Shown: positions 1 to 64,000 of the stretch, piece after piece
Layout: every line of letters begins with the position of its first letter
How positions within the stretch are numbered: position 1 is the stretch's first letter
Source: an uncultured Candidatus Saccharibacteria bacterium
GTDB lineage: Bacteria; Patescibacteriota; Minisyncoccia; Phycocordibacterales; Phycocordibacteraceae
NCBI GenBank assembly: GCA_964507275.1
Contig: CAZDPG010000001.1
Location: forward strand, 20,958 to 84,957
DNA: 64,000 bases
Direction: 5' to 3'
Made by a program: the position numbers and the translations under genes
Notes under the pieces: generated by a model
What the model saw: the letters and a program-made list of their open reading frames with translations, nothing else
The model's database searches: none
What the model was told of the DNA's origin: nothing

Positions 1-1
1 T

Positions 2-571
2 GCGCGTGTGCTAGAGACAGGACCTGGTCCAGGCACCTGGACGAAGCTTTTGCTTGAAGCGAACCCGTCTGCTCGGTATACCCTCGTCGATATTTCGCAC
101 GAGATGCTCTCTCGCGCGCAAGGGGCACTCGCAGACCGGACGAACATCGATTTCGTAGAGAGCGACCTTCTTGTGTATGAATCATCGGATCCGTATGATT
201 TCTTCTTCTCTTCACGCGCGATCGAATACATGCCGGACAAGGCGACTGCCGCGCGGAAGATCGCATCGCTACTCGCGCCGGGGGCCACCGGAGCGGTCAT
301 CACGAAGATGCCGAAGGCGTTCTTTGATCGTGTGAGGGGGCGTACCTCCGCGCTCCATGTCGGACAGATTGCGCCCGATGGTTTGGTGTGTCTGCTTGAG
401 CGGGCTGGTCTTATCGTAGAGCGCGTTCGCATCGCGACAGCGACATTTCCCGGCATTGGTTCGGCAACGTTGAACAATTTCGTGTACAGGCTCCTCAAAC
501 AGGTGCCACTTTTCTTCCCACTGTCGCTCTTTGCCGAATCGTATCTCGTTACATTCCGCAAACCAGTATGA
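2..571 (+). CDS. class I SAM-dependent methyltransferase (5' end probably outside window)
   Basis: Motif I 'LETGPGPGT' near the start; open reading frame continues to window edge without stop; Rossmann-fold MTase-like downstream. Confidence 0.55.
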   Translation, partial: ARVLETGPGPGTWTKLLLEANPSARYTLVDISHEMLSRAQGALADRTNIDFVESDLLVYESSDPYDFFFSSRAIEYMPDKATAARKIASLLAPGATGAVITKMPKAFFDRVRGRTSALHVGQIAPDGLVCLLERAGLIVERVRIATATFPGIGSATLNNFVYRLLKQVPLFFPLSLFAESYLVTFRKPV

Positions 572-1125
572 TTATCGAACTTTTCGGTCTTCCGGGTGCA
601 GGCAAATCGACGCTCGCTCGCTCGCTCGAATCGAGCGGCGAGGTATTGCGTGTCCGCATCGGTTCGCGAAGCGAACTTCTCCTTCTGAATCTATTGTTTT
701 TCGTACGCCATCCAATTCGCTCAGTCCTCCTCCTTTCCTATATCATCCGTTATACAGGCTCACTCGCACTCTTCTACACGAAGTTCATGAATCTCTTCCT
801 AGAACACAATGCGAAGTATGAGAAAGCTCGGAAACAGGAAGGGAAGGCGGTCATCGATCAGGGGTATTTCCAGAACCTACTCTCACTGTTCGAGCACCCG
901 ATGTCGGAGGCGGTTCTTTCGCGCTACGCCCGGCTTTTGCCGAAACCAAATGAGCTCTGGGTGTGTGTTGTGAGTGAAGAAGAGAGGCAACGGCGGATTG
1001 CCGAGCGAGGGTATGGGGGAGGGAACGAGGAGCGTTCTGCGCGCGCTCTCGCGGAGAACCTGCAGACCGCAGAAAAGGTGCTTGGGAACCTTCCCGGACT
1101 CACCGTCCGCATGATCGAATCATGA
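568..1125 (+). CDS. P-loop NTPase (Walker A) hypothetical protein
   Basis: 'FGLPGAGKST' Walker A motif at N-terminus; ATGA overlap with upstream gene, so probably co-transcribed. Specific family not recognised. Confidence 0.45.
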   Translation: MIIELFGLPGAGKSTLARSLESSGEVLRVRIGSRSELLLLNLLFFVRHPIRSVLLLSYIIRYTGSLALFYTKFMNLFLEHNAKYEKARKQEGKAVIDQGYFQNLLSLFEHPMSEAVLSRYARLLPKPNELWVCVVSEEERQRRIAERGYGGGNEERSARALAENLQTAEKVLGNLPGLTVRMIES

Positions 1126-1748
1126 ATATGCGCTGGATGCAATCGGATACGTTTTTTGAGGATCGGATACGCCAGATATTCGCGGAGAAGCGGCGTGTGG
1201 TCGATATCGGCGGCGGCTTGCGCATCCTGAAGAAGAAAGGGAACCGCTATGATCCTATCCGAGCCGCGCTCGTACCCTCTCTGGATACGGTCGAGTACCT
1301 CGTCCTCGACCCTGTGGCAGACTACGATCCCGACATCGTCGGGGACATACACGACCTCCCGTTTCCCGACAATTCACAGCCCGCTATCATATGCGAATCG
1401 GTTCTTGAACATGTGGAAGACCCCATCCGTGCGGTCCGCGAGATGCATCGTGTGCTTGAGTCCGGCGGTTATCTCTATGTATACGTCCCCTTCCTCTTCT
1501 ACTACCATGCAGAAAAGACGTATTACAAGGATTACTGGCGCTTCACTAAAGATGCGGTGGAAATGCTCTTCAAAGACTTTTCCAGCGTAGAGATTCAGCG
1601 CGCGAGGGGGCCGATTGAGACGCTTGTGCATTTGAGCCCGCTCGGGCGCATCCCGGGCATCCGTCCTGGCGCGCATATGCTTGACCGGATTCTCGGAAAG
1701 ACTGCGAGTAATCAGGTGAGCGGTTACAGCATCTTCGCCGTAAAATGA
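1122..1748 (+). CDS. class I SAM-dependent methyltransferase
   Basis: 'VVDIGGG' motif I and 'ICESVLEHVEDP' motif typical of Methyltransf_11-type enzymes; ATGA overlap with neighbours. Confidence 0.6.
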   Translation: MNMRWMQSDTFFEDRIRQIFAEKRRVVDIGGGLRILKKKGNRYDPIRAALVPSLDTVEYLVLDPVADYDPDIVGDIHDLPFPDNSQPAIICESVLEHVEDPIRAVREMHRVLESGGYLYVYVPFLFYYHAEKTYYKDYWRFTKDAVEMLFKDFSSVEIQRARGPIETLVHLSPLGRIPGIRPGAHMLDRILGKTASNQVSGYSIFAVK

Positions 1749-1768
1749 ATCAGCAAGGGGCACCTGTC

Positions 1769-2899
1769 ATGAAAAGAAAAAAGATATTAATCGCTATCAA
1801 TTGCATGAACGTCGGAGGAGCACCCTCCGTGGTGCTGGCACATTTACGCTCTTTAGATCGTGAGCGTTTTGAGCCGTGGCTACTTACGTTATACCCAAGC
1901 AAACAGGCGAATTTACTAGCAGAAGCGAGAAAAGAATTGGGAGATAGTCATGTCGTTTCTTTTTCGCTCCGGCGACGGAGTCCTTCCGACCTACCCACTC
2001 TGTGGAGGGTATATCGTTTTCTTAGTCGAGAGAGGTTTGATATTGTAATTACGCACCTGTTCCTCTCCAACTTGATTGTGCGTCCTCTTGCTTTCGTTGC
2101 CGGTTCCAGAAACGTCATGTCGTATGAACATAGTGTATATCCGCACAAATCCAGATGGCAGATACTTGTCGATCGACTATTAGCACATATCACCCGTACT
2201 ATCATCGTTCCATCGAAACATATTGCGGAATTCACTTCCAAGCAAGAGGATATCCCACTTTCGTTCTTTACTGTTGTGCCTAATCCCATTTCGTATATAG
2301 ACGTTGAAGCTGTGAATCGAAGGGCTCTTATCGAAATGTCTGGAGCTGAAGGAAGAAGTCCGATTGTCGTCTCAATCGGGAGGTTTTCGGAGGAAAAAGG
2401 GCACAAATTTCTTTTAGAGGCTGCTGCTTTAACTAGAAAGAGTCTTCCCAACGCGCTGTTTTTAATAATTGGACACGGACACCTCGAGACAACATTGCGA
2501 CAAGAGTGTGAAAAGCTTACTGTTGGTGACAGGGTAAGGATATTGGCACTGCCGCATCAAGCGCGGGAGTTCCTTCTTATAGCGGATCTTTTTGTGCTTC
2601 CTTCCTTACGAGAAGGGCAGTCCTTGACGTTGCTTGAGGCATTATATGCTGGTGTTCCTGTTGTAACTACGTCTGCTGGCGGGACAGTGGAGATGGTGAC
2701 TAATGAGATAACCGCTCTGTTAACAGTCCCTGGTGACGCCCGCGATCTTGCGGATGGTATTGTGCGGCTTGCTTCAGATGCTAAACTGCGTCAAACGCTT
2801 ATCGATAATGGAAAACGAATGGTGAGAGAGGGTTATGTCTGGCAAAGCGCCGCTGCTTTCAAGAAACTTTTTGAAGTCAGCGTTACAGAGAATAATTAA
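1769..2899 (+). CDS. glycosyltransferase family 4
   Basis: C-terminal 'EGQSLTLLEALYAGVPVVTT' EX7E motif of GT4 retaining glycosyltransferases; start chosen at MKRKKIL (ORF opens at 1745). Confidence 0.75.
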   Translation: MKRKKILIAINCMNVGGAPSVVLAHLRSLDRERFEPWLLTLYPSKQANLLAEARKELGDSHVVSFSLRRRSPSDLPTLWRVYRFLSRERFDIVITHLFLSNLIVRPLAFVAGSRNVMSYEHSVYPHKSRWQILVDRLLAHITRTIIVPSKHIAEFTSKQEDIPLSFFTVVPNPISYIDVEAVNRRALIEMSGAEGRSPIVVSIGRFSEEKGHKFLLEAAALTRKSLPNALFLIIGHGHLETTLRQECEKLTVGDRVRILALPHQAREFLLIADLFVLPSLREGQSLTLLEALYAGVPVVTTSAGGTVEMVTNEITALLTVPGDARDLADGIVRLASDAKLRQTLIDNGKRMVREGYVWQSAAAFKKLFEVSVTENN

Positions 2900-2904
2900 C
2901 TTCT

Positions 2905-3654
2905 ATGAATAGAATGAATTCCGAGTTTACTCCGCATCAAGTAGAATGGACATCTGAAAAGGTAAAAAGATTCTGGGATTATTTTGTAACGAATGAACAG
3001 TTACTGGAGCTAGCAGCCTCCAATACCATTGGCGATGGGGTCATTGAATTGTGCAAGCCGTATCTTAGGCACGATGCTCGAATGTTAGATTTCGGATGCG
3101 GTGGCGGAGGGCTGATTGGCAAGCTTATAGAGAAGGGTTTCCCAGTTGAAGGATGCGACTCCTCAGAAGCTTCTGTTGAAACCACGAGAAGGCGTTTTGG
3201 CAGTCAACCCCTTTTTAAGGGGGCATTCTTATCTGGAGCTCCGGCCGCATCTAACATTTCAGACGCGACTTATGATTTCATTTTTTCTCTTGAAATGATA
3301 GAGCATCTTTTACCCGATGAAATAGATGCGACATTCCGGGAGTTTTCCAGAATCTTGAAACCAGGAGGTTATCTCCTCGTCTCTACCCCGAATGGAGAGC
3401 GTCTTGAGAAATATAAAGTGATTTGTCCAGATTGCGGAGCGATTTTCCATCGAGTGCAACATCTTAATTCATATACTCCAAAACGACTTAGTGAAATCGG
3501 GTCTTCTGCTGGGCTAGCGCCAATCCTGAATTGGACCGGACTGCTTACCCCGCAGGGCACATGGATTGACTCTCTAAAGAAGACCATTCGTCGGTTATTG
3601 CCAAGCACTAATAAATTTGCGCCACACTTGATATATATAGGGCAAAAACAGTGA
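2905..3654 (+). CDS. class I SAM-dependent methyltransferase
   Basis: 'LDFGCGGGGL' motif I and 'LKPGGYLLVSTPN' post-I motif. Confidence 0.6.
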   Translation: MNRMNSEFTPHQVEWTSEKVKRFWDYFVTNEQLLELAASNTIGDGVIELCKPYLRHDARMLDFGCGGGGLIGKLIEKGFPVEGCDSSEASVETTRRRFGSQPLFKGAFLSGAPAASNISDATYDFIFSLEMIEHLLPDEIDATFREFSRILKPGGYLLVSTPNGERLEKYKVICPDCGAIFHRVQHLNSYTPKRLSEIGSSAGLAPILNWTGLLTPQGTWIDSLKKTIRRLLPSTNKFAPHLIYIGQKQ

Positions 3655-3767
3655 CGGGTGGTTATGGCGCAAAAGTTGAGACGATAACGTATCATGAACA
3701 CCCAACCTTATCGCAAGCATCTCATTCGTAGCCTCGGGAAACTGAATCTTGAATGTAAGGCTATGTC

Positions 3768-4499
3768 ATGCCTGTAGACATGGTTCCTTTCGAATTCAAA
3801 CGGATGTTTCGAACACGGTGGATCTGGTTCTCTCCGCCATTCGAAGTTGCGAATGTTGATGAAGCAGTATTTCTCGAGTATCGCGCCGGCGAGTACCCAG
3901 GGTTTCGCAGGAAGGAGGGCACGACGAGTATCATCGACCTTACCAAAAGCGAAGAGGAGCTCTGGGAGGCGATGCGCGACAAATTCATCCGAAAGCAGAT
4001 TCGTCGCGGGGAGATTTCGGGTATTGTGGTTCGCGAGGGAACACTCGCTGATTTCATGCCTCTGTATCGCTCTCTCCGTGAGGGCAAGCGTCTTGAGGCC
4101 AGTGACCTTAGGCCGATTGCGCAAGCTGGGCGCATCCTGGTTGCATGGTTCAGTGGCAGACCTATTGCCGGAGGATTATTCGTCGGGGACGGAGTATCGG
4201 TGCGTGCCTATGCACTTGCATCGACACGATTTGCGACGCAAGTCGGTCATGACCGCGAAATCACTGGATACGGAAGTCGCATGCTATTGTGGGAGGCGAT
4301 GCGCATGTTCAAGCGGGAGGGATACCGGATGCTTGACCTTGGAGGGATCAGTCCGGATTCGGCTCGCCCAGAAGACCGCTCTCTCGTCGAATTCAAAGAA
4401 GCGTTCGGCGGCGTTCGTACCCCGCAGTACTTCTACCGCAAGACCTACTCGCCGCTCCTGCGGTCGCTCCGCCGGCTCCGGTCATTTTTACGTATATGA
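3768..4499 (+). CDS. FemAB-family (GNAT-fold) acyl/aminoacyl-transferase-like protein
   Basis: Central and C-terminal pattern ending in 'LVEFKEAFGG' resembles FemAB/Acetyltransf_6 proteins that sit in exopolysaccharide loci next to DUF3473 deacetylases. Confidence 0.5.
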   Translation: MPVDMVPFEFKRMFRTRWIWFSPPFEVANVDEAVFLEYRAGEYPGFRRKEGTTSIIDLTKSEEELWEAMRDKFIRKQIRRGEISGIVVREGTLADFMPLYRSLREGKRLEASDLRPIAQAGRILVAWFSGRPIAGGLFVGDGVSVRAYALASTRFATQVGHDREITGYGSRMLLWEAMRMFKREGYRMLDLGGISPDSARPEDRSLVEFKEAFGGVRTPQYFYRKTYSPLLRSLRRLRSFLRI

Positions 4500-5416
4500 A
4501 ATTCATCGTCACTGTCGATACAGAAGCTGATGACCAATGGTCCGGGACCGGTGATGCGACGCTTCGCAATCTCGAGGGGCTCGCTCGGTTCCAATCATTC
4601 ATGCATGAACGAGGAGTACCGCCGACGTACCTGGCTTCTTTCGAGACGCTTGCGCACCCGATGCTTCAGAATCTTGCGCGCGCCCATGCGGAAGGAGTGG
4701 CTGAAATAGGGGGGCATCTGCACCCTTGGACGACGCCGCCTCTTGATGCCGGTGACTGTGTCCAGCGTTTCCCGCTCGAACTCCCAGACGACGTGCTGGA
4801 AGGGAAGCTTGCGACGCTCACCTCCGCGCTCACAGAGCTCCTCGGCGAGCAACCATTGTCTTTCCGGGCTGGGCGGTGGGGCGCGGATAATCGTGTGCTC
4901 CACGCAGTGGCTCGTCAGGGGTATCGCGTCGACTCATCGGTCACGCCTTTCATACGATGGCGAGATGTCGTGCGTGATGCCGAGGCGCACACCGCCATTC
5001 CAGATTTCTCACGAGTAAGCCCTAAGCCCGCTCTTGTCCCGGGTACCGACCTTTTCGAAGTACCTATGTCGGTCATCGCTGCGGGAGCATTGCCCTCTGC
5101 GACCCTTGCTTCGTATGGTCAGAGACGCACTACCCTTGGTCGCGTCGCCCGGGCACTTTCGCGGCCGCGGTGGTGCCGCATATTCCCCGAGACGCGTGCA
5201 CGCGATCTCGAGGCCGTGTATCGGGCCGCGCTTCGGCAAGAGCTTCCCATACTCGTCTTCATGATCCACTCCTCAGAACTCGTCGCAGGCATGAGCCCGT
5301 ATGCGAAGACCGAGAGCGCCGTGGAGCATATCTACGAGCTTCTCGGCGGATTCCTTGCACTCCTGAAAAAAGAGAACGTGCAGGCGGTGCGCATGCGTGA
5401 CGTACATCCGCTATGA
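4496..5416 (+). CDS. polysaccharide deacetylase-like protein (DUF3473/CE4-like)
   Basis: N-terminus 'FIVTVDTEADDQW' resembles the 'DVEDWF' start of PEP-CTERM-locus polysaccharide deacetylases; adjacent to the FemAB-like gene as in known EPS loci. Inference from motifs only. Confidence 0.4.
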   Translation: MKFIVTVDTEADDQWSGTGDATLRNLEGLARFQSFMHERGVPPTYLASFETLAHPMLQNLARAHAEGVAEIGGHLHPWTTPPLDAGDCVQRFPLELPDDVLEGKLATLTSALTELLGEQPLSFRAGRWGADNRVLHAVARQGYRVDSSVTPFIRWRDVVRDAEAHTAIPDFSRVSPKPALVPGTDLFEVPMSVIAAGALPSATLASYGQRRTTLGRVARALSRPRWCRIFPETRARDLEAVYRAALRQELPILVFMIHSSELVAGMSPYAKTESAVEHIYELLGGFLALLKKENVQAVRMRDVHPL

Positions 5417-6522
5417 AAGAATTAAGACCCCGTCTTACGTATCTTACGTGCGCGAGGATGCCGACCGAAAAAGCGCACGGTATCTCGATTGCGCACATGT
5501 GTGCGGCGTTCGCGGCGGAAGGGGGCCATGTCAAGCTCGTTGTCCCGACTCGTCGCAACCTAATTGTTGAAGACGTTTTTTCTTATTACGGCGTACCACA
5601 ATCGTTTTCAGTCCGCCTAATCTCCTCGATCGATTTTGTCGGTCGGGGATGGACGCACCCGTTCTTCTTTTTTATCCAACGGCTCTGCTTCGTCCGTGCT
5701 GCGCGCCGAGCCGGTATCGATCGCGGGATCATCTATACTCGGGAGCCGGAGATAGTAGCAGCATTCGCAGAGACGCACACGGTTGTCTACGAAGCGCATC
5801 GCTGGCCTCGCGGTTTCGCCGGGTGGCTCACCGCGCTTTTCATCCGCAAGGCGGCACTCGTCGTGTGCAATTCGCACGGCACCGAATCTGCGGTGCGCAA
5901 GGCGGGGATACCGCAGACGATTGTCGCGCCGAATGGATTCGATCCGGCGCTCTTTGCACAGCCAGTCCCCGACCGTTCCGTACTGAGCCTTCCTGAAGGC
6001 GTTGTAGCGCTCTACGTCGGTTCCGCCGCTCCCTGGAAGGGAATTGGCATCGTGCGAGCGGCCGCGCGAGAGCTTACGGCAAGCGGCGTTTCCATAGCAA
6101 TCGTCGGGAATGATGCGCCTGTAGAACGCGAAGGCGTGCTGGTCGAGCTTGGTCGCATCTCCCCATGCCGTGTTCCTGCATATCTGCAGAGCGCAGACAT
6201 CCTTCTTTTGCCGAATACGAAGGTGAGTGAAGAGTCCGAACGCTTCACCTCCCCGATAAAGCTCTTCGAATATCTTGCCGCAGGGAAGGCGATTGTCGCG
6301 TCGGACCTCCCGTCTATCCGCGAGATTCTCGGGCCGGATGATGCGCTCTTTGTGCCGCCCGGCGACGCGCTCGCGCTCGCGTCTGCTATCGGGCGGCTCG
6401 CGGCTGACGAGACGGCACGAACTGCCCTTGCGGAGCGGTCTCGTGCGCTCGCCTTGCGCTACACGTGGCAGGCACGGGCGAAATGTGTTATCCATACCCT
6501 GAACATACATGGTCATGAATAG
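5413..6522 (+). CDS. glycosyltransferase family 4
   Basis: 'ERFTSPIKLFEYLAAGKAIVASD' EX7E motif; GT-B fold length. Confidence 0.7.
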   Translation: MKELRPRLTYLTCARMPTEKAHGISIAHMCAAFAAEGGHVKLVVPTRRNLIVEDVFSYYGVPQSFSVRLISSIDFVGRGWTHPFFFFIQRLCFVRAARRAGIDRGIIYTREPEIVAAFAETHTVVYEAHRWPRGFAGWLTALFIRKAALVVCNSHGTESAVRKAGIPQTIVAPNGFDPALFAQPVPDRSVLSLPEGVVALYVGSAAPWKGIGIVRAAARELTASGVSIAIVGNDAPVEREGVLVELGRISPCRVPAYLQSADILLLPNTKVSEESERFTSPIKLFEYLAAGKAIVASDLPSIREILGPDDALFVPPGDALALASAIGRLAADETARTALAERSRALALRYTWQARAKCVIHTLNIHGHE

Positions 6523-6919
6523 CACCCCTCAAACATCGATTGTAATTTTATTACCAAGGGATCGTATGATACTTCAGTTTCGCGATGAACACGCACCATC
6601 GTATCCACTTTCGTTTGCTAACTGGGGTGGTTCTGTAGAAGAGGGAGAGACGGCAGTTGAAGGTGCATGCCGGGAATTAGCAGAGGAGCTCAGTTTAGGG
6701 GTTGATCCTACAGAATTGATTCATATTTCCAACGGCGTTTTCAAGGGCATTCCTCGGGACATATTTTTGCTCCAGAGAGACGTGCAACTTTCAAATCTTC
6801 GTCTTGGCGAAGGGGCTGGCTTTGTATGTGTGCCGCGCACGGCTCTCAAGAACATCCCCATGAATGATATTCTTGAAGATGATCTCAAGAAACTTGACGA
6901 ATATTTTTCACGCTTATGA
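6509..6919 (+). CDS. NUDIX hydrolase
   Basis: Nudix box 'GGSVEEGETAVEGACRELAEELSL' (GX5EX7REUXEEXGU). Confidence 0.65.
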   Translation: MVMNSTPQTSIVILLPRDRMILQFRDEHAPSYPLSFANWGGSVEEGETAVEGACRELAEELSLGVDPTELIHISNGVFKGIPRDIFLLQRDVQLSNLRLGEGAGFVCVPRTALKNIPMNDILEDDLKKLDEYFSRL

Positions 6920-7992
6920 TTATCTGTTATTTTGGCGACTACGATCCCTCTTATAACCGCACTGCGGTGCTTTTGAAAGGGCTTGAGCAGGCTGGCGTGA
7001 GCGTGCTTCACTGCAATGTCCGCGGAAAGAGCGGCATCAATCTCTACAGAGAGCTTTGGAAACAGCACCAAGCGCTGAAAGGGAAGTATGACATGCTCTT
7101 CGTCGGTCTTGGGAATGCGCGCCTCATGCCAACTTTTGCGCACTTCATAAGCTCAAAACCAGTGGTGTGGGAACCCTTGTTCGCACTCTATGACAACTGG
7201 GTCTTTGATCGCAAATATGTAAAACCACATTCACTAAAAGCCTATAAGCTTTGGTTTGTGGATTGGCTTGGTTGTCAACTTGCCGACCTTGTCGTCCTCG
7301 ACGTTGATACGCACGCACGCTTCTTTCAAAACCTTTTTAATCTCCCAGCGAGGAAACTCTCGCACGCATTGGTGGGTGCCGATACTGACATCTTCTACCC
7401 GCGAGAACGAACACAGCACTCGGGGGATTTTGAAGTAGAATTTCATGGGAAGTACATTCCCCTTCATGGTGCGGAAACAATTGTACGCGCCGCAAAGTTA
7501 CTAGAGGATGAAAATGTCCATTTTACTATGATTGGAGATGGGCAAGACGCTTTGAAGACGAAGGCGTTAGCGCGGGATCTCGGGCTTAAGAATGTTACCT
7601 TCCTTCCGTTCATGTTAGAGAGCGAAATCACTTCATACATCGCGAATGCTGATGTGTGCACCGCTATGCTTGGGGATGTGCCGCGCGTAACACGGTCTAT
7701 CCCAAACAAGATGTATCAAGCAGCCGCCATGGCGCGCGTATCGATCAACGTCGATTCTTCGTCGTTGCGTGAAGTATTCACCCCAGGTATTGATGCTGTG
7801 GTCGCGAAATGCGGCGATCCTGAAGATCTTGCGCGCGCGATACGAGAATTAAAGAAAAGCGGTCGTGCTCATGAGATGGGCCAGGCGGCATATGAGACTT
7901 TCCAGAGAATTGCGACGCCGAAATTGATCGGGGAGCGGTTAGTAGCTGATCTGGAAAAGCGCTTTTCAAATGCGGGGCGTTCTTTGTCATGA
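6916..7992 (+). CDS. glycosyltransferase (GT-B fold, GT1/GT4-like)
   Basis: Length and C-terminal domain pattern of GT-B enzymes; sits inside the glycosyltransferase operon. Family assignment uncertain. Confidence 0.5.
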   Translation: MIICYFGDYDPSYNRTAVLLKGLEQAGVSVLHCNVRGKSGINLYRELWKQHQALKGKYDMLFVGLGNARLMPTFAHFISSKPVVWEPLFALYDNWVFDRKYVKPHSLKAYKLWFVDWLGCQLADLVVLDVDTHARFFQNLFNLPARKLSHALVGADTDIFYPRERTQHSGDFEVEFHGKYIPLHGAETIVRAAKLLEDENVHFTMIGDGQDALKTKALARDLGLKNVTFLPFMLESEITSYIANADVCTAMLGDVPRVTRSIPNKMYQAAAMARVSINVDSSSLREVFTPGIDAVVAKCGDPEDLARAIRELKKSGRAHEMGQAAYETFQRIATPKLIGERLVADLEKRFSNAGRSLS

Positions 7993-8046
7993 AGGAACTG
8001 AAACCTTGTTGGGTCGTGCGAAGGTTAGTATTTAGAACTGGAATCC

Positions 8047-8997
8047 ATGGAAGATTTTAAGGGGAAAAACATTATGATTACCGGTGCCGGCGGATTCATC
8101 GGCTCCGCTATCGTGCGACGGTTGGTGACTCTTGGCGCGCAGGTACATGCCATTATTCGGCCAGGGAGTGACCAATTAAGGCTTACGGAGGTTGTAAGCG
8201 ATATAACGATACGTGAGGTTGACATCACGGATCAGCTGGAAATGGAGAACACCCTTTCAGAAATCGCCCCGCAAGGTATATTTCATCTCGCAGCAACAAG
8301 TCAAAGGTTCGGGTTTGTTCCATCCATCGACGCGCTCATCGATACGAACATTCGCGCTACGATTAAATTGATGGATAAGACGGAAGCGTCCACATTCTTC
8401 GTTAACACGGACACCTTTGCTGTGGTGGGAGGGAAACAAACCCCATTGCGAGAAGATGACGCGTTAGAACCGACTGAATTTTATGGTATCTCGCGGATTC
8501 CGGCCACTCTTTATGGGGGAGTCCTTGGTCGGATACATGCGAAACCGATCGTTACCGTGCGCGTCTTTACCCCATACGGCCCATTTGTTCAGAAGGGGAA
8601 ACTCCCTTATGAAGTGATTACTCGTGCACTTTCGAACACAAATATAGATCTCACAAGACCCGAGGTGACACGAGATTTCATTTATATAGATGATCTTGTC
8701 GAGCTTTACCTACGTGCGGGAACACACGCCAAGAAATACCCCGGACACGTGTTTAATGGAGGGGGAGGCAAGGCAGTCACGCTTGAAGAATTCTCGAGTC
8801 TTGTTCAGGAAGAGACATGCTCTGAAAGTGTGGTACGATGGAGCGGTACCGCGGTCTCGTACGACTCGGGGCGTTCTGAAGCTGACCTCACGAAGGTTCG
8901 GAATCTCCTTGGATGGAATCCGTCGACGTCGCTTCGCGACGGCGTCCGAGAAACTATTGAATGGTTCCGTACCCATTCGGATTATTGGCGTTCCTAA
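8047..8997 (+). CDS. NAD-dependent epimerase/dehydratase (SDR family)
   Basis: N-terminal 'ITGAGGFIGSAIVRRL' Rossmann motif; size typical of nucleotide-sugar epimerases/reductases. Confidence 0.65.
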   Translation: MEDFKGKNIMITGAGGFIGSAIVRRLVTLGAQVHAIIRPGSDQLRLTEVVSDITIREVDITDQLEMENTLSEIAPQGIFHLAATSQRFGFVPSIDALIDTNIRATIKLMDKTEASTFFVNTDTFAVVGGKQTPLREDDALEPTEFYGISRIPATLYGGVLGRIHAKPIVTVRVFTPYGPFVQKGKLPYEVITRALSNTNIDLTRPEVTRDFIYIDDLVELYLRAGTHAKKYPGHVFNGGGGKAVTLEEFSSLVQEETCSESVVRWSGTAVSYDSGRSEADLTKVRNLLGWNPSTSLRDGVRETIEWFRTHSDYWRS

Positions 8998-10050
8998 ATG
9001 TTGCATATGAAAAACATCTTAGTCACAGGTGGCTGCGGTTTTATCGGATCAAATTTCGTGCATTACCTGTACGATAAATATCCAGATTATCGCATCTTTG
9101 TTCTCGACATCCTTACATACGCTGGTAACCCTGAAAACCTTGCGGATATAGAAGCAAGAGAGATTAACCTCCCAGAAGGGAGGGGGCGATATGTATTCGT
9201 CAAGGGAGACGTGAGCGATGAAGATATGCTGCATGATCTTTTTGAGAAAAACAAATTTGAGTTCGTGTACCATTTCGCCGCAGAAAGTCATGTAGATCGT
9301 TCTTTTTTTAACTTTTCAAATTTCGTCCAGACGAACATAGAAGGAGCTCTATTGCTCGCCATGATGGTTCAGCGTTATGGGGGGACAATGGTGCAGATTT
9401 CCACAGATGAAGTTTATGGGTCTATTCCTGAGGAACAGGGGTTTGTCACGGAGGATGCTCCTTTTTACCCGGCTAATCCATATGCCAGCTCCAAAGCCGC
9501 GGCAGACATGTTGCTCCAGAGTTACATGAAGACGTCAAAAATCTCATTGCGCATCGTGCGAGCGACGAATAATTATGGTCCATACCAATATCCGGAAAAG
9601 CTCATCCCCCTCGGTATCACTAATTTGCTAGAAGGAAAGAAGATACCATTGCACGGCTCAGGAGAACACTTGCGACAGTGGTTACATGTTCGCGATTTTT
9701 GCGCGGCGATAGATCTAGTGTCCCTTCAGGGCGAAGAGAATGGCATTTACAATGTTGCTGGTGAGCACGAATCAAATATAGACGTGTTGCGTCTCATTGC
9801 TCAGCATCTCAATAAAGATCTAGAAGAAAACCTGGATCACGTATCGGATCGTCCAAATCCTGATATGCGATACGCAATCGATTCCTCGAAACTTGAAGCG
9901 CTCGGATGGAAACGCGAGCGTTCGTTTAGAGAAGAATTGCCTAAGGTTATTGAGTGGTATAGAGAGAATGAGGAGTGGTGGAAGAAGCTCAAGAGAAAGA
10001 AGGAATACATAATGCATTATGAGCTTCAGTCAAAAGCAAAGTTTTACTAA
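8998..10050 (+). CDS. rfbB: dTDP-glucose 4,6-dehydratase
   Basis: 'ILVTGGCGFIGSNFV' plus 'YASSKAAADMLLQSY' YxxxK catalytic motif; overall RmlB-like sequence. Confidence 0.85.
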   Translation: MLHMKNILVTGGCGFIGSNFVHYLYDKYPDYRIFVLDILTYAGNPENLADIEAREINLPEGRGRYVFVKGDVSDEDMLHDLFEKNKFEFVYHFAAESHVDRSFFNFSNFVQTNIEGALLLAMMVQRYGGTMVQISTDEVYGSIPEEQGFVTEDAPFYPANPYASSKAAADMLLQSYMKTSKISLRIVRATNNYGPYQYPEKLIPLGITNLLEGKKIPLHGSGEHLRQWLHVRDFCAAIDLVSLQGEENGIYNVAGEHESNIDVLRLIAQHLNKDLEENLDHVSDRPNPDMRYAIDSSKLEALGWKRERSFREELPKVIEWYRENEEWWKKLKRKKEYIMHYELQSKAKFY

Positions 10051-10060
10051 ACATATCACC

Positions 10061-10633
10061 ATGAAAGTCGAGACGTCATCGATGGAGGGAATGCTCGTAC
10101 TCACGCCGGATATTCATTCGGACGCTCGTGGGTTCTTTATGGAAACATATCATGACGAGCGATATCAGAAGTGCGGTGTGCAGGAAGTTTTTGTTCAGGA
10201 CAACCACTCACATTCAGTGCAAAATGTGATACGGGGATTGAAGTTCCAATACTCCGCTCCAACAGCGAAACTCATTCGAGTTGCCTACGGCACTATATTT
10301 GCTGTCGGTGTCGACATACGCCCATCTTCGTCGACATTTGGGAAATGGGAGGGAATAGAGCTTTCAAGTGAAAATAAACGACAGCTTTATCTGCCATTCG
10401 GCTTTGCATTCGGCTTCTGTGCTATCTCAAAAGAGGCGGGGGTCCTCTATAAACTCTCGGCGGTACATGATGAACAGGGAAGTGGGACTATTCGATGGGA
10501 TGATTCTGACATTGGTATTGTTTGGCCGACGACAACGCCCATCGTTTCGCCTGCCGATGCCGCGGCCCCTACGTTAAAGGAAATGATCGCTGGCGGGACC
10601 ATAGAAAGAATGCGCCCGGCTTCGTCCGAGTAG
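10061..10633 (+). CDS. rfbC: dTDP-4-dehydrorhamnose 3,5-epimerase
   Basis: 'RGFFMETYHDERYQKCGV...QDNHSHSVQNVIRGLKFQ' is RmlC cupin-fold signature; start taken at MKVETS (ORF opens at 10019, overlapping rfbB). Confidence 0.8.
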   Translation: MKVETSSMEGMLVLTPDIHSDARGFFMETYHDERYQKCGVQEVFVQDNHSHSVQNVIRGLKFQYSAPTAKLIRVAYGTIFAVGVDIRPSSSTFGKWEGIELSSENKRQLYLPFGFAFGFCAISKEAGVLYKLSAVHDEQGSGTIRWDDSDIGIVWPTTTPIVSPADAAAPTLKEMIAGGTIERMRPASSE

Positions 10634-10645
10634 GTCTGTATATTT

Positions 10646-11677
10646 ATGCGCGTCATATTCCTTGCACCGCATCTTCGAGTATCAGGAGGAGTGCGTATTC
10701 TTCTGACTTACGCATCGATGCTTGCTGGGCGTAATCATGAGGTTGTGGTGTGTGTGTTGAGCAGTAACCCCATACGACGATTTATAGCGAATGTCTTCCA
10801 GATTGGGCGGCCGCGGTGGGTGCGTGCTTTTCAAGCACATGTTATGCGAGTACCAGCCATGACTGCGGCGCATATCCCGTCGGCAGATGTGATTGTGGCG
10901 ACAACGTGGCAGACAGCTCTCGCGCTCTCAGTATTTCCAGCATCACATGGACGTCAGTTCTATCTCGTTCAGCATGACGAAGGGCTTTATCACGGTGACA
11001 GAGAGAAGGTAAACCGTGCTCTTCGATTGCCTCAGAAAAAGGTTGTCGTCTCGACCTGGCTCAGAGAGATAGTAAAGGATTCCCATGGACAGGACGCATT
11101 TGTCCTTGTTAATCCAGTTGATACCAGTCTATTTCATACGGTACCACGTACCGCATCAACGGACACCGTGCGTATACTGCTCTTACACCACACATATCCA
11201 TGGAAAGGGACGGCAGAAGGCGCTGCCCTCATAGAGAGGATGAGAGAGCGACATCCAGAAGTTAGGTTCATATTATTCGGAGTTCGGTCTAAGGAGAACA
11301 TTCCTTACGCGTATGACGAATATTATTACGATTTGCCACAAGGAAGATTGGCATCATTATATTCAAACATCGATATCTATTTGTGCCCTTCTTGGGAAGA
11401 AGGATTCGGACTACCTTCAGTCGAGGCTATGCATTGCGGCGCTGCGCTCGTGACCTACGACAACGGTGGTTCGCGAGATTATGCTATTGATGGGGAAACA
11501 GCATTCGTCGCTCCTCATCGCGATAGGGAAGCTCTTGTGGCGAAACTCGAGATGGCTATTACCGATAGTGTGTCACGCAAACGCATCGCCGAGCAGGGAA
11601 AGATTTTCGTTCAGAATATGCCGACGTGGGAAGAACAGACTGAGCAATTTGAACGTATTCTTGCGGGGGGAACTTAA
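10646..11677 (+). CDS. glycosyltransferase family 4
   Basis: 'EEGFGLPSVEAMHCGAALVTYDNGG' EX7E motif. Confidence 0.7.
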   Translation: MRVIFLAPHLRVSGGVRILLTYASMLAGRNHEVVVCVLSSNPIRRFIANVFQIGRPRWVRAFQAHVMRVPAMTAAHIPSADVIVATTWQTALALSVFPASHGRQFYLVQHDEGLYHGDREKVNRALRLPQKKVVVSTWLREIVKDSHGQDAFVLVNPVDTSLFHTVPRTASTDTVRILLLHHTYPWKGTAEGAALIERMRERHPEVRFILFGVRSKENIPYAYDEYYYDLPQGRLASLYSNIDIYLCPSWEEGFGLPSVEAMHCGAALVTYDNGGSRDYAIDGETAFVAPHRDREALVAKLEMAITDSVSRKRIAEQGKIFVQNMPTWEEQTEQFERILAGGT

Positions 11678-11679
11678 AT

Positions 11680-12546
11680 ATGCCCGCCGTATCCGTAATC
11701 ATCCCGACTCATAATCGTCCCGAGCTTCTGAAGCAGGCGATACTCTCTGTGCTGCGACAGACTTTTACGGATTTTGAAGTGATTGTGATTGATGATGGCG
11801 ACCGCGAGGCAGGGACTGAGACCGTTGTCAGTTCATTCAATGATTCGCGTATTCGATACATTGCCCAAGAGAATCCGCATAGCGGAGCACCCTCCGCGCG
11901 TAATCGTGGTGCGAAGGAATCATCCGCCGAGCTTCTTGCCTTTCTCGACGACGATGATGAATGGCTCCCGCATAAGCTTGAGCGACAGGTCAAGGGAATG
12001 AAGGAAGCATCTGCTGACATCTTTTTCTGCTTCTCCTCAGTTATTATGTCCTATGATGGCAAGGAATCGTTGAACTGTGTTGAAGATGGGATGGGTGATT
12101 TCGCAGAGAGAGCACTGCGACGTTTCAGCGGCACGATGACCAGTAGCATTGTAGTGCGTCGTGGAGCATTTCTTAGTGTGGGCGGATTTGACGAGGCTTT
12201 CCCGAGTCATCAGGAAGCAGAGTTCATGATACGGTTGGCAGAGCGCTATCAAGGGCTCGGAATCTCGGAGCCGCTCGTGCGCATGGGAGTATCTGCGCGT
12301 CGCGACCATATTGGTGGCGACCTTTCTCGACGCATTCGCGGACGAGAGATGCTTCTCAATAAGCATGCACTCCGTTATGCATCGCATCCGTATCTACTCG
12401 CACAACACCTCCTCTGGCTTGCATTCATGTATCGTGACGCAGGACGCATAAAAGAAGCTGTTGCCGCAGCGCAGCGGGCATGGGTACTTCATCGCCGCCC
12501 TTCATACCTTATTCGATACTTAATGCTCCGTTTCTTGCGCCGATAA
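11680..12546 (+). CDS. glycosyltransferase family 2
   Basis: N-terminal 'VSVIIPTHNRPELLKQAILSVLRQTF...VIVIDDGDRE' GT2 (GT-A fold, DxD) signature. Confidence 0.7.
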   Translation: MPAVSVIIPTHNRPELLKQAILSVLRQTFTDFEVIVIDDGDREAGTETVVSSFNDSRIRYIAQENPHSGAPSARNRGAKESSAELLAFLDDDDEWLPHKLERQVKGMKEASADIFFCFSSVIMSYDGKESLNCVEDGMGDFAERALRRFSGTMTSSIVVRRGAFLSVGGFDEAFPSHQEAEFMIRLAERYQGLGISEPLVRMGVSARRDHIGGDLSRRIRGREMLLNKHALRYASHPYLLAQHLLWLAFMYRDAGRIKEAVAAAQRAWVLHRRPSYLIRYLMLRFLRR

Positions 12547-12559
12547 TGAATCGCGGTGT

Positions 12560-13321
12560 CTACGATTTCTTCCTGGCAATAAATAGCGGCTCGGTCAGAT
12601 TAAGTGCATAGTATTGAATCTCTTCAGGTGTGGCGATCGAAGTGGGAAGTGCTTCGCTAACTGCAAAACCGCTCTTTTCAAGGCGTGATTTGAAATCGGT
12701 ACCATATATCCGCACATGATCCGATTGCCCGAATATCCGTTCGCGGTCTGTCGGCGCGGTGACGCTCGGGTCCTCGAATGTTTCCGCAATCGTGGGAGAG
12801 AAGGGGACCGCTACTACAAGCACCCCTCCTGGCTTGAGGACTCGAAAGAACTCGCGCATTGCTTTCAAATCATCCGGGACATGTTCGAGAACGTGACTGC
12901 ACACGATTGTTTCGAATTCACTATCCCCAAAAGGTATGTTTTGAACGTCTGCCTTTATTTTTGCCCGTGAAGATTCTATATCGAGACTGAAATAATTATT
13001 AGCCCCGTATGCCTTCAAGAGGATTTCTTGGAGTTTGCGTTCGGGTGCAATATGAAGGATACGTCCTTGACCGAAACGGGAATGCTCGCGCGTAAGGAAA
13101 ATGTATATGAATCGTTCCCGGCTTGATGAATTGCATCGCGGGCATCGTACATTTTCGCGTCTTCCGGCACCGATTATCTTCATTTGTGCGAGAACTGGTA
13201 GATCAAATCCGGCTGCATAGAATCGACGTGCTCGCCAATGGCAGAGCGGGCACTTATATGAAAATCCGTACGTCTTGAGAAGTCCGTAAAAACGTCGGAG
13301 TCGTAGGAATAAAGAAGACAT
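12560..13321 (-). CDS. class I SAM-dependent methyltransferase with N-terminal Cys4 zinc ribbon
   Basis: 'CPLC...CPRC' pairs at N-terminus, then '[30 protein letters not shown]' MTase motifs. Confidence 0.55.
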
Positions 13322-13334
13322 GATTAGTGTTGTA

Positions 13335-14600
13335 TCACAATGTTTGGTTTCGGTGAATCTGCGGTACTGAAGCTGTTGCGCGATAGAAGAAGTATCGCGT
13401 GACGAGGATAGCGATGATGTTCTGGGTCAGTATCGCCGCGACGGCACCCCAGCCGCCGAAGAGCGGGATGAGTACGGCGAGCAGGCAAATCTTAACGGCG
13501 GTATTTATAGTGTTGAGGGTATACATCGCTTTCGTCTGGCGCATCGTTATGAGCGCGATGCCATAGAATTTTTCCGAATAGAGAGCGGCGGAAAGCATGA
13601 GTACCTGCGCAAATGGGACGGCAGCGGAATAGTTGGGAAACAGGAGTTGATAGAGCCACGGGAGTGCGATGATTGCAGTCGCGATGAGCGGAATCAGGAG
13701 GAGAAGGGTCTGATGCGCGCGGCGCGGGACGGTGTAGCGGAGCTGGTCAGGCGTCTGTGTCGCGAATTTTTGTTGCACGAGGTTGAGTATGGTTTTTATT
13801 AGGGATTGGAACGGGCTCACGGTCGCGAGCGCGAAGGCATAGAGCGCGAGTGTCTGGGCCGTGGCAGTGTGCCAGAGGAGGAACATGTCGACGTTGCCGG
13901 CGATGATGCCGAGTACAGCGACGGCGCTCATATGCATTCCGAACCGGAGATTCTCTAGAGAGACGGTCGTATTCTCGATGAATTGGCGGCTGACGAGGAA
14001 CGTGATGAGTCGTCCGATAAGCGTCGCGCCGAGATACGCGCCGATAATCCATAGGGGATTTCTTGTGAGGACGATAGCTGCTATGACTGCGGTCGCGGAT
14101 AAGAGAGAGGTGAGTATTGTCTGTCGGGCAGCGACATCGAAGCGCTTTTTCCCGATGAGTACTGCCTGAGCCGCCGAGAGGCTTTCCATCACAGGAATCG
14201 CACATGCGGCAATGGTGAATGCCCACCCAAGCACGTTCTCGTGGTTGAAGAAATAGTATCCGCCCAGGCACAGTCCCCCTGCGGTGCTGAGGAGACCGAA
14301 GGAAAACTTCCGCCGCATTGCGGCCCATGCGGTGCCATCGGCATGCTGCGCGATGGCTTGCACCACAACCGTGTTCAGTCCGGAGAGCGTCGGTATGGAG
14401 AGAAGGGCGATGGTGGCGAGCACGTACTTGTAAGTGCCGTACGCGTCTTGGGGAAGATAGTTCGCGAAGGCATATGCCGTGGCGAGACCCATAAACGTGC
14501 CGAAAACCTGCCCGATACCAGTCCAACCGCCGCTTTTGATGAGATAGGATAGGTCGGTGTCGAGCCAACGGACGAACCATCGAGGAAACAATTTCTGCAT
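13335..14600 (-). CDS. polysaccharide biosynthesis protein / oligosaccharide flippase (Wzx-like, MOP superfamily)
   Basis: 421 aa and hydrophobic throughout with about 12 predicted TM helices; located at the end of the glycan operon on the opposite strand. Confidence 0.55.
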
Positions 14601-14703
14601 ATCCCTATCATAACGCGAGAAGGCGGGAGGAGTGTGCGTATGGCCAGTTTGAATTACGAGGTATACTAGGAGTATTACACAATAAGTACTTCGAGAAATC
14701 CAT

Positions 14704-15459
14704 ATGAAGAAATATACCTATGCCGCAGGAACGTTCGCACTCGCACTCCTCTTGGGTGGGGTGCCGTCTGCTGTGTTTGCAGAAGAAGGTGCCAGAGGAG
14801 ATGGCGACGCTGCCGTTCAGGCGCGTAGAGAGGGGCAGGGAGTAGAAGTTTCGGCAGTTACCGCCGTCCGCGTCGATGAGACCGAAGGCCGTGCGGAAGT
14901 GCGAATGAATGACGATGATGACACATGGGAAATCGATCTCGAGGATGACGACGATTCAGCATTCTCGCTTGATGATCTGAAGCAGAGGATCGAGAAGCGC
15001 AAGCACGAGCTCGACGATGAAGAAGCGAGCACGACGCCGGACTCGCGGAGGGACGCTATAAAGAACGCGAACCCGGTCCGTCTCGCCGTCCATTCGCTCC
15101 TTGCTTCCAAGGATCTTCTTGGTGGTATCGGGCAGCAGGTATCGGTAATCGCACGCGAGATGAATGACTCGGTCGCATCGACGACGGCCGCTGAAGCGAA
15201 AGCACAATCGCGCGGATTTCTCACACGCCTCTTCTTTGGTGGCGACCGTACTGCAGCGGATGTAATCGCCAAGGAGGTTGCCGAGAATAATCAACGCATC
15301 GCCGATCTCGAGGGTCTTCTCGGGGAAGCAGGGGTCGCGGCAGATGTACAGGTGACGCTTTCGGCACAGATAGATGCACTCAAGGATGCGCAGATGCGCC
15401 TTGAAGCGCTCGCACAGAGAGAACAGAAACTCTGGGGACTCTTCAGTTGGAGGTTCTAG
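14704..15459 (+). CDS. secreted acidic coiled-coil hypothetical protein
   Basis: N-terminal signal peptide 'MKKYTYAAGTFALALLLGGVPSAVFA', then D/E-rich and coiled-coil segments. Confidence 0.4.
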   Translation: MKKYTYAAGTFALALLLGGVPSAVFAEEGARGDGDAAVQARREGQGVEVSAVTAVRVDETEGRAEVRMNDDDDTWEIDLEDDDDSAFSLDDLKQRIEKRKHELDDEEASTTPDSRRDAIKNANPVRLAVHSLLASKDLLGGIGQQVSVIAREMNDSVASTTAAEAKAQSRGFLTRLFFGGDRTAADVIAKEVAENNQRIADLEGLLGEAGVAADVQVTLSAQIDALKDAQMRLEALAQREQKLWGLFSWRF

Positions 15460-15480
15460 TCAGGGAGCCTAGGCAGATCG

Positions 15481-15512
15481 AGAGAAACCCCGCGAGAAGC
15501 GGGGTTTCTCAT
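15481..15512 (+). terminator. rho-independent terminator
   Basis: 'gagaaaccccgc gaga agcggggtttctc' GC-rich hairpin followed by 'atta' just after the 14704 gene stop. Confidence 0.55.
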
Positions 15513-15514
15513 TA

Positions 15515-17743
15515 GTGGCCTATGGTATAGTTCTCTCCATCATGCAGAGCGAAGAGGCAGGGAAACGGCCCACTGATACCGCGCGACAGATAGCCCGCTT
15601 CGCGGCACTCGGGGCGCTTTTCCTCATCCCGCTTACGCCACTCATCGTCACGGGCTCGTTCTTCTTCCCCTTCATCACTGGCAAGGCGTTCTTCCTCCGT
15701 ATCCTCATCGAGATAGCCGTATGCGCGTGGGTAGTGCTCGCCCTACTTGATAGGGCCTACCGCCCGCGCCTTTCGATGATTGGTGCGGCGGTCGTCGCCT
15801 TCGTTCTCTGGATGTTCGTCGCCGATGCGTTCGCGCTAAATGCCGCGAAAGCATTCTGGAGTAACTTCGAACGCATGGAGGGGTGGGTTCTTCTCGCCCA
15901 TCTCCTCGGGTTCTTCTTTGCAGCGAGCTCTGTGTTGCGTGTCGAAAAGCGGTGGCGGGCATGGTTCCTCACGTCACTCGGCGTCTCTGCCGTCATAGCC
16001 GCCTATGCCTTCCTGCAGCTCGCTGGTGTATTTGCGATACACCAGGGTTCCACGCGCGCCGATGCTTCGCTCGGCAATTCCGCATATCTCGCGATCTATC
16101 TTCTCTTCAACGCGTGTGTCGCACTCTGGCTCGCGCTTACGGAAAAGCGAGTGTGGCTCACTTGGGCGCTCGGCATCCTTGCCGTACTCGAAGCAATACT
16201 CATTTTCTTCACCGAGACACGCGGCACGATCATAGCGCTCGTCCTCTCGCTCACGCTTGCGGCGGCTCTCACTGCTTTCACTGCAGGGAAGCGGGCACGG
16301 CAGGTAGCTATCGCCGTGCTGGCGCTTGTCATACTCCTTGCTGGCAGTTTCTACGTCGCGCGGAACTCCTCATTCGTGCAGGATAATCACGTGCTGCAGC
16401 GCATCGCCTCCATCTCGCTCGCGGATGGCCAGACGCGCTTCACGATCTGGGGCATGGCATTCGAGGGGGTTCGCGAGCGCCCGCTTATCGGGTGGGGACA
16501 GGAGGGGTTCAATTACATATTCAATAAGTACTATGATCCTTCGCTTCATAGCCAGGAGCCATGGTTCGATCGTGCACACAACGCATTCATCGATTGGCTC
16601 ACGGCTGGCGGCATCCCGGCGTTCCTCCTCTACCTCTCACTCTTCGGAACGGCGTTCCTCATGCTCTGGAGGAGTTCGGAACTCTCACGGCCGGAGCGTA
16701 TCGCGCTCACGGCGGCGCTTGTCGGATATGCCGTGCATAATCTCTTCGTCTTCGACAATCTCTCCTCCTATATATACTTCTTCGCATTACTCGCGCTTAT
16801 CGATTCGCAAGTTGCGCGGGAGGTGGGGCGGATGGAGGAGGCCCCGGTCATGTCTCCTGAGGATGGTGCGACCTATGCACTCCCCATTGCCGCTGCCGCC
16901 GCACTCACCCTCATCTGGTTGGTGAACGTCTCGGGCATGCGCGCCGCAAGTGGGCTCATCGAGGCGCTTTCGCCTGCTCCAGCTGGCATCAGCGCGAATG
17001 TCGCCGCGTTTGAGGCGATTGCCGCGCACCCGTCATTCGCCAAGCAGGAAGTGCGCGAACAGCTGGTGAGCTTCGCTTCGGCGATTGTCCAGAGCTCCTC
17101 TCAGGCGACCATGGATGAGAAACAACGCATCGTATCACTTGCCGTGAGAGAGATGCAGAAGCAGGTTGCAGCGTATCCGCTCGATGCACGTGAGCGTCTC
17201 CAGCTTTCCTATGCGTATCGCACCTCTGGAGACGGCGAGCTAGCGAAGCGAGAAATAGAGGCTGCAGCACGATTGTCTCCTCGGAAGGAGCAGATACTGA
17301 TTGAGAAGGGTTCGATCGAGTGGGATATGGGTGACCTGCAATCCGCTCGGGAAGATTTCAATGCTGCCTACGCGCTCGGGCCGCAATTCCTCGATCTTGC
17401 CGCATATGCGGCAGCCGGGAATATCGCGGCGGGCGATACTGCGGCATCCGATACAATCCTGCTCGCCGCATACGGCACGACGACGGTCGACAGCGATATT
17501 CTCGCTTTCGCGTACTATCAGGCCAAGAGCTGGCAGCGACTTATCGATATATGGAAACTGCGCACAACTCGCCCCGAGCGGGGGGCACAAGCATGGTTCG
17601 GTCTCGCTGCTGCGTACTATGCCGCTGGCGATTCGACGAGCGCGGTGAAGACAATCACCGAGGCGGTCAAGCGATACCCGGAAACGGCAGCGTCCGGTGC
17701 CTCAGCAATCACCCAGATACGTGAGGGTGCGGCTGGCAAATGA
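15515..17743 (+). CDS. O-antigen ligase (Wzy_C)-domain membrane protein with C-terminal TPR repeats
   Basis: Polytopic N-terminal half with 'ETRGTIIALVLSL' and 'WGMAFEGVRERPLIGWGQEGFN' O-antigen-ligase-like loops; Ala-rich TPR-like C-terminus; 4-nt overlap with murB. Confidence 0.6.
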   Translation: MAYGIVLSIMQSEEAGKRPTDTARQIARFAALGALFLIPLTPLIVTGSFFFPFITGKAFFLRILIEIAVCAWVVLALLDRAYRPRLSMIGAAVVAFVLWMFVADAFALNAAKAFWSNFERMEGWVLLAHLLGFFFAASSVLRVEKRWRAWFLTSLGVSAVIAAYAFLQLAGVFAIHQGSTRADASLGNSAYLAIYLLFNACVALWLALTEKRVWLTWALGILAVLEAILIFFTETRGTIIALVLSLTLAAALTAFTAGKRARQVAIAVLALVILLAGSFYVARNSSFVQDNHVLQRIASISLADGQTRFTIWGMAFEGVRERPLIGWGQEGFNYIFNKYYDPSLHSQEPWFDRAHNAFIDWLTAGGIPAFLLYLSLFGTAFLMLWRSSELSRPERIALTAALVGYAVHNLFVFDNLSSYIYFFALLALIDSQVAREVGRMEEAPVMSPEDGATYALPIAAAAALTLIWLVNVSGMRAASGLIEALSPAPAGISANVAAFEAIAAHPSFAKQEVREQLVSFASAIVQSSSQATMDEKQRIVSLAVREMQKQVAAYPLDARERLQLSYAYRTSGDGELAKREIEAAARLSPRKEQILIEKGSIEWDMGDLQSAREDFNAAYALGPQFLDLAAYAAAGNIAAGDTAASDTILLAAYGTTTVDSDILAFAYYQAKSWQRLIDIWKLRTTRPERGAQAWFGLAAAYYAAGDSTSAVKTITEAVKRYPETAASGASAITQIREGAAGK

Positions 17744-18756
17744 CACACGAGTTCAAGGAACAAGTCTCGCTCGCCTCATTCACGACATTTCATATCGGCG
17801 GTCCGGCGCGTCTCCTCGCCGAGATTCATACGGAAGAAGACCTGAAGACCTCGTTCGCGCTTGCGCGTGAACGCGGTCTTCCTCCGTTTGTGCTTGGTGC
17901 GGGGAGCAACGTGCTCGTGCCCGACGATGGCGTCGAGGGACTCGTCATTCGCATGCTCATCGACGGTATCTCATGTGAAGATCCCGAGCTGCTTGTCGCG
18001 GGCGCGGGCGCGCTCTGGGATGACGTGGTGGATGCCGCCGCCGCGCGAGAAATGTATGGCATCGAGAATCTTGCCGGCATCCCTGGTACACTCGGCGGCG
18101 CCGTCGTGCAGAACATCGGTGCGTACGGCGCGGAGCTGAAAGAGGTATTCGAATATGCCGACGCAATCGATAGTACGACCGGGGAGTCGCGGCGCATTCG
18201 GCGTGATGAAGCGACATTTGCATACCGCACGAGTCTATTCAAGGAACATCGGGAGCTCGTCATTACGAGAGTTGCGCTCCGGTTGAAGAGGCATTCCCTG
18301 CCGAACGTCGCGTACGCTGATCTTGCTCGTGCTCGGGAACTCGGCACGCCGCTTGCGACGCCGCACGAGATAGCACGTGCCGTGCGGAACATACGCGCTC
18401 TGAAATTTCCAGATAGCGCCCTTGAAGGGTCGGCAGGTTCGTTCTTTAAGAACCCGGTTATCTCGTCTGCACAGACAGAAGCGCTTCAGAAGCGCTTCCC
18501 GGGAGTACCGCTCTTCCTGCAGGGAGACGGACGGACGAAAGTATCGCTTGCGTGGCTCCTTGATCATGTGCTTTCGCTCAAGGGATATACAGAAGGCGCC
18601 GTGCGTTGCTACGAGAAGCAGCCGCTCGTCATCGTCGCTCGCTCCGGCGCGACCGCGCGCGAGGTGCACGCATTTGCGGATAGCATCGCTCTTCGCGTAC
18701 TCACTGAGGTCGGCATCGCGATTGAAAGGGAAGTGGAATCGTTTGGGACGAGATAA
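17740..18756 (+). CDS. murB: UDP-N-acetylmuramate dehydrogenase
   Basis: 'FTTFHIGGPARLL...VLGAGSNVLV' FAD-binding N-terminus and 'GSAGSFFKNP' substrate-domain motif. Confidence 0.85.
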   Translation: MTHEFKEQVSLASFTTFHIGGPARLLAEIHTEEDLKTSFALARERGLPPFVLGAGSNVLVPDDGVEGLVIRMLIDGISCEDPELLVAGAGALWDDVVDAAAAREMYGIENLAGIPGTLGGAVVQNIGAYGAELKEVFEYADAIDSTTGESRRIRRDEATFAYRTSLFKEHRELVITRVALRLKRHSLPNVAYADLARARELGTPLATPHEIARAVRNIRALKFPDSALEGSAGSFFKNPVISSAQTEALQKRFPGVPLFLQGDGRTKVSLAWLLDHVLSLKGYTEGAVRCYEKQPLVIVARSGATAREVHAFADSIALRVLTEVGIAIEREVESFGTR

Positions 18757-18795
18757 AATATTCTTACGAAAATTTTTTCGTAAGAATATTTTTTG
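18757..18795 (+). terminator. perfect 17-bp-arm palindrome plus T-run (terminator after murB)
   Basis: 'aatattcttacgaaaa|ttttttcgtaagaatatt' followed by 'ttttg'. Confidence 0.5.
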
Positions 18796-18804
18796 AAAGT
18801 TATC

Positions 18805-18895
18805 CACACATGAAAATTTTTTCGCACACAAAATATTTTTTACGCGCAATAATATCTTGTAGAAACGTTTGTGCATGAAAATTTTTTCAAGCGCG
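18805..18895 (+). promoter_or_regulatory. repeated 'atgaaaattttttc' A/T-rich motif (three related copies) upstream of small basic-protein ORF
   Basis: 'catgaaaattttttcgcacac' and 'gcatgaaaattttttcaagcg' about 60 nt apart, plus a related copy inside the upstream palindrome. Confidence 0.35.
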
Positions 18896-18938
18896 AACGG
18901 GTCGACTTATAAGTCATCATTTCTAATTCACAACCACC

Positions 18939-19034
18939 ATGGCCGCAAAGAAAAGAAAGGCAGTGAAGAAGACTGCAAAGAAGGCAGTCAAGAAAGTCGC
19001 GAAGAAGCGCAAAGCCGCTAAGAAGCGTTCCTAG
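18939..19034 (+). CDS. small lysine-rich basic protein (31 aa, histone H1-like / KAAKK-repeat)
   Basis: ATG..TAG ORF 'MAAKKRKAVKKTAKKAVKKVAKKRKAAKKRS', below the ORF-track size cutoff; own upstream motif and downstream hairpin. Confidence 0.45.
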   Translation: MAAKKRKAVKKTAKKAVKKVAKKRKAAKKRS

Positions 19035-19044
19035 TTTCAAAAAA

Positions 19045-19090
19045 GAAAGACACCGTTTGCCGAAAGGCGAGCGGTGTTTTTCTTTTTAGA
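19045..19090 (+). terminator. putative rho-independent terminator
   Basis: 'gacaccg...cggtgtc'-type stem followed by 'tttttctttttag'. Confidence 0.4.
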
Positions 19091-19123
19091 CTGAAATGAG
19101 TCGTCATGGTATAGTGCAGTGTC

Positions 19124-21646
19124 ATGTTCAGTCTCTCTTCGTTATTCTCAAAGAACCAATCCGCGGCCTTCTTGAAGGCCGCGGCACCGGTCGTCGTAAA
19201 GACGAATGGTTTTGCCGCCGAGCTCGTGGCTCTTTCGGATGATGAACTCAGAGTGCGCATCGCTGAGCTGCGCGCCCGCGCGACGGCTGCCGGCGCGACG
19301 GCGAAAGACGACATTCCGCTCGTGTTTGCCCTTGTACGAGAAGCCTCTCGCCGCACGCTTCGCCAGCCGCATTTCGATGTGCAGATGATGGGAGGTCTTG
19401 CGCTACTCGAAGGGAAGATCGCCGAGATGCGCACGGGTGAAGGAAAGACGCTCGTTGCGACTCTGCCGACGACCTTTCACGCGCTTTCCGGTCGCGGCGT
19501 GCATGTCGTTACGGTGAACGACTATCTTGCTCGTCGTGACGGTGCATGGATGGGACAGGTGTATGCCTTCCTCGGACTCTCAGTTGGCGTTGTGACGAGC
19601 ACGGGAGCATACCTCTATGACGCGTCGCATGTCGCTCAGGAGGAGGATGCCGAGCGCGATGCTGCGGGCTCGTTTAAAGTGTTCTACGACTATCTGCGCC
19701 CTGCGACGAAGAAGGAAGCGTATGCTTCCGACATCACCTATGTTACGAACAATGAGCTCGGTTTCGACTATTTGCGCGACAACACCGCCTATGACGCCGC
19801 ACAAATCATGCAGCGCGGGCACCACTATGCGGTCATCGACGAAGTGGACTCCATCCTTATCGACGAGGCGCGCACGCCGCTCATCATCAGCGGCCCGGCT
19901 GGTGATTCGCAGAAGCTCTACGAGCGTTTCTCGGGCATCGTCAGGTCGCTTGAGGAGGGCCGAGACTATACTATCGACGAGAAGCAGAAAGCAATTCAGC
20001 TCACGGAAGAGGGTATCCGCTCTGCCGAGGTCGCGCTTGATCTCGAGAACCTCTATGCCGAGGGTGGGATGAAATACGCGCACCACCTAGAGACGGCTGT
20101 GCGGGCGCAGGCGCTTTTCCATAAAGACAAGGATTACATCGTACGCGACAACGAGATCATCATCGTCGATGAGTTCACAGGACGGCTCCAGCCGGGACGT
20201 CGCTGGTCAGATGGCCTGCATCAGGCTATTGAGGCAAAGGAAGGAGTCCTGGTACGGGAAGAGACGCGGACCTACGCGACGGTCACGTTCCAGAATCTTT
20301 TCCGTATGTATGAGCGGCTCGCGGGTATGACCGGGACGGCGCTTTCTTCTGAGGAGGAATTTTATACGGTGTATGGGCTCGAGGTCGTCGTCGTGCCGAC
20401 CAATAAGTCGGTCGCGCGCAAGGATTTCGATGATCTCATCTTCCAGACTGCCGCAGGGAAGTACCGCGCGGTCGCCCGAGCAGTGAAGGAGCGGCACGAG
20501 AAAGGCCAGCCGGTTCTCGTTGGTACGGTTTCCATCGAAGACAATGAAATAGTCAGTCGCTACCTTTCTGAAGAGGGTGTGCCGCATGAGGTGTTGAATG
20601 CGAAGAATCACGAACGCGAGGGGGAGATTATCGCTGGTGCAGGCGAAGAGGGTCGCGTGACCGTGGCCACGAACCTTGCAGGACGCGGTGTCGATATTAA
20701 GCTCGGCGGTGCGTTCGCGGACGCCGAGTCGCGTGCAGCAGTCCTCGAGAGGGGCGGTCTCGCTGTCATCGGTACGGAGCGGCATGATGCCCGCCGTATT
20801 GATAACCAGCTACGTGGGCGATCCGGTCGTCAGGGCGATCCGGGTGAGACGCGTTTCTATGTGTCGCTTGAGGACAAACTGATGCGTGTCTTTGCCTCAG
20901 AGACCTTGAAAAAAGTGATGGGCCGTTTTGGTATTCCTGAGGATGAGCCGATAGAGAGTGCGATGATTACAAAGTCGCTTGAGACCGCACAGGGACGCAT
21001 CGAAGGGTTCAACTTCGACGCTCGAAAGCAGGTGCTTGCGTATGACGACGTGATGAATACGCAGCGCCTTGCTGTTTATGCGCGCCGCCGCGCCGCCCTC
21101 CAGGGGACGGATTCTGAGATGGAAGCACTCATCCGCGGTCTTCTCGAAGGATCTGATGACGCTCTTCAGGCGTTCGAGGCAAAGAAGGTTGAGTTCGGAG
21201 ATTCTTTCGTGCCGCACCTGCGCCGCCTCCTTCTGCAGGTCATAGACGTGTTCTGGCTCGAGCATCTTGAGACTATGGACTATCTTCGTCATTCGGTATC
21301 GCTCCGGGCATACGGTCAGCGTGACCCGCTTATCGAGTATCGTCGCGAAGGCCTCATTCGTTTCCGCGCACTTGAGGCAAATATCAAAGCATCGGTTACG
21401 GAGATGCTCCCGCGGCTCGAAGGAGGAGACGATGAACGCCGTCGACGCGAAGAGGAGGCGACGCGCGCGCAGTTGGTGGCCGCAGGGCGAGAAGAAGAAA
21501 GTTCTCCTTCGCCAGTTAAGAAAGCTATTGGATACGGGCGCAACGATATTGTCGTTATCAAGAAGGGCGATGAGACGAAAGAGCTTAAATATAAGAAAGC
21601 CGAACCATTTCTTGCAGAAGGCTGGGAGATTGTGAGCCGGGATTGA
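19124..21646 (+). CDS. secA: preprotein translocase subunit SecA
   Basis: DEAD-motor motifs ('GEGKTLVATLP', 'DEVDSILIDEARTPLIISG', 'TNLAGRGVDIKLGG') over 840 aa; extended -10 'tggtatagt' 8 nt upstream of ATG. Confidence 0.95.
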   Translation: MFSLSSLFSKNQSAAFLKAAAPVVVKTNGFAAELVALSDDELRVRIAELRARATAAGATAKDDIPLVFALVREASRRTLRQPHFDVQMMGGLALLEGKIAEMRTGEGKTLVATLPTTFHALSGRGVHVVTVNDYLARRDGAWMGQVYAFLGLSVGVVTSTGAYLYDASHVAQEEDAERDAAGSFKVFYDYLRPATKKEAYASDITYVTNNELGFDYLRDNTAYDAAQIMQRGHHYAVIDEVDSILIDEARTPLIISGPAGDSQKLYERFSGIVRSLEEGRDYTIDEKQKAIQLTEEGIRSAEVALDLENLYAEGGMKYAHHLETAVRAQALFHKDKDYIVRDNEIIIVDEFTGRLQPGRRWSDGLHQAIEAKEGVLVREETRTYATVTFQNLFRMYERLAGMTGTALSSEEEFYTVYGLEVVVVPTNKSVARKDFDDLIFQTAAGKYRAVARAVKERHEKGQPVLVGTVSIEDNEIVSRYLSEEGVPHEVLNAKNHEREGEIIAGAGEEGRVTVATNLAGRGVDIKLGGAFADAESRAAVLERGGLAVIGTERHDARRIDNQLRGRSGRQGDPGETRFYVSLEDKLMRVFASETLKKVMGRFGIPEDEPIESAMITKSLETAQGRIEGFNFDARKQVLAYDDVMNTQRLAVYARRRAALQGTDSEMEALIRGLLEGSDDALQAFEAKKVEFGDSFVPHLRRLLLQVIDVFWLEHLETMDYLRHSVSLRAYGQRDPLIEYRREGLIRFRALEANIKASVTEMLPRLEGGDDERRRREEEATRAQLVAAGREEESSPSPVKKAIGYGRNDIVVIKKGDETKELKYKKAEPFLAEGWEIVSRD

Positions 21647-21776
21647 TGATCGAGCATTCTTGTTTTAGTACGATAGCAAAACTGCGAATATGCTAGATAA
21701 ACACGCAATCTGTCAGGTTTTTGCTTTTGAAGCACTATGAGTGTATGATAATATCATACTAAATCATAGTACTTAT

Positions 21777-21986
21777 ATGTCTACTCTCTCTGTTCCACTT
21801 ACTCCCAAGCTTGAAGAGTTTATCAATCAGCAAGTGAAGAGCGGCCGCGCCGCCAACAAGGCTGATGTTGTCCGTCGTGCTCTCATCGCGATGACAGAAG
21901 AAGAGGCTGTTCAGGAGGTGCTTAACGCATCACGGGAACCCCTCATGCGAGGAGATCTTCAAGAGTTGATGAAGAAGCTCCGATAA
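21777..21986 (+). CDS. type II antitoxin, ParD/CopG ribbon-helix-helix family
   Basis: 'LSVPLTPKLEEFINQQVKSGRAANKADVVRRALIAM' matches the ParD antitoxin pattern; directly upstream of a RelE/ParE-like ORF. Confidence 0.6.
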   Translation: MSTLSVPLTPKLEEFINQQVKSGRAANKADVVRRALIAMTEEEAVQEVLNASREPLMRGDLQELMKKLR

Positions 21987-22003
21987 GCACGAGAACCAAA
22001 GTC

Positions 22004-22264
22004 ATGCTCACTATCTCCTTCAAACCCTCGTTTCTTAGAAAAATGAACCGGCTTGATGCTGACCTTCGAGAAGAGGCTATAGAGAAAATAAATCTTCTCA
22101 AAGACATCAAGAATCATCGGCTTCTAAGGGTTCATAAATTGCACGGACCGCTTTCGGACTGGTTCAGTTTCTCGGTCAATTATAAAGCGCGAATTGTATT
22201 TGAATATGTTTCTAAAACAGAGGTCGCCCTCCTCTCTATCGGCGATCACGATGTGTATAACTGA
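22004..22264 (+). CDS. type II toxin, RelE/ParE family
   Basis: 86 aa, 'HKLHGPLSDWFSFSVNYKARIVFEYV...EVALLSIGDHDVY' RelE/ParE-fold pattern; forms a pair with the upstream RHH ORF. Confidence 0.6.
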   Translation: MLTISFKPSFLRKMNRLDADLREEAIEKINLLKDIKNHRLLRVHKLHGPLSDWFSFSVNYKARIVFEYVSKTEVALLSIGDHDVYN

Positions 22265-22420
22265 AAACGTATTGTCAGTAACTGCCTTGAAACCTAAGCG
22301 AGAAGGTGTATATTAGAAATCTAACCTCACCGCTTCTGTCTTTGGGCAGGGGCGGTCTTGTTTTTGAAGCGTTCTTGCGGGCTAGTTATTTTTGTTTTCT
22401 AGTGTAGAATGATTAGCATC

Positions 22421-23398
22421 ATGGCATTCACTGATGAAGCGAAGATATATGCCGAATCCGGAAAGGGTGGCGATGGCGTCATCCGTTGGTTGCGTACCAA
22501 AGAGTCTGCGCGTGGCGGTCCTTCCGGTGGTGATGGCGGTCGTGGTGGTGACGTCGTGCTCGTTGGCGTGCGCGATCTCGCGGCACTTGGGAACTATCGA
22601 TACGAGAAGAAATTTCATGCGGAAAACGGTGAGGCCGGGAAGGGGGAACTGAAGCACGGACTGAACGGCGAGGACATTCTTCTGAAGGTGCCGGTTGGTA
22701 CCCAAGTACGCGTCGTGGAGACAGGCGATGAATACGAGATTACGAAGGAAGACGAGCGTATTGTGCTCTTTCGTGGCGGTAAGGGAGGTCTCGGCAACGC
22801 GAGATTCAAGAGCTCGACGAACCAGAATCCATTCCAGCAGACGCTCGGAAGGAAAGGGAAGGGAGGAGAGATAGAGCTCACGCTCAAGATAATTGCAGAC
22901 GCAGGGCTCATTGGTCTGCCGAATGCCGGGAAGTCGTCGCTCTTGAACTCGCTCACGCGGGCGAAGTCAAAGGTGGGGGATTACCCCTTCACGACGCTCG
23001 GTCCGAATCTTGGCGATTTTTACGGCTACATTCTCGCCGATATCCCAGGGCTCATCGAGGGCGCCTCGTCCGGGCGAGGTCTCGGAATAAAATTCCTTAA
23101 GCACGTAGAACGTACAGGTATTTTGCTTCATCTCGTCTCGGCTAGCACAGATGACGTCGTCGCAGCGTATAGGGAAGTGCATACCGAGACGGAGTCCTTC
23201 GGGCACGATCTTTCTCTGAAGCGGGAGATAGTTGTCCTCTCTAAGACCGATCTCGTTTCGTCTGAGGAGTGTGCCGAAAAGATGAAGGTTTTGGTGAAAG
23301 AGACCGGCAAAGAAGTGCTCTCTGTTTCCATAATAGACGACAATTCACTCAAGCAGTTCTCCGATCGTCTCACGGCTATCTTCTCCGAGAAAAAATGA
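22421..23398 (+). CDS. obg: GTPase Obg
   Basis: Gly-rich Obg fold 'SGKGGDGVIRWLRTKESARGGPSGGDGGRGGDVVLV' plus G1 'GLPNAGKSSL', 'DIPG'; start taken at MAFTDE (ORF opens at 22409). Confidence 0.9.
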   Translation: MAFTDEAKIYAESGKGGDGVIRWLRTKESARGGPSGGDGGRGGDVVLVGVRDLAALGNYRYEKKFHAENGEAGKGELKHGLNGEDILLKVPVGTQVRVVETGDEYEITKEDERIVLFRGGKGGLGNARFKSSTNQNPFQQTLGRKGKGGEIELTLKIIADAGLIGLPNAGKSSLLNSLTRAKSKVGDYPFTTLGPNLGDFYGYILADIPGLIEGASSGRGLGIKFLKHVERTGILLHLVSASTDDVVAAYREVHTETESFGHDLSLKREIVVLSKTDLVSSEECAEKMKVLVKETGKEVLSVSIIDDNSLKQFSDRLTAIFSEKK

Positions 23399-23455
23399 TT
23401 GCAGAGGGAACACTATTCAGTCCCTGGTTTTTGCTATAAGCTGGAAGCATACGAC

Positions 23456-24871
23456 ATGGAATATCGACCGACTATCGGACTTGAAGTGCACGCCGAACTC
23501 TCGACCAGGACGAAGATGTTCTGCGATTCTGCAAACGACCCGGATGAGACACGTCCGAACGTGAACATCTGTCCGGTGTGTATGGCACACCCAGGGACAT
23601 TGCCGGTTATCAATCGCGAAGCGGTCAGACATATCGTGCGCATCGGTACTGCAATCGGCGGTACGATTGCCGACGAGACACTGTTCGATCGCAAGAGTTA
23701 TTTCTATCCGGACATCCCGAAGGGATATCAGATCAGTCAGTACGAGCACCCACTCGTTTCCGGAGGGTCGCTTGCTGGCGTCGCGGTCACTCGCGTACAT
23801 CTCGAGGAAGATACTGCGCGTTCAACGCACTCGGGTGGGAAGAGTCTTGTCGATTTCAATCGTGCAGGTATTCCTCTTATGGAGCTCGTGACCGAGCCAG
23901 TCATCCGCGATGCGGAGACTGCTGGACGCTTCGCACGTGAATTGCAGCTTCTCTTGCGTACGCTCAGAGCAGGTGAAGCGAATCTTGAAAAAGGTGAAAT
24001 GCGCATCGAAGCCAATATTTCTGTTTCGAGTGAAGAGGGAGTATTTGGTACGAAGGTGGAAGTGAAGAATCTGAACTCATTCCGTTCTGTCGAGCGAGCA
24101 ATTGCATTCGAAGTGGCGCGTCAGACGGCGCTCATCGAAAGCGGCGGCAAGGTGGTGCAGGAGACTCGCGGGTGGGACGAATCGAAGCAAACTACCTTCC
24201 ATCAGCGCTTCAAAGAGGGGAGTGCCGACTACCGCTATTTCCCTGAGCCAGATCTACCGAAACTGTTTCTTTCAGAGATCCCGGAATTCTCTTCCGAAGC
24301 GCTTCGTGCGTCGATGCCAGAGCTCCCATGGGAACGCCGTGCACGCTATGTACGAGAGTATGCTCTCAAGGAGAGCGATGTCATGTATCTCTGCGCTACA
24401 AAAGAGCGAGCAGATTTCTTTGATGCGATTGCGGCAACTCTCGGAGGCGATACGGCACTCATCGCTCTTGCTGCGAACTACGTTGTCTCTGACCTCGCTG
24501 GTGTGTATGCAAAGAAAGGGAGTGAAGACTACTCATCGCTCGATGCACTTTCTTTTGCGAAGCTCATTCGACTCGCGAATAGTGGTGATCTTTCATCTCG
24601 TGGAGCGAAGGACACGCTCGTCATTATGGTTGAGCAGGGAGGAGATCCTGAAGCCATAGCGAAAGAGCACGGGCTCGTGCAGGTACACGATACGAGTGTC
24701 CTCAAAGAATCTATCAGGAATGTGCTTACGGAAGAGAAGAAAGCCGTGGAGGAATATCGTTCTGGGAAAGACGCTGCGCTACAGTACCTCATAGGCAAGA
24801 GTATGAAGGCAACTCGCGGGGCAGGGAATCCGGCACTTCTCAAGGAGCTTATCGTCGAAGAGCTTCGCTAA
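23456..24871 (+). CDS. gatB: Asp-tRNA(Asn)/Glu-tRNA(Gln) amidotransferase subunit B
   Basis: 'YRPTIGLEVHAELSTRTKMFC...NICPVCMAHPGTLPV' and 'MRIEANISVS...GTKVEVKNLNSF' GatB signatures. Confidence 0.9.
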   Translation: MEYRPTIGLEVHAELSTRTKMFCDSANDPDETRPNVNICPVCMAHPGTLPVINREAVRHIVRIGTAIGGTIADETLFDRKSYFYPDIPKGYQISQYEHPLVSGGSLAGVAVTRVHLEEDTARSTHSGGKSLVDFNRAGIPLMELVTEPVIRDAETAGRFARELQLLLRTLRAGEANLEKGEMRIEANISVSSEEGVFGTKVEVKNLNSFRSVERAIAFEVARQTALIESGGKVVQETRGWDESKQTTFHQRFKEGSADYRYFPEPDLPKLFLSEIPEFSSEALRASMPELPWERRARYVREYALKESDVMYLCATKERADFFDAIAATLGGDTALIALAANYVVSDLAGVYAKKGSEDYSSLDALSFAKLIRLANSGDLSSRGAKDTLVIMVEQGGDPEAIAKEHGLVQVHDTSVLKESIRNVLTEEKKAVEEYRSGKDAALQYLIGKSMKATRGAGNPALLKELIVEELR

Positions 24872-24883
24872 TCTCCCTTGCTG

Positions 24884-24934
24884 AGGAAATAACCCACAGA
24901 GCACCCGCTCTGTGGGTTATTTCCTCTTTATTTT
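24884..24934 (+). terminator. rho-independent terminator after gatB
   Basis: 'gaggaaataacccacagagc acccgc tctgtgggttatttcctc' then 'tttatttt'. Confidence 0.65.
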
Positions 24935-24990
24935 ACAGGGTTGTGTATAAGCTCTTCTCTACAAGCCGAGATATGGCTATAATGCAATAC

Positions 24991-25785
24991 ATGGATGAGA
25001 TTCTTATAGAAGAGAAGAAGTATGTATCGTCGAAGCAAGCCGCAAAAATGACCGGGTATGCTAAGGATTATATCGGCCAGCTCTGTCGAGAAGGACGTGT
25101 CCCGGCGCGGCTCGTTGGGCGTAGTTGGTATGTCCTCGAGTCGGCAATTCAGGATCACCGCTTCGGGAATCAAGAAGCAGAAATGCATTCTGTGCAGCCA
25201 TCCTCAGCCACTTCTTTGACTCAGACGTGGGAGTCGACGCGATATGAGTCGTCTAATACAGAGACACTCCCGTCTCTAAACCTCCTACAAAAGGCAGAAA
25301 TGGCCTCTGAAGCTGAAAAAGAAGAAGAACACGATGCTGTGCAGCTCTCACAGCTCCATGACTCGTGGAGGGCGTGGTTTGATCATGTTGAGGATGCTTC
25401 TGCGCCAATCGAGGAATCCGTTCAGGCCCCTGTTTTAACCGCTGCAATAGGAGAGAAAGAAGAAAAGAGCGTTGAAAGAACGGGAGAAGAAGTAACCGTA
25501 CCGCTTCATATTGTCGCCGAGAAGCGCTCTCTTAGAGAAGTTCTACCAATAGAGAAGGTAAAGGTAGTGGAGAAGAAGGAAGAGGTTATAGTGCAGGTAA
25601 ATCACGAAGATCGTGAAGAGATCCGTAGAGGAGTCAGTATTTCGAGTCTTGTACATGCTTTCGTTGTGCTTATTGCCGTGATTTCTGGATCGCTTGCAGC
25701 AGCAGGAAGTGGGTATTTCGATTCCTTTTTCATATCGAATAGCCAAGCAGCAGTTATATCAGGAATCTCAGTGGTAAATAAATAG
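24991..25785 (+). CDS. hypothetical protein with N-terminal HTH-like domain (paralogous to giant-protein N-terminus), Glu/Lys-rich middle and C-terminal TM helix
   Basis: 'SSKQAAKMTGYAKDYIGQLCREGRVPARLVGRSWYVLESAI' aligns with 'DASELSGYTSDYLARLVRSGEIQGKRIGHSWVISSASL' of the 26397 ORF; TATAAT 8 nt upstream of ATG. Confidence 0.4.
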   Translation: MDEILIEEKKYVSSKQAAKMTGYAKDYIGQLCREGRVPARLVGRSWYVLESAIQDHRFGNQEAEMHSVQPSSATSLTQTWESTRYESSNTETLPSLNLLQKAEMASEAEKEEEHDAVQLSQLHDSWRAWFDHVEDASAPIEESVQAPVLTAAIGEKEEKSVERTGEEVTVPLHIVAEKRSLREVLPIEKVKVVEKKEEVIVQVNHEDREEIRRGVSISSLVHAFVVLIAVISGSLAAAGSGYFDSFFISNSQAAVISGISVVNK

Positions 25786-26396
25786 CGTATATATTCGATT
25801 TCTTGTCTCGGATATCCGAGCTAATGATATAGAGATAAAAACTGATTACAGAGAACACTATCGCAAGATAAGGTATACATTTATATAGCTTGGTTGCTAC
25901 AAGGGTCCTCATAAGAGTCCCTCGCATAGATCGATACTCATCCATGAGCATGGGAAGAATAGATTTACCTGTGATAAATAAGATTTATCACATATATGAG
26001 CATCAGACGGCTATACATACTTATATATAGGTATGTATAGCTAGGCATCTGGTATACGGAATAAGTATATGTATCCTATGTAGTTCGTATATCCGGAGCG
26101 ATATACATGCGTGCTTCTGCATATATAGTAAAGTTCGTTTTTGCACGATATTTTTTGCATCGAATGGATGAAGATCATGATTTTAACACCGATGATCTTT
26201 CTTAATGCGGTTTTAACGGCAAATCCCACATAATTTTCTGCTGTCAGAGGTGATACATTCGGCGAAATTTTTTGCATTTCGTTGTAAATGAAAAATGAGA
26301 TTAGTTGTGCGTCGTGATGTGTGATAATTATCCACACCATTTTCGTAGGGAGTGCCGAAATAGTAAGTTATTATTTAGTTAATTCGGCTATCCGAC
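25786..26396 (+). promoter_or_regulatory. AT-rich 0.6-kb leader with multiple perfect palindromes upstream of the giant gene
   Basis: Palindromes at 25807-25820 (ctcggatatccgag), 25971-25991 (gtgataaat aag atttatcac), 26010-26041 (gctatacatac ttatatata gtatgtatagc), 26171-26199 (aagatcat...atgatctt); visibly lower GC than flanks. Confidence 0.45.
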
Positions 26397-29300
26397 ATGA
26401 ATCACTCCCTCAAAGAAAATTTAATAACGACGAAGGATGCGAGTGAGCTTTCAGGATACACTTCAGACTATCTTGCGCGTCTTGTTCGATCGGGAGAAAT
26501 ACAGGGAAAGAGAATTGGACATAGTTGGGTCATCAGCAGTGCGTCGCTCGAGACCTTCATGACCAAACAGAAAGGTCGTAAGCTCGATCGAGCGCGTGAG
26601 CTCGCGAGCTCACGCGTGCGCGAATACAATAGGCACAATCAGTTCGTGCAGCGTACGACGCGTGCGTTGACAGAAAAGATTTCAGTACCGAAATTCAGAC
26701 TTGAGGAGATTTCGATTCGCTCACATTCGCTCGCGCTTGGAGTGGCGCTCGTAGTTGTTGCACTAGGTGCTGTTGGCGCAAATGCCGCAGCTCTGCCGCA
26801 AGTCGCGCAACGAGCATCAGCACTCGCCACAGAAATTTCTTCAGGCTTCGTCGACACGTTCGGTGATGTTCCGACACGCATCGCTGTGCGCATGGAAGAG
26901 GCACGCATCGCTGTGCGAGCAGATGCGACACGAAATGCACTTGCGTCTCGTCGCGCAGGATATGTTGCGTCACCAGTTCTCGCATCGATTGATCTCGAAA
27001 CTTTGCGAACAGTACTTGTGAAAGAATATCGCGCACCGCGCGCGACATCTGACATTGCATTCTCGTCGTCGCGCACTGACGCACCGATCCTGACTGTCAC
27101 CGATGTGTACGCATCAGTTGCCGGTGCGTATGAATTCTTCGCGAATCCCTCAAACATCGGCACGACTCTTACCGATGCGTACTTTGCGATCGGTACTGAT
27201 GCGTACGCAGCAGTCGATGCATCATTCTCCGCCTACCGTACTCTCATTGATGCCTCAGGGACACCGATGCTCGCAGCCGCTGCGACGACGCGCGATGCAC
27301 TCGCGCACATGCCGCGTCTTGTCGCTCAAGTGAACTTAGCACTCGGCGAGGCAGTTATAAAAGCGACACATGCGGCAATACGCACTGACGTGATTGCCGC
27401 GCATGGTCTTGCTGCCGCTGCTCCGGAGAGCGCCCGTATCGCCGTCACACTGATGGGTTCTACAGGCGATACTCTCGCTCGCGCCGCAGAGCAAGTGCCT
27501 GCACGCGTCGCCACCGCGTATTTGAACGCGACGGCGGTACCGGCAGTACTCGCTCCTCGACTCGCGCAGGCCGTGTTCAACGCGGAATACTCCATAGCTG
27601 ACCGCTTCGTTTCTGTTACGAACGTCGCAAGCGAGCGCTACTTAGCGCTTGTCGAAGGGACGGGAGATATCGCGTATGAGAGCTCCACGAACGCCCGTTC
27701 GATAGTCCAGTCAGCTTCGCGCACGATTGCTTTCGCTCCTGCTGCTCTTGAGGACGTTACGCTCGGAACGCTTGGCAAGAGTGCCGCAGCCCTCGATTCG
27801 GTGACGCATCTCTCATCATTCGCAGCCGTGCTGCCGGCGCTCTCTGCGAGCGAGAAGACGGCACTCGCGGTCTATGAGGCGATACACTCAGCCTTCGACT
27901 CTGCGAATAGGACGCTCGTCGCATTCTTCACTACTACGCCGGAGACGGTGCTCCCGACCGGCGTGCCGAAGGCGCGCGTCATTGCTGTCGCAACATCGAC
28001 CCGTGCGGTCTCTTCCGGGACGCAGCCGGTAACCACTCTTTCGTATCCGACGTACACGACCGTGGTACGCGGCGTATCGGAAGACTTCGTGAATCAGTCG
28101 CTCGCATCGCTTCGCACGAATGTACTTGCGACGGTCGCGGGCATGATACAGCCGGTCAGCAGCCAGGTCGTCCAGAACATCACGACAATCCAGCAGTTGA
28201 ACCGGATCGACAGTCTGCATGACCTCGTAGTGCAGAATGGCGACTTCCGCAACAGCATATTCGACAATGGCATTAGAGTGAACGCGCGCGATGGCTATTT
28301 CGATAACCTTACTGCTGGTACGACGACGCTCGCTACCACCACGGTCAATGGCACTCTTACGATAAGCTCGCTCACGCTCACAGGCTCCCTCTCGAGTCCG
28401 GGCTCTATCACTGGTAGCTACTTCGTCTCGACGAGCACGAATGCTACCTCGACGTTCGCAGGATCGATCAACATCGATAACGCTGGCTTCGTCTATGCGA
28501 CATCGACACGCAACGTCGGTATCGGCGTGCTCTCTCCCGCTGCGCTCATCGCCGTGCAGAACAGCACGTCGACGCAGCCGATATTCGTGGCAAGCAATGC
28601 CGCCGGAGCGGAAGTATATCGCCTTACGAATGACGGATTCGTCGGTATCGGCACGACATCGCCTACCTACAATCTCGCTGTCGAGGGCTCATCGACGCTT
28701 GGTAATCAAGCGATTGCTGGATACTTCACTGCGACTACGACAACAGCTACCTCGACATTCGCTGGCTCGTTCACCGTCGGTACGGACAAACTGGTCGTCA
28801 ATTCGACGACCGGGAACATCGGTATCGGGACGACGAGTCCGTATCAGAGGCTCTCGGTGGCGGGGAATGTCATCGCGGACACGTTTATCGCCACCTCGAC
28901 CACAGCCACCTCGACATTCGCCGGTGGGTTCGCTGTAGAGACGGACGGTCTAGTCTATGACTACTCGTCAAATAATGTTGGTATCGGGACGGCGTCGCCC
29001 GCGAACGCAAAGTTAGATATTCGTGAAAGTGCTTCTGGGGCGTACGGCATAAAGTTGACGAACAGGAACGCCACTCGGACATGGGGGATTGCTACTGATG
29101 TTGGTGCCGTTAACGACAACAAATTCGGGATATTTGATGTCACGAGCGGAGGAGCTCGGCTGACTATTGATACGAGTGGTTATGTTGGTATCGGCTCGAC
29201 GAGCCCGGCACAGAAACTTGTCGTGAGCGGAAATATCCTTACGGACAACGCTAATAACAATCTTAGTGCGTATAACATAATCAATCGCCCTACGAACGCG

Positions 29301-32300
29301 ACGTATGATGCGGCGAATTGGTATCAAACCGCTGGAGTAAGCAAATGGATTGCTGGGTTGCTAGCAGCATCTTCCGGCGGCACGGCGAATGCGGATGACT
29401 ATTCGATCGCTTACTACAATGGCTCCTGGAATAACGCAGTTACGATTAACAGTTCTGGTCGCGTTGGCATCGGCACCACCAGCCCTTCCGGAACCCTCGC
29501 AGTCGCTGGCGACTTCTTCCTCACCGGTTCCACCACCATTACGGGCGCCGACTCCGGTATCGTCTTCACCGGCTCCGGCAACCACGACATCACCGCCGCC
29601 GGTGGTACGCTCCGCATCGGGACCAATACCATCATCGGCAACATCGAGGCGCTCAACGATACGGTGGATATCGGTACCGCCATTACCCGCTTCGACAAAA
29701 TATACGCAAACGAGGTCAACGCCTCCACTATCGTCGGTACGCTCACAGGCGGCAATCTCAGTGCCGAGACCTTCACCATCAACTCCGACAACGCCACAGC
29801 AGACACGGAGAATGCCTATCTCGTCTTCGAGCGAGGCACGATCACTCCGAACGCGTCCCTCGCCTGGAATGCTGCTGAGGGCGCGAAGCGCTTCGAATTC
29901 AATCATCCGCTGTTCATACAGAACGCTTCTGCCTCGACGACGCTCACCACGCTCGATCTCAAGGCCGTCGCCGGGCAGACTGCCGATATTTTCCGCGTAG
30001 CTTCCTCATCGGCGGATACTCTCTTCAATGTTACGGCCTCTGGCAACGTCGGCATTGGCACCACCTCTCCGTATCAGAAGCTCTCGGTAGTAGGGAATGT
30101 CATCGCAGACACATTCATTGCGACATCGACCACAGCCACTTCGACGTTCGCGGGCGGGTTCGCTGTAGAGACGAGTGGCCTGGTCTACGACTACTCCTCA
30201 AATAACGTCGGTATCGGGACAGCGGGCCCGAGCAAGAAGTTATCAGTAGCCGGAGATGTGCTCATCGGAACTCCAAGTGGCAGCAGTGACGTAAGGTTGC
30301 TGGTAGGTCGCGCGGATGGTGTGGGAGACGGCATCGTAACGGCCACAAACTTCAATGCTGTGACAGTACCAGTATTTCGTGCCAGGTCTGGAACTAGTCC
30401 AACAGGAGATGGAATATATTTATTCTACGGTCAAAATGTAGCCAATACGAAAACATTCAGTGTCGATAATTCAGGAAATGGTTATTTTGCTGGCAACGTC
30501 GGCATTGGCACGACGAGTCCGACCACATTGCTTTCGTTATCGCAAACCACCGGTCCAATCATCACATTAGAAAATAGAAACACCGCCCTCGCTGCGGGTG
30601 AGCAAATCGGCGGGTTGAGCTTCACTGCGAATGATTCGAGTGGTGGTGGTACAGGTGAAATGGCAAAGCTGATTGCCTACACGCAAGCCATATCCAGTGC
30701 ATTTGGGAATCTCGGATTCTATACAAGAGATCGAGTCGGCGTTGACTCTCTGAGTGAGAAGATGACGATTCAGTACAACGGGAATGTCGGCATCGGCACC
30801 ACCTCTCCATATCAGAAACTCTCGGTGGCAGGGAATATCATTGCGGACACATTCATCGCAACATCGACCACGGCGACCTCAACATTTGCCGGTGGGTTCG
30901 CCGTCGAGACGAGCGGTCTGGTCTACGACTACTCGTCAAATAATGTCGGCATCGGGACGGCGGGGCCTGAATCGAAACTCTCTGTTTTACGGTCACCCTC
31001 CGATATATTGGGAGAAACCTCGATAGGATTGAATTACGGCGCGGGAGATCTATGGGGGATGAGACTAGGTTCAACTGATAGCTACGATTTCCATCTTGAT
31101 AGGAAATCTGGTAGCACGTGGCTTCAAGCACTATCCATCGATAGAACATCCGGCAACGTCGGCATTGGCTCTACGAGTCCGATGAGTAAACTGAGCGTGG
31201 TGGGCGAATCAAGAATCACCGGTGTCGATTCCACATTTGGTGCTGATGCGAATGCGAGAACATCTCTGCATATCAATGCAAATACCGGGTCTCTTGCCGA
31301 AGTAGCATATGAATCTGCGGGTTCGTTGAGGTGGAAAGTTGGTAAGAATTCCACAACCGAATCGGGATCGAATGTGGGATCAGATTTCTACTTCAATCGC
31401 AGAAGCGACACAGGGACTGATTTGGGTACAGCGATGTTGATTCAGCGTTCTACGGGCAACGTCGGCATCGGGACCACGAGTCCAGCCAGCAAGCTTAATA
31501 TATATGCTGGAGCATCTGGCGGTGGGGCGAATACAAGCGCCCCACTAACAGTCGAAAGCAATACAACGGCGTTTATCGGACTGCTCACCCCAAATGCTTC
31601 CGCAAGTGGCATTCTTTTCGGAAATGTCTCAAACAATGCCGCTGGCGGGATTCTCTATAACTCAGAAGTCGCGAATGGTCTTTCGTTCCGTGTGAATGGG
31701 AATAGTGTGAAGATGGTTATCAATTCATCTGGAAATGTCGGCATTGGGACGACTACCCCGATTGCTCCGTTGTCTGTTTTATCCGCATCATCTGCCGATC
31801 AGTCCCTAGCTCAATCCTGGAGTTATAACTCTGGTGCCGATTTGTATAATCTCAAACTGAAGCAAATAGTAACCTCAGGGGTTGTAAAGTGGGGTTTTGA
31901 TATACAGAATGCAGGCACTTCGTATTCCGATGTCCTGATACTTGATCGTGGCAATGTCGGTATCGGGACGACAAATCCGCAGAAGATGCTAGACGTATCG
32001 ACATCTACTGACGCCACGCTCCGGCTGACCTCCACCAAGAATGACTCGAGCTGGACCAGTAATACGGATACCGCGGGTGTCCTTGAGTTCTATAAGACCG
32101 ATGCTTCGGGGGGAGGCGCCGATGTCGTAGCAAGCATCAAGCCGATTGTGCAGAATACTGCAGGTAGCGAATGGGATCTCGGCTTCTCAGTCGGGGAGAC
32201 GCTCGCCGAGCAGTTCAGAATAAGCGATGCCGGATATCTTGAGAGTCCAACAACGGCGAAGTTCATCTTCAACGACGTGTCTGGAGGAGTTCTTCAGCTC

Positions 32301-35300
32301 AGACGGGAGGATCTCACCGTGGCAAGCGGAGAGACGATCGGCGAGCTCGATTTCTTGGGGACTGACGCTTCGACAAACATGGCAGGAAATCTTGCGAAGA
32401 TCCTGGTGGCGGCGGAAGCAGACCAGTCAACAAGCGCTGCGACCTATATGGCCTTCCATACTAATACCGGGAATGCCGGTTCACTTGCAGAGGCTATGCG
32501 CATCTCGAGTACCGGTAACGTCGGCATCGGCGTAACGGCACCTGCCATCAGATTATCAATAAAGGATTCTTCATCCCAGACTGCCTACACAACATCGAGT
32601 TCTGCGGCCGCAAACCCCTTCGTGGTGCAGACGACTGAGGTCGCGAGCGGCTCCGGCTATGCCGCTCTGCAACGGTTTTATGGAGGTCTTGGGAATAGCA
32701 TCTGGTATCAGGGCCTCGTCGATAATGGGGTTGCCTTTGGTGGCTCCTACGTTATCGGGAACAGGACTGGTGCGGCCGCGTATCAGGAACAACTGAGGAT
32801 CACCAGTACCGGGAACGTCGGTATCGGGACATCGACACCGAATACGAAATTGAACGTACTCGGTAGCAGTGGAACTCAATATTCAAACTCTATTGCAAAG
32901 TTTTACGCGGCCGCTACACAGGGTGTATATATTGGGTACAACACAACCGATAAATACGGATATATTGGGGCGGTTACGGAAGGAGTAACGCACGATCCTC
33001 TGGTCTTAGAACCATCTGGAGGCAACGTCGGCATCGGCACCACGAGTCCGGCAGATATCTTAGATATCTATTCCGCCGCTACTAATAGAGTCTTCCTTCA
33101 AGCGAGTACATCAGTTGGATACGCAGAATATGGTCTGTCGGCGGACCAAGGGAGGGGTAGTCGTTCGACCTTAATCCAGTATGGTTCAGCCCATGCGACA
33201 CTACCGAATGCTTTACAGCTTTTGAATTTTAATAATGCCGATTTAGCACTTGGGACAAATAATACTCGGAGGGTGACAATTTCCGGTAGCGGTCTTGTGG
33301 GTATCGGGACGACGACACCAGCGGCGAGGTTAGTGGTTTCAGAAACAATTTCACAAACGGCGATATTCGATAGCACTTCAGCGTCAGGTCCATACATAGC
33401 ATTCTCTTTAAATGGTACAAGGAATGGATACTTGGGGAATGGCGGCGCACTTGGAAACTCTGCTTCAGTCATTACACTTAGAAGTGAGGGAGATCTTGCC
33501 CTTAATACTGGTACTACCCCTCGACTGTACGTCACGAACACAGGTAACGTCGGTATCGGTACGTCGACGCCAGAGAGACTGTTGCAAGTTCATGGGACTA
33601 ACACGGAAGTGGAGTTGTCTTCAGGGGCTGATGAGTATGCTCGGCTGTATTTCAGGAATGGGGATGGAACTGGAGAAGCAGGCAGGAAGTGGTTGATGGG
33701 GCAGTACGGTGGTTCAGCAGGAAATCCTTTCGTGTTTACATATGCCGCTTCCACAGGAAGTAACTGGGTGGATGCTCTTGCAATAACCAACACGGGGAAT
33801 GTCGGCATCGGAACGACGAGTCCAGGTGTTAATTTGGTCGTCGCTGGGTCAGGACACGTATATAGCAGAGTCGATACAACAGGGACATCCCATGTCGCCG
33901 GCTCCTATCTCACGACTCCGACAACCGAATTGGACTTCATGAGCTTCGGCGGGTACAGCACTTCCCGATTCAGTACTTCCACAGTGGGGTACAGCGCCGC
34001 ATATGCGGTAACTGGCGGCTTGATGTTAGGGACGTATGGTGCTTCCGATGTGATTATCGGTTCAAACAATACTGACAGGATCCACATACTCAGCACAGGT
34101 AACGTGGGTATCGGAACAACGAGTCCTGCTGGGACATTGCAGCTCGGCGGTTCCGCCCCTCATTTCCTTATCGGTACTGGTGCGGATGTCTTGGCAGGTG
34201 GACAGGCTGGCCTTTTGATTAGCAATGGAACAGAAAAAGTTATAAGTGGCGTACAGTCGTCTCTTGGCTTTATTGGCACATATTCAAATACGAAATTCGG
34301 CTTGGCCACCAACAACTCTACGAAAGTCACGATAGATACGACTGGCTACGTCGGCATCGGTACCACAAGTCCAGCGGATACTTTGGATGTGAATGGTGGC
34401 GTGAGAGTCATGGGCCAGGGAACGCTTGGTTTCGGAGCCGGAATGGAATTTTCATATAATTCCACGACGGGAGGCGGCATAACGACTTACGACAGAACAG
34501 GGTCGGCATTCAAAGATTTGAACGCGAATGCTCTCAGTTATCATTTCCTAACAAGTAGTGCTGAAAAGGTAACCATATTAAATAGTGGCAACGTCGGTAT
34601 TGGTACGTCGAGCCCGGGGAATTTGTTGCAACTGCATAGTGCAAGCAGTAATCCGGGGGTTTGGATGTCTGGCGGAACAATAACACAACCGTTTACTAGT
34701 GTTGGGTTCACACCGGAAATTAACGCCAATGTAAGTGGAACTTGGGGTCAATCAAATGCTACTTATGGAGGTCTGCAAGTAAATTCTTTTACGACAAATG
34801 GTAATGCAAACACGATAGGGTTGACGTTACAGGGACATATCGGGTCAGCGTCTCCTTCTGATGACGCACCAGCTATTGTTATAGCTGGCTGGAAGAGTAA
34901 CGGTAGTACAGGCCGTTCGGCGATGTCAGGGACGAACACTGTGTTACAAGTGAGAGCTGGGTCAACGAATTTGGTCACAGTTCAAGGTTCCGGCAACGTC
35001 GGCATCGGCACGACAACACCTGCAACCGCTCTTCAGATAAATACATCTTCACTAGAAGTGGCGCGTTTGGTGGGGACGAATGCAACAGGCGGATATCTAT
35101 CATTCTTTGGGAACACGTCCACAGTGTCTGGCTTCCTCGGAAGTGATGGTGCGGTGAGCGGTGGAGGAGGGGCAAGCGTGTCTGACTTCGGGTTCAGAAC
35201 ACCAGGGGGTATGGTATTCAGGACAGGAGGCGCGGCGGCGCGCATGACGATATTAAGTACCGGTTATGTCGGCGTCGGGACGACCACTCCTACGGCAGCG

Positions 35301-38300
35301 CTCCACGTGAACGGAGGAGATATGCACTTCGGAGACAGTACCAATGTTGCGCGCAACTTCTACGCAATCCGGAATGCTGTCGCTGTGGGAGGCTTCTCGA
35401 CCTCTAACAGCGTCTTCTCTTTGTTCGGAGGTGCGGTGGCAACACCCATGCTCACTCTTATCGGATCCGGCAATGTGGGTATCGGAACAGCGGCACCGGC
35501 AGCGATGCTCGAGATTGCCACGACCACGACCGATGGTGCGACACTTCGTCTCACGAACTCCGACACCGCGGTTGCCGCTGGGGAGGCTCTCGGTTCCTTG
35601 GACTTCTATTCGTCTGATGCTTCGACAAGTGGGGCGGGCATCAGGGCATACCTGAAAGCAGTGGAAAATGATGGAGGAGTCGGCCGCTCCTATGATTTGG
35701 CGCTTGGTACTGGTGCGGCAGCGGCAGCAACCGAGAAGCTGCGCATCACGAGCAGTGGCAACGTCGGTATTGGGACGACGACGCCTGGTGCAAAACTGCA
35801 AATAGGAAGCAGTTCGGTCACCCCTGTGGCTTCCGCGACGCCAGACGCTATCTCGCTGGGTAATATGTACAGCACAACCGCCGGGAGCAACCTAAAACTA
35901 AAGGTGTATGAGTCGGGAAGTGTCAGTCTCGGTTTGGGGGTGAGCGCTCTCTCTCTTGATGTTGTGGCAGGACAGACAGGTGCAGGTATTAACTTCTACA
36001 CTAACGCCGGAAGTACGGCGAAGATGACTATCAGTTCGACTGGCAACGTCGGCATCGGCTCAACGACGCCAGGAAGCTTGCTAAGCGTACTTAATTCGGC
36101 GTTAACGACATACGCTACCAGTGTTATTTCCTCAAGCGTTTCCTCTCTCGAGACGGTGAACAGCAGCAATGTAAGCGGGCAAACTTCAACCCTCAAACTC
36201 AGGGCAAGCAGCAATGGCGGTACGGTTGCAGGCATTGCCGGAATAAGCGCTGTTCAGACAGACTGGACGGCCAATTCTGCTGACATCGCGTTTCAGACGA
36301 ATAGCCTGGGTGCTATCGGTGAGAGAATGAGAATAACAGCGGCCGGTAATGTGGGCATCGGCTCCTCTACTCCTGTTAGCAAATTATCAGTGGCAGGGAC
36401 AGGTGACATCACGGCTGAAATTCAGACGACCTCTAGTACAAATGCAGCAGGTATTAAACTCACTGGCGGTACTCAGACCTGGGGTGTCTATTCCATAGGA
36501 AGTTCTGGTGTTAAAAGCGGAGCTCTTGGCTTCTATGATCACGGGTCATCAGCATGGAGACTTCTTCTTGATAATGCAGGCAACGTCGGCATAGGGACGA
36601 CGAGCCCGCTCCATATGCTGAGTGTGACAAACCCTTCTGGGTCGGGGACAAACTTGTATGTCGCTCAGTTCGCGTCTAACGCGGGAGCAAATGTTCCGCT
36701 CGTAGCCTATTCTGACTCGGCAGGTTCGGCTATTGTAAACCAAACGGGCAGCCTGACTGGTGCGGAGTATATATATATGAGCCAGGCCGGCAACATGACC
36801 TTCAATACTGCGGGTTCTGAGCAAATGAGGATCACGAGTACCGGCAACATCGGCATCGGCACGACGACGCCATCTGCAAAACTGCATATCCTCGATACCA
36901 CGAGTGTGTCTACGAGCGGACAAACCGCATTGGTCGTAGGCTCGACCTATAGCGCAGGCACGGTCGGGAGCGGCGGCAAGATATTGTTTGAAGATCAATC
37001 GACCGGCACTGATAGTGCTGCGATTAGAGGCTACACCTTTGGGTCTTCCAAGACTGGTCTGGCCTTTGATACCGGGTGGGGCGCCCTCACAACGAAGATG
37101 GTGATAGATAATTCGGGCAACATCGGCATCGGCACCACCTCGCCATACAGCAGACTCTCGGTCTGGGGCGCAGACACGACAGCGGGTGTGAATATGTTTG
37201 AGCTCACCAACTCCGCTTCGACGACGCTCCTCTCTATGGATAACGCGGGGAACTTGAACGTGCCGGTCGCCACCGCGACGACGACGCTCGGCGGGGGATT
37301 AAACGTGAACTCGGGCGGTCTCGTTTATGACCTCACTACGGGAATCACGTCTGCCGCTAACTTGAGTCTCGGCGCGACGACCTTCGATACGGATGCGGGA
37401 GTGGTGCAGTGGGTGGATATGCCGGTCACCTCCGCTTCTGCCTCTGGCACCGTCGAGAGCTACACGGCCTCGCTCAACGCGAACCCGATGCTCACCGTCT
37501 ACGGTCTTGCTGATGGCATAGGCGGCATGACGAATCTCGGCGTGGGTATCGGCTCAACGAGTCCGTGGGCAACGCTCTCGGTGACCACTGCGGCTCAGCA
37601 GTCGGGCCTCTTGCCGCTCTTCCAGGTCGCTTCGACGACGAATGCAGAACTCTTTACGGTCAATGGGAACGGGAATGTCGGCATCGGCACAACCTCGCCT
37701 GACACGATACTTACTGTTTTCAACTCTGCTGCCGCAAGTGCAAGTGGGGAAAATACCCTGAAGTTGTCTGCGGACTACCATGGAAATGTTATTGGCAGTG
37801 GCGGACGCATGGTGTTCACCAACAATGCCGTGGATTTAGGGAAAGAAGCGGCAGACATACGCGGATATACATTTGGGACCAACCTGACAGGTCTCGCGTT
37901 TGGTACAGGGTATGGAGCGGTCACTACAAAGATGGTTATAGACAATGCGGGGCTTGTCGGCATCGGCACCACCTCGCCATTCGCTAAACTCGCTGTTCAA
38001 GCGACCGCTGGTGGCTCGACCCCTCTCTTCACGATCGCATCATCGACGAGTGGCGCGGCCACCTCGACGGCGTTCCATGTCGCAAGTAATGGAAATGTGG
38101 GTATTGGGACAGCAAGTCCGGGGGCGAATCTTGAAACTTTCGGAGGAATTAATGCTCTCCCTACGGCATCTGGTTCTGTAAATGAAGCGGGTATTAGAGT
38201 TAGAGGTGGGGGAAATGTTGTGAGTCTTGATTTCGGTAGTAAGAGTGCTGGCCCAGCTTCTTCATGGATTCAGTCAAGAAACGCGACTGATTATTCTACA

Positions 38301-43665: not shown

Positions 43666-44514
43666 ATGCGTAATGAAACTACAATGGAAACAACAAAGAT
43701 AGTTTTGTTCAAGAACAAAAAAGTTCGCAAGATACTGTACCAAAATGAGTGGTATTTTTCGGTGGTTGATATTATCGAGGCTCTGACCGACAGTGCTAAG
43801 CCAAGGGATTATTGGTACGCGATGAAGATTCGAGTGCAAAGTGAGGATGGAATTCAGTTGTCTACAATTTGTCGGCAACTGAAATTGCCGTCCTCGGATG
43901 GTAAGAAATACGAAACTGATTGCGCAAACACTGAAGATGCGTTTCGTATCGTTCAATCCATCCCTTCTCCCAAAGCCGAGCCCTTCAAGCGATGGCTCGC
44001 CAGAGTGGGGTATGAGCGCGTGCAGGAGATAGAAAATCCGGAGCTTGCGACCAAACGGACGAGGATGCTCTACAAGCTCAAGGGGTATAGCGAAGACTGG
44101 ATCGAGAAGCGTATGCGCGGTATTGTCATCCGCGAAGAATTGACCGACGAATGGCAGAAGCGCGGCGCGCAGGAAGAGAGGGATTACGAGATCCTGACCG
44201 CTGAAATATCTAAAGCGACATTCGGTGTCACGCCGAGTGAGTACAAGAAGTTGAAAGGGCTAAAGCGCGAAAACCTGCGCGATCACATGGACGACTTCGA
44301 ACTTATTTTCAACATGCTCGGCGAGCGGGCCACGACCGAGATTCATCGCACCGAAGACTCGAAAGGCGTCGCGAAGCTCGCTAGCGACGCCAAAGCCGGC
44401 GGCGCAATCGCGGGCGGAGCGCGGAAGAAGTTGGAGAAGCGTCTCGGACGATCTGTCGTGACGAAAAAGAATTTCCTGAAGGGCGGGGAACGTGAGAAGA
44501 GACTTTCAAAATGA
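43666..44514 (+). CDS. Bro-N domain protein, DinD (DNA-damage-inducible protein D)-like
   Basis: 'VRKILYQNEWYFSVVDIIEALTDS' Bro-N core; C-terminal 'KGLKRENLRDHMDDFELIFNML' resembles the DinD C-terminus; AT-rich 5' half; starts 3 nt after the C-extein stop. Confidence 0.55.
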   Translation: MRNETTMETTKIVLFKNKKVRKILYQNEWYFSVVDIIEALTDSAKPRDYWYAMKIRVQSEDGIQLSTICRQLKLPSSDGKKYETDCANTEDAFRIVQSIPSPKAEPFKRWLARVGYERVQEIENPELATKRTRMLYKLKGYSEDWIEKRMRGIVIREELTDEWQKRGAQEERDYEILTAEISKATFGVTPSEYKKLKGLKRENLRDHMDDFELIFNMLGERATTEIHRTEDSKGVAKLASDAKAGGAIAGGARKKLEKRLGRSVVTKKNFLKGGEREKRLSK

Positions 44515-44518
44515 AATC

Positions 44519-44731
44519 ATGAGCGACACTTATTACATCAAGAATTTAACATGCGCTTATTGCGGCAAGGATAACGACTTTGAAGAGGAGTCAGCGAAAT
44601 TCGGCAATGTCGGCCTGCCATATGCTTTTGAGTTTGGCGGGGAGTTTGTCTGCAATGGGTGCAAGAAGGAGAATAAGATAGTGATGGATTTTGTTGCTGT
44701 TAAATCTGAGTCGCACAGGAAGTCGGAATAA
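44519..44731 (+). CDS. small Cys4 zinc-ribbon protein (hypothetical)
   Basis: 70 aa with 'CAYCGK...CNGCKK' pairs; sits immediately upstream of MazF-like gene; could be its partner. Speculative. Confidence 0.3.
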   Translation: MSDTYYIKNLTCAYCGKDNDFEEESAKFGNVGLPYAFEFGGEFVCNGCKKENKIVMDFVAVKSESHRKSE

Positions 44732-44735
44732 GGTT

Positions 44736-45185
44736 ATGGAAAAAGATTTTGACGGATGGAATGAAGTAAAGAAGCAGGCGCACGAAAACAAAATGTCGCA
44801 TGAATCTTTTCCGAAAGAGAGGGAAGTCTGGTGGTGTTCTGTTGGCGTAAATGTAGGAGTAGAAACAGACGGGAAGAATGACACTTTCGAACGTCCGATT
44901 TTGATTGTGCGTATTTTTAATAAAGAAATGCTTTGGGCGGTCCCAATCACTTCAACGGTAAAAGATTCACCATTTTACTATCCTTTCTTATTCAAAAATG
45001 AAGATCGCTCGGTGATACTGACACAACTTCGTGTGATGAGTACGAAGCGATTGCGACGGCGGGTTGATGTGATGTCAGAAGAAGACTTTAAGAATGTGAT
45101 TGAAGCACTTGGAAATCTGCTAAAAGCGAAACCCCTCCACAAGGGAGAGGTTTCTCGGAGGCCGAAGCCACTAATAAAGCCATGA
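44736..45185 (+). CDS. PemK/MazF-family toxin-like protein (solitary 'DFDxWNExKK' subfamily)
   Basis: 'EKDFDGWNEVKK...EREVWWCSVGVNVGVETDGKNDTFERPILIVRIFNKEMLWAVPITS' matches the MazF/PemK SH3-barrel pattern; start at MEKDFD with AAGG 8 nt upstream. Confidence 0.55.
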   Translation: MEKDFDGWNEVKKQAHENKMSHESFPKEREVWWCSVGVNVGVETDGKNDTFERPILIVRIFNKEMLWAVPITSTVKDSPFYYPFLFKNEDRSVILTQLRVMSTKRLRRRVDVMSEEDFKNVIEALGNLLKAKPLHKGEVSRRPKPLIKP

Positions 45186-45224
45186 TACTCCCTCAGAACA
45201 AAAAGTCAATGCAGGTGTGGATAA

Positions 45225-45310
45225 GAACAGTGTCAAACACTCGGTGTTTGACACTGTTCGGCGCGATGCTGTTCGCGTTCATCGTCGCGGCACCGGCAGC
45301 CGGTGCCGCG
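45225..45310 (+). promoter_or_regulatory. two consecutive perfect hairpins (16-bp and 11-bp stems) between MazF-like gene and LamG gene
   Basis: 'gaacagtgtcaaacac tcg gtgtttgacactgttc' (45225-45259) and 'cgcggcaccgg cag ccggtgccgcg' (45286-45310); no T-run after either. Confidence 0.5.
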
Positions 45311-45329
45311 GGCATGTCATAATCAAACT

Positions 45330-48300
45330 ATGAGTTCAATTTTTAATATTCAAAAATCATTTCGAATTTCCCTCGGCTCGCCGAAGCTGTATGCGAAGGG
45401 GGCGATATTCGTACTCGCTGCTATGTGGCTCGCGCTCCCGTCTGCGGTGAGCGCGGCCACGATCACTGCGTCGCTCAAGCCTGCATTTCAGGCGGACCTC
45501 ACGTCGACACTCAAGCTTCAGGCGGGCTCAGGGAGCCCGACCTTCACTCGTGCCACTACAGCGTATGTGCAGGACTTCGAGGGTGTGCTCAGGCCCGTTC
45601 TCTCCGGCGAAGCCCGCTTCCAGGGGGCGCGACGCGTTCGCAATCGTCTCCTCAATACGACTGGGGCTGCGTTTAGTGCTGGTACGGGGAGTTCACCAAC
45701 CATAACTTCTAACTCCAGTACGGCTCCGGATGGGACGTTGACAGCCACTCGTGTGCAGATGGCTCTCAATGGGGGAAGCACCACTAATGATAGATCAGGA
45801 ATTCTTTTTACGATTCCCAATGAGGGGGCCGGCACGGTGATTAGCTCGGTCTGGCTCAAAGCTAATTCAGGATCGCCGACCATTCAGTTCCGTTCTGCAC
45901 TGGGGGTCGCAGGGATTACTCTAACCAATACGTGGCAACGCTATGCGGTGCCTGGTCCTATCACAGTCTCAGAGTCGCTGTATATCTGGCTGCGAGGTGC
46001 ACAAGGGACAAGCGACAGTGCTGATATATCGGTGTGGCATCCTCAAGTAGAAACTACCACCACGGGTCAATCCAACCAGAACCCGTCCGAATACGTGTCC
46101 ATCGGCACTCTTTCCGCTCCATATCACGGCGCGAATGTCGATGGTGTGAAGTATTTCTCCACGATGAACGGTAATACCGTCTCGTCGTCATACGTTGTTA
46201 CCGAAGCCACCGGTCCGGCCATTAACAGCAGTACCGCAAAGTTTGCTCAGTTGCCGGGCACGAGCGGAAGTTACTTCAGCACGCCAGATAGTTCTGTGAA
46301 CAGCATCACGGGAGATATCGACATACGCGCATACGTCGCGCTCGATGATTGGACGCCTACAGCGTTTCAGACTCTAGTAGCGAAGGATACTGCTAGTGGC
46401 AGGTCGTATACGTTTGGCGTGGATTCTACTTCCTCAGGGGCTCTTTATTTCCAATTCACTACCGATGGAGTGAACGTGCTAACTCCGGCCACTTCTAGTG
46501 CGGTAAACACATTTGCAAATGGAACAGCGCACTGGGTGCGTATGACACACAATCCTGTAACTGGGAAAGTGAATTTCTATACGTCCGAGGATGGAGCTAC
46601 TTGGACTTCTCTTGGAGTAGAACAGACGGTGACGGTAGGGACAGTGGCAGATACATCGTCGCCGATGTCACTCGGTGCATTTGGAACAAATGGGACCCTC
46701 CTCCCTATGTCGGGAAAACTTTATCGCACTCAGGTCTACAATGGCATCGCAGGGACTCTCGCTGTGAACTTCAATCCGAATACCTGGGCTTCCGGTTCGA
46801 CGTGGACTGCCGGGACCACGGGAGAGACGTGGACTATCAGCGGCGGTGCGAGCGTCTTTGCTGGTACCGGTCTCTGGGACTCTGCGGGACCATTCGGATA
46901 TTTCGCCGAAGGAACGCGGACGAATCTCGCGTTGCAAAGCAACGCCCTCACGACAACCTGGTTAGCGGTACAATCGCCATCGGCAACTCAGAATGTCACA
47001 GGACCGGATGGTGTGGCAAATAGTGCATGGACACTGACGGACAACAGCGCGAGCCTCGCAGAATATGTCCAACAGAACATAACACTGACAGCGGCCACCT
47101 ACACGCAGTCGTGGTATATCAAGAAAACAACAGGAGCACAGACAAGCTATCCGCTCATGATTGCAAATAGTAATACGAAGCTGGCAGCAGCAACTATTGA
47201 TACCACCAATGGCATCGCGACCGTCTGGACGGCGTACACCGGATTCACTGTTGTGACGTCGAGCGCGACATGCTCAAGCGCCAGTGCCTCCTGGTGGCGT
47301 TGTCAGTTAACCTTTGATTCCACGGCAGAAAGTTGGGTTCATTACGCCCATCCGGCCGGTGCAACGAGCGCGACCCAGAGCTCTGGAGTCTGGGATGTGT
47401 CTGCCCAAGGTTCCGCCGTGTTCTATGGCGGGCAGGTTGAGCTTGGATCTTTCGCCTCCTCCTACATTCCCACGACCACGGGCTCGGCGACCCGTAATGC
47501 GGATGTGTTGTCGTATCCCACAAGCCGGAATATAAGCGGGTCGCTCGGGACGGCGTACGCTGAGCCATCAGCTTCCTATACGGCCTCGGCCTGGCCATCC
47601 GTCACCGTCGTGCAGAGCATCATCCTCGGCGGAAACCCCGGTGTGATCATGTACGGGCACACGTCGTCGCTCCGATTCTACGACGGGACGGCAGAGAGGA
47701 CTCTAGCGACATTTACACCGACCACCGCGCTCTCTCGGGTCGCTGTCGTGTGGGGCGGAAATGCGAGGTCTGTCCTTAATGGGACGGTCGGAACGGCGCA
47801 ATCATTCGATGGTGATATCGGTCTCGGCTCAAATCTCTATATAGGGAGCTTCACCGGCGGTCTGTACCCGTGGTTCGGAACCATCCGTGGTGTGAAAGTG
47901 TGGCCGAAGGCGCTTACGACTTCGCAGCTCACGGCAATGACGACCTCCAGCTCAGCGACCTCTCGTGCTGCGATACCGCAGACGACCGTGAAAGCTCCGA
48001 CCAAGACTGGTCTCGTCGGCGCATGGACGTTTGACGAAGGGACCGGTACCAAAGCGAATGATTCTTCAGGGCTTGGGCATACAGGCACCCTCGCGGGCGG
48101 TCCGACATGGGCTACTGGCAAGCTCGGCAAAGCGCTGAACTTCGATGGTACGAATCAATACATGAGCGCCGGAACTGCGACCTTAAACCTCGGAAACAAT
48201 CTTTCTGTCGGCTTCTGGATTAAACCGGCGAGCGCTGGGTGGGGCTCTGGGGTGACGAACAGGGGGATTATCGGAAAGGGATCACCAGGCTCTTTCTGGA

Positions 48301-49379
48301 GTGCCACTGCATCAACAGGGTTTACCATCGGTATTAACAGATCAACCAATGATATTCTCGTGAGTCTAAATGGGCTTTCTTCATATTACACCCCGTTCTC
48401 TGTCTCAGGTGACCAATGGTCTTTCCTCTACTTCACCTACGATGGCTCTACGCTCAAGGCGTATAAAAATGGAACACTCGTTCAGACCTACAGCTCCGTC
48501 GGAGCGAGTGCATTAGATGATGCTGGTTATCCCCTCATACTGAGCGAGGTGGCTCTTGGCGGTACAGGGAGGAATATAAATGGGCTTCTTGATGATGCTC
48601 GTATTTATAACCGCGCACTTTCTGCCACGGAAATCAATGCGCTCTACAGGTCTACCGCGACAGTGATAAACACTTCTACCAACACCGTGGGCGGCTCGCT
48701 CACGAGCGGGCTCGTGGGCCTCTGGTCCTTCGATGGCAAGGATATGAATTGGGGGACGAGTAAGGCGTTTGATCGAAGCGGGGCAGGGAATGATCTTACC
48801 ATCAGCGGCATGAGTACGAGCTCCGCTCCGGTCATCGGTAAGATTGGGCAGGCATTAAATTTCAACGGAGGAAGTAGTTACTTAACAGATTCAGCGATTG
48901 ATCTCAGCGGGACAAACACTATCTCCCTTTCGTGGTGGATGCACAAAAACTCCTACAGTAACGTCAGCGGTGTATTAGCAGAAGCCAGTACAAACTTTAA
49001 TACCAGTACTACTGGTTACATTGTTGGACCAGATGACTCGAGCGGGTATATACTCGTCGGATTGAGAGGAAATGTGAATTACTCGTATGCTCATTACACT
49101 CGACCGTCTGTGGGCGTATGGCACCACTATGTCGCTCTGTTTGATAAGAGCCAACTTGGAGTAAATGAAGTCAATCTATACATTGACGGGGTCCTGCAAA
49201 CGGCAGTCGCGCGTCCGGCTAGTTATAATAATACGAACAACTTCGGGAATGATTCTTTCTATATGGGAATGCGCGCCGGATCGCAGTCCCCGGTTACCGC
49301 CAAAATAGATGATTTCCGCATATACAACCGAGCACTCTCCGCCACCGAGGCAAAAGCTCTCTATAACCTCGGCCGTTAG
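45330..49379 (+). CDS. large secreted protein with multiple LamG-like (concanavalin A-like lectin) domains
   Basis: Signal peptide 'AIFVLAAMWLALPSAVSA'; three 'DD(A/F)RIYNRALSATE(I/A)' LamG_3 signature ends; start at MSSIFN (ORF opens with GTG at 45303 inside a hairpin). Confidence 0.6.
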   Translation: MSSIFNIQKSFRISLGSPKLYAKGAIFVLAAMWLALPSAVSAATITASLKPAFQADLTSTLKLQAGSGSPTFTRATTAYVQDFEGVLRPVLSGEARFQGARRVRNRLLNTTGAAFSAGTGSSPTITSNSSTAPDGTLTATRVQMALNGGSTTNDRSGILFTIPNEGAGTVISSVWLKANSGSPTIQFRSALGVAGITLTNTWQRYAVPGPITVSESLYIWLRGAQGTSDSADISVWHPQVETTTTGQSNQNPSEYVSIGTLSAPYHGANVDGVKYFSTMNGNTVSSSYVVTEATGPAINSSTAKFAQLPGTSGSYFSTPDSSVNSITGDIDIRAYVALDDWTPTAFQTLVAKDTASGRSYTFGVDSTSSGALYFQFTTDGVNVLTPATSSAVNTFANGTAHWVRMTHNPVTGKVNFYTSEDGATWTSLGVEQTVTVGTVADTSSPMSLGAFGTNGTLLPMSGKLYRTQVYNGIAGTLAVNFNPNTWASGSTWTAGTTGETWTISGGASVFAGTGLWDSAGPFGYFAEGTRTNLALQSNALTTTWLAVQSPSATQNVTGPDGVANSAWTLTDNSASLAEYVQQNITLTAATYTQSWYIKKTTGAQTSYPLMIANSNTKLAAATIDTTNGIATVWTAYTGFTVVTSSATCSSASASWWRCQLTFDSTAESWVHYAHPAGATSATQSSGVWDVSAQGSAVFYGGQVELGSFASSYIPTTTGSATRNADVLSYPTSRNISGSLGTAYAEPSASYTASAWPSVTVVQSIILGGNPGVIMYGHTSSLRFYDGTAERTLATFTPTTALSRVAVVWGGNARSVLNGTVGTAQSFDGDIGLGSNLYIGSFTGGLYPWFGTIRGVKVWPKALTTSQLTAMTTSSSATSRAAIPQTTVKAPTKTGLVGAWTFDEGTGTKANDSSGLGHTGTLAGGPTWATGKLGKALNFDGTNQYMSAGTATLNLGNNLSVGFWIKPASAGWGSGVTNRGIIGKGSPGSFWSATASTGFTIGINRSTNDILVSLNGLSSYYTPFSVSGDQWSFLYFTYDGSTLKAYKNGTLVQTYSSVGASALDDAGYPLILSEVALGGTGRNINGLLDDARIYNRALSATEINALYRSTATVINTSTNTVGGSLTSGLVGLWSFDGKDMNWGTSKAFDRSGAGNDLTISGMSTSSAPVIGKIGQALNFNGGSSYLTDSAIDLSGTNTISLSWWMHKNSYSNVSGVLAEASTNFNTSTTGYIVGPDDSSGYILVGLRGNVNYSYAHYTRPSVGVWHHYVALFDKSQLGVNEVNLYIDGVLQTAVARPASYNNTNNFGNDSFYMGMRAGSQSPVTAKIDDFRIYNRALSATEAKALYNLGR

Positions 49380-49426
49380 CGTAGCCGAATGGTATACTTT
49401 CCTCATTGATCAGTTAATTCATTTCT

Positions 49427-50434
49427 ATGGCTATTCGCGTCGCTATCAACGGGTTCGGTCGCATTGGACGTGCGTTTGCACGGCGCTCCTTTGGGCGTGA
49501 TATTGAGATCGTTGCGGTGAATGATCTCGGCTCGCTTGAGAACCTCGCCTACTTGCTCAAGTATGACACTGTGTACGGCCGTGCACCGTTTTCGGTTGAG
49601 GCACGGGAGGGGAGTCTCTGGCTCGATGGCAGGGAAGTGAAGTTCTTCTCGGAGAAAGATCCGGCGAATCTACCATGGAAGGATCTTGCGGTCGATGTCG
49701 TCGTCGAGTCGACCGGTTTCTTCACGGACTATGAGAAGGCGCAGGTGCACATCACGGCAGGCGCACGCCGTGTCGTGATCACGGCTCCCGCGAAAGGAGA
49801 TTCAGCGCTCGGTGCAACCGTGCTCATGGGGTTGAATGAAGAGAAGCTTTCCACGTGTCAGGTAACCAGCAATGCTTCCTGCACCACAAACTCCGCAAGT
49901 CCAGTCATCGCAATACTCGGTGAAGCTATAGGCATCGAGAAGGCCATTCTCTCGACGACGCATGCCTATACTGCCAGTCAATCGCTTGTCGATGGTCCAT
50001 CACGAAAAGATATGCGAGAAGGCAGAGCGGCAGCGCAGAACATCGTGCCGACGACCACAGGCGCAGCAATAGCTGTGACCGATGCGTATACTGAGCTCGC
50101 AGGGAAATTCGACGGTATCTCGCTCCGCGTGCCCGTGGTCGCTGGTTCGATAGCCGACATCACCTTCATCGCGAAGCGTCCGACCTCGCGCGAGGAAGTG
50201 AACGAGGCGCTCCGCACTGCCGCGAAGACCGCTCGCTGGGAAGGCATCTTCGCGACGACCGATGACGATCTCGTTTCGAGCGATATCGTCGGACAACCAT
50301 ACGCGTCTATCGCTGATCTCGGCATGACGCGCGTGGTTGACGGAAATCTCGTGAAAGTGCTTGCCTGGTATGACAATGAGATGGGGTATACGGAAAGTCT
50401 CGTGAGGCATGTGCTAGCAGCAGCCAAAGTATAA
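49427..50434 (+). CDS. gap: type I glyceraldehyde-3-phosphate dehydrogenase
   Basis: 'IRVAINGFGRIGR' NAD motif and 'SNASCTTNS' active-site Cys motif. Confidence 0.9.
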   Translation: MAIRVAINGFGRIGRAFARRSFGRDIEIVAVNDLGSLENLAYLLKYDTVYGRAPFSVEAREGSLWLDGREVKFFSEKDPANLPWKDLAVDVVVESTGFFTDYEKAQVHITAGARRVVITAPAKGDSALGATVLMGLNEEKLSTCQVTSNASCTTNSASPVIAILGEAIGIEKAILSTTHAYTASQSLVDGPSRKDMREGRAAAQNIVPTTTGAAIAVTDAYTELAGKFDGISLRVPVVAGSIADITFIAKRPTSREEVNEALRTAAKTARWEGIFATTDDDLVSSDIVGQPYASIADLGMTRVVDGNLVKVLAWYDNEMGYTESLVRHVLAAAKV

Positions 50435-50474
50435 AGTATAAGGCGCCCTCAGTGTACCGTATCTGCATAGAGCG

Positions 50475-50861
50475 ATGCCGAAAGACTTTGACACATGGAA
50501 CGAGAGGAAGAAGATCGTTCATGACCGTGGGAATGTCCCATTCTTCCATGAACGGGAAGTGTGGTGGTGCACGCTCGGACTTAATGTCGGATACGAACAA
50601 GACGGGGGCGACACATTCGAGCGGCCGGTCCTCATCATCAAGAAATTCAATCGTGATGTGCTGTGGGCACTTCCACTCACGACCTCCGATAAACGAAACC
50701 AGTATTACTTTCCGATTTCCGGACAGCAGGACTCGGCTGTTATTCTTTCCCAGCTTCGGCTAATGAGTAGCAAACGCCTCGAGAGACTCATGTACAAGCT
50801 GCCAAAGGGTCAGTTCAAGCAGATTCTCGCCCAGGTTCAACAATTCTTTCCAAGGGTATGA
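50475..50861 (+). CDS. PemK/MazF-family toxin-like protein, paralogue of 44736..45185
   Basis: 'PKDFDTWNERKK...EREVWWCTLGLNVGYEQDGGDTFERPVLIIKKFNRDVLWALPLTTS' about half identical to the other copy; no adjacent antitoxin-sized ORF. Confidence 0.55.
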   Translation: MPKDFDTWNERKKIVHDRGNVPFFHEREVWWCTLGLNVGYEQDGGDTFERPVLIIKKFNRDVLWALPLTTSDKRNQYYFPISGQQDSAVILSQLRLMSSKRLERLMYKLPKGQFKQILAQVQQFFPRV

Positions 50862-50999
50862 AAATCGAAGCCCCGCACAGGGCGGGGCTTCTCGGGGGCC
50901 TGGTGGCCATTTGTACTATTAGTATAGACAAGCTCCTCCTGAATTGCAAGCAGGGAACGAGGTTTTTCTATAACGAATTCGGGTTATACTTTGTTGTAT

Positions 51000-51485
51000 A
51001 TGCCTAAGGTCTATTTCGCCGCTGATCATGCCGGGTTCGCGCTCAAGAACGCGCTTGCCGAGCAGGTGCGTATGAGCGGCTATGAGGTTGAGGATATGGG
51101 TGCGCTCGATCTCAATCCGGAAGATGATTATCCGGATTTCATACTGCCGCTTGCCAAGCGCGTGGCGGACGAGCCGGGCGCGTTCGGGATTATCGTCGGA
51201 GGGAGCGGGCAGGGCGAGGCGATGTGTGCAAATCGCGTCCTGGGCGTCCGTGCCGCGGTATTCTATGGAGAGATGAAGGTGACGGATGCGCTCGAAATAG
51301 AAGGCGGGCATTCCGAAGACGGCTATGATGTCATACGACTCTCGCGCAAACACAATGATGCGAACGTGCTCTCAATCGGTGCGCGCTTCGTCTCAGGGAA
51401 AGAAGCCGTCGAAGCTGTGCGTCTGTTCCTCGAGGAGCCGTTCTCAGTCTCTTCGCGGCATACACGTCGCCTCGCGAAGTTCTAG
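51000..51485 (+). CDS. rpiB: ribose-5-phosphate isomerase B
   Basis: 'KVYFAADHAGFALKNAL...YEVEDMG' and 'GIIVGGSGQGEAMCANRV' RpiB/LacAB motifs. Confidence 0.8.
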   Translation: MPKVYFAADHAGFALKNALAEQVRMSGYEVEDMGALDLNPEDDYPDFILPLAKRVADEPGAFGIIVGGSGQGEAMCANRVLGVRAAVFYGEMKVTDALEIEGGHSEDGYDVIRLSRKHNDANVLSIGARFVSGKEAVEAVRLFLEEPFSVSSRHTRRLAKF

Positions 51486-51504
51486 TAGCAGTATAATTAC
51501 TGGC

Positions 51505-51765
51505 ATGGCGGACATCAATTTTGAGGAAGGGAATATCGCACGTCGGTACACGGATCAGAAACCGCTGTTCATACGGTTTGTGCTGGCGACGGGAATCGTT
51601 TCCTCCGACAAGCAGGCGGAGTATGTGCTCCTCGGGCTCGCGGCAGCGGGACTCATCGTCTCATTCTTCTTGTTTTCCCATAGTGGTCCTGCGCAGGAAA
51701 GGCCAACCCGCGCTTCTGTGGAGCAGATGAATCAGTTCACGGCTACCACTCCCGTGGCGCGGTGA
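51505..51765 (+). CDS. small membrane protein (hypothetical, 86 aa)
   Basis: One TM helix '[17 protein letters not shown]'; TATAAT 6 nt upstream; no similarity recognised. Confidence 0.3.
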
Positions 51766-52277
51766 TGCGTATGAAAATCCATACAGACAAGAGAGGCTTC
51801 ACTCTCATCGAGCTCCTCGTCGTTATCGCTATCATCGGCATCCTTTCAAGCGTCGTGCTGGTGAGTTTGGATACTGCCCGTTCGAAAGCACGAGATGCGA
51901 AAAGACTCGCCGATATTCATCAGCTTCAGAATGCTCTTGAGATTTACTACACAAGCAACGGCCACTATCCGGATGTCTGCGGCGCAGCTTCGAATGGATT
52001 TTATGCCGCTCCGTGGCCGACACTCCTGTCTTCCACGTACATCGGGAAGATGCCGTACGATCCGATAAATACCGTCAACCAGTATGGCTATTACTATTGT
52101 TCGCAATACAAACCGAACGGGAGTTGCGGCTATACCTATACGCCAGGGGTGAATACCAATTACATTCTCGCGACGCGCCTTGAATATAGTTCAGCGAGCG
52201 TTAATAGTTGCTCAGGCGTTTTCGGCGGGTGGGACAGCAGCGTGCTTAATTACATCGTGGGAAGCGGCGGCCAGTGA
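51762..52277 (+). CDS. type IV pilin / pseudopilin (prepilin-type N-terminal methylation domain)
   Basis: '[24 protein letters not shown]' class III signal peptide. Confidence 0.75.
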
Positions 52278-52321
52278 CGTTTGCCACCCGACCGGATTCA
52301 TAAAGGAAGTATACTTACGAC

Positions 52322-53029
52322 ATGAGTCTCACCGTCCCGGCCGTACTCCCAACCTCACGCGAAGATCTCGAGAAGAAGCTCGCGCTCTTTGCGAAGATGT
52401 CGTCGGTCTCGCGCGTACAGATAGACGTCGTCGACGGGAAGTTCGCTACACCAGCCTCTTGGCCGTACACCGCACCGCTCGAACTGCGTGATGCTTCTAA
52501 TCTGCTTCCGTGCCTTGACCGCATTGCGTATGAGATAGACCTCATGTGCCTCGATGCGGAGCGCGCTTCCGAGTCGTGGATAGCACTCGGCGCATCGCGC
52601 CTCACCTTTCATGCGGAGAGCGTCATGGACCTCACTCAATTTCTCTCCTCGGTCCGTGCGCGCTATGGGGATAGCTTCCTTTCGTGCGACCTCATCGCGA
52701 TTGGCATCGCGCTGAATGTAGCAACCGACCTTTCGCTTATCGAGCCGTATCTCGACACAATCGACTACGTGCAGTTCATGGGCATCGCACGGATAGGGCG
52801 GCAGGGGCAACCTTTCGATCGGCGTGTGCTCGAGAAAGTGCGTCTCTTCCATGTGCGGCACCCGGAGATACCCGTACAGGTCGACGGCGGCGTATCGCTC
52901 CAGTCCGCGCGGGAGCTTATCGCGTGCGGCGTATCGAACCTTGTTGTCGGCTCTGCCATCCTGCGCGTAGACGATCCAGCAGCAGAGATAGAGAAATTCG
53001 AGTCGCTCCGAAGTTCCTTCGGCGTGTGA
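52322..53029 (+). CDS. ribulose-phosphate 3-epimerase-like TIM-barrel protein
   Basis: 'VQIDVVDGKFA' resembles Rpe 'hxDxMDGxFV'; size and pentose-phosphate neighbourhood (rpiB, tkt) support it. Moderate. Confidence 0.5.
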   Translation: MSLTVPAVLPTSREDLEKKLALFAKMSSVSRVQIDVVDGKFATPASWPYTAPLELRDASNLLPCLDRIAYEIDLMCLDAERASESWIALGASRLTFHAESVMDLTQFLSSVRARYGDSFLSCDLIAIGIALNVATDLSLIEPYLDTIDYVQFMGIARIGRQGQPFDRRVLEKVRLFHVRHPEIPVQVDGGVSLQSARELIACGVSNLVVGSAILRVDDPAAEIEKFESLRSSFGV

Positions 53030-53046
53030 CAGGGTATACTGGGACG

Positions 53047-53904
53047 ATGGCACTTACCGATTCGGTACTGACAGAGCTCGACGCAAAAGCGGAAGCTATC
53101 CGCGAGACAATCATCCAGATGCTCGTGAACGCGGGAAGCGGGCATACGGCGGGACCTCTGGGCATGGCGGATATCTTCGCGGCACTCTATTTCCATATTT
53201 TGAACCACCGTCCGGAAGATCCCTCATGGGAGGAGCGTGATCGGCTCGTACTAAGTAATGGCCACACCTGCCCGGTGCGGTATGCCGCGATGGCGCATGC
53301 GGGGTATTTCCCGGTAGAAGAGTGCCTCACATTGCGAACGTTTGGTAGTCGGTTGCAAGGACATCCAGAGCGATTGCGCCTGCCCGGGCTTGAGACCACT
53401 TCGGGCCCTCTCGGTGAAGGCCTCTCGCAGGCATCGGGTATGGCCTATGCGTTTCGTATGGACGGCACGAAGCAACGCGTGTATTGCATGATGAGCGATG
53501 GAGAACAGCAGGAAGGGAATACCTGGGAAGCAATCATGTTCGCCGGCAAGCACGGGCTCCATAACCTCACCGCAATCATGGACCGGAATAATATTCAGAT
53601 CGATGGCATGACCGAAGACGTGATGCCGCTCGAGCCGATTGCTGACAAGTATCGCGCGTTCAACTGGCATGTGCTCGAAGTGAATGGCAACGATATCTCC
53701 GCATTCATCGGCGCGGTTGAAGAGGCGAAAGCCATCTACGAGAAGCCGACTCTAATTATTGCGCACACTATCCCCGGCAAGGGCGTGCCCGAGATAGAAT
53801 TCGACTATCGCTGGCACGGTAAGCCACCGACGGCCGAAGAAGGGAAACGGTTCCTGAAAGAGATCCGTACCCTGGGCGGGAAGGTGCCGCACGAATATTC
53901 GTAA
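53047..53904 (+). CDS. transketolase, N-terminal (TPP-binding) subunit
   Basis: 'GSGHTAGPLGMADI', 'SNGH', 'GPLGEGLSQASGMA' TPP-binding motifs; 285 aa split-type; the ORF's Arg-rich upstream extension was disregarded. Confidence 0.85.
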   Translation: MALTDSVLTELDAKAEAIRETIIQMLVNAGSGHTAGPLGMADIFAALYFHILNHRPEDPSWEERDRLVLSNGHTCPVRYAAMAHAGYFPVEECLTLRTFGSRLQGHPERLRLPGLETTSGPLGEGLSQASGMAYAFRMDGTKQRVYCMMSDGEQQEGNTWEAIMFAGKHGLHNLTAIMDRNNIQIDGMTEDVMPLEPIADKYRAFNWHVLEVNGNDISAFIGAVEEAKAIYEKPTLIIAHTIPGKGVPEIEFDYRWHGKPPTAEEGKRFLKEIRTLGGKVPHEYS

Positions 53905-53930
53905 CTAAACATGATGTATACTTTCCGTAT

Positions 53931-54410
53931 ATGAACAACAACATGACACACGGTCTGAAGCGAGTTAAATCTTCCGGCTTCACGCTCATAGAATTACTTG
54001 TCGTTATCGCTATCATCGGCATCCTCTCATCGGTCGTGCTTGCGTCGCTCAGCACCGCCCGCGAACGAGGGAATGACGCATCGGTCAAATCAAACCTCAA
54101 TACCATACGAACACAGGCAGAGCTCTATTACATGACGACTGGCAGCAACTCGTATGGCTCGCAGACATGGGTCTCGGGCGCCGCGACCTCATGCACGGGA
54201 GGAATGTTCAGTAACTCGACCGTCGCTAAGGCGCTTGCAACGGCTGACAGTGCAAACGGGTCGGGGAATGTGGATTGCATCGCCGGCAGCACCTATTATG
54301 TCGCCGCCGCCGCGTTACCATCGGGTGGGTATTGGTGCGTTGATCATACCGGCGTGGGGAAGTCATACGCGACCGCACTACCGACGGTTTCAGTATCAGC
54401 GTGTCCATAA
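53931..54410 (+). CDS. type IV pilin / pseudopilin
   Basis: '[26 protein letters not shown]'; 26-nt identical stretch with the 51762 pilin gene. Confidence 0.75.
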   Translation: MNNNMTHGLKRVKSSGFTLIELLVVIAIIGILSSVVLASLSTARERGNDASVKSNLNTIRTQAELYYMTTGSNSYGSQTWVSGAATSCTGGMFSNSTVAKALATADSANGSGNVDCIAGSTYYVAAAALPSGGYWCVDHTGVGKSYATALPTVSVSACP

Positions 54411-54428
54411 ACAGAGTTCCTTTGGTCC

Positions 54429-55415
54429 ATGATTAACCCTTCCGCGAAACTCGCTCCTGCCGCTCTGAGCGATCAGGTTGAAAAAGCACCAACGCGGGAC
54501 GGATTCGGGAAAGGGACAGTGGAAGCAGGGAAGCACGATTCGCGCATCGTCGTGCTCTGTGCCGATCTCTCCGAGAGCACGCGCGCAGAGTGGTTCCAGA
54601 AAGAATTTCCGGATCGATTCATCGAGATGGGCGTTGCCGAGCAGAACATGGCGACGGTGGCAAGCGGTATGGCTGCCGCGGGGAAGATTCCGTTCATCGC
54701 AAGCTACGCGGCATTCAATCCCGGCCGCAATTATGAGCAGATTCGTACGACGATTGCGCTCAACCAAGTGCCAGTCAAGATATGCGGCATGCATGCTGGT
54801 GTCTCGGTAGGTCCGGACGGTGCAACACATCAGATGCTCGAAGACATCGGCATGATGCGTATGCTACCGGGCATGACGGTACTCGTCCCGGGCGATGCGG
54901 AGGAAGCGCGAAAGGCGACTATCGCAGCGGCTCAAACGGACGGGCCGGTATACATCCGCTTCGGTCGCGCAGCAACACCGGTCTTTACGACCGCCCTTAC
55001 GCCGTTCCAGATAGGGAAGGCGCTCGTGCTTTTCAAAGGGAATGCGCCGAAGGTGGCAATCCTTTCGACGGGTTCCTTGAGCTATGTCGCACTCTCGGCC
55101 GCGCGCGAGCTTTCTGAGGAAGGCATCGCAACTATCGTCGTGCATGTCCCAACCGTGAAGCCGCTCGATGAAGAAGCTATTCTCGACGCGGCGAAGTTGG
55201 CAGGGTGTGTCGTCACCGTCGAGGAGCACCAGGTTGCAGGCGGTTTCGGGAGTGCGGTTGCAGAGTTCTTGGCGAAGAAACATCCAGTACCAATGCGCCT
55301 TCTCGGTGTTCAGGATCAGTTCGGGCAATCAGGCTCGCCTGAAGAACTTCTCGCGCATTACGGACTCGATGCTCCTCATATCAAAGACGCGGTGCGAGTG
55401 CTTATTCATGTATAA
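54429..55415 (+). CDS. transketolase, C-terminal (pyrimidine-binding) subunit
   Basis: 'FIEMGVAEQNM', 'FAAFNPGRNYEQIR', 'GPDGATHQ' motifs. Confidence 0.85.
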   Translation: MINPSAKLAPAALSDQVEKAPTRDGFGKGTVEAGKHDSRIVVLCADLSESTRAEWFQKEFPDRFIEMGVAEQNMATVASGMAAAGKIPFIASYAAFNPGRNYEQIRTTIALNQVPVKICGMHAGVSVGPDGATHQMLEDIGMMRMLPGMTVLVPGDAEEARKATIAAAQTDGPVYIRFGRAATPVFTTALTPFQIGKALVLFKGNAPKVAILSTGSLSYVALSAARELSEEGIATIVVHVPTVKPLDEEAILDAAKLAGCVVTVEEHQVAGGFGSAVAEFLAKKHPVPMRLLGVQDQFGQSGSPEELLAHYGLDAPHIKDAVRVLIHV

Positions 55416-55602
55416 TAAAAACCTATGAGAGGAAAGGTAAACTCCTATTTTGCAGCGCTTACCATCACGGTTGCCGGAGCAGCCGCGACGATGCTCATCA
55501 CGCATCTCGCCAATTCAGATACACTCGCTACTTCTTTCGGGGGCAGCTCGGCGACATACGCTGATCTCCAGCAGTCAATTCTCAAGAATCGGCCGTAACA
55601 GA

Positions 55603-56586
55603 TTAAAGCGGTTCGACGCGATACTCCGAGGGAGCAAGAGCGAGATACTCTTCTATCTGCTTCTGTGTGAGAAGACCCTTCTGGGCACCGACTTCCTGTA
55701 CGACTGACATAGAATTCACTGGTCCCCAGAGCATCGCTTCATGGAGCGATTTCCCGAGCGCAAGCGCCGCTACGACAGTCGATGTCATAGCATCACCGGC
55801 TCCCGTGCGGTCTACGGGTGGTTTCGGATCAGGATACATAGGGACTTTCAGCATCTCCGTGCCATCGGATGCGTATGCCCCACGTGGCCCGTCAGTGATG
55901 ACCACGATTTTCGGACCGAGGGCATGCATTTTCTCGAGAAGCTCTCGCGTGTCGGTCGTGCCGAGACCGAGGATGTGTTCCGCTTCTTCTTTATTGCAGG
56001 CGACGAGCTCCGTGCGGGCGTAGAGCGGTGCGAGCTTCTCTTTGCCCATCGCTATTTGGAACGTGCCTGGCTGGAACGCGAGCTTCGTTTCCGGGTGTGC
56101 AGCAAGCCAAGTCGCGAGCTCGCCATGGAACGCCTCCGAATGCTCGCTCGAAGAAGAGAGATAAATCCACAAAGGTGGCTGGAACCCCTCAGGGATGGCA
56201 TAGGGATACGCTTCGTGCCGTATGAGGATAGTTCTCTCGGCGTCGAGCATGAGCACGTAGTGGTGATTGGTCGGGATGCCTTCATTGATCGCTATATGTC
56301 GGGTATCGACGTTTTCCCGAGCAAGCGTTGCGATGATTTCCTCCCCGAACCGGTCTTTGCCGACGTTTGAAACGAATCCAGAAGGGAGGCCGAGACGGGC
56401 AGCAGCCACAGCGGCATTCGCTGCGTTTCCCACTGCCGGGATAAGCACGGAAGATTCATAGGGAATCTTGTCGCCCCATGACATTGAGAGCGTACAATGC
56501 TCTCCGTTCTCATCACAGCTCACGCGAGCCTCTTTCAGTTTGATGAATTCGTCGACGGTCGTGTCGCCGATAGCGATGAAGTCCAT
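55603..56586 (-). CDS. PfkB-family carbohydrate kinase (ribokinase-like)
   Basis: C-terminal 'DRTGAGDAMTSTVV' and N-terminal 'FIAIGDTTVDEF'; start taken at MDFIAIG (ORF opens at 56709). Confidence 0.7.
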   Translation of the reverse strand: MDFIAIGDTTVDEFIKLKEARVSCDENGEHCTLSMSWGDKIPYESSVLIPAVGNAANAAVAAARLGLPSGFVSNVGKDRFGEEIIATLARENVDTRHIAINEGIPTNHHYVLMLDAERTILIRHEAYPYAIPEGFQPPLWIYLSSSSEHSEAFHGELATWLAAHPETKLAFQPGTFQIAMGKEKLAPLYARTELVACNKEEAEHILGLGTTDTRELLEKMHALGPKIVVITDGPRGAYASDGTEMLKVPMYPDPKPPVDRTGAGDAMTSTVVAALALGKSLHEAMLWGPVNSMSVVQEVGAQKGLLTQKQIEEYLALAPSEYRVEPL

Positions 56587-56623
56587 AGGGAAAAGTGTAC
56601 CACGCTCCGTAGAGTGATAGAAT

Positions 56624-57622
56624 ATGAGCATGACTGATCTTGTCGCGACCGCGCGTTCGCTCTTTGCTCCGGGCAAAGGCATTCTCGCCGCCGATGAGAG
56701 CGTGCACACGGCAACAGCGCGCCTTGCTTCCTACGGCATCGGCGCAGGCGCAGAGATGCGGCGGCAGTACCGCAATCTTTTCTTTGGAGCAGACGGTATC
56801 GAGCAGTATCTTTCCGGCATTATACTTTTTTCCGAGACACTGACCGAGAAGGGCGATGATAAAGAGCCGTTTCCCGCATCGTTATTCGCTCGCGGCATCC
56901 TGCCAGGGGTGAAGGTGGACCTCGGTACTGAGCCGTTCCCCGAGAGTCCGCAGGAACTCCTCACACAGGGACTTCTCGATCTCCCCGAACGGTTAGCTCT
57001 CTATAAGGAGCAGGGAGCCGTATTCACGAAATGGCGCGCCGTGGTTCGCATCGACGGCGATCATATGCCGACGCCGCTCGCGTTGCACGAGAATGCGAAA
57101 CGTCTCGCGAGCTATGCGAAAGAAGTGCAGAGTGCCGGACTCGTGCCTATCCTAGAACCGGAACTGCTGTATGAAGGGAAACACAGTCGCCAGCGGGCCC
57201 GAGCCGTCATGACGGAGACGCTAGGAACGCTTTTCTCGGTGCTTGCGGAGCATGCCGTCGACCGCGCGAGCATCATCCTCAAGACGTCGATGGTGCTCTC
57301 GGGGAGCGAGAGCGGAAAAAGCGATACGCCGGAAGAAGTGGCTCTTGATACGCTCGCCGCGCTTTCCGAAAGCGTTCCATCGCAGATTGCGGGTGTTGTC
57401 TTTCTCTCGGGCGGACAGACGCCGGATCAAGCGACCGATAATTTGCGAGCAATAGCTCGGCACGCGAAGGAGATGAACGCTCCATGGCCGATTACCTTTT
57501 CATACGCCCGCGCCCTCCAGGAGGAGGAGCTCACTCTCTGGAAAGGGAAGGAGGAGAATGTCCCCGCCGCCCGCGCAGCATTCCTAGAGCGCCTTGCTAA
57601 AGTCTCCGCCGCCCTCGGATAA
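56624..57622 (+). CDS. fba: class I fructose-bisphosphate aldolase
   Basis: 'KGILAADESVHTATARL' and 'ILEPEL' Schiff-base aldolase class I pattern. Confidence 0.85.
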   Translation: MSMTDLVATARSLFAPGKGILAADESVHTATARLASYGIGAGAEMRRQYRNLFFGADGIEQYLSGIILFSETLTEKGDDKEPFPASLFARGILPGVKVDLGTEPFPESPQELLTQGLLDLPERLALYKEQGAVFTKWRAVVRIDGDHMPTPLALHENAKRLASYAKEVQSAGLVPILEPELLYEGKHSRQRARAVMTETLGTLFSVLAEHAVDRASIILKTSMVLSGSESGKSDTPEEVALDTLAALSESVPSQIAGVVFLSGGQTPDQATDNLRAIARHAKEMNAPWPITFSYARALQEEELTLWKGKEENVPAARAAFLERLAKVSAALG

Positions 57623-57661
57623 GACGCTTGACGATAAATACCAGAGGTATATACTTCTGGT

Positions 57662-57940
57662 ATGAAAGTGGCCATGATTAACATCAAGACGGAACCCTCT
57701 CTGAAGGAGGAGGCACAGGAGCTTGCTGAAGAACTCGGCTTCTCGCTTTCGGCAATCGTTACCGCCTCTCTCAAACAGTTCGTACGTACGCGAGAGGTGC
57801 AGTTCTCCGCACAGCCGCGCATGACCTCGTATCTCGAAGGCGTTCTCAAGGAAGTCGAGAAGGACCTGAAGGCGAAGAAGCGCCTCTCGCCAGCATTCAG
57901 CGCTGGGAAAGAGATGGACGCGTATCTCGACTCCTTATGA
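57662..57940 (+). CDS. type II antitoxin, RelB/DinJ family
   Basis: 'INIKTEPSLKEEAQELAEELGFSLSAIVTASLKQFV' matches the RelB/DinJ RHH pattern; 4-nt overlap with downstream toxin. Confidence 0.6.
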   Translation: MKVAMINIKTEPSLKEEAQELAEELGFSLSAIVTASLKQFVRTREVQFSAQPRMTSYLEGVLKEVEKDLKAKKRLSPAFSAGKEMDAYLDSL

Positions 57941-58209
57941 AGGGCGCGCGGAGCATCATCCTCCACAAGCATTTCGAGAAGCGATACGCGAAGCTCCCAG
58001 AGAAGCTGAAGAAAGCGTTTAAGGTCCGAAAGGACCTCTTCCTCGAGAATCCGGACGACCCGCGCCTTGCCATCCACGCACTCCATGGAGCATACAAGGG
58101 GTACGAGAGTTTCAACGTAACGGGCGATGTTCGTGTCGTGTTCAAAGAGTTACAAAAGACTGCCTTCATATTCGCCGACATCGGCACGCACGACGAACTC
58201 TATTCGTAG
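57937..58209 (+). CDS. type II toxin, YafQ/RelE family
   Basis: 'HFEKRYAKLPEKLKKAFKVRKDLFLENPDDPRLAIHALHGAYKGYESFNVTGDVRVVFK...IFADIGTHDELY' matches the YafQ pattern. Confidence 0.6.
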   Translation: MKGARSIILHKHFEKRYAKLPEKLKKAFKVRKDLFLENPDDPRLAIHALHGAYKGYESFNVTGDVRVVFKELQKTAFIFADIGTHDELYS

Positions 58210-58284
58210 TCTCGTGTATATCCTGGTTTGCACGAGCGACAGAGTCGTTTGCGTTTCTCCGCAGTTTCCCGTATATTTGGGCAT

Positions 58285-58923
58285 ATGCTTAGTTTGAATG
58301 TAGAAAAGCGCGACATAACTGCCGCGACACCAGCAACACTGCGCCGCGCGGGTTCTATTCCTGCCGTGGTGTACGGCGGGCATCAAGTATCGATTCCCAT
58401 CACCGTAGACGCGCGCGTCTTTGAAAAGGTCCTACGAGAAGCCGGTGAAGCGACGATCGTTTCGCTTACGGGACTCGGTGCACCGCTCGCGACGCTCATT
58501 CATGAGATCTCTTTTGATCCGCTCACCAGCCGCCCGCAGCATGTCGATTTCTTTGCGGTGACGAAGGGCGAGAAGGTGCAAGTCGCTATTCCGCTCGTCT
58601 TCGAGGGCGAATCGGCAGCAGCAGAAGCCGGGGCAAACATTGTGAAGGTGCTTCATGAAGTGGAAGTGAAGGCTGATCCGATGAATCTCCCACACGCTAT
58701 TACCGTGGATCTTTCTTTGCTTAAAGCCGTGCACGATCAGATCCATGCGAAGGATCTCGTGCTCCCTGCGGGTGTCGAACTCATCTCCGAATCAGGAGAA
58801 GTCGTCGCTCTTGCGCAGGAAGTCATCGCCGAGAAGGAAGAAGCCGCTCCTGCGGATATCTCCTCAGTCCAGGTTGAGAAGAAGGGCAAGGAAGAAGCTG
58901 CACCAGAGGAGGCAGCAAGCTAA
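58285..58923 (+). CDS. rplY: 50S ribosomal protein L25 / general stress protein Ctc
   Basis: 'MLSLNVEKRD...AGSIPAVVYGG...VDFF' L25 N-domain plus Ctc-type C-extension; TATATT 7 nt upstream. Confidence 0.8.
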   Translation: MLSLNVEKRDITAATPATLRRAGSIPAVVYGGHQVSIPITVDARVFEKVLREAGEATIVSLTGLGAPLATLIHEISFDPLTSRPQHVDFFAVTKGEKVQVAIPLVFEGESAAAEAGANIVKVLHEVEVKADPMNLPHAITVDLSLLKAVHDQIHAKDLVLPAGVELISESGEVVALAQEVIAEKEEAAPADISSVQVEKKGKEEAAPEEAAS

Positions 58924-58979
58924 CAACGTCTACATGATGTGTCATGGCGCGGAGGGCGCCATGGTACACTAACCGAACG

Positions 58980-60365
58980 ATGCGTCGGTTTTTATTTTTG
59001 ATTTCCCTCTGTATATACGCCGCGTTGCCGCCAACGGTACACGCGCAGAGCGCGATGCAGGCCGTCACGGAGCGGCAGCAACAGCTGCAGAACCAGCTGA
59101 ATGTCATCGAGGCTGAAATAGTCGAACAGCAGAAACTGCTCGATGTCGCGCAGAATCAGCACCAGACGCTGCAGACTCAGATAGACGCTTTTAATGCAGA
59201 AATAAAGAAAACACAGCTCCAGATCCAGGCGATTAACCTCACTATCACGAAGTTGAATGGCGATATCGGTGTGCGAAACAAGACGCTTTCACAGCTTTCT
59301 GCTCGTCTCACGGCAGAGAAGGAGTCACTCGCGCAAATATTACGGCAGACGCAGATGATCGATGAGTATTCTGCCATCAGTGTCGGTCTCGGGTCGCAGA
59401 GCGTCTCGGAATTCTTCAGCGACCTCGACGCTTTCACTTCTATCAAGAGCGCACTTGCGGAGTCGTTTAATCAGATAGAGAAGACGAGCGCCTCAACCGA
59501 AGCAGAGAAGGAAGCACTTCAAGCTCGGCTTGCTGAACAGGAACAGTTGCGCACGCTTGCGCAGCTCGCCAAGCAGCAGGTGCAGGCGCAGGAGAAAGAG
59601 AAGCAGAAGCTCCTTTCGCAGACGAAAGGCGTCGAAGCGAACTATCAGAAGCTCATCACGGCTTCGAGGAGAACGGCTGCTCAGATACGGTCGGAGCTCT
59701 TCATGCTGCGTGACAGCGCATCGATTCCATTCGGGCTCGCGCTCACCTATGCCAAAGCAGCTGAGAGAGCGACCGGGACACGTGCCGCACTGACGCTCGG
59801 CGTACTCAAGCAGGAGACGAACCTCGGCGAGAATCTCGGTACCGGCACCTGGCGCGTCGATATGGCGCCGAAGCGCGATCAACCGGTCTTCGTGTACATC
59901 ACGCAGGCGCTCGGTCTCGACCCCGATAAAATGCCCGTCTCGAAGAAACCGTGGTACGGGTGGGGCGGCGCGATGGGTCCCGGACAATTCATCCCCTCGA
60001 CGTGGGTTTGTTATGGCGGATTCGTCAACGTGAATACCAATGGGTGTTCGCCATCCTCCAGCGTCACGAACTTCTGGGAAGGTCCATGGAAGTACGTCGC
60101 AAGCAAGGACCGCGTACGGAAGCTTCTCGGCGCGTCGCAACCATCGAATCCGTGGAACGCAGAGGTGGCTATCATGGCGACCGCCATGCTCATGGCGGAT
60201 AATGGCGCCGACGCGCGTACGCCAGCTGCTGAACGGCTCGCCGCACTCCGCTACTTCGCCGGGTGGACTGGTGCGAAGAATCCGGCGTACGCATTCTACG
60301 GCGACGGGGTGATGGGGTTTGCCGCTCGATTCCAAGCGGACATCGATCAGTTGAGCGGTCTATAG
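58980..60365 (+). CDS. secreted coiled-coil protein with C-terminal lytic-transglycosylase-like domain
   Basis: Signal peptide 'RRFLFLISLCIYAALPPTVHA', about 230-aa Gln/Glu-rich coiled coil, then 'GAMGPGQFIPSTW' MltB/SLT-like motif. Confidence 0.55.
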   Translation: MRRFLFLISLCIYAALPPTVHAQSAMQAVTERQQQLQNQLNVIEAEIVEQQKLLDVAQNQHQTLQTQIDAFNAEIKKTQLQIQAINLTITKLNGDIGVRNKTLSQLSARLTAEKESLAQILRQTQMIDEYSAISVGLGSQSVSEFFSDLDAFTSIKSALAESFNQIEKTSASTEAEKEALQARLAEQEQLRTLAQLAKQQVQAQEKEKQKLLSQTKGVEANYQKLITASRRTAAQIRSELFMLRDSASIPFGLALTYAKAAERATGTRAALTLGVLKQETNLGENLGTGTWRVDMAPKRDQPVFVYITQALGLDPDKMPVSKKPWYGWGGAMGPGQFIPSTWVCYGGFVNVNTNGCSPSSSVTNFWEGPWKYVASKDRVRKLLGASQPSNPWNAEVAIMATAMLMADNGADARTPAAERLAALRYFAGWTGAKNPAYAFYGDGVMGFAARFQADIDQLSGL

Positions 60366-60489
60366 CAAGCAGAGGAGGATAGGGAGTTGTGCGGACCAAT
60401 TGACAACTATTTATTTACCTGTACTATGAGCCCCGGATAAAACAGGGCGGGTCGCCTTGTTTTCATGAACACCTACAGGAGAGACAGCT

Positions 60490-60993
60490 ATGAAGACAAC
60501 GATGCTTGTGATTATTTCCGCGTGCGCCCTCGTCAGTGCCAGCGCTCAGGCGGCACCCGCAGCAAAGAGTGCTCCTTCGATGGTTATCAACGAGGCCGTG
60601 TGGACCGCAGGGAGCGCCGCCGCCACCATCGCGTCCATCGCCGAAAAGAAGGCAGCGAAGCTCAAGGAGCAGGAGAAGGCCTCCCTTGCCGGCAAAACGA
60701 TTGCGGCGCTGTGCGGAGAAGATTGGCCCGCTGCCATCGAAGACGTCACGGTGAACGAATACAAGGAGTCGGTCATCGCCGCTTCGCGCCAGTACATGGC
60801 ACGGATGGACGCGGCCTGCAGGGTCAAGGGACCCTTCGACATCGCTGAAGTCGTCAAGGCGTACCGCGTGTTCACGCCGGCCGGGATGGAAACGGCTCGC
60901 GATAAGCTTCTGCTGAAGCAGGTCGCAACAATGGCTTGCATCACGATGTATCGCGACGGCGAGCAGATTGCCGAAAAGCATCTCAAGATGTGA
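60490..60993 (+). CDS. secreted hypothetical protein
   Basis: Signal peptide 'MKTTMLVIISACALVSASAQA'; no family recognised. Confidence 0.4.
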   Translation: MKTTMLVIISACALVSASAQAAPAAKSAPSMVINEAVWTAGSAAATIASIAEKKAAKLKEQEKASLAGKTIAALCGEDWPAAIEDVTVNEYKESVIAASRQYMARMDAACRVKGPFDIAEVVKAYRVFTPAGMETARDKLLLKQVATMACITMYRDGEQIAEKHLKM

Positions 60994-61012
60994 TGTTCTC
61001 TGGGCCTAGAGA

Positions 61013-61047
61013 GGAAGGGGGGGACAAGTCCGTCCCCTTTTTTATTT
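61013..61047 (+). terminator. rho-independent terminator
   Basis: 'ggggggac aagtc cgtcccc' hairpin followed by 'ttttttattt'. Confidence 0.6.
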
Positions 61048-61090
61048 GTACTGGTAGGCAGAAAAGGGATTTTAGTTGTTCCTAGAACTC

Positions 61091-61882
61091 TTATTGATTC
61101 TTAACGGTCGAGGTCGCTACGGGGTGGGTAGCGAGATATTCTTTCGCGTCACTCAGGATGGTCTTGGTGAAGTAATCAGATAGTTTCGTGGCTTCAGTGA
61201 AGAACGAGGTAGTTGCGGGTGCTAAGGCGCTTGAGGCAGTCTGCATTTTGGTAACAATATCGGAGGACACATTTCCGGTCAGCATACTGTCAACGAGTGT
61301 TGCCATGACAGAGTACTTGGCGACCATGACTTTACCAGTCGTGACAAAATTGTTCGTCAAAAGTACCGTCTCCTGATCGGTCAGAGTCTTGCTGGCAGCA
61401 GCGAGATTATCGAAGTCGCCAGAGAGCGTTGCGAGCCGCACCTTTTGGGCATCATTGATAATTTTTACCTTGTCGCCAATCGTTTTCAACGAAGCATAGT
61501 CTTTATTTTTAACGGCAGTCTGTGACTGTGTAAGAAGAGGGAATAGCTCGTCTTTATAGGCGCGCATCAACGCCGTCGTCTCGTTCGCTATGTTGTTGTA
61601 GATCGAGTAGTAAAGAGGAGTGACCTTTGATTTCGGAAGGATATATTTAGAGGTCCCTGGAGCGGTATTCGTCTGCTTGAAGTCGACAATTTGGGGAGGT
61701 GTTTGTGAAGTCGAACTCGTGCCAGATGGTTCGCCCGTTCTCGAAGGGAGAACCTTCATGTATACGTAGAGGGCTCCAGCTCCAATAAGCAGGACGACGA
61801 GAATACTTCCGCCCCAAATAAGTACGTTGCTGCGTTGCTGAGTAAGATTTACGTCGGGTTCAGATTCAGATGTAGGGTACAT
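61091..61882 (-). CDS. membrane-anchored hypothetical protein
   Basis: One N-terminal TM helix 'VLIWGGSILVVLLIGAGALYVY', Ser/Thr-rich linker, then helical extracellular domain; start at MYPTSE (ORF opens at 61912). Confidence 0.4.
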   Translation of the reverse strand: MYPTSESEPDVNLTQQRSNVLIWGGSILVVLLIGAGALYVYMKVLPSRTGEPSGTSSTSQTPPQIVDFKQTNTAPGTSKYILPKSKVTPLYYSIYNNIANETTALMRAYKDELFPLLTQSQTAVKNKDYASLKTIGDKVKIINDAQKVRLATLSGDFDNLAAASKTLTDQETVLLTNNFVTTGKVMVAKYSVMATLVDSMLTGNVSSDIVTKMQTASSALAPATTSFFTEATKLSDYFTKTILSDAKEYLATHPVATSTVKNQ

Positions 61883-61935
61883 ACTATGTTGATAACACTT
61901 ATTGTATGGCATTATCTTGCGATATACTACGAGTT

Positions 61936-63042
61936 ATGCACATGCGGCGAATCGGTCTCGGTATCGCAGGTATCTTTGTAAGTCTCTTTCTTCTCTTCTC
62001 TGGAGTCACAATCTCCGCATCCAGAGTCTCGCCGGTTTCCTTTGGGCCTCCCATCGCATACGCGTCGAGCGACATCATTGGAGCAGTCATTATGGCCGCC
62101 GTCATAGTCGCTGTCGCTGTCGCCGCGCCAGAATTGTTTGCCGGCTTTGATGCGACTCTCGGAGGAGTGTCTACCTTCATAACAGAAGACGGCCTTCTCA
62201 CGTATGGCGCATTGGGCGGTGCTCTCGAGGTAGGGACTGTCGCGGCCGCTGTTGCTATAAATCAGGTCGCCATGATTGTCGCCGAATGTGTGACCGGACT
62301 GATTTGTGGTGATGATGGTGGGAATCCGAACAGCACCTATAGCGTTGCCGCAGGTGCGGTAACTGGCGACGAGTGCTACGGCGCAGTGAATTCCTGCGGC
62401 CAGGCGTATAAGGGGGCGTTTGAGACTGACCCCGCTACTGGGACAAATGGCTGTAAGATTGGCGGTAGTTTCGCGTACGGCGCACCACCAGAATCAGGAT
62501 GTTCCGGTCCAGCGGTGACACTCTCTGCTTTGGGACACGCCGTCAACTCGGGCAAATCAACGACGCTTACGTGGGATTCTCCGGGTGCAGAATACTGTGT
62601 GTGGAAGGGAGGCGAACAGGACGTGAAGGTGCCTCCCTCAGGCAATCTCGATACGGGGCCACTCACTCAGAATACGTCCTACCAGATCCATTGTGCCGAT
62701 GCGAGCGGCTCCTATGGTCAGTTGGCGACACTGACGATAACCGTGTTCACTCCGCAGGTGTCTATTAGTGCGAATCCAGTTCGCGTGCGTGCCGGCGTAC
62801 AGTCGACTATCTCGTGGAACGGGAAAGATGTGAAGTCGTGCGTTGTGGCTAGCCCCGGCGGACAAACAATAGCGAGTGGTGATACCGACGAGAGTCGTAT
62901 ATTCTCAATGAACTCTCCGTTCCCGACCACTATCACGACTCAAAGTATCTTTACTATCACCTGTCAGTCGCTTGTCGATGGGGATTCGGTACCTCCGAAA
63001 TCAGTCATGGTAAACGTAGTTCCGGAGTACCAGGAGTTCTAG
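61936..63042 (+). CDS. membrane-anchored Cys-rich protein with C-terminal Ig-like repeats (hypothetical)
   Basis: TM helices, Cys-rich middle ('CVTGLICGDDGG...CYGAVNSCGQAY'), two repeats 'VxLSALGHAVNSGKSTTLTW' / 'VSISANPVRVRAGVQSTISW'. Confidence 0.4.
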   Translation: MHMRRIGLGIAGIFVSLFLLFSGVTISASRVSPVSFGPPIAYASSDIIGAVIMAAVIVAVAVAAPELFAGFDATLGGVSTFITEDGLLTYGALGGALEVGTVAAAVAINQVAMIVAECVTGLICGDDGGNPNSTYSVAAGAVTGDECYGAVNSCGQAYKGAFETDPATGTNGCKIGGSFAYGAPPESGCSGPAVTLSALGHAVNSGKSTTLTWDSPGAEYCVWKGGEQDVKVPPSGNLDTGPLTQNTSYQIHCADASGSYGQLATLTITVFTPQVSISANPVRVRAGVQSTISWNGKDVKSCVVASPGGQTIASGDTDESRIFSMNSPFPTTITTQSIFTITCQSLVDGDSVPPKSVMVNVVPEYQEF

Positions 63043-63135
63043 CCGTGAGGGCAGGGGGTTGCTTTTTTATGTAATGTGTGGTAGCATTATCCTTGGTTAA
63101 GTTGTTCCCCGAAACACCCATTCAAGGAGAGAGAC

Positions 63136-63684
63136 ATGAACGCTATTCGCGCGTTACTGATGTTGCTGTTCGTCTTTTCGGGTTGTACAGCGGCTCAATC
63201 TTCATCACCCGAAACGAGTATGGCCATTCCATCGGCTACCAAGGTCGTCGTCATCGCTTGCTACGTTAAGCAATCAACGGTTTTTTCCAGCCAGTCGCCG
63301 GCCGCGCGAGATGATTTCTCTGACTTCATCAAGAGCGAGACCGACGTGCTCGTGCACGGGCTTGAGAAGGGACTGACCGACTCCGGTTTTGTCGTCTCGA
63401 CCGTCATCACGTCCGGTCCTTGCAAGGTGAAGGATACGGTGGACGGCGGCATCACGGTGCCCATAATCTTCACGATGATCAACCAGAGCTCGGATGAAGA
63501 CCTCATCGTTGCCAGGACATTCATCAAGGAGTTCGGTTCCAACCGTGCGGTCGGTGTCGTCCAAAGGAAGATCAACGGCGTCCTGGGCAAGGTGAAAGCA
63601 CAAGACGTGGTCGCCGACGTGGTGACGGAGGTCGTCAAGGCCGTGCAGAGCAAGACGGTACCCGGTACCGCCAAGACAGGATGA
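63136..63684 (+). CDS. putative lipoprotein (hypothetical)
   Basis: 'MNAIRALLMLLFVFSGC' signal peptide with lipobox Cys; 'aaggagag' RBS upstream. Confidence 0.45.
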   Translation: MNAIRALLMLLFVFSGCTAAQSSSPETSMAIPSATKVVVIACYVKQSTVFSSQSPAARDDFSDFIKSETDVLVHGLEKGLTDSGFVVSTVITSGPCKVKDTVDGGITVPIIFTMINQSSDEDLIVARTFIKEFGSNRAVGVVQRKINGVLGKVKAQDVVADVVTEVVKAVQSKTVPGTAKTG

Positions 63685-63706
63685 ATCTATGCAGATGCGT
63701 CGAATG

Positions 63707-63745
63707 AGAGCGGAAGGTATGGCACCTTCCGCTCTTTCTTTTTGC
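63707..63745 (+). terminator. rho-independent terminator
   Basis: 'agagcggaaggt atggca ccttccgctct' followed by 'ttctttttg'. Confidence 0.6.
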
Positions 63746-63812
63746 CTGTATGCTTCCGCAGTCTTGGGGATAACTTTTAAGCGGTTTTTCAAGTCGTGAT
63801 ATCATTTCTCGT

Positions 63813-64000
63813 ATGAAGAAAAGCTATAAAACAGTTTCGGTTGTGGTTCTCGTTGGCATTCTCGTTGGCGTGGCGAGTACCGCCTTCCAGAAGGTTCAGG
63901 GATATGTTGCTGCGGGTATCAAGGACAGTCAAAAACTGCGTGTTGCAGAAAGTAACACGTGCGATCCGACAAAGGCTCAGAAGCCTCATTTCGGTGGTTG
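63813..64000 (+). CDS. hypothetical exported/membrane protein (3' end outside window)
   Basis: ATG with 'MKKSYKTVSVVVLVGILVGVAST' hydrophobic N-terminus; runs to window edge. Confidence 0.3.
   Translation, partial: MKKSYKTVSVVVLVGILVGVASTAFQKVQGYVAAGIKDSQKLRVAESNTCDPTKAQKPHFGG

Follow-up and report, generated by a model that had tools for sequence, protein, structure and literature searches.

To which known proteins might a very short, lysine-rich reading frame be compared? In Bacteria, the H1-like proteins Hc2/HctB (PF07382, NF038052), Hc1 and those of the BpH1 type (NF038053) contain low-complexity repeats rich in Lys and Ala (and Pro or Arg), and their charge is believed to let them bind and condense DNA. 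Free variation in length through repeat number is typical of such proteins and not of ribosomal proteins. The C-terminal domain of the eukaryotic linker histone H1 and the protamines, which are disordered or helical on binding, act as charge neutralisers. ScvA is a peptide of about 30 amino acids (aa), rich in Arg and Gln and confined to one developmental stage. Like Hq1, it is a small basic DNA-binding peptide of Coxiella, and Coxiella burnetii, which makes ScvA, has a condensed nucleoid (PMC4766238). On the ribosome, the protein bS22 of Borrelia, 61% of which is Lys or Arg, is encoded by a 93-nt gene that had been left unannotated, and more bacteria are expected to have one (PMC10618245). 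In addition, some sec genes are known to be preceded by ORFs for arrest peptides (PMC12992588).

The reading frame described here lies in the spacer between murB and secA in the window, that is, the whole stretch of 64,000 nucleotides analysed, which is part of a Candidatus Kaiserbacteria/Paceibacterota genome. An earlier note had pointed to an ORF in this spacer, followed by a hairpin and a T-run, and all of these elements and both flanking genes are present as it claimed. The features of the locus are as follows:

17740-18756, + strand: murB (UDP-N-acetylenolpyruvoylglucosamine reductase), upstream neighbour; Pfam FAD_binding_4 2.7e-21, MurB_C 2.5e-16
18755-18792, + strand: A/T-rich perfect palindrome of 38 nt; arms 18+2+18, 100% complementary
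18800-18808, + strand: TTATCCACA, perfect DnaA-box consensus; conserved upstream promoter element
18809-18823, + strand: repeat copy CATGAAAATTTTTTC, in the T-rich spacer between the DnaA box and the -35 position
18848-18853, + strand: -10 hexamer AATAAT (GATAAT in relatives); predicted transcription start near 18860
18866-18899, + strand: 5′ leader hairpin, from the MFE fold and covariation
18900-18906, + strand: GGTCGAC (core GGUCG), directly 3′ of the leader hairpin
18939-19034, + strand: small gene, 31 codons plus TAG; product MAAKKRKAVKKTAKKAVKKVAKKRKAAKKRS
19037-19090, + strand: intrinsic terminator (A-run, G+C-rich hairpin, T-run); arms 19037-19061 and 19066-19090
19107-19115, + strand: extended -10 of secA, TGGTATAGT; promoter scan, TAGACT-17-TATAGT with TG
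19124-21646, + strand: secA, conserved downstream neighbour; Pfam SecA_DEAD 5e-110 and other SecA domains

The small gene and its relatives

The translation of 18939-19034 has Lys or Arg at 17 of its 31 positions and no acidic residue. Aromatic residues and Leu are likewise missing, the alphabet being confined to Lys, Ala, Arg, Thr, Val and Pro, and the layout is one of KKxx repeats flanked by two KKRKAAKK-like ends. Across 43 sequences of the family, the composition is K 44%, A 24%, R 12%, T 7%, V 4% and P 3% (K+R 57%), with D, E, F, W, Y, C, L, N and Q absent, hydrophobic residues limited to Ala and Val, and a periodicity of 4-5 in the basic residues. AlphaFold2 predicted one helix for the 31-aa peptide (residues 2-30, pLDDT 93), with the caveat that any Ala/Lys peptide is predicted to be helical.

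Of 47 related genome loci, 42 have a Lys/Arg/Ala-rich ORF of 12-114 aa shortly before secA, only one per locus of ~10 kb, and in most of these 42 Patescibacteria loci it lies 61-156 nt from secA. No such ORF was present in any of 32 secA loci from outside the Patescibacteria (301 kb). In an independent metagenome sample, picked by the promoter pattern alone, the ORF was present in 41 loci, and secA was the next gene in 31 of the 32 with enough downstream sequence. Conservation of the ORF in relatives, which the earlier note had proposed as a check, is therefore seen in genomes and metagenomes alike. The ORF directly adjoins secA in about 38 of the 42 genome loci even where the upstream gene differs; murB holds the upstream position in most close relatives, and another gene does so in many distant ones. 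Exceptions include L010, in which the ORF is 931 nt from secA, L039, in which it lies on the other strand, and L172, in which it precedes another gene. Orthologues range from 12 to 69 aa inside the Kaiserbacteria clade and from 12 to 114 aa inside one class, the 12-aa form, MAKKRKAAKKRK, being that of locus L013, and the changes in length are gains or losses of whole KKxx-type units.

Several observations bear on whether the frame is coding. The ATG and the stop codon are always present in about 80 related loci and bracket the Lys-rich stretch exactly. In ten loci with an identical MAKKRKAAKK, codon position 3 varies in 8 of 10 codons, position 1 varies once (a synonymous CGN/AGA change) and position 2 never varies, and this concentration of variation at third codon positions indicates that the frame is under selection at the protein level. 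The variation has a three-base periodicity, with four-fold changes at the third positions of GCN and CGN codons. We conclude that the 31-codon frame is a genuine small gene and that its conservation extends over the whole class Paceibacteria (CPR/Patescibacteria). The description of it as a dedicated, regulated and likely functional mini-gene is supported by the ORF, start, stop, promoter region and terminator that are kept in about 80 related loci.

The gene had also been described as unannotated. It had in fact been called by the JGI gene caller on the source contig, Ga0103682_10000175; nevertheless, it has no Pfam or NCBIfam assignment, and the 31-aa peptide gave no match in Pfam at E <= 1, in NCBIfam at E <= 10 or, by sequence, among PDB chains at E <= 10. 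In an exact look-up against a collection of 15 billion proteins, the peptide and nine orthologues were all absent; a search of 5.8 billion proteins with a 28-sequence alignment gave nothing significant, and none of 1.84 billion representatives was matched in a full HMMER scan. Longer orthologues matched only histone H1-like models, all below cut-off, with E-values of 4e-4 for PF07382 (HC2), 0.0015 for NF038053 and 0.02 for NF038052. The 114-aa orthologue of L027 scored 20.9 bits against PF07382 (cut-off 40), 15.1 against NF038052 (cut-off 135) and 18.8 against NF038053 (cut-off 80). Together with the composition, these matches agree with the histone H1 or basic-peptide character proposed earlier; they mirror composition and not a demonstrable homology. 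Searches of the Patescibacteria/CPR literature for lysine-rich small proteins, H1-like proteins, leaderless mRNAs and Shine-Dalgarno usage returned nothing relevant, and those on hibernation factors in Patescibacteria returned nothing bearing on the peptide.

Like the Hc2-type proteins, the family has short tandem repeats rich in Lys, Ala and Arg with variable copy number, and its longer members carry PAKK/KRKP repeats. However, the H1-like proteins of Chlamydia and of Burkholderia/Bordetella are 120-240 aa long, whereas the members of this family have 12-114 aa and no other domain; the hosts of the former are unrelated to the window organism, and homology with the peptide cannot be shown. With the H1 C-terminal domain and the protamines, the peptide shares a content of about 40% Lys and 20-30% Ala, some Pro, Thr and Val, and almost no acidic or aromatic residues, but it differs from H1 in being free-standing and bacterial, in lacking a globular domain and SPKK phosphorylation motifs, and in having a conserved KKRKAAKK at both ends. 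ScvA shows no sequence similarity to it and has a different gene context. The ribosomal proteins bS22, bL37, eL41 and mS38 resemble the peptide in their size (about 25-33 aa), their Lys/Arg content (around 60%), their helicity and their being often missed by annotation (PMC10618245). In contrast to the family described here, with its lengths of 12-114 aa and its pure K/A/R/T/V/P alphabet, they have a fixed length, a more varied sequence and a defined rRNA pocket.

Promoter, leader RNA and terminator

In 36 of the 42 loci, the exact 9-mer TTATCCACA precedes the ATG by 106-170 nt on the same strand, and three more have TTTTCCACA; the box was counted 43 times in 434 kb, against about 3.3 expected. 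The 12-mer AAGTTATCCACA also retrieves oriC-like clusters of DnaA boxes in other bacteria. Judged by its identity with the consensus, TTATCCACA may be bound by DnaA. Counted from where the box starts, an invariant hexamer [C/G]ATAAT follows after 48-50 nt in close and distant lineages alike, and in the distant ones TTGnnn stands 16-18 nt upstream of this -10. The box thus has a fixed position relative to the putative promoter, as in DnaA-controlled promoters. A simple scan for consensus promoters did not report the AATAAT at 18848-18853.

Two other interpretations of this region were rejected. The spacer is not a replication origin, in that it holds one DnaA box only, the cumulative GC skew climbs monotonically and the flanking genes are co-oriented. 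Elsewhere in the window, boxes stand at 26328 and 45216. A second promoter composed of TCGACA and TCTAAT would have a spacing of only 14-15 nt, and GGTCG sits inside the transcribed, structured leader.

The leader hairpin was examined in 25 sequences. Its 10 pairs are formed in 94.6% of cells, and eight of them show compensatory changes; none of 500 shuffles was as good, and slid registers were only 23-58% paired. The many G-U pairs in the hairpin suggest an RNA of the + strand. A covariance model found exactly one such hairpin per related locus, always at this place, including in four loci outside the seed. Of 82 leaders, 77 contain GGTCG, in each case immediately past the hairpin and often inside an outer stem, and GGGTCGAC is invariant in 26 close loci. 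A crude test for this outer stem around GGUCG was weakly positive (at least 4 pairs in 43% of leaders, versus 23% in shuffles). Rfam 15 gave no match near the gathering score in 18600-19250 and none in the whole window. We also considered GGTCG as a common feature of hpf leaders, but it was found in L055, occurred as GGGTCA in L063 and was absent from three others, and the resemblance is probably due to chance.

The earlier note had assigned a perfect 34-nt palindrome and a repeated motif to the promoter region. The palindrome is present but is 38 nt long, and it belongs to the end of murB: its start overlaps the final two bases of the murB stop codon, and as RNA it folds at -19.3 kcal/mol (z = -4.9). 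Palindromes of other sequence stand at the same place in five relatives (L005, L036, L002, L006 and L007). It is probably the terminator hairpin of murB and not a part of the promoter. The repeat, for its part, does occur twice, as CATGAAAATTTTTTC at 18809-18823 and 18874-18888, 65 nt apart, and the apex of the palindrome contains a third copy of its 12-mer core, GAAAATTTTTTC, at 18768-18779. The copy at 18877-18888 forms the apex of the leader hairpin. All three copies of GAAAATTTTTTC in the 64 kb lie in the murB-secA spacer, where 0.27 would be expected in the window and 0 of 100 shuffles gave three. The exact 12-mer is nevertheless specific to the window genome, and relatives have other A/T-rich sequences at the same three positions; the position 18809-18823 is T-rich in all of them, while the sequence itself varies. 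We therefore rejected GAAAATTTTTTC as a conserved operator, its sequence differing even in the closest relative. The upstream gaaaattttttc motif, the conservation of which had been suggested as a check, is not conserved; the elements conserved in its stead are the DnaA-box consensus, the GATAAT -10 and the leader hairpin followed by GGUCG.

On the downstream side, the region holding the terminator folds at -38.7 kcal/mol, and every related locus examined has an equivalent hairpin with a T-run, of other sequence, behind the ORF. Members of the Kaiserbacteria clade have only 5-9 nt between the stop codon and the A-tract of the hairpin, and 13-17 nt between the stop codon and the G+C core; in distant lineages the distance from stop to hairpin is 12-27 nt. 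Beyond the terminator, most related loci have TGnTAnAnT 7-9 nt ahead of the secA ATG. Since the extended -10 in the window ends 8 nt before this ATG, the secA mRNA would be leaderless.

Function of the peptide and its linkage to secA

What might this gene do? Our leading interpretation, to which we give an even chance, is that it is independently transcribed and translated and that its product is a polycationic nucleic-acid binder, comparable to a free H1 tail and probably associated with the nucleoid. Transcription would start at the sigma-70-type promoter with its -10 at 18848-18853, a single high-affinity DnaA-box consensus lying about 60 nt upstream of the predicted start, and would produce a leader of roughly 80 nt with the conserved hairpin followed by GGUCG. 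The mRNA would end at the strong intrinsic terminator, which may also insulate the leaderless secA promoter just downstream. The helix-prone, 31-residue polycation would then bind nucleic acids without sequence specificity and neutralise their charge, as does the H1 C-terminal tail or a protamine. Nucleoid DNA is the most probable target, and the DnaA box possibly ties the supply of the peptide to replication. Some features fit this interpretation poorly. A nucleoid role does not account for why the gene adjoins secA so strictly throughout the class; leaders that are conserved and structured are rather a mark of genes for ribosomal or RNA-binding proteins; the terminal KKRKAAKK motifs are kept more tightly than a pure counter-ion requires; and a protein that organises DNA would hardly be expected to be as short as the 12-aa version of L013.

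The main rival is a ribosome-associated peptide, which would be either a structural protein similar to bS22 and eL41, whose short and highly basic helix sits in an rRNA pocket, or a factor for hibernation or protection that has taken over the hpf slot; we consider this rather unlikely. The size, basicity and predicted single helix of the peptide do resemble those of bS22, and the leader of the small gene is conserved and structured, as is typical of the 5′ leaders of autoregulated ribosomal-protein genes. Furthermore, hpf adjoins secA in Bacillus and Mycobacterium, and secA is immediately preceded by hpf (PF02482), with an intervening terminator, in the CPR out-group locus L063 and in L055, so that the small ORF occupies a slot held elsewhere by a ribosome factor. 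This argument, however, is based on two loci, and HPF, an S30AE-domain protein of roughly 100 aa or longer, has no relation to the peptide in sequence or fold. The near-constant length of the bS22/eL41 class is not found in a family that extends from 12 to 114 aa by gain and loss of repeats, and the Met, His, Leu and Gln contained in bS22 are missing from the peptide composition. In addition, the ribosomal-protein models of NCBIfam and Pfam matched neither the peptide nor 10 orthologues at E <= 10, and no PDB match appeared even at E = 10. Another idea is that the ORF is a cis-acting leader peptide of secA with a SecM-like role, in which a ribosome placed by slow translation or termination on the polybasic frame would set the formation of the terminator and hence read-through into secA. 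As with SecM, the small ORF is immediately upstream of secA on the same strand and is conserved with it as a pair (31 of 32 and about 38 of 42 loci), even with a different upstream gene; the terminator always stands between them, the stop codon is close to the hairpin in the Kaiserbacteria clade, the stop is TAG in 24 of 26 clade members, versus 22% of the other genes in the window, and arrest peptides upstream of sec genes have precedent (PMC12992588). We regard this idea as improbable all the same. In all loci, to judge from the sequences, a full terminator and a separate extended -10 of secA intervene, which is not the co-transcription of the SecM type, and a read-through RNA would bury the leaderless AUG. 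An attenuator model was rejected on account of this -10, of the variable distances from stop to hairpin (12-27 nt in distant lineages) and of the fold, which showed no alternative antiterminator pairing. Unlike SecM, the peptide has no export signal, no hydrophobic or secretion-sensing segment and no RAPP-like or Pro-rich arrest end; its conserved termini and the dedicated promoter and leader exceed the needs of a spacer ORF, and L010, L039 and L172 break the pairing.

There is also the idea that the + strand ORF is not the product at all, and that the locus makes a purine-rich non-coding RNA or, from the opposite strand, a small hydrophobic peptide. A short mRNA with a strong leader and terminator is indeed sRNA-like, and an antisense frame that shares the third positions, rich in Phe, Ala and Leu, is open in all loci, so that third-position variation alone cannot separate the strands. 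The antisense peptide was nonetheless rejected, the frame having no Met or conserved start and about 11% Arg, and it is the + strand that is indicated by the promoter, by the G-U pairs in the leader hairpin and by the terminator's T-run. With no match to an Rfam family, with an ATG and stop that exactly bracket the Lys-rich stretch in about 80 loci, and with three-base periodic variation and four-fold GCN/CGN changes, which are a coding signature, either version is hardly credible.

Implications for Patescibacteria

CPR/Patescibacteria cells are among the smallest known, and the organisation of their DNA and ribosomes is little understood. More speculatively, and we think this doubtful at present, the gene could be a class-wide Paceibacteria micro-gene missed by protein databases, encoding a polycationic ‘mini-histone’ or protamine, perhaps a stand-in for polyamines, under a DnaA box and a new leader RNA; or else it could encode a ribosome or hibernation factor that replaced hpf in an ancestral hpf-secA slot. 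If this is true, in either form, the small ORF and the leaderless secA would make up a module that is a lineage-defining feature of ultra-small cells. Should the peptide be the chief counter-ion of DNA, or a factor of the ribosome, it would offer a simple, synthesisable handle on organisms that are mostly uncultured. A class-wide protein of 12-114 residues that is invisible to family models shows what small-protein biology is lost by standard pipelines, and gene regulation in the CPR can be approached through a conserved DnaA box that lies away from any origin, through a new motif in a leader RNA and through a secA with a leaderless mRNA.

Layout of the locus and linkage to secA

How is the interval between murB and secA organized? 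As the earlier note had proposed, it holds a lysine-rich ORF of 31 codons followed by a hairpin and T-run, and Pfam confirms both neighbouring genes. The features are as follows.

17740-18756, murB, upstream neighbour
18755-18792, palindrome of two perfect 18-nt arms with 2 nt between, the corrected size of the one first reported
18866-18899 (+), hairpin in the 5′ untranslated leader, which probably starts near 18860
18939-19034 (+), small ORF, translated as MAAKKRKAVKKTAKKAVKKVAKKRKAAKKRS
19037-19090, terminator hairpin with 25-nt arms, and T-run
19124-21646, secA, downstream neighbour

The repeat said to mark the promoter region, GAAAATTTTTTC, is present in three copies (18768, 18812 and 18877), at the apex of the palindrome at the murB end, in the spacer between the DnaA box and the -35 position and at the apex of the leader hairpin, with no others in the 64 kb (0.27 expected; none of 100 shuffles reached three). 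Because the relatives have the same A/T-rich positions with other sequences there, the exact repeat is genome-specific rather than the regulatory signal itself. The description of the gene as unannotated holds in that it has no family assignment, but this very 31-aa gene had already been called by JGI on contig Ga0103682_10000175.

Judged by its SecA relatives, the window belongs to Candidatus Kaiserbacteria / Paceibacterota, a part of the CPR or Patescibacteria. The region preceding secA was searched at 47 Patescibacteria loci, picked via secA, and the conservation in relatives that the earlier note had set as a test was borne out, with a complete Lys/Arg/Ala-rich ORF in 42 of them; at one further locus (L004) the ORF is interrupted by the contig end. 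These ORFs range from 12 aa (MAKKRKAAKKRK, L013) to 114 aa, and each locus of ~10 kb contains just one of the kind. In most loci the ORF shares the strand of secA, with 61-156 nt between its end and the secA ATG; the exceptions are L010, where an insertion puts it 931 nt from secA, and L039, where it lies on the opposite strand. The upstream neighbour is murB in close relatives and a hydrolase, oxidoreductase, transposase, ribosomal protein uL5 or ribonucleotide reductase gene in distant ones; since this gene differs, the pairing with secA is the constant feature. No such ORF was found at secA in 32 loci from other phyla (301 kb).

Because this sample had been picked via secA, a second was picked via the promoter instead, by scanning metagenomes for AAGTTATCCACA-N36-44-GATAAT. 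Of the 120 loci obtained, 41 have a K-rich ORF 56-188 nt past the -10 element (15-71 aa, 40 distinct sequences). Downstream sequence extends for 500 nt or more at 32 of these 41, and at 31 of the 32 secA comes next, in the same orientation and no more than 400 nt away. The exception is locus L172 (about 180-700 after orientation), where the box, the -10 element and the K-rich ORF (MAKKKAKKAKKSKKRKGRR) are present and secA is not next; read by eye, the next gene looks like a putative pyruvoyl-dependent arginine decarboxylase, which would act in polyamine synthesis.

Coding evidence and flanking signals

Is the small ORF translated? In ten loci whose first ten residues are identical, eight of the ten codons differ in their third base; the first base changes in a single case, a synonymous CGN/AGA exchange, and the second base is constant. 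The ATG-GCN start is kept in all loci, the stop follows immediately behind the basic stretch, and the members differ in length by complete repeat units set between conserved termini, MA(A)KKRKAAKK ... KRKAAKKR(R). The antisense frame that shares these third positions is also open, reading Phe/Ala/Arg/Leu-rich, so the third-position pattern is compatible with either strand. We chose the plus strand because start and stop are conserved only there, because the antisense frame has no Met anywhere, and because three signals point that way, namely the promoter, the terminator T-run and the G-U pairing in the leader hairpin. We regard the small ORF as very probably a real translated gene. Its Ala codons are GCA/GCT in 86% of cases, against 44% in the window's other genes, and its Lys codons AAG in 73%, against 60%, a bias that could reflect selection on translation efficiency or on keeping the mRNA unstructured. 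No Shine-Dalgarno sequence precedes it, which is normal for this genome, where SD-like motifs precede just 5 of the 36 long ORFs.

Aligned across 26 close loci, the 180-nt spacer shows blocks of conservation over its full length. Among them, AAAGTTATCCACAC includes the exact DnaA-box consensus, a 9-mer found on the same strand 106-170 nt before the ATG in 36 of the 42 loci, with the most distant ones and the inverted L039 among them, and replaced by TTTTCCACA in three more; about 3.3 boxes would be expected in the total of 434 kb, which contains 43. A [C/G]ATAAT -10 hexamer stands 48-50 nt past the box start in all lineages, and distant lineages additionally carry TTGnnn at -35.

The sequence of the leader hairpin varies, yet base pairing persists in 94.6% of cells, with compensatory changes in 8 of 10 pairs; none of 500 shuffles equalled this, and slid registers gave 23-58%. 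Its many G-U pairs indicate an RNA structure of the plus strand rather than a DNA operator. Directly 3′ of it lies GGGTCGAC, and GGTCG occurs in 77 of 82 leaders, often within a longer outer stem. A covariance model built from close loci found one copy per locus, always at the leader hairpin and also in four unseeded metagenome loci, and no second copy elsewhere in the window. Rfam contains nothing comparable to the leader, and no family, tRNA families included, reached its gathering score over positions 1-64000. At L063, a CPR out-group locus, the leader of hpf, the ribosome hibernation promoting factor gene, has a hairpin and then GGGTCA.

An A-run, G+C hairpin and T-run, divergent in sequence, form a terminator behind the small ORF in every locus. 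Past it, TGnTAnAnT precedes the secA ATG by 7-9 nt in most related loci, from which we infer that secA is a separate, leaderless transcription unit. In the window, this extended -10 occurs 7-9 nt before the ATG of secA (19087-19126) and also before that of other genes, for example those starting at 12560 (-), 13335 (-) and 56624 (+), which points, at the sequence level, to leaderless mRNAs for secA and several other genes.

Further exact TTATCCACA boxes in the window are limited to 26328-26336 (+) and 45216-45224 (-), both intergenic. The former is followed after 50 nt by a GTTAAT -10-like hexamer and then by the single giant ORF (4407 aa, 26397-39620, +); the latter precedes TTGACT-16-TATCAT by 6 nt, on the minus strand. 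A second box also occurs in eight related loci, where 6.2-7.4 kb separate it from the small ORF upstream of it, and the DnaA-box promoters may form a small regulon. Behind the TTGACT/TATCAT promoter, a short unit at about 45115-45185 (-) ends in a G+C hairpin and T-run, has no Rfam match and could be either a small RNA or an ORF of roughly 30 codons (MALLVASASEKPLPCGG...). Directly downstream of secA are genes with weak Pfam matches to a ParD-like antitoxin (81 aa, 21741-21986, +) and then a HigB/RelE-like toxin (86 aa, 22004-22264, +).

Nature of the product

What might such a peptide do? In 43 members of the family, K makes up 44% of the residues, A 24%, R 12%, T 7%, V 4% and P 3%, and D, E, F, W, Y, C, L, N and Q are all absent; a basic residue returns every 4-5 positions, and longer members contain PAKK, KRKP or AAPKKK repeats. 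AlphaFold2 gives a single helix (residues 2-30, pLDDT 93), as expected of any Ala/Lys peptide. The 31-mer matches no Pfam or NCBIfam model, and longer orthologues match histone H1-like families only, all under the cut-off: PF07382 HC2 (E 4e-4; 20.9 bits against 40), NF038053 (E 0.0015; 18.8 bits against 80) and NF038052 (E 0.02). No ribosomal-protein model or PDB chain matched the product or its orthologues, a collection of 15 billion proteins lacks the window peptide and nine further family members, and the gene is described neither in the literature searched nor by any family model. The product belongs in kind with the bacterial H1-like or protamine-like basic proteins, while falling outside the named families tested.

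The best-supported reading is that of a free-standing polycation, comparable to an H1 C-terminal tail or a protamine, which would bind nucleic acid through charge and is probably nucleoid-associated. Its composition is of the H1-tail type, repeat number varies as freely as in Hc2 and BpH1, and small basic DNA-binding peptides are known in bacteria, for example ScvA and Hq1 (PMC4766238). The DnaA box at about -60 also favours it and could couple synthesis of the peptide to replication. However, this reading leaves the linkage to secA unexplained, and the tightly conserved termini and structured leader speak against it. The main rival, a ribosome-bound peptide, has a parallel in Borrelia bS22, the helical product (61% Lys/Arg) of a once unannotated 93-nt gene predicted in further bacteria (PMC10618245). 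Moreover, hpf (Ribosomal_S30AE) adjoins secA upstream in L063 (3489-3812) and in L055 from another bacterium (3045-3590), so that the small ORF takes the place that a ribosome factor has in other genomes. A length range of 12-114 aa and a pure K/A/R composition nevertheless argue against a fixed rRNA pocket.

A cis-regulator of secA resembling SecM, the arrest peptide upstream of secA in other bacteria, is less likely. It would account for the adjacency and for the near-invariant stop codon (19032-19034; orthologues in L002-L024), with TAG used by 24 of the 26 loci of the Kaiserbacteria clade, against 22% of the other window genes, while synonymous sites near it vary. Yet secA has its own leaderless promoter past a full terminator, the peptide contains no arrest or export motif, and the distance from stop to hairpin is not conserved. 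With the nucleic-acid-binding polycation as the preferred reading, we consider the most interesting result to be the conserved module itself, in which a DnaA box, a promoter, a hairpin-GGUCG leader, a micro-ORF, a terminator and a leaderless secA are combined.

Follow-up and report, generated by a model that had tools for sequence, protein, structure and literature searches.

Homologous winged helix-turn-helix domains head a two-gene module with a giant fibre gene in Kaiserbacteria-type Paceibacteria

In the 64,000-nucleotide stretch of DNA analysed here (the window), two neighbouring genes, ORF1 and a giant fibre gene, both start with homologous excisionase/MerR-type winged helix-turn-helix (HTH) domains. 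The two-gene module is conserved across Kaiserbacteria-type (CPR) Paceibacteria. We found no description of this architecture in the literature on CPR, and the ORF1-giant pair with its near-invariant promoter DNA has not been described.

Results

Homology of the two N-termini

The initial annotation had proposed that the two proteins share an N-terminal domain. BLASTP aligns ORF1 residues 12-54 with residues 10-52 of the giant protein (12/43 identical, 29/43 positive, gapless, E 4e-10), so the shared domain is present, with limits a few residues from those first given. The Smith-Waterman score of 95 compares with 23.8 ± 4.4 in 5000 shuffles (z=16, reached by 0/5000), a separation far outside composition noise. 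Using phmmer against all six-frame ORFs of the window, only the reciprocal pair was recovered (E about 1e-7), and profile-profile comparison (hhalign) of families of 50 and 40 sequences gives a probability of 96.9% (E 1.8e-10, 46 columns). Although the identity is only 28% over 43 residues, the idea that the proteins are unrelated and resemble each other by chance or composition can be dismissed, being refuted by the shuffles, hhalign, the common Pfam family and a pairing kept in 68 loci.

The family named in the initial annotation, HTH_17/excisionase-like, agrees with the profile searches. Specifically, Pfam HTH_17 (PF12728) scores 27.7 bits for ORF1 and 28.1 bits for the N-terminal fragment of the giant, borderline values just above the gathering score of 27; the full-length giant scores 25.3 bits, below it. 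Precomputed PF12728 matches are on record for most homologues. NCBIfam TIGR01764 'excise' gives 15.8 bits for ORF1 and 24.9 bits for the giant, both short of its cut-off of 28.8. The domain shows the succession of strand, helix, recognition helix, two-stranded wing and helix of an excisionase-type fold. Membership of the MerR family proper, which takes a long dimerisation helix, an effector-binding C-terminus and a match to Pfam MerR/MerR_1, does not apply. RodZ/XRE (HTH_25) Pfam matches are absent from the N-termini of ORF1 and the giant at E up to 1.

Xis (phage Pukovnik, Tn916), RdfS, BldC and TraN (pIP501) belong to the same HTH_17/MerR-type winged HTH family. Known excisionase/MerR-type members are small soluble proteins or the N-termini of soluble regulators. 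In ORF1, by contrast, the domain is joined to a membrane helix, and in the giants it stands before the export signal of a 2,000-7,000-aa protein.

Architecture of ORF1

ORF1 consists of the N-terminal winged HTH, a linker of ~150 aa, a C-terminal transmembrane helix and a conserved outside tail of ~20 aa (Table 1). The linker is acidic and mostly disordered, with the short conserved motifs TWESPRYE, LPSVNRL, DSWxAWFD and VPIH. AlphaFold predicts a helix at 217-248 with pLDDT >90; in the linker, residues 112-137 are modelled with confidence as an amphipathic helix. Its model of the HTH is poor (pLDDT 50-76) and uninformative for the fold, probably because the alignment is invariant there. ORF1 has 1425 homologues; the 120 listed are 240-295 aa each and are covered over their full length.

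Nearly all of the ~60 residues of the ORF1 HTH are invariant in the alignments, surface positions included. The invariant columns are seen in alignments A1 and A4, and four invariant arginines (R33, R36, R40 and R44) fall in helix 2 and the wing. Amino-acid identity of this domain to the consensus is 92%, against 56% at third codon positions; synonymous sites are saturated while the domain is ~92% invariant.

Architecture of the giant protein

The giant protein has the order winged HTH, basic helix, export signal, Ala-rich helical region, NVGIG repeats, Peptidase_S74 and intein N-half. The HTH and the basic helix together make up a ~105-residue extension ahead of the export signal. AlphaFold models the N-terminus with pLDDT >90 and places a helix at 48-94; R28, R31, G41 and W44 of the HTH are invariant (alignment A2).

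Each protein has one hydrophobic segment after the HTH, at the places where the initial annotation had put them. In the giant, this segment follows the pattern R-S-H, a core of 11-14 residues, S-G-A, and then A128-x-A130. A128 is found in 36/37 aligned sequences; it is followed by Q, R, H or N at position 129 and, in 33/35, by A, S or T at position 130. The n-h-c layout with a conserved A-x-A is typical of a cleavable signal peptide, and the segment is homologous to the short signal peptides of two orthologues that have no HTH, L064 and L075 (...SGASAVQA/AGLPQ and ...APAAHA/AE). The proposal that both proteins are membrane-tethered with the domain in the cytoplasm is plausible, but the tether of the giant, with its signal-peptide-like sequence, may be cut off as a leader and not anchor the protein permanently.

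The fibre region contains 38 'NVGIG' repeats with a ~90-aa period. Peptidase_S74 follows this repetitive region, as in phage tail-fibre-like proteins, and one homologue carries the name 'tail fiber domain-containing protein' in its source record. The extein beyond the second intein fragment bears two Bact_surface_Ig-like domains (Pfam) and is the true C-terminus of the giant protein; the L085 orthologue, which is contiguous and lacks an intein, shares this C-terminal sequence. The giant is a probable attachment fibre of the cell surface.

Table 1. Positions in the window of the two genes, their domains and the conserved non-coding DNA
Feature	Position	Strand	Details
Conserved ORF1 upstream region	24941..24990	+	ungapped comparison, 59 loci
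ORF1	24991..25785	+	ATG 24991, stop 25785; 264 aa; tail-anchored protein
ORF1 winged HTH	25021..25155	+	residues 11-55; Pfam HTH_17; near-invariant throughout clade
ORF1 C-terminal transmembrane helix	25627..25719	+	residues ~213-243 of 264; hydropathy >1.6
Spacer between ORF1 and giant	25786..26396	.	611 bp, AT-rich
Element directly after ORF1 stop	25786..25822	.	CGTATATAC...TTTCTCGTCTCGGATAgaCGAGAT; conserved in comparison of 68 loci
TTATCCACA box	26328..26336	+	69 nt before giant ATG; identical to classical DnaA-box consensus
Promoter/operator-like element GCCGAAATAGTAAGTTATTATTTAGTTAATTCGGCTATCCGAC	26354..26396	+	ends at giant ATG
Giant gene	26397..39620	+	4407 codons; largest gene in window
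Giant winged HTH	26421..26570	+	residues 9-58; paralogous to ORF1 HTH
Giant basic helix after HTH	26562..26678	+	residues ~56-94; conserved Q.xRKxDxARxLAxxRxxEYRxH (alignment A2)
Giant hydrophobic export signal	26709..26786	+	residues ~105-130; hydrophobic segment up to ~137
Giant Peptidase_S74 / intramolecular chaperone, tail-fibre type	38994..39164	+	residues 4200-4256; Pfam PF13884, E 3.4e-15
Intein N-fragment	39330..39617	+	starts CVTGDTRL, closes giant ORF; Pfam Intein_splicing N part
Intein C-fragment and C-extein	42118..43662	+	intein ends ...GIFAHN at 42333; extein 42334-43662; Pfam

Conservation of the module across the clade

At 68 loci of Kaiserbacteria-type Paceibacteria the genes follow the order murB-secA-obg-gatB-ORF1, a spacer and the giant gene, with a median spacer length of 620 bp (range 286-866). 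Direct searches with the giant N-terminus gave 1, then 11, short partial proteins, and synteny and an exhaustive HMMER search were needed to recover the family. In the HMMER search the HTH-helix-hydrophobic module is always N-terminal, in proteins of up to 7,214 aa. Some giants have 2-3 tandem HTH copies; TraN likewise has tandem copies. Recombinases and mobile elements are absent from the positions adjacent to ORF1 and the giant. The pairing is not obligate, and ORF1 is invariant even at loci with an HTH-less giant.

Conserved DNA around ORF1 and in the spacer

The conserved region upstream of ORF1 contains a TTGTGyAyA box (in the window, TTGTGTATA), CTCTTC, and the palindrome AGCCG-agata-tGGCT at 24964-24978. 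A -10-like TATAAT (24978-24983) lies merely 7 nt before the ORF1 ATG, which suggests a leaderless mRNA. GCCGAGATA is present in 45/59 ORF1 upstream regions, and 56/59 have TATA[CA]T 6-8 nt ahead of the ATG; the promoter element as a whole can be written GCCGAGATA...CGGCTATAC. A gatB terminator at 24883-24926 divides this promoter from the upstream operon.

The element that follows the ORF1 stop holds, in the window, the 12-nt palindrome TCGGATATCCGA, and copies of this palindrome family are found at 25808, 26085 and 26384. A 5-bp hairpin in the element can pair in 81% of cells, with covariation not above that of shuffles. The spacer contains no conserved ORF or peptide, and an Rfam search of it was empty; an apparent small conserved ORF was rejected because its matches are frame-independent translations of short conserved DNA blocks. 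In the window, the two ends of the spacer match each other as inverted repeats at 75%, yet an invertible phase-variation segment was rejected on all-against-all BLAST of the 68 spacers, in which no inverted block other than a ~30-nt quasi-palindrome was found. The spacer was also rejected as an origin of replication (oriC): only one perfect DnaA-type box is present, and the GC skew of the window does not turn. TAATTCGGCTATCCGAC, GCCGAAATA and TTATCCACA are candidate motifs in the conserved non-coding DNA of ORF1 and the giant.

Conserved DNA upstream of the giant gene

The TTATCCACA box is found in 66/68 loci, at -69(±1) or at -78/-79(±1), two positions one helical turn apart, and also upstream of extra paralogue genes. 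It may be a mere DnaA site, unconnected with ORF1 and the giant.

Adjacent to the start codon, GCCGAAATAGTAAGTTATTATTTAGTTAATTCGGCTATCCGAC includes a -10-like TATTAT (26369-26374), on which a dyad with the inverted arms GCCGAA and TTCGGC is centred. Positions -32 to -1 are mostly at least 90% identical over the 68 loci, far above the level of synonymous sites. In metagenomes, all 33 of 33 occurrences of this start-proximal element lie directly upstream of an HTH-giant gene. GCCGA[GA]ATA and CGGCTAT[AC]C are common to the ORF1 and giant promoters, and other paralogue genes have the same upstream layout with class-specific versions of the element.

RNA structure was considered for this DNA. The stems GCCGAA/TTCGGC and TCGG/CCGA upstream of the giant and TCTCG/CGAGA after ORF1 show no covariation beyond shuffles. 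RNAalifold predicts no structure in the conserved DNA and Rfam returned nothing; a long-range pairing of the 5' element with S-G-Y codons was rejected because the Gly codon varies freely. Conservation at the level of sequence and not of base-pair covariation is as expected of a protein-binding site.

Orthologues that have lost the giant HTH

In two lineages (L064 and L075) the giant HTH is lost; the giant starts with an ordinary AxA signal peptide, and ORF1 is retained. Both keep the TTATCC[AC]CA box and the -10 region, and the start-proximal element is decayed. Specifically, in the two lineages it matches at about 12/17 positions (by eye, with one inserted base) and at 6/17 ungapped (~9 gapped), compared with a median of 16/17 otherwise. 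The HTH-less orthologues indicate that the HTH is dispensable for making the fibre.

Discussion

DNA binding by the two domains is favoured by their fold, by the conserved non-coding elements, and by the Arg and Lys residues conserved in the wing and in helix 2. We tentatively prefer, at less than even confidence, the reading that membrane-held cytoplasmic DNA-binding domains autoregulate the fibre gene, possibly in a manner coupled to export. Both HTH domains would bind DNA from a position on the cytoplasmic side of the membrane. The giant HTH, the first-made part of its protein, would recognise the element that spans the -10 region, the start of the transcript and the start codon of its own gene, and binding would exert negative feedback on a very costly gene. 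As the export leader carries this HTH, the feedback could serve as a readout of the amount of fibre exported. ORF1 would be a second membrane-tethered regulator of the same locus, with its own promoter element.

Several observations bear on this reading from the other side. HTH folds sometimes serve protein contacts, as in RodZ, and the near-invariance of all 60 ORF1 residues exceeds that of a typical operator-specific regulator, which hints at additional or different partners. The Pfam scores are borderline, the NCBIfam 'excise' scores are below cut-off and the ORF1 HTH model is poor. The HTH-less giants compared are from two lineages only, the start-proximal element could instead act in a short 5' UTR, and a membrane-bound domain reaches only membrane-near DNA.

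A functional parallel to autoregulation from the membrane is provided by ToxR, CadC and VtrA, which are bitopic membrane-bound transcription factors with co-component partners (PMC9214523, PMC5693285). If DNA binding holds, the module shares with them an N-terminal cytoplasmic winged HTH, an outside domain and a neighbouring partner gene. The one hydrophobic segment of each protein would correspond to their single membrane helix, although that of the giant may be a cleavable signal peptide. The domain of the ToxR family is of OmpR/PhoB type, whereas that described here is of excisionase/MerR type and gives no Trans_reg_C match. Moreover, the partners ToxS and VtrC have no HTH, the outside domain of ToxR is a small sensor and not a giant fibre, and ORF1, unlike the ToxR family, is almost without an outside domain.

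A protein-binding role is rather unlikely, but has a precedent. Here, the HTH would bind a highly conserved cytoplasmic partner, for instance SecA, SRP, RNA polymerase, the ribosome, or a protein of the cytoskeleton or of division, and so position or assist export and assembly of the giant, with ORF1 as the free-standing membrane receptor version. RodZ, an HTH-transmembrane protein that binds MreB, has an HTH that faces the cytoplasm, a linker and a single transmembrane helix, and is conserved across its lineage (PMC2637339). ORF1 likewise combines HTH, linker and a single transmembrane helix; the RodZ HTH is of XRE type, and in ORF1 the helix is instead at the extreme C-terminus. The near-invariance of ~60 residues, surface included, fits a contact through several protein surfaces, and the conserved linear motifs and amphipathic helix of the ORF1 linker, the location of the module on the export leader and the conserved secA synteny point the same way. 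However, all close structural matches of the domain are DNA binders, and a protein partner leaves unexplained both the near-invariant non-coding elements and their decay upon loss of the giant HTH. The HTH-less orthologues also argue against a domain needed for fibre production.

It is improbable, though of particular interest, that the regulator is carried by the signal peptide itself. Signal peptidase I would cut after A-x-A and leave a 130-residue HTH-helix-membrane remnant, which intramembrane proteolysis may free, yielding one regulator per exported fibre. By binding the invariant operator at the start codon of its gene, the remnant would let export meter transcription, and ORF1 would be a domesticated free-standing copy of the leader. 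The n-h-c layout, the conservation of A128, followed by a polar residue (-2) and a small one (-1), the homology to the bona fide short signal peptides of L064 and L075, and the parallel between the architectures of the remnant and ORF1 are consistent with this. On the other hand, conserved small residues at i and i+4 fit a helix-packing motif of a trimeric anchor equally well, it is not obvious what would hold a cleaved fibre on the cell, and no candidate protease was identified. If true, such a 'signal-peptide-borne transcription factor' would represent a novel type of gene control coupled to secretion.

Extensions of ESPR type (autotransporters/TPS) and YSIRK type also precede the signal-peptide core of giant surface proteins. 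They are unstructured, ~25 residues long and contain no DNA-binding fold, whereas the extension described here is a folded winged HTH with a 40-residue basic helix. In MYRF/MrfA, the DNA-binding domain, S74 and transmembrane segment follow in this order, and self-cleavage frees the DNA-binding domain (PMC3828593). The giant likewise joins a DNA-binding domain, a membrane segment and an S74 chaperone in one polypeptide; unlike in MYRF, its S74 lies ~4,100 residues past the membrane segment, outside the cell, and the DNA-binding folds are unrelated. S74 cleavage cannot free the HTH.

Least probable among the DNA-binding alternatives is a tether with no regulatory function, and we consider it quite doubtful. 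The domains would hold the locus or nucleoid at the membrane, either for transcription, translation and export in place (transertion) or as a chromosome anchor like RacA. The fold resembles RacA (Foldseek TM 0.61 on target), the gene is 13 kb long with an exported product, and the conserved element abuts the giant start codon. However, the element covers the -10 region and the start site, where a repressor would typically bind. The elements occur only at promoters of genes that encode the HTH, and HTH-less lineages still make the fibre gene.

The module belongs among the membrane-tethered HTH proteins, as a new form. CPR/Patescibacteria presumably live in attachment to host cells, and very few regulators can be recognised in them. 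The module ties a probable attachment fibre to two membrane-held putative DNA-binding domains and unusually conserved promoter DNA, and so offers, for a clade that is uncultivated, a regulatory circuit concrete enough to be tested. Annotations as 'helix-turn-helix domain-containing protein' in Kaiserbacteria-type genomes mask this membrane-associated system. Regardless of function, the invariant 60-residue domain and the 32-nt DNA element serve as a marker of the clade. If the leader domain of the giant does feed back on its own promoter, the module would represent a new coupling of secretion and transcription.

Homologous N-terminal wHTH domains of ORF1 and the giant protein

ORF1 and the giant protein carry homologous wHTH domains of the excisionase/MerR type at their N-termini. 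Specifically, residues 12-54 of ORF1 align without gaps with residues 10-52 of the giant protein (12/43 identical, 29/43 similar, E 4e-10), with a Smith-Waterman score of 95 that lies 16 standard deviations over 5000 shuffles. Comparison of the two family profiles gives a probability of 96.9% (E 1.8e-10, 46 columns), and among the six-frame ORFs of the window the two match each other and no others. The similarity proposed in the initial annotation is thus real and not compositional, and a chance resemblance is refuted by the shuffle and profile results.

The domain had been described as HTH_17/excisionase-like, which is borderline by sequence and clear by fold. The N-termini of ORF1 and the giant protein score 27.7 and 28.1 bits against Pfam HTH_17 (gathering cut-off 27 bits), but the whole-length giant protein scores 25.3 bits and both N-termini fall under the cut-off of the NCBIfam 'excise' model. 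In the AlphaFold model of giant residues 1-140, pLDDT is >90 across residues 11-80, with elements E9-11, H12-19, H23-32, E37-40 and E43-47 followed by a 47-residue helix and, at lower confidence, a helix over the hydrophobic segment. Foldseek and a sequence-profile search of the PDB both support the HTH fold. Because the model of ORF1 is poor over this stretch, its wHTH fold is assigned from homology.

Each protein has one hydrophobic segment, which in ORF1 is the C-terminal membrane helix expected from the initial annotation. The disordered part of ORF1 contains short conserved motifs (TWESPRYE, LPSVNRL, VPIH and DSWxAWFD, the last a confident helix); an alternative GTG start lies at 24943. 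The giant protein is a tail-fibre-like surface protein.

Features of the ORF1-giant locus (window positions unless residues are stated)
Feature	Position	Strand	Description
31-codon ORF	18939-19034	+	extremely basic peptide MAAKKRKAVKKTAKKAVKKVAKKRKAAKKRS
gatB terminator	24883-24926		strong
ORF1	24991-25785	+	264 aa, ATG to stop
ORF1 wHTH	residues 11-55
ORF1 linker			~150 residues, acidic, mostly disordered
ORF1 membrane helix	residues ~213-243		C-terminal, single
ORF1 tail	after membrane helix		20 residues, conserved
Giant ORF	26397-39620	+	4407 aa, ends in N-half of intein
Giant wHTH	residues 9-58
Giant basic helix	after wHTH, to ~94		conserved
Giant linker	between basic helix and hydrophobic segment		variable
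Giant hydrophobic segment	residues ~105-130		single
Giant Ala-rich region	after hydrophobic segment		helical
Giant 'NVGIG' repeats			n=38, ~90-residue period
Giant Peptidase_S74	residues 4200-4256		intramolecular-chaperone domain
Intein N-fragment	39330-39617		starts CVTGDTRL
NYN domain protein	39745-40278		between intein halves
Zinc-ribbon and weak PD-(D/E)XK nuclease	40291-41634		between intein halves
156-aa protein	41637-42107		between intein halves
Intein C-fragment	about 42118-42333		ends GIFAHN, junction GIFAHN/T
C-extein	behind intein C-fragment, to 43662		two Bact_surface_Ig-like domains

The hydrophobic segment of the giant protein is built like a cleavable signal peptide, in an n-h-c layout with a conserved A-x-A (A128 in 36/37 sequences, a small residue at position 130 in 33/35). 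At two related loci, L064 (ATG 9287) and L075 (ATG about 11132), the gene behind ORF1 is a giant orthologue without HTH and basic helix, which opens with an ordinary short signal peptide (...IVSGASAVQA/AGLPQ and MDSLFEKH...APAAHA/AE, respectively) homologous to the hydrophobic segment of HTH-bearing giants. Thus, the HTH and helix are best described as an extension of ~105 residues ahead of an export signal. The earlier picture of two membrane-tethered proteins with cytoplasmic domains is plausible, each having one hydrophobic segment; the giant segment, however, may be cleaved, and the cytoplasmic orientation of both domains is suggested by basic residues preceding each segment.

Clade-wide conservation of the gene pair

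Among the 120 listed of the 1425 ORF1 homologues, every protein is 240-295 aa long, and the named organisms all belong to the Patescibacteria group (Paceibacterota, Kaiserbacteria, Minisyncoccia). The first 59 residues are near-invariant, while the rest of the protein is only about 45% identical between homologues. N-terminal identity to the consensus is 92% for amino acids versus 56% at third codon positions, so the constraint on ORF1 acts on the protein.

With one genome per species scanned, relatives of ORF1 were encoded in 172 stretches. At 68 loci, including the window, ORF1 is followed by a large ORF with a homologous HTH-helix-hydrophobic N-terminus at a median distance of 620 bp (range 286-866); most of these large ORFs run past the contig end owing to repeats. 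At the other 15 loci, the contig ends too early (6), the genes are divergent paralogues of the module (7) or the orthologue is HTH-less (2). The upstream order murB-secA-obg-gatB is kept, and the strong terminator after gatB means that ORF1 has a promoter of its own.

An exhaustive HMMER search with the giant N-terminal profile against 1.84 billion representatives gave 139 clusters at E<=1e-30 and 1693 at E<=1e-10. The best 150 matches all begin at protein residue 1-10 or behind another HTH copy, which places the domain at the N-termini of proteins whose lengths reach 7214, 5467, 4883 and 4235 aa. In some of them the HTH is present as two or three tandem copies. The sources name these proteins only 'tail fiber domain-containing', 'helix-turn-helix domain-containing' or 'hypothetical', and a literature search for an HTH-helix-hydrophobic fibre architecture found no paper describing it.

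Giants with two matched stretches occur at loci L016, L022, L027, L035 and L037 and among the HMMER matches (P0132, P0134 and P0160, the last with three); these are mostly tandem N-terminal HTH copies ahead of the hydrophobic segment. Further paralogue classes of the HTH-linker-hydrophobic module are found at L014, L018, L026, L049, L069, L047, L074 and L037:19567, for example 238-250-aa proteins right behind ORF1 and, about 7.5 kb further downstream, another large protein. In L079 (OY969413.1, 993,452 bp), the sole complete chromosome among the loci, the locus spans 967,460-988,206, with the module no more than about 25 kb from the end of the record. The window has a monotonic positive GC skew and nearly all genes on one strand.

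Conserved non-coding DNA

The promoters of the two genes are related and under strong selection. Across the 68 loci, identity is mostly >=90% at positions -32 to -1 relative to the giant ATG (AAGTTATTATTTAGTTAATTCGGCTATCCGAC), far above adjacent synonymous sites, and weaker conservation reaches GCCGAAATAG at -43. A TTATCCACA box lies at -69 or -78/-79 in 66/68 loci; these positions are one helical turn apart, implying face-of-helix phasing. The conserved layout upstream of ORF1 is TTGTGCACA...CTCTTCC...AGCCGAGATAcGGCTATACT, 7 nt, ATG, and the ORF1 mRNA is probably leaderless because the -10-like hexamer is so near the ATG. GCCGA[GA]ATA and CGGCTAT[AC]C are common to both promoters, a third conserved block (TTTCTCGTCTCGGATAgaCGAGAT) lies behind the ORF1 stop, and the window has a 12-nt palindrome, TCGGATATCCGA, at 25808, 26085 and 26384. 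Covariation, sought in all possible stems of the conserved DNA, was not seen; conservation is therefore at the sequence level, which is what protein-binding sites should show.

Across metagenomes, a scan for the start-proximal element found 33 sites, and 33/33 immediately precede an HTH-giant gene. The promoter layout (TTATCCACA ... TATA-like ... TAATT[CG]G ... ATG) recurs in genes of other paralogue classes, with a class-specific version of the element in each. Both HTH-less lineages keep the TTATCC[AC]CA box, the -10 region and ORF1, whose HTH is invariant there too, while the start-proximal element is degenerate, matching at about 12/17 in L064 (by eye, one inserted base allowed) and at 6/17 ungapped or about 9 with gaps in L075, against a median of 16/17 elsewhere. 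Since the element decayed while ORF1 was kept, its constraint tracks the giant's own HTH, not ORF1 (n=2 lineages).

In seven metagenome loci (L085, L094, L095, L099, L105, L107, L112), a ~22-nt partial duplication follows the element (...CCGACATCTATCAACACGTTATACGAC ATG); the original start has lost its ATG by mutation, and the start codon lies further downstream. Roughly 30/68 spacers contain a palindrome, TTCGCACAAT-N9-ATTGTGCGAA, or half-palindromic forms (TTCGCAAAATATT...ATTGTGCGA) about 410-550 nt before the giant ATG (e.g. L025, L034, L041, L056, L080), with a conserved stretch of about 100 nt after it in some clades. The palindrome looks like a candidate second operator; the window has no clear copy of it and carries CGATATTTTTTGCAT at 26146 and CGAAATTTTTTGCAT at 26263 instead. 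A near-perfect 32-nt palindrome, GCTATACATACTTATATATAGGTATGTATAGC, occupies 26010-26041, mid-spacer, with TATAC-rich relatives at 25871-25893 and 26061-26076.

TTATCCACA is a perfect DnaA-box consensus, with few intergenic sites in the window: 18800-18808 (+), 26328-26336 (+) and 45216-45224 (-), the last 87 nt before the gene of a 1358-aa surface protein at 45303. The loci have 134 sites. The box also precedes a tiny Lys-rich gene ahead of secA (kept in most loci), the giant gene and other HTH-module genes; the 1.23 Mb of loci contain 150 copies of TTATCC[AC]CA, compared with about 19 expected. The TTATCCACA box may be bound by DnaA, by one of the proteins described here or by another factor. 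The 31-codon ORF, just upstream of secA and kept in position in related loci, is flanked by a TTATCCACA box and a terminator-like hairpin, and its product may be a histone-H1-like or ribosome-associated peptide.

Discussion

We tentatively favor a reading of these sequences in which both wHTH domains face the cytoplasm and bind DNA. The giant HTH would act on the element that overlaps the -10, start site and start codon of the giant gene and would autorepress this very costly gene, and ORF1 would be a second regulator of the locus, held at the membrane. A RodZ-like protein-binding adaptor or a role in export assistance is less probable; it would better account for the total invariance of ORF1, and the likeness to RodZ (PMC2637339) is in architecture only. 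An export-coupled variant, with leader cleavage leaving an HTH remnant as the regulator, is improbable, and a DNA-membrane tether with no regulatory role is slightly more so.

If the domains bind DNA, the proposed regulator pair would work like the bitopic regulators ToxR, CadC and VtrA with their adjacent partners (PMC9214523), although the different type of its DNA-binding domain places it outside that family. MYRF/MrfA also combine a DNA-binding domain, a membrane segment and S74, ordered so that S74 frees the DNA-binding domain (PMC3828593), whereas the S74 of the giant protein is about 4,100 residues away and outside. The extended signal peptides known from giant adhesins are unfolded and much shorter, in contrast to the folded wHTH and helix found here.

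The giant gene is itself a 'fractured gene' (39330-43662), which ends in an intein N-fragment and resumes at the C-fragment; the L085 orthologue is uninterrupted and shares its C-terminus. The arrangement is as described in PMC2677866, here in an exported protein, and a split intein within an exported protein raises the question of where trans-splicing occurs.

What the first reader, a model, noticed from the sequence alone, without database searches (positions are those of the whole stretch)
25786..26396. AT-rich, palindrome-dense 0.6-kb leader in front of the giant gene
GC drops sharply relative to both flanks. At least four perfect inverted repeats are present: 25807-25820, 25971-25991, 26010-26041 (11-bp arms) and 26171-26199. 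The run of 'tatacat'/'tatatag' words resembles stacked operator sites and suggests the fibre gene is under tight, possibly multi-input, transcriptional control. The HTH-like N-domains of the flanking 24991 and 26397 proteins are candidate binders.
Basis: seen in the sequence. Interest (0 to 1): 0.5.

Follow-up and report, generated by a model that had tools for sequence, protein, structure and literature searches.

The report
Multi-site control region of giant gene
The AT-rich 611-bp gap in front of a 4,407-residue surface-protein gene of an uncultivated Patescibacteria bacterium is a real, evolutionarily conserved transcription-control region: a core promoter, a DnaA-box-like site, three copies of an operator-like motif and curved DNA, although most of the palindromes first flagged are not themselves the conserved parts.

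Summary
Observation confirmed: 25786-26396 is exactly the gap between an HTH_17 membrane-protein gene and the giant gene. GC is 0.36 against 0.50-0.56 in the flanks, and there are five perfect inverted repeats where about 1 is expected.

Comparison with about 90 orthologous gaps (Paceibacteria genomes and metagenomes) shows a conserved architecture rather than conserved palindromes:
- The last 69 bp form a core promoter: TTATCCACA box, 32 bp, then -10 TATTAT, then a 16-nt leader made of the quasi-palindrome TCGGCTATCCGA. The box moves only by +10 bp.
- A second copy of the operator-like site (26084-26095) lies inside a degenerate copy of the promoter core. Its distance to the start codon varies among relatives in 10.5-bp steps.
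- A third copy (25807-25820) follows the upstream stop codon.
- The TATACAT/TATATAG words belong to a conserved, often palindromic motif.
- The AT-rich spacer carries helically phased A/T tracts, significant for the family but not for this window alone.

No RNA family, covariation, terminator or conserved ORF was found. The box is about 60-fold enriched upstream of HTH_17-led genes.

Best reading: a promoter with an upstream factor site and phased auxiliary operators in bent DNA, probably looping. The binding proteins are not identified. I rate it a new variant of a known kind, of moderate interest.

The parts
24965..24993 (+). Promoter and leaderless start of the upstream HTH_17 membrane protein: GCCGAGAT, 5 nt, TATAAT, 7 nt, ATG at 24991. 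It shares the GCCGARAT element, and in relatives a TTrTnCACA box, with the giant-gene promoter.
25786..25822 (+). Module C with site O1: TATATAT, then TCTTGTCTCG-GATATC-CGAG, which includes palindrome 25807-25820. It lies 15-35 nt after the upstream stop codon.
   Evidence: Conserved in about 65 of 78 metagenome loci and in the GTDB orthologues. No difference from the 95.7%-identical strain. No significant covariation, Fisher p = 0.32.
25823..26021 (.). Hypervariable tract: 36 of the 43 intergenic differences from strain L162 fall here.
25875..25888 (+). Extra copy of motif M (ATACATTTATATAG). Seen only in this species.
25964..25979 (+). Conserved motif TTTACCTGTGAWAAAT (family consensus TACCTGTGAAAAATAG), overlapping the left arm of palindrome 25970-25992.
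   Evidence: ACCTGTGA occurs in 14 of 76 gaps against 0.17 expected, at a nearly constant distance of about 430 nt before the ATG. The palindrome itself is not conserved.
26010..26041 (.). 32-bp palindrome containing motif M (ATACTTATATATAG, 26017-26030; family consensus CATACCTATATATAGGTAT).
   Evidence: M is on the + strand in 17 of 73 gaps against 0.36 expected, between -297 and -463, and is often palindromic in relatives.
26057..26095 (+). Module A', a degenerate second copy of the promoter core: CGGAAT (26057-62), -10-like TCCTAT (26074-79), GTAG, and site O2 TTCGTATATCCG (26084-95).
   Evidence: Aligned with orthologues. O2 is found in 19 of 80 gaps, and its distance to the ATG follows a 10.5-bp ladder. 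No difference from L162.
26087..26106 (.). Palindrome GTATATC-CGGAGC-GATATAC, overlapping O2.
26102..26129 (+). Third TATACAT...CATATATAG pair. The consensus scan also calls it sigma-70-like (TATACA, 16 nt, TATAGT).
26138..26343 (.). AT-rich spacer with A/T tracts at 26138, 26151, 26181, 26211, 26232, 26265, 26291, 26326 and 26340. It includes the direct repeat CGAWATTTTTTGCAT at 26146 and 26263.
   Evidence: Helical phasing of the tracts is shown for the family; for the window alone it is not significant.
26171..26199 (.). Palindrome AAGATCAT-N13-ATGATCTT. It is not conserved and shows 4 differences from L162.
26328..26336 (+). TTATCCACA box, identical to the DnaA-box consensus, 32 bp upstream of the -10.
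   Evidence: Conserved in about 78 of 80 orthologues. Its position is bimodal, -68/-70 or -78/-80 from the ATG. It is about 60-fold enriched upstream of HTH_17 genes.
26346..26374 (+). Core promoter P1: -35-like TAGGGA (26346-51), a 17-bp spacer containing the conserved GCCGAAAT (26354-61), and -10 TATTAT (26369-74).
   Evidence: The -10 is TAnnnT in all orthologues. The same -10 type lies 6-8 nt before the leaderless starts of other genes in this genome.
26381..26396 (+). Predicted 16-nt leader. The transcription start at about 26381 is inferred, not mapped. The leader contains site O3, TCGGCTATCCGA (26384-95), which is also the right arm of the inverted repeat GGAGTGCCGAAAT/AATTCGGCTATCC that flanks the -10.
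26397..39620 (+). Giant gene (4407 aa): N-terminal MerR/excisionase-like winged helix, long helix, transmembrane segment at about residues 105-135, GNVGIGTTSP repeats, a Peptidase_S74 chaperone domain and an N-intein at the end.

Best explanation
The 611-bp gap is the transcription-control region of the giant gene, and it acts as DNA.

- Core promoter P1 (last 69 bp): a weak -35-like TAGGGA, a 17-bp spacer and -10 TATTAT. Transcription is predicted to start near 26381, giving a 16-nt leader without a Shine-Dalgarno sequence.
- Upstream factor site: a TTATCCACA box lies 32 bp upstream of the -10. Because it can be displaced only by a whole helical turn, it is read as a site for a factor that must face the polymerase.
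- Operator-like sites: the quasi-palindrome YTCGGNTAYMCGAS occurs three times. O3 occupies the leader, at about +4 to +15. O2 lies about 300 bp upstream inside a degenerate duplicate of the promoter core. O1 lies just after the upstream gene's stop codon. O2 keeps a fixed angular relation to O3 and the promoter across relatives, with spacing that changes in 10.5-bp steps.
- Spacer: the intervening AT-rich DNA carries helically phased A/T tracts, so it is intrinsically bent.

The most likely mechanism is that a multimeric regulator bridges O2 and O3, perhaps with O1 and the palindromic TATATAG motif as further inputs. This would loop or wrap bent DNA around the promoter and set the expression of a very costly gene.

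Shown: the elements, their conservation, their spacing rules and the A/T-tract phasing.
Inferred: the transcription start, looping, and whether control is positive or negative.
Unknown: the binding proteins. Candidates are the two adjacent membrane-anchored HTH_17 proteins and DnaA.
For: - Synteny: GatB, the HTH protein, a long AT-rich gap and the giant gene occur in that order in at least 15 GTDB species. The gaps are 303-845 bp with GC 0.24-0.48, against 0.42-0.67 in the flanks.
- Sequence conservation: only the last ~70 bp, and about 38 bp after the stop codon, are conserved at 80-100% DNA identity, while the flanking proteins are about 40% identical.
- Core promoter: the -10 is TAnnnT in every orthologue. 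The genome is largely leaderless, with TAnnnT 6-8 nt before the ATG.
- Box phasing: the box sits at -68/-70 in 54 sequences or -78/-80 in 24, and nowhere else.
- Uniqueness: TCGGNTATCCGA occurs in the 64 kb only at 25808 and 26384, and the full promoter-proximal 20-mer occurs once.
- Second promoter copy: module A' and O2 are aligned across lineages.
- O2 spacing: the periodogram of O2-ATG distances over 7-16 bp peaks exactly at 10.5 bp (R 0.73, p 4e-5). With the modal cluster collapsed, R is 0.77 and p 8e-4; simulation gives p 7e-4.
- A/T tracts: periodicity of 10.25 bp with z 13.4 in 68 dereplicated gaps, and none in two control sets from the same genomes. The tracts are phase-coherent relative to the box (n 737, p 2e-13).
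- Close strain: a 95.7%-identical strain has no differences in P1, A'/O2 or O1, against 35 in the 329 unannotated bases.
- Shared elements: the upstream HTH gene's promoter has a TTrTnCACA box and GCCGARATA in common with the giant-gene promoter.
- Box and HTH_17 genes: 32 of 83 HTH_17-led genes in 1.2 Mb carry the box within 160 nt upstream, against 0.6% expected.
- Against an RNA reading: no Rfam match, no + strand terminator, and no covariation.
Against: - There are no transcript data. The start site, promoter activity and any read-through from the upstream gene are all inferred.
- O2 is detectable in only about a quarter of the orthologous gaps. The ladder rests on about 12 independent spacings, is not corrected for phylogeny, and has one outlier (309).
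- The absolute face relation cannot be fixed, because 299 bp is 28.5 turns at 10.5 bp per turn.
- A/T-tract phasing is significant for the family but not for this window alone.
- In this window the -10-like hexamer of A' is TCCTAT, which is poor for a promoter.
- The inverted repeat around the -10 would also form a -19 kcal/mol hairpin in any read-through RNA.
- The metagenome set was selected by the O3+ATG pattern, so O3 invariance in that set is by construction. The 15 synteny-selected loci are the independent evidence, and about 13 of them keep O3.
- No regulator has been linked to any site.
Confidence: 0.6

Rival explanations
1. RNA-level element. The gap is transcribed, either by read-through from the upstream HTH gene or from an internal start, as a long structured leader or a small RNA, and the palindromes act as RNA hairpins. 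In particular, the hairpin GGAGUGCCGAAAU/AAUUCGGCUAUCC would mask the start region in read-through transcripts.
For: - No intrinsic terminator follows the upstream gene.
- Both strands fold better than shuffles, with z -2.4 and -3.5.
- The P1 inverted repeat folds at -19 kcal/mol, z -3.7.
- Several arm variants are G-U-compatible.
- Two stem changes in strain L162 would be wobble pairs on the minus strand.
Against: - No Rfam match even at E = 10.
- No significant covariation at the only freely varying pair of the P1 repeat (p = 0.06, uncorrected) or in module C (p = 0.32).
- Both arms are conserved as sequences.
- The whole-turn displacement of the box, the 10.5-bp ladder and the A/T-tract phasing are properties of double-stranded DNA.
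Confidence: 0.15
2. Only the proximal promoter is functional. The rest is a fast-evolving AT-rich spacer in which palindromes arise from AT-biased, low-complexity sequence, replication slippage or recombination, without any regulatory role.
For: - The central sequence is not alignable between genera.
- Palindrome excess is inconsistent among orthologues: 0 in L009 and L018, and 32 against 13 expected in total.
- There is a hypervariable tract of 36 differences in 200 nt between two strains that are 95.7% identical.
- Palindrome 26171-26199 is decaying.
Against: - Length and AT-richness are conserved in all orthologues.
- Module C, the CCTGTG motif, motif M and A'/O2 are conserved at fixed positions and in a fixed orientation, far above expectation.
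- Spacing periodicity and tract phasing are present.
- The annotated elements carry no differences from L162, whereas the unannotated remainder carries 35.
Confidence: 0.15
3. A replication origin or another DnaA-dependent replication element: an AT-rich unwinding region next to a perfect DnaA box.
For: - A perfect TTATCCACA lies in the most AT-rich 0.6 kb of the window.
- Weaker box-like words (TTATCACA) occur in palindrome 25970-25992.
Against: - There is a single consensus box.
- Cumulative GC skew rises monotonically across the site.
- Genes are co-oriented on both sides.
- No dnaA or dnaN is present in the 64 kb.
- The box is locked at 32 or 42 bp from a -10 and a start codon in about 78 orthologues.
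- The same box sits upstream of many HTH_17 genes.
Confidence: 0.02
4. A remnant of a small non-autonomous mobile element bounded by inverted repeats (25808-25831 and 26372-26395; 24 nt, 75% complementary).
For: Terminal inverted-repeat-like arms at both ends of the gap (pair I1).
Against: - There is no second copy in the window.
- None occurs elsewhere in 1.7 Mb of related loci other than at the orthologous position.
- Both 'ends' are conserved in place across genera as parts of module C and P1.
Confidence: 0.02

Closest known systems
Multi-operator DNA-looping control regions (E. coli lac O1/O2/O3, gal OE/OI, araO2/araI, deo; from my own knowledge). Also the pLS20 conjugation switch, which uses DNA looping (PMC4207663, title and abstract seen).
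   Same: There are several copies of one operator-like sequence, with one copy overlapping the start of transcription and auxiliary copies hundreds of bp away. The spacing obeys the helical repeat, and flexible or bent DNA lies in between.
   Different: No regulator is known. The sites are about 300 and about 580 bp apart. One auxiliary site sits inside a degenerate duplicate of the promoter core. The organism is an uncultivated, largely leaderless Patescibacteria bacterium, and the gene controlled is a 13-kb surface-protein gene.
DnaA boxes acting as transcription-factor sites (E. coli dnaA and nrdAB promoters, the B. subtilis DnaA regulon; consensus TTATNCACA; from my own knowledge).
   Same: The 9-mer is identical to the strongest DnaA-box consensus. 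In the paralogous promoter of the neighbouring gene, the fifth position varies freely (TTrTnCACA), as it does in DnaA boxes.
   Different: About 20% of orthologues have TTATCCCCA, which breaks the CACA core. The box is tied specifically to HTH_17-led genes and sits at a fixed 32 or 42 bp from the -10. DnaA binding has not been tested.
Intrinsically curved, phased-A-tract DNA upstream of bacterial promoters, and the high flexibility of poly(dA:dT)-rich DNA in looping (PMC3795714, seen).
   Same: The A/T tracts have 10.25-bp periodicity and are phase-locked to a promoter element.
   Different: The phasing extends over about 300 bp. It is conserved across genera without sequence conservation, and it is statistically visible only at the family level.
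Membrane- or pole-anchored DNA-binding proteins: ToxR and CadC (membrane-bound activators; from my own knowledge), and RacA, BldC, TraN, Xis and MerR-type winged helices (structural neighbours).
   Same: Both flanking proteins combine a MerR/excisionase-like winged helix and a long helix with a transmembrane segment. Their promoters share the box and GCCGARAT.
   Different: The HTH_17 matches sit just above the Pfam cut-off (27.6-27.7 against 27 bits). The Foldseek E-values are weak (at least 0.02). No DNA target has been demonstrated.

Membership tests
Sigma-70-type promoter | -10 hexamer TAnnnT at a fixed position upstream of the gene | tested here: met
   The hexamer is TATTAT at 26369-74. 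In about 80 orthologues it is TATTAT, TACTAT, TATCAT, TAAACT, TAAAAT, TAGAAT or TATAAT, always T-A-n-n-n-T. The same element lies 6-8 nt before leaderless starts elsewhere in the window.
Sigma-70-type promoter | -35 hexamer about 17 bp upstream of the -10 | tested here: inconclusive
   TAGGGA (TAGGRR in many orthologues) lies exactly 17 bp upstream, but it is a poor match to TTGACA and is absent in part of the +10 class.
Sigma-70-type promoter | Mapped transcription start | not testable with these tools
   No transcript data are available. The start near 26381 is inferred from the -10.
DnaA box / DnaA-regulated promoter | 9-mer matching TTATNCACA | tested here: met
   TTATCCACA lies at 26328-36. 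It is conserved in most orthologues, although about 20% carry TTATCCCCA.
DnaA box / DnaA-regulated promoter | Bound by DnaA | not testable with these tools
   No binding data exist, and dnaA is not in the window.
Chromosomal replication origin | Cluster of DnaA boxes, a GC-skew switch, and usually a dnaA/dnaN neighbourhood | tested here: not met
   There is one box, the cumulative skew is monotonic, and no dnaA or dnaN is nearby.
Multi-operator DNA-looping region | Two or more copies of one operator-like sequence, one of them at the promoter | tested here: met
   TCGGNTATCCGA occurs only at 25808 and 26384 in the 64 kb, with a degenerate third copy at 26084. O2 is conserved in 19 of 80 gaps.
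Multi-operator DNA-looping region | Inter-operator spacing constrained to the helical repeat | tested here: met
   O2-ATG distances form a 10.5-bp ladder (R 0.73-0.77, p 4e-5 to 8e-4). O1 shows no periodicity. The test is at family level and is not corrected for phylogeny.
Multi-operator DNA-looping region | A multimeric regulator that bridges the sites | not testable with these tools
   The candidates are the HTH_17 proteins, which have a long helix after the winged helix. No binding or oligomerisation data exist.
Intrinsically curved upstream DNA | A/T tracts repeated in phase with the helix | tested here: met
   For the family, the period is 10.25 bp with z 13.4, controls are flat, and the tracts are phase-coherent with the box at p 2e-13. 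For the window alone the result is not significant (z at most 2).
Cis-regulatory leader RNA / riboswitch / small RNA | Match to a described RNA family, or covariation supporting a structure, or a defined terminator | tested here: not met
   Rfam gave nothing at the gathering threshold and only microRNA noise at E up to 10. Covariation tests gave p 0.06 and 0.32. There is no + strand terminator.
Protein-coding small gene in the gap | A conserved ORF | tested here: not met
   The 99-aa minus-strand ORF at 26041-26340 has no Pfam hit and is frameshifted by a 1-nt indel in the 95.7%-identical strain. tblastx among gaps finds only the promoter block.
Miniature mobile element | Terminal inverted repeats together with multiple dispersed copies | tested here: not met
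   The region is single-copy in the window and is found only at the orthologous position in relatives.

The most novel reading that the evidence does not exclude
The cytoplasmic, membrane-anchored MerR/excisionase-like N-domains of the giant protein and of its conserved neighbour may themselves bind the box and/or the O1-O3 sites. In that case the locus would be looped and tethered to the membrane, and the nascent giant protein would feed back in cis on its own promoter, since O3 lies within 15 nt of its start codon. This would couple transcription, translation and membrane insertion of a 4,407-residue protein in a phylum where no regulatory circuit has been described. A variant is that the perfect DnaA box ties expression of this surface fibre to the replication cycle.
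Probability: 0.15. Interest if true: 0.8.

Novelty: new variant of a known kind. Interest (0 to 1): 0.5.

Why it matters
Almost nothing is known about how Patescibacteria (CPR) regulate genes. In the paper library, no paper paired TTATCCACA with 'candidate phyla radiation', and none of the listed hits of a Patescibacteria/promoter-motif search mentioned Patescibacteria. This locus offers a concrete cis-regulatory architecture supported by comparison across genomes: core promoter, phased box, repeated operators and bent DNA. It sits in front of one of the most expensive genes of a very small genome, and it is shared across many Paceibacteria lineages. It also defines a candidate regulon, the HTH_17-led membrane proteins that carry the same box. 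Its predictions can be tested with short DNA probes, purified 100-residue domains and existing groundwater metatranscriptomes, without culturing the organism.

Tried and rejected
- RNA family or tRNA: Rfam at the gathering threshold found nothing, and at E up to 10 only microRNA and lncRNA noise over the big palindrome. ARAGORN found no tRNA.
- Protein-coding content: the 99-aa and 65-aa minus-strand ORFs have no credible family. The 99-aa ORF is frameshifted in strain L162, and tblastx among gaps found no conserved peptide.
- Mini-ORF in the promoter spacer ((A/G)TG CCG RAA stop, Met-Pro-Lys): only 32 of 66 sequences have a start codon there, and the SD-like TAGGAG abuts it. I rejected it as a by-product of the GCCGAAATAG motif.
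- RNA covariation: neither the inverted repeat around the -10 nor the module C hairpin shows significant covariation.
- Conservation of the flagged palindromes as palindromes: not consistent. Some orthologues have none.
- Replication origin and mobile-element readings: rejected.
- A/T-tract periodicity in the window alone: not significant.
- Periodicity of O1 spacing: none.
- Sequence search of the N-domain against the PDB: no significant hit.
- Literature searches for a described Patescibacteria promoter motif or a TTATCCACA/CPR link: nothing found.
Full report
**What is there.** The window is a chromosomal segment of a Patescibacteria (CPR) bacterium of the Paceibacteria/Kaiserbacteria type.
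- Around the finding lie murB, secA, a ParD/HigB-like pair, obg and gatB.
- The best GatB relatives in GTDB are Patescibacteria MAGs at up to 80% identity.
- The finding's coordinates are exactly the gap between two genes. Upstream is a 264-aa protein, whose real start is the ATG at 24991, with an N-terminal HTH_17 domain and a C-terminal transmembrane segment. Downstream is a 4407-aa ORF (26397-39620) with an N-terminal HTH_17 domain, a transmembrane segment, GNVGIGTTSP repeats, a Peptidase_S74 chaperone domain and an N-intein at its end.

- GC is 0.36 over 611 bp, against 0.50-0.56 in the flanks.
- All four palindromes are present, and there is a fifth at 26087-26106.
- Perfect inverted repeats (arms of at least 7 nt, loops of at most 15 nt) number 5 against 0.77 expected. 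None of 300 shuffles reached that, and it is the highest density in the window.

**Orthologous loci.** GatB-anchored loci from GTDB show the order GatB, HTH protein, long gap, giant-gene homologue in at least 15 species.
- Every gap is long (303-845 bp) and AT-rich (GC 0.24-0.48, against flanks of 0.42-0.67).
- The flanking proteins are only about 40% identical. Even so, the last ~70 bp of the gap are 80-100% identical at the DNA level, as is a ~38-bp block right after the upstream stop codon. The centre does not align.
- A metagenome scan with the 20-mer before the ATG returned 85 loci, about 78 of them true family members. One is identical to the window (L114) and one is a 95.7%-identical strain (L162).
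- In the metagenome set the pattern itself is invariant by construction. The synteny-selected set is the independent evidence for its conservation.

**The proximal module (26328-26396) is a promoter.**
- The conserved block reads TTATCCACA, 32 bp, TATTAT, 22 bp, ATG.
- The hexamer is T-A-n-n-n-T in every orthologue (TATTAT, TACTAT, TATCAT, TAAACT, TAAAAT, TAGAAT, TATAAT).
- Elsewhere in this genome, the same kind of hexamer sits 6-8 nt before the ATG of secA, the HTH gene, rpe and other genes. Shine-Dalgarno sequences are almost absent, so leaderless mRNAs are the norm here.
- The giant gene is unusual in keeping a ~16-nt leader. That leader is essentially the quasi-palindrome TCGGCTATCCGA (O3).
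- A weak -35-like TAGGGA lies 17 bp upstream of the -10.
- The spacer holds a conserved GCCGAAAT, which forms an inverted repeat with the leader (AATTCGGC).

**The TTATCCACA box acts at the DNA level.** In 78 sequences it starts at -68 to -70 (54 sequences) or at -78 to -80 (24 sequences) from the ATG, and at no other position. Displacement by exactly one helical turn is what is expected of a protein site that must keep its face towards the polymerase.

**The box marks a gene class.**
- The box is identical to the DnaA-box consensus (my own knowledge: TTATNCACA).
- It is not a general promoter element. It occurs three times in the 64 kb, against 0.24 expected.
- In 1.2 Mb of related loci, 32 of 83 HTH_17-led genes carry it within 160 nt upstream, against 0.6% expected.
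- The neighbouring HTH gene's promoter is conserved as TTrTnCACA, CTCTTCC, CAAGCCGAGATA, 5 nt, TATACT, 7 nt, ATG. It therefore shares the box type and the GCCGARATA element with the giant-gene promoter.

**The centre of the gap is not featureless.** With about 76 gaps, strand-specific k-mer enrichment and a subfamily alignment reveal the following:
- TACCTGTGAAAAATAG (window 25964-25979), about 430 nt before the ATG at nearly constant distance.
- Motif M, CATACCTATATATAGGTAT (window 26017-26030, inside the 32-bp palindrome, with a further copy at 25875). It is found in 17 of 73 gaps against 0.36 expected, is strand-biased, and is often palindromic.
- Module A' (26057-26095), a degenerate second copy of the promoter core: CCGGAAT, about 13 nt, TACTAT, rTAG, TTCGnnTATCCG.

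Palindrome 26087-26106 overlaps the second copy (O2) of the leader motif. The first palindrome (25807-25820) is the third copy (O1), inside the conserved module TCTYGTCTYG-N6-CGAG. TCGGNTATCCGA occurs only at 25808 and 26384 in the whole window. By contrast, palindromes 25970-25992 and 26171-26199 are not conserved as palindromes, and the latter is already degraded in strain L162.

**Spacing rules.** O2 is found in 19 of 80 dereplicated gaps.
- Its distances to the ATG are 292, 301, 303, 309, 312-316, 323, 334, 346, 365, 386/387 and 397.
- A Rayleigh periodogram from 7 to 16 bp peaks exactly at 10.5 bp (R 0.73, p 4e-5). With the modal cluster collapsed, R is 0.77 and p 8e-4. Simulation with uniform distances gives p 7e-4.
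- O1 shows no such periodicity.
- The test is not corrected for phylogeny, has one outlier, and cannot fix the absolute face, because 299 bp is 28.5 turns at 10.5 bp per turn.

**Why the region is AT-rich.**
- In 68 dereplicated gap centres, A/T tracts (A4+, T4+, AnTn) show a sharp 10.25-bp periodicity (z 13.4 against Markov shuffles).
- Random segments and other AT-rich segments of the same genomes show none.
- The tracts are phase-coherent relative to the box across 75 gaps (n 737, R 0.20, p 2e-13, best period 10.25).
- This is the signature of intrinsically bent DNA.
- For the window alone the signal is not significant. Its tracts, including the direct repeat CGAWATTTTTTGCAT at 26146 and 26263, fit only loosely.

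**Close-strain comparison.** Against L162, the 43 differences in the gap avoid the annotated elements.
- None falls in P1, A'/O2, O1 or the third TATACAT pair.
- 35 fall in the 329 unannotated bases.
- 36 lie within 25823-26021, a hypervariable or recombined tract.

**RNA-level readings.**
- There is no Rfam match and no tRNA, and no + strand terminator.
- Both strands fold better than shuffles (z -2.4 and -3.5), as any palindrome-rich DNA would.
- The inverted repeat around the -10 would fold at -19 kcal/mol in a read-through RNA. However, both arms are conserved as sequences, and the one freely varying pair shows no convincing covariation (p 0.06).
- Module C shows none either (p 0.32).
- The RNA reading is not excluded without transcript data, but the helical-repeat rules point to double-stranded DNA.

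**Candidate binders.**
- A single-sequence AlphaFold model of residues 1-105 of the giant protein is confident (pLDDT 84.6). It gives a strand, two helices, a two-strand wing and a long helix (residues 48-94) leading to the membrane segment.
- Its nearest solved folds are DNA-binding MerR/excisionase-type domains (TraN, MtaN, Xis, BldC, CarH, RacA, SoxR). Their E-values are weak (at least 0.02), with rmsd of 1.5-2.5 Å over about 50 residues for the small winged-helix matches.
- The Pfam HTH_17 scores are just above the cut-off, and the NCBIfam excisionase scores are below it.
- The domains are plausible DNA binders and are statistically associated with the box. Nothing shows which protein binds which site, and DnaA remains an alternative for the box.

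This is a multi-element transcription-control region, and multi-site control is the best reading. However, the conserved elements are a core promoter, a phased TTATCCACA box, three copies of an operator-like quasi-palindrome, a TATATAG motif and bent AT-rich DNA, rather than the palindromes as such.
- The most likely mechanism is a looped or wrapped nucleoprotein complex that sets the activity of promoter P1.
- Transcription start, looping and the sign of regulation are inferences.
- It resembles classical looping operons and curved-DNA promoters, but it is undescribed for this phylum. I therefore rate it a new variant of a known kind, of moderate interest.

Noticed in passing
window 39330-42340: The giant ORF ends in the N-terminal half of an intein (C|VTGDTRL ... 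TTANHPFLA). The matching C-terminal half (VYDIEVDGTHNFV ... GIFAHN|T) begins the next large ORF (41959-43662, Ig-like domains). Three genes lie in between: an NYN domain protein, a PD-(D/E)XK nuclease and a 156-aa ORF. This looks like a naturally split intein, or an intein broken by an inserted nuclease cassette. If so, the fibre may be completed by trans-splicing.
   Followed up: partly
window 18757-19123: A second TTATCCACA-box region lies between murB and secA and is conserved in relatives. It reads box, ~39 nt, GATAAT, then AGAAACGTTTG. A 31-aa Lys/Ala-rich ORF follows (MAAKKRKAVKKTAKK..., 18939-19035), then a strong terminator-like hairpin. ATGAAAATTTTTTC occurs twice. The ORF may encode a histone-H1-like small basic protein or belong to an unrecognised RNA gene.
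   Followed up: partly
window-wide, e.g. 19111-19126, 24978-24993, 52309-52324, 53917-53933: Most genes that have an upstream gap carry a TAnnnT hexamer 6-8 nt before the ATG and no Shine-Dalgarno sequence. The organism therefore appears to use leaderless mRNAs as the rule.
   Followed up: partly
window 25823-26021 against L162: Two strains that are 95.7% identical overall differ at 36 positions within this 200-bp tract. The flanking coding sequence and the rest of the gap differ by 0-3%. This is either a recombination tract or a local mutation hot spot.
   Followed up: partly
window 45170-45224, minus strand: A third TTATCCACA lies on the minus strand, with TATCAT 28 nt downstream. It points antisense into the end of the PemK/MazF-like toxin gene (44691-45185). 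It may be an antisense RNA promoter or a mis-called small gene.
   Followed up: no
orthologous gaps L083, L084, L088, L089, L097, L098, L105, L107, L125, L127, L155, L001, L005, L009-L011: A different subfamily of gaps carries, in place of the CCTGTG motif, a hairpin tCGCACAATGT...ACATTTTGCGAa. It has a conserved C-U mismatch, and its closing pairs switch between gtc/GAC and ttc/GAA. That is compensatory variation, which the window's own elements do not show.
   Followed up: partly
window 21741-22264: A ParD-like/HigB-like toxin-antitoxin pair sits between secA and obg in an otherwise housekeeping stretch.
   Followed up: no
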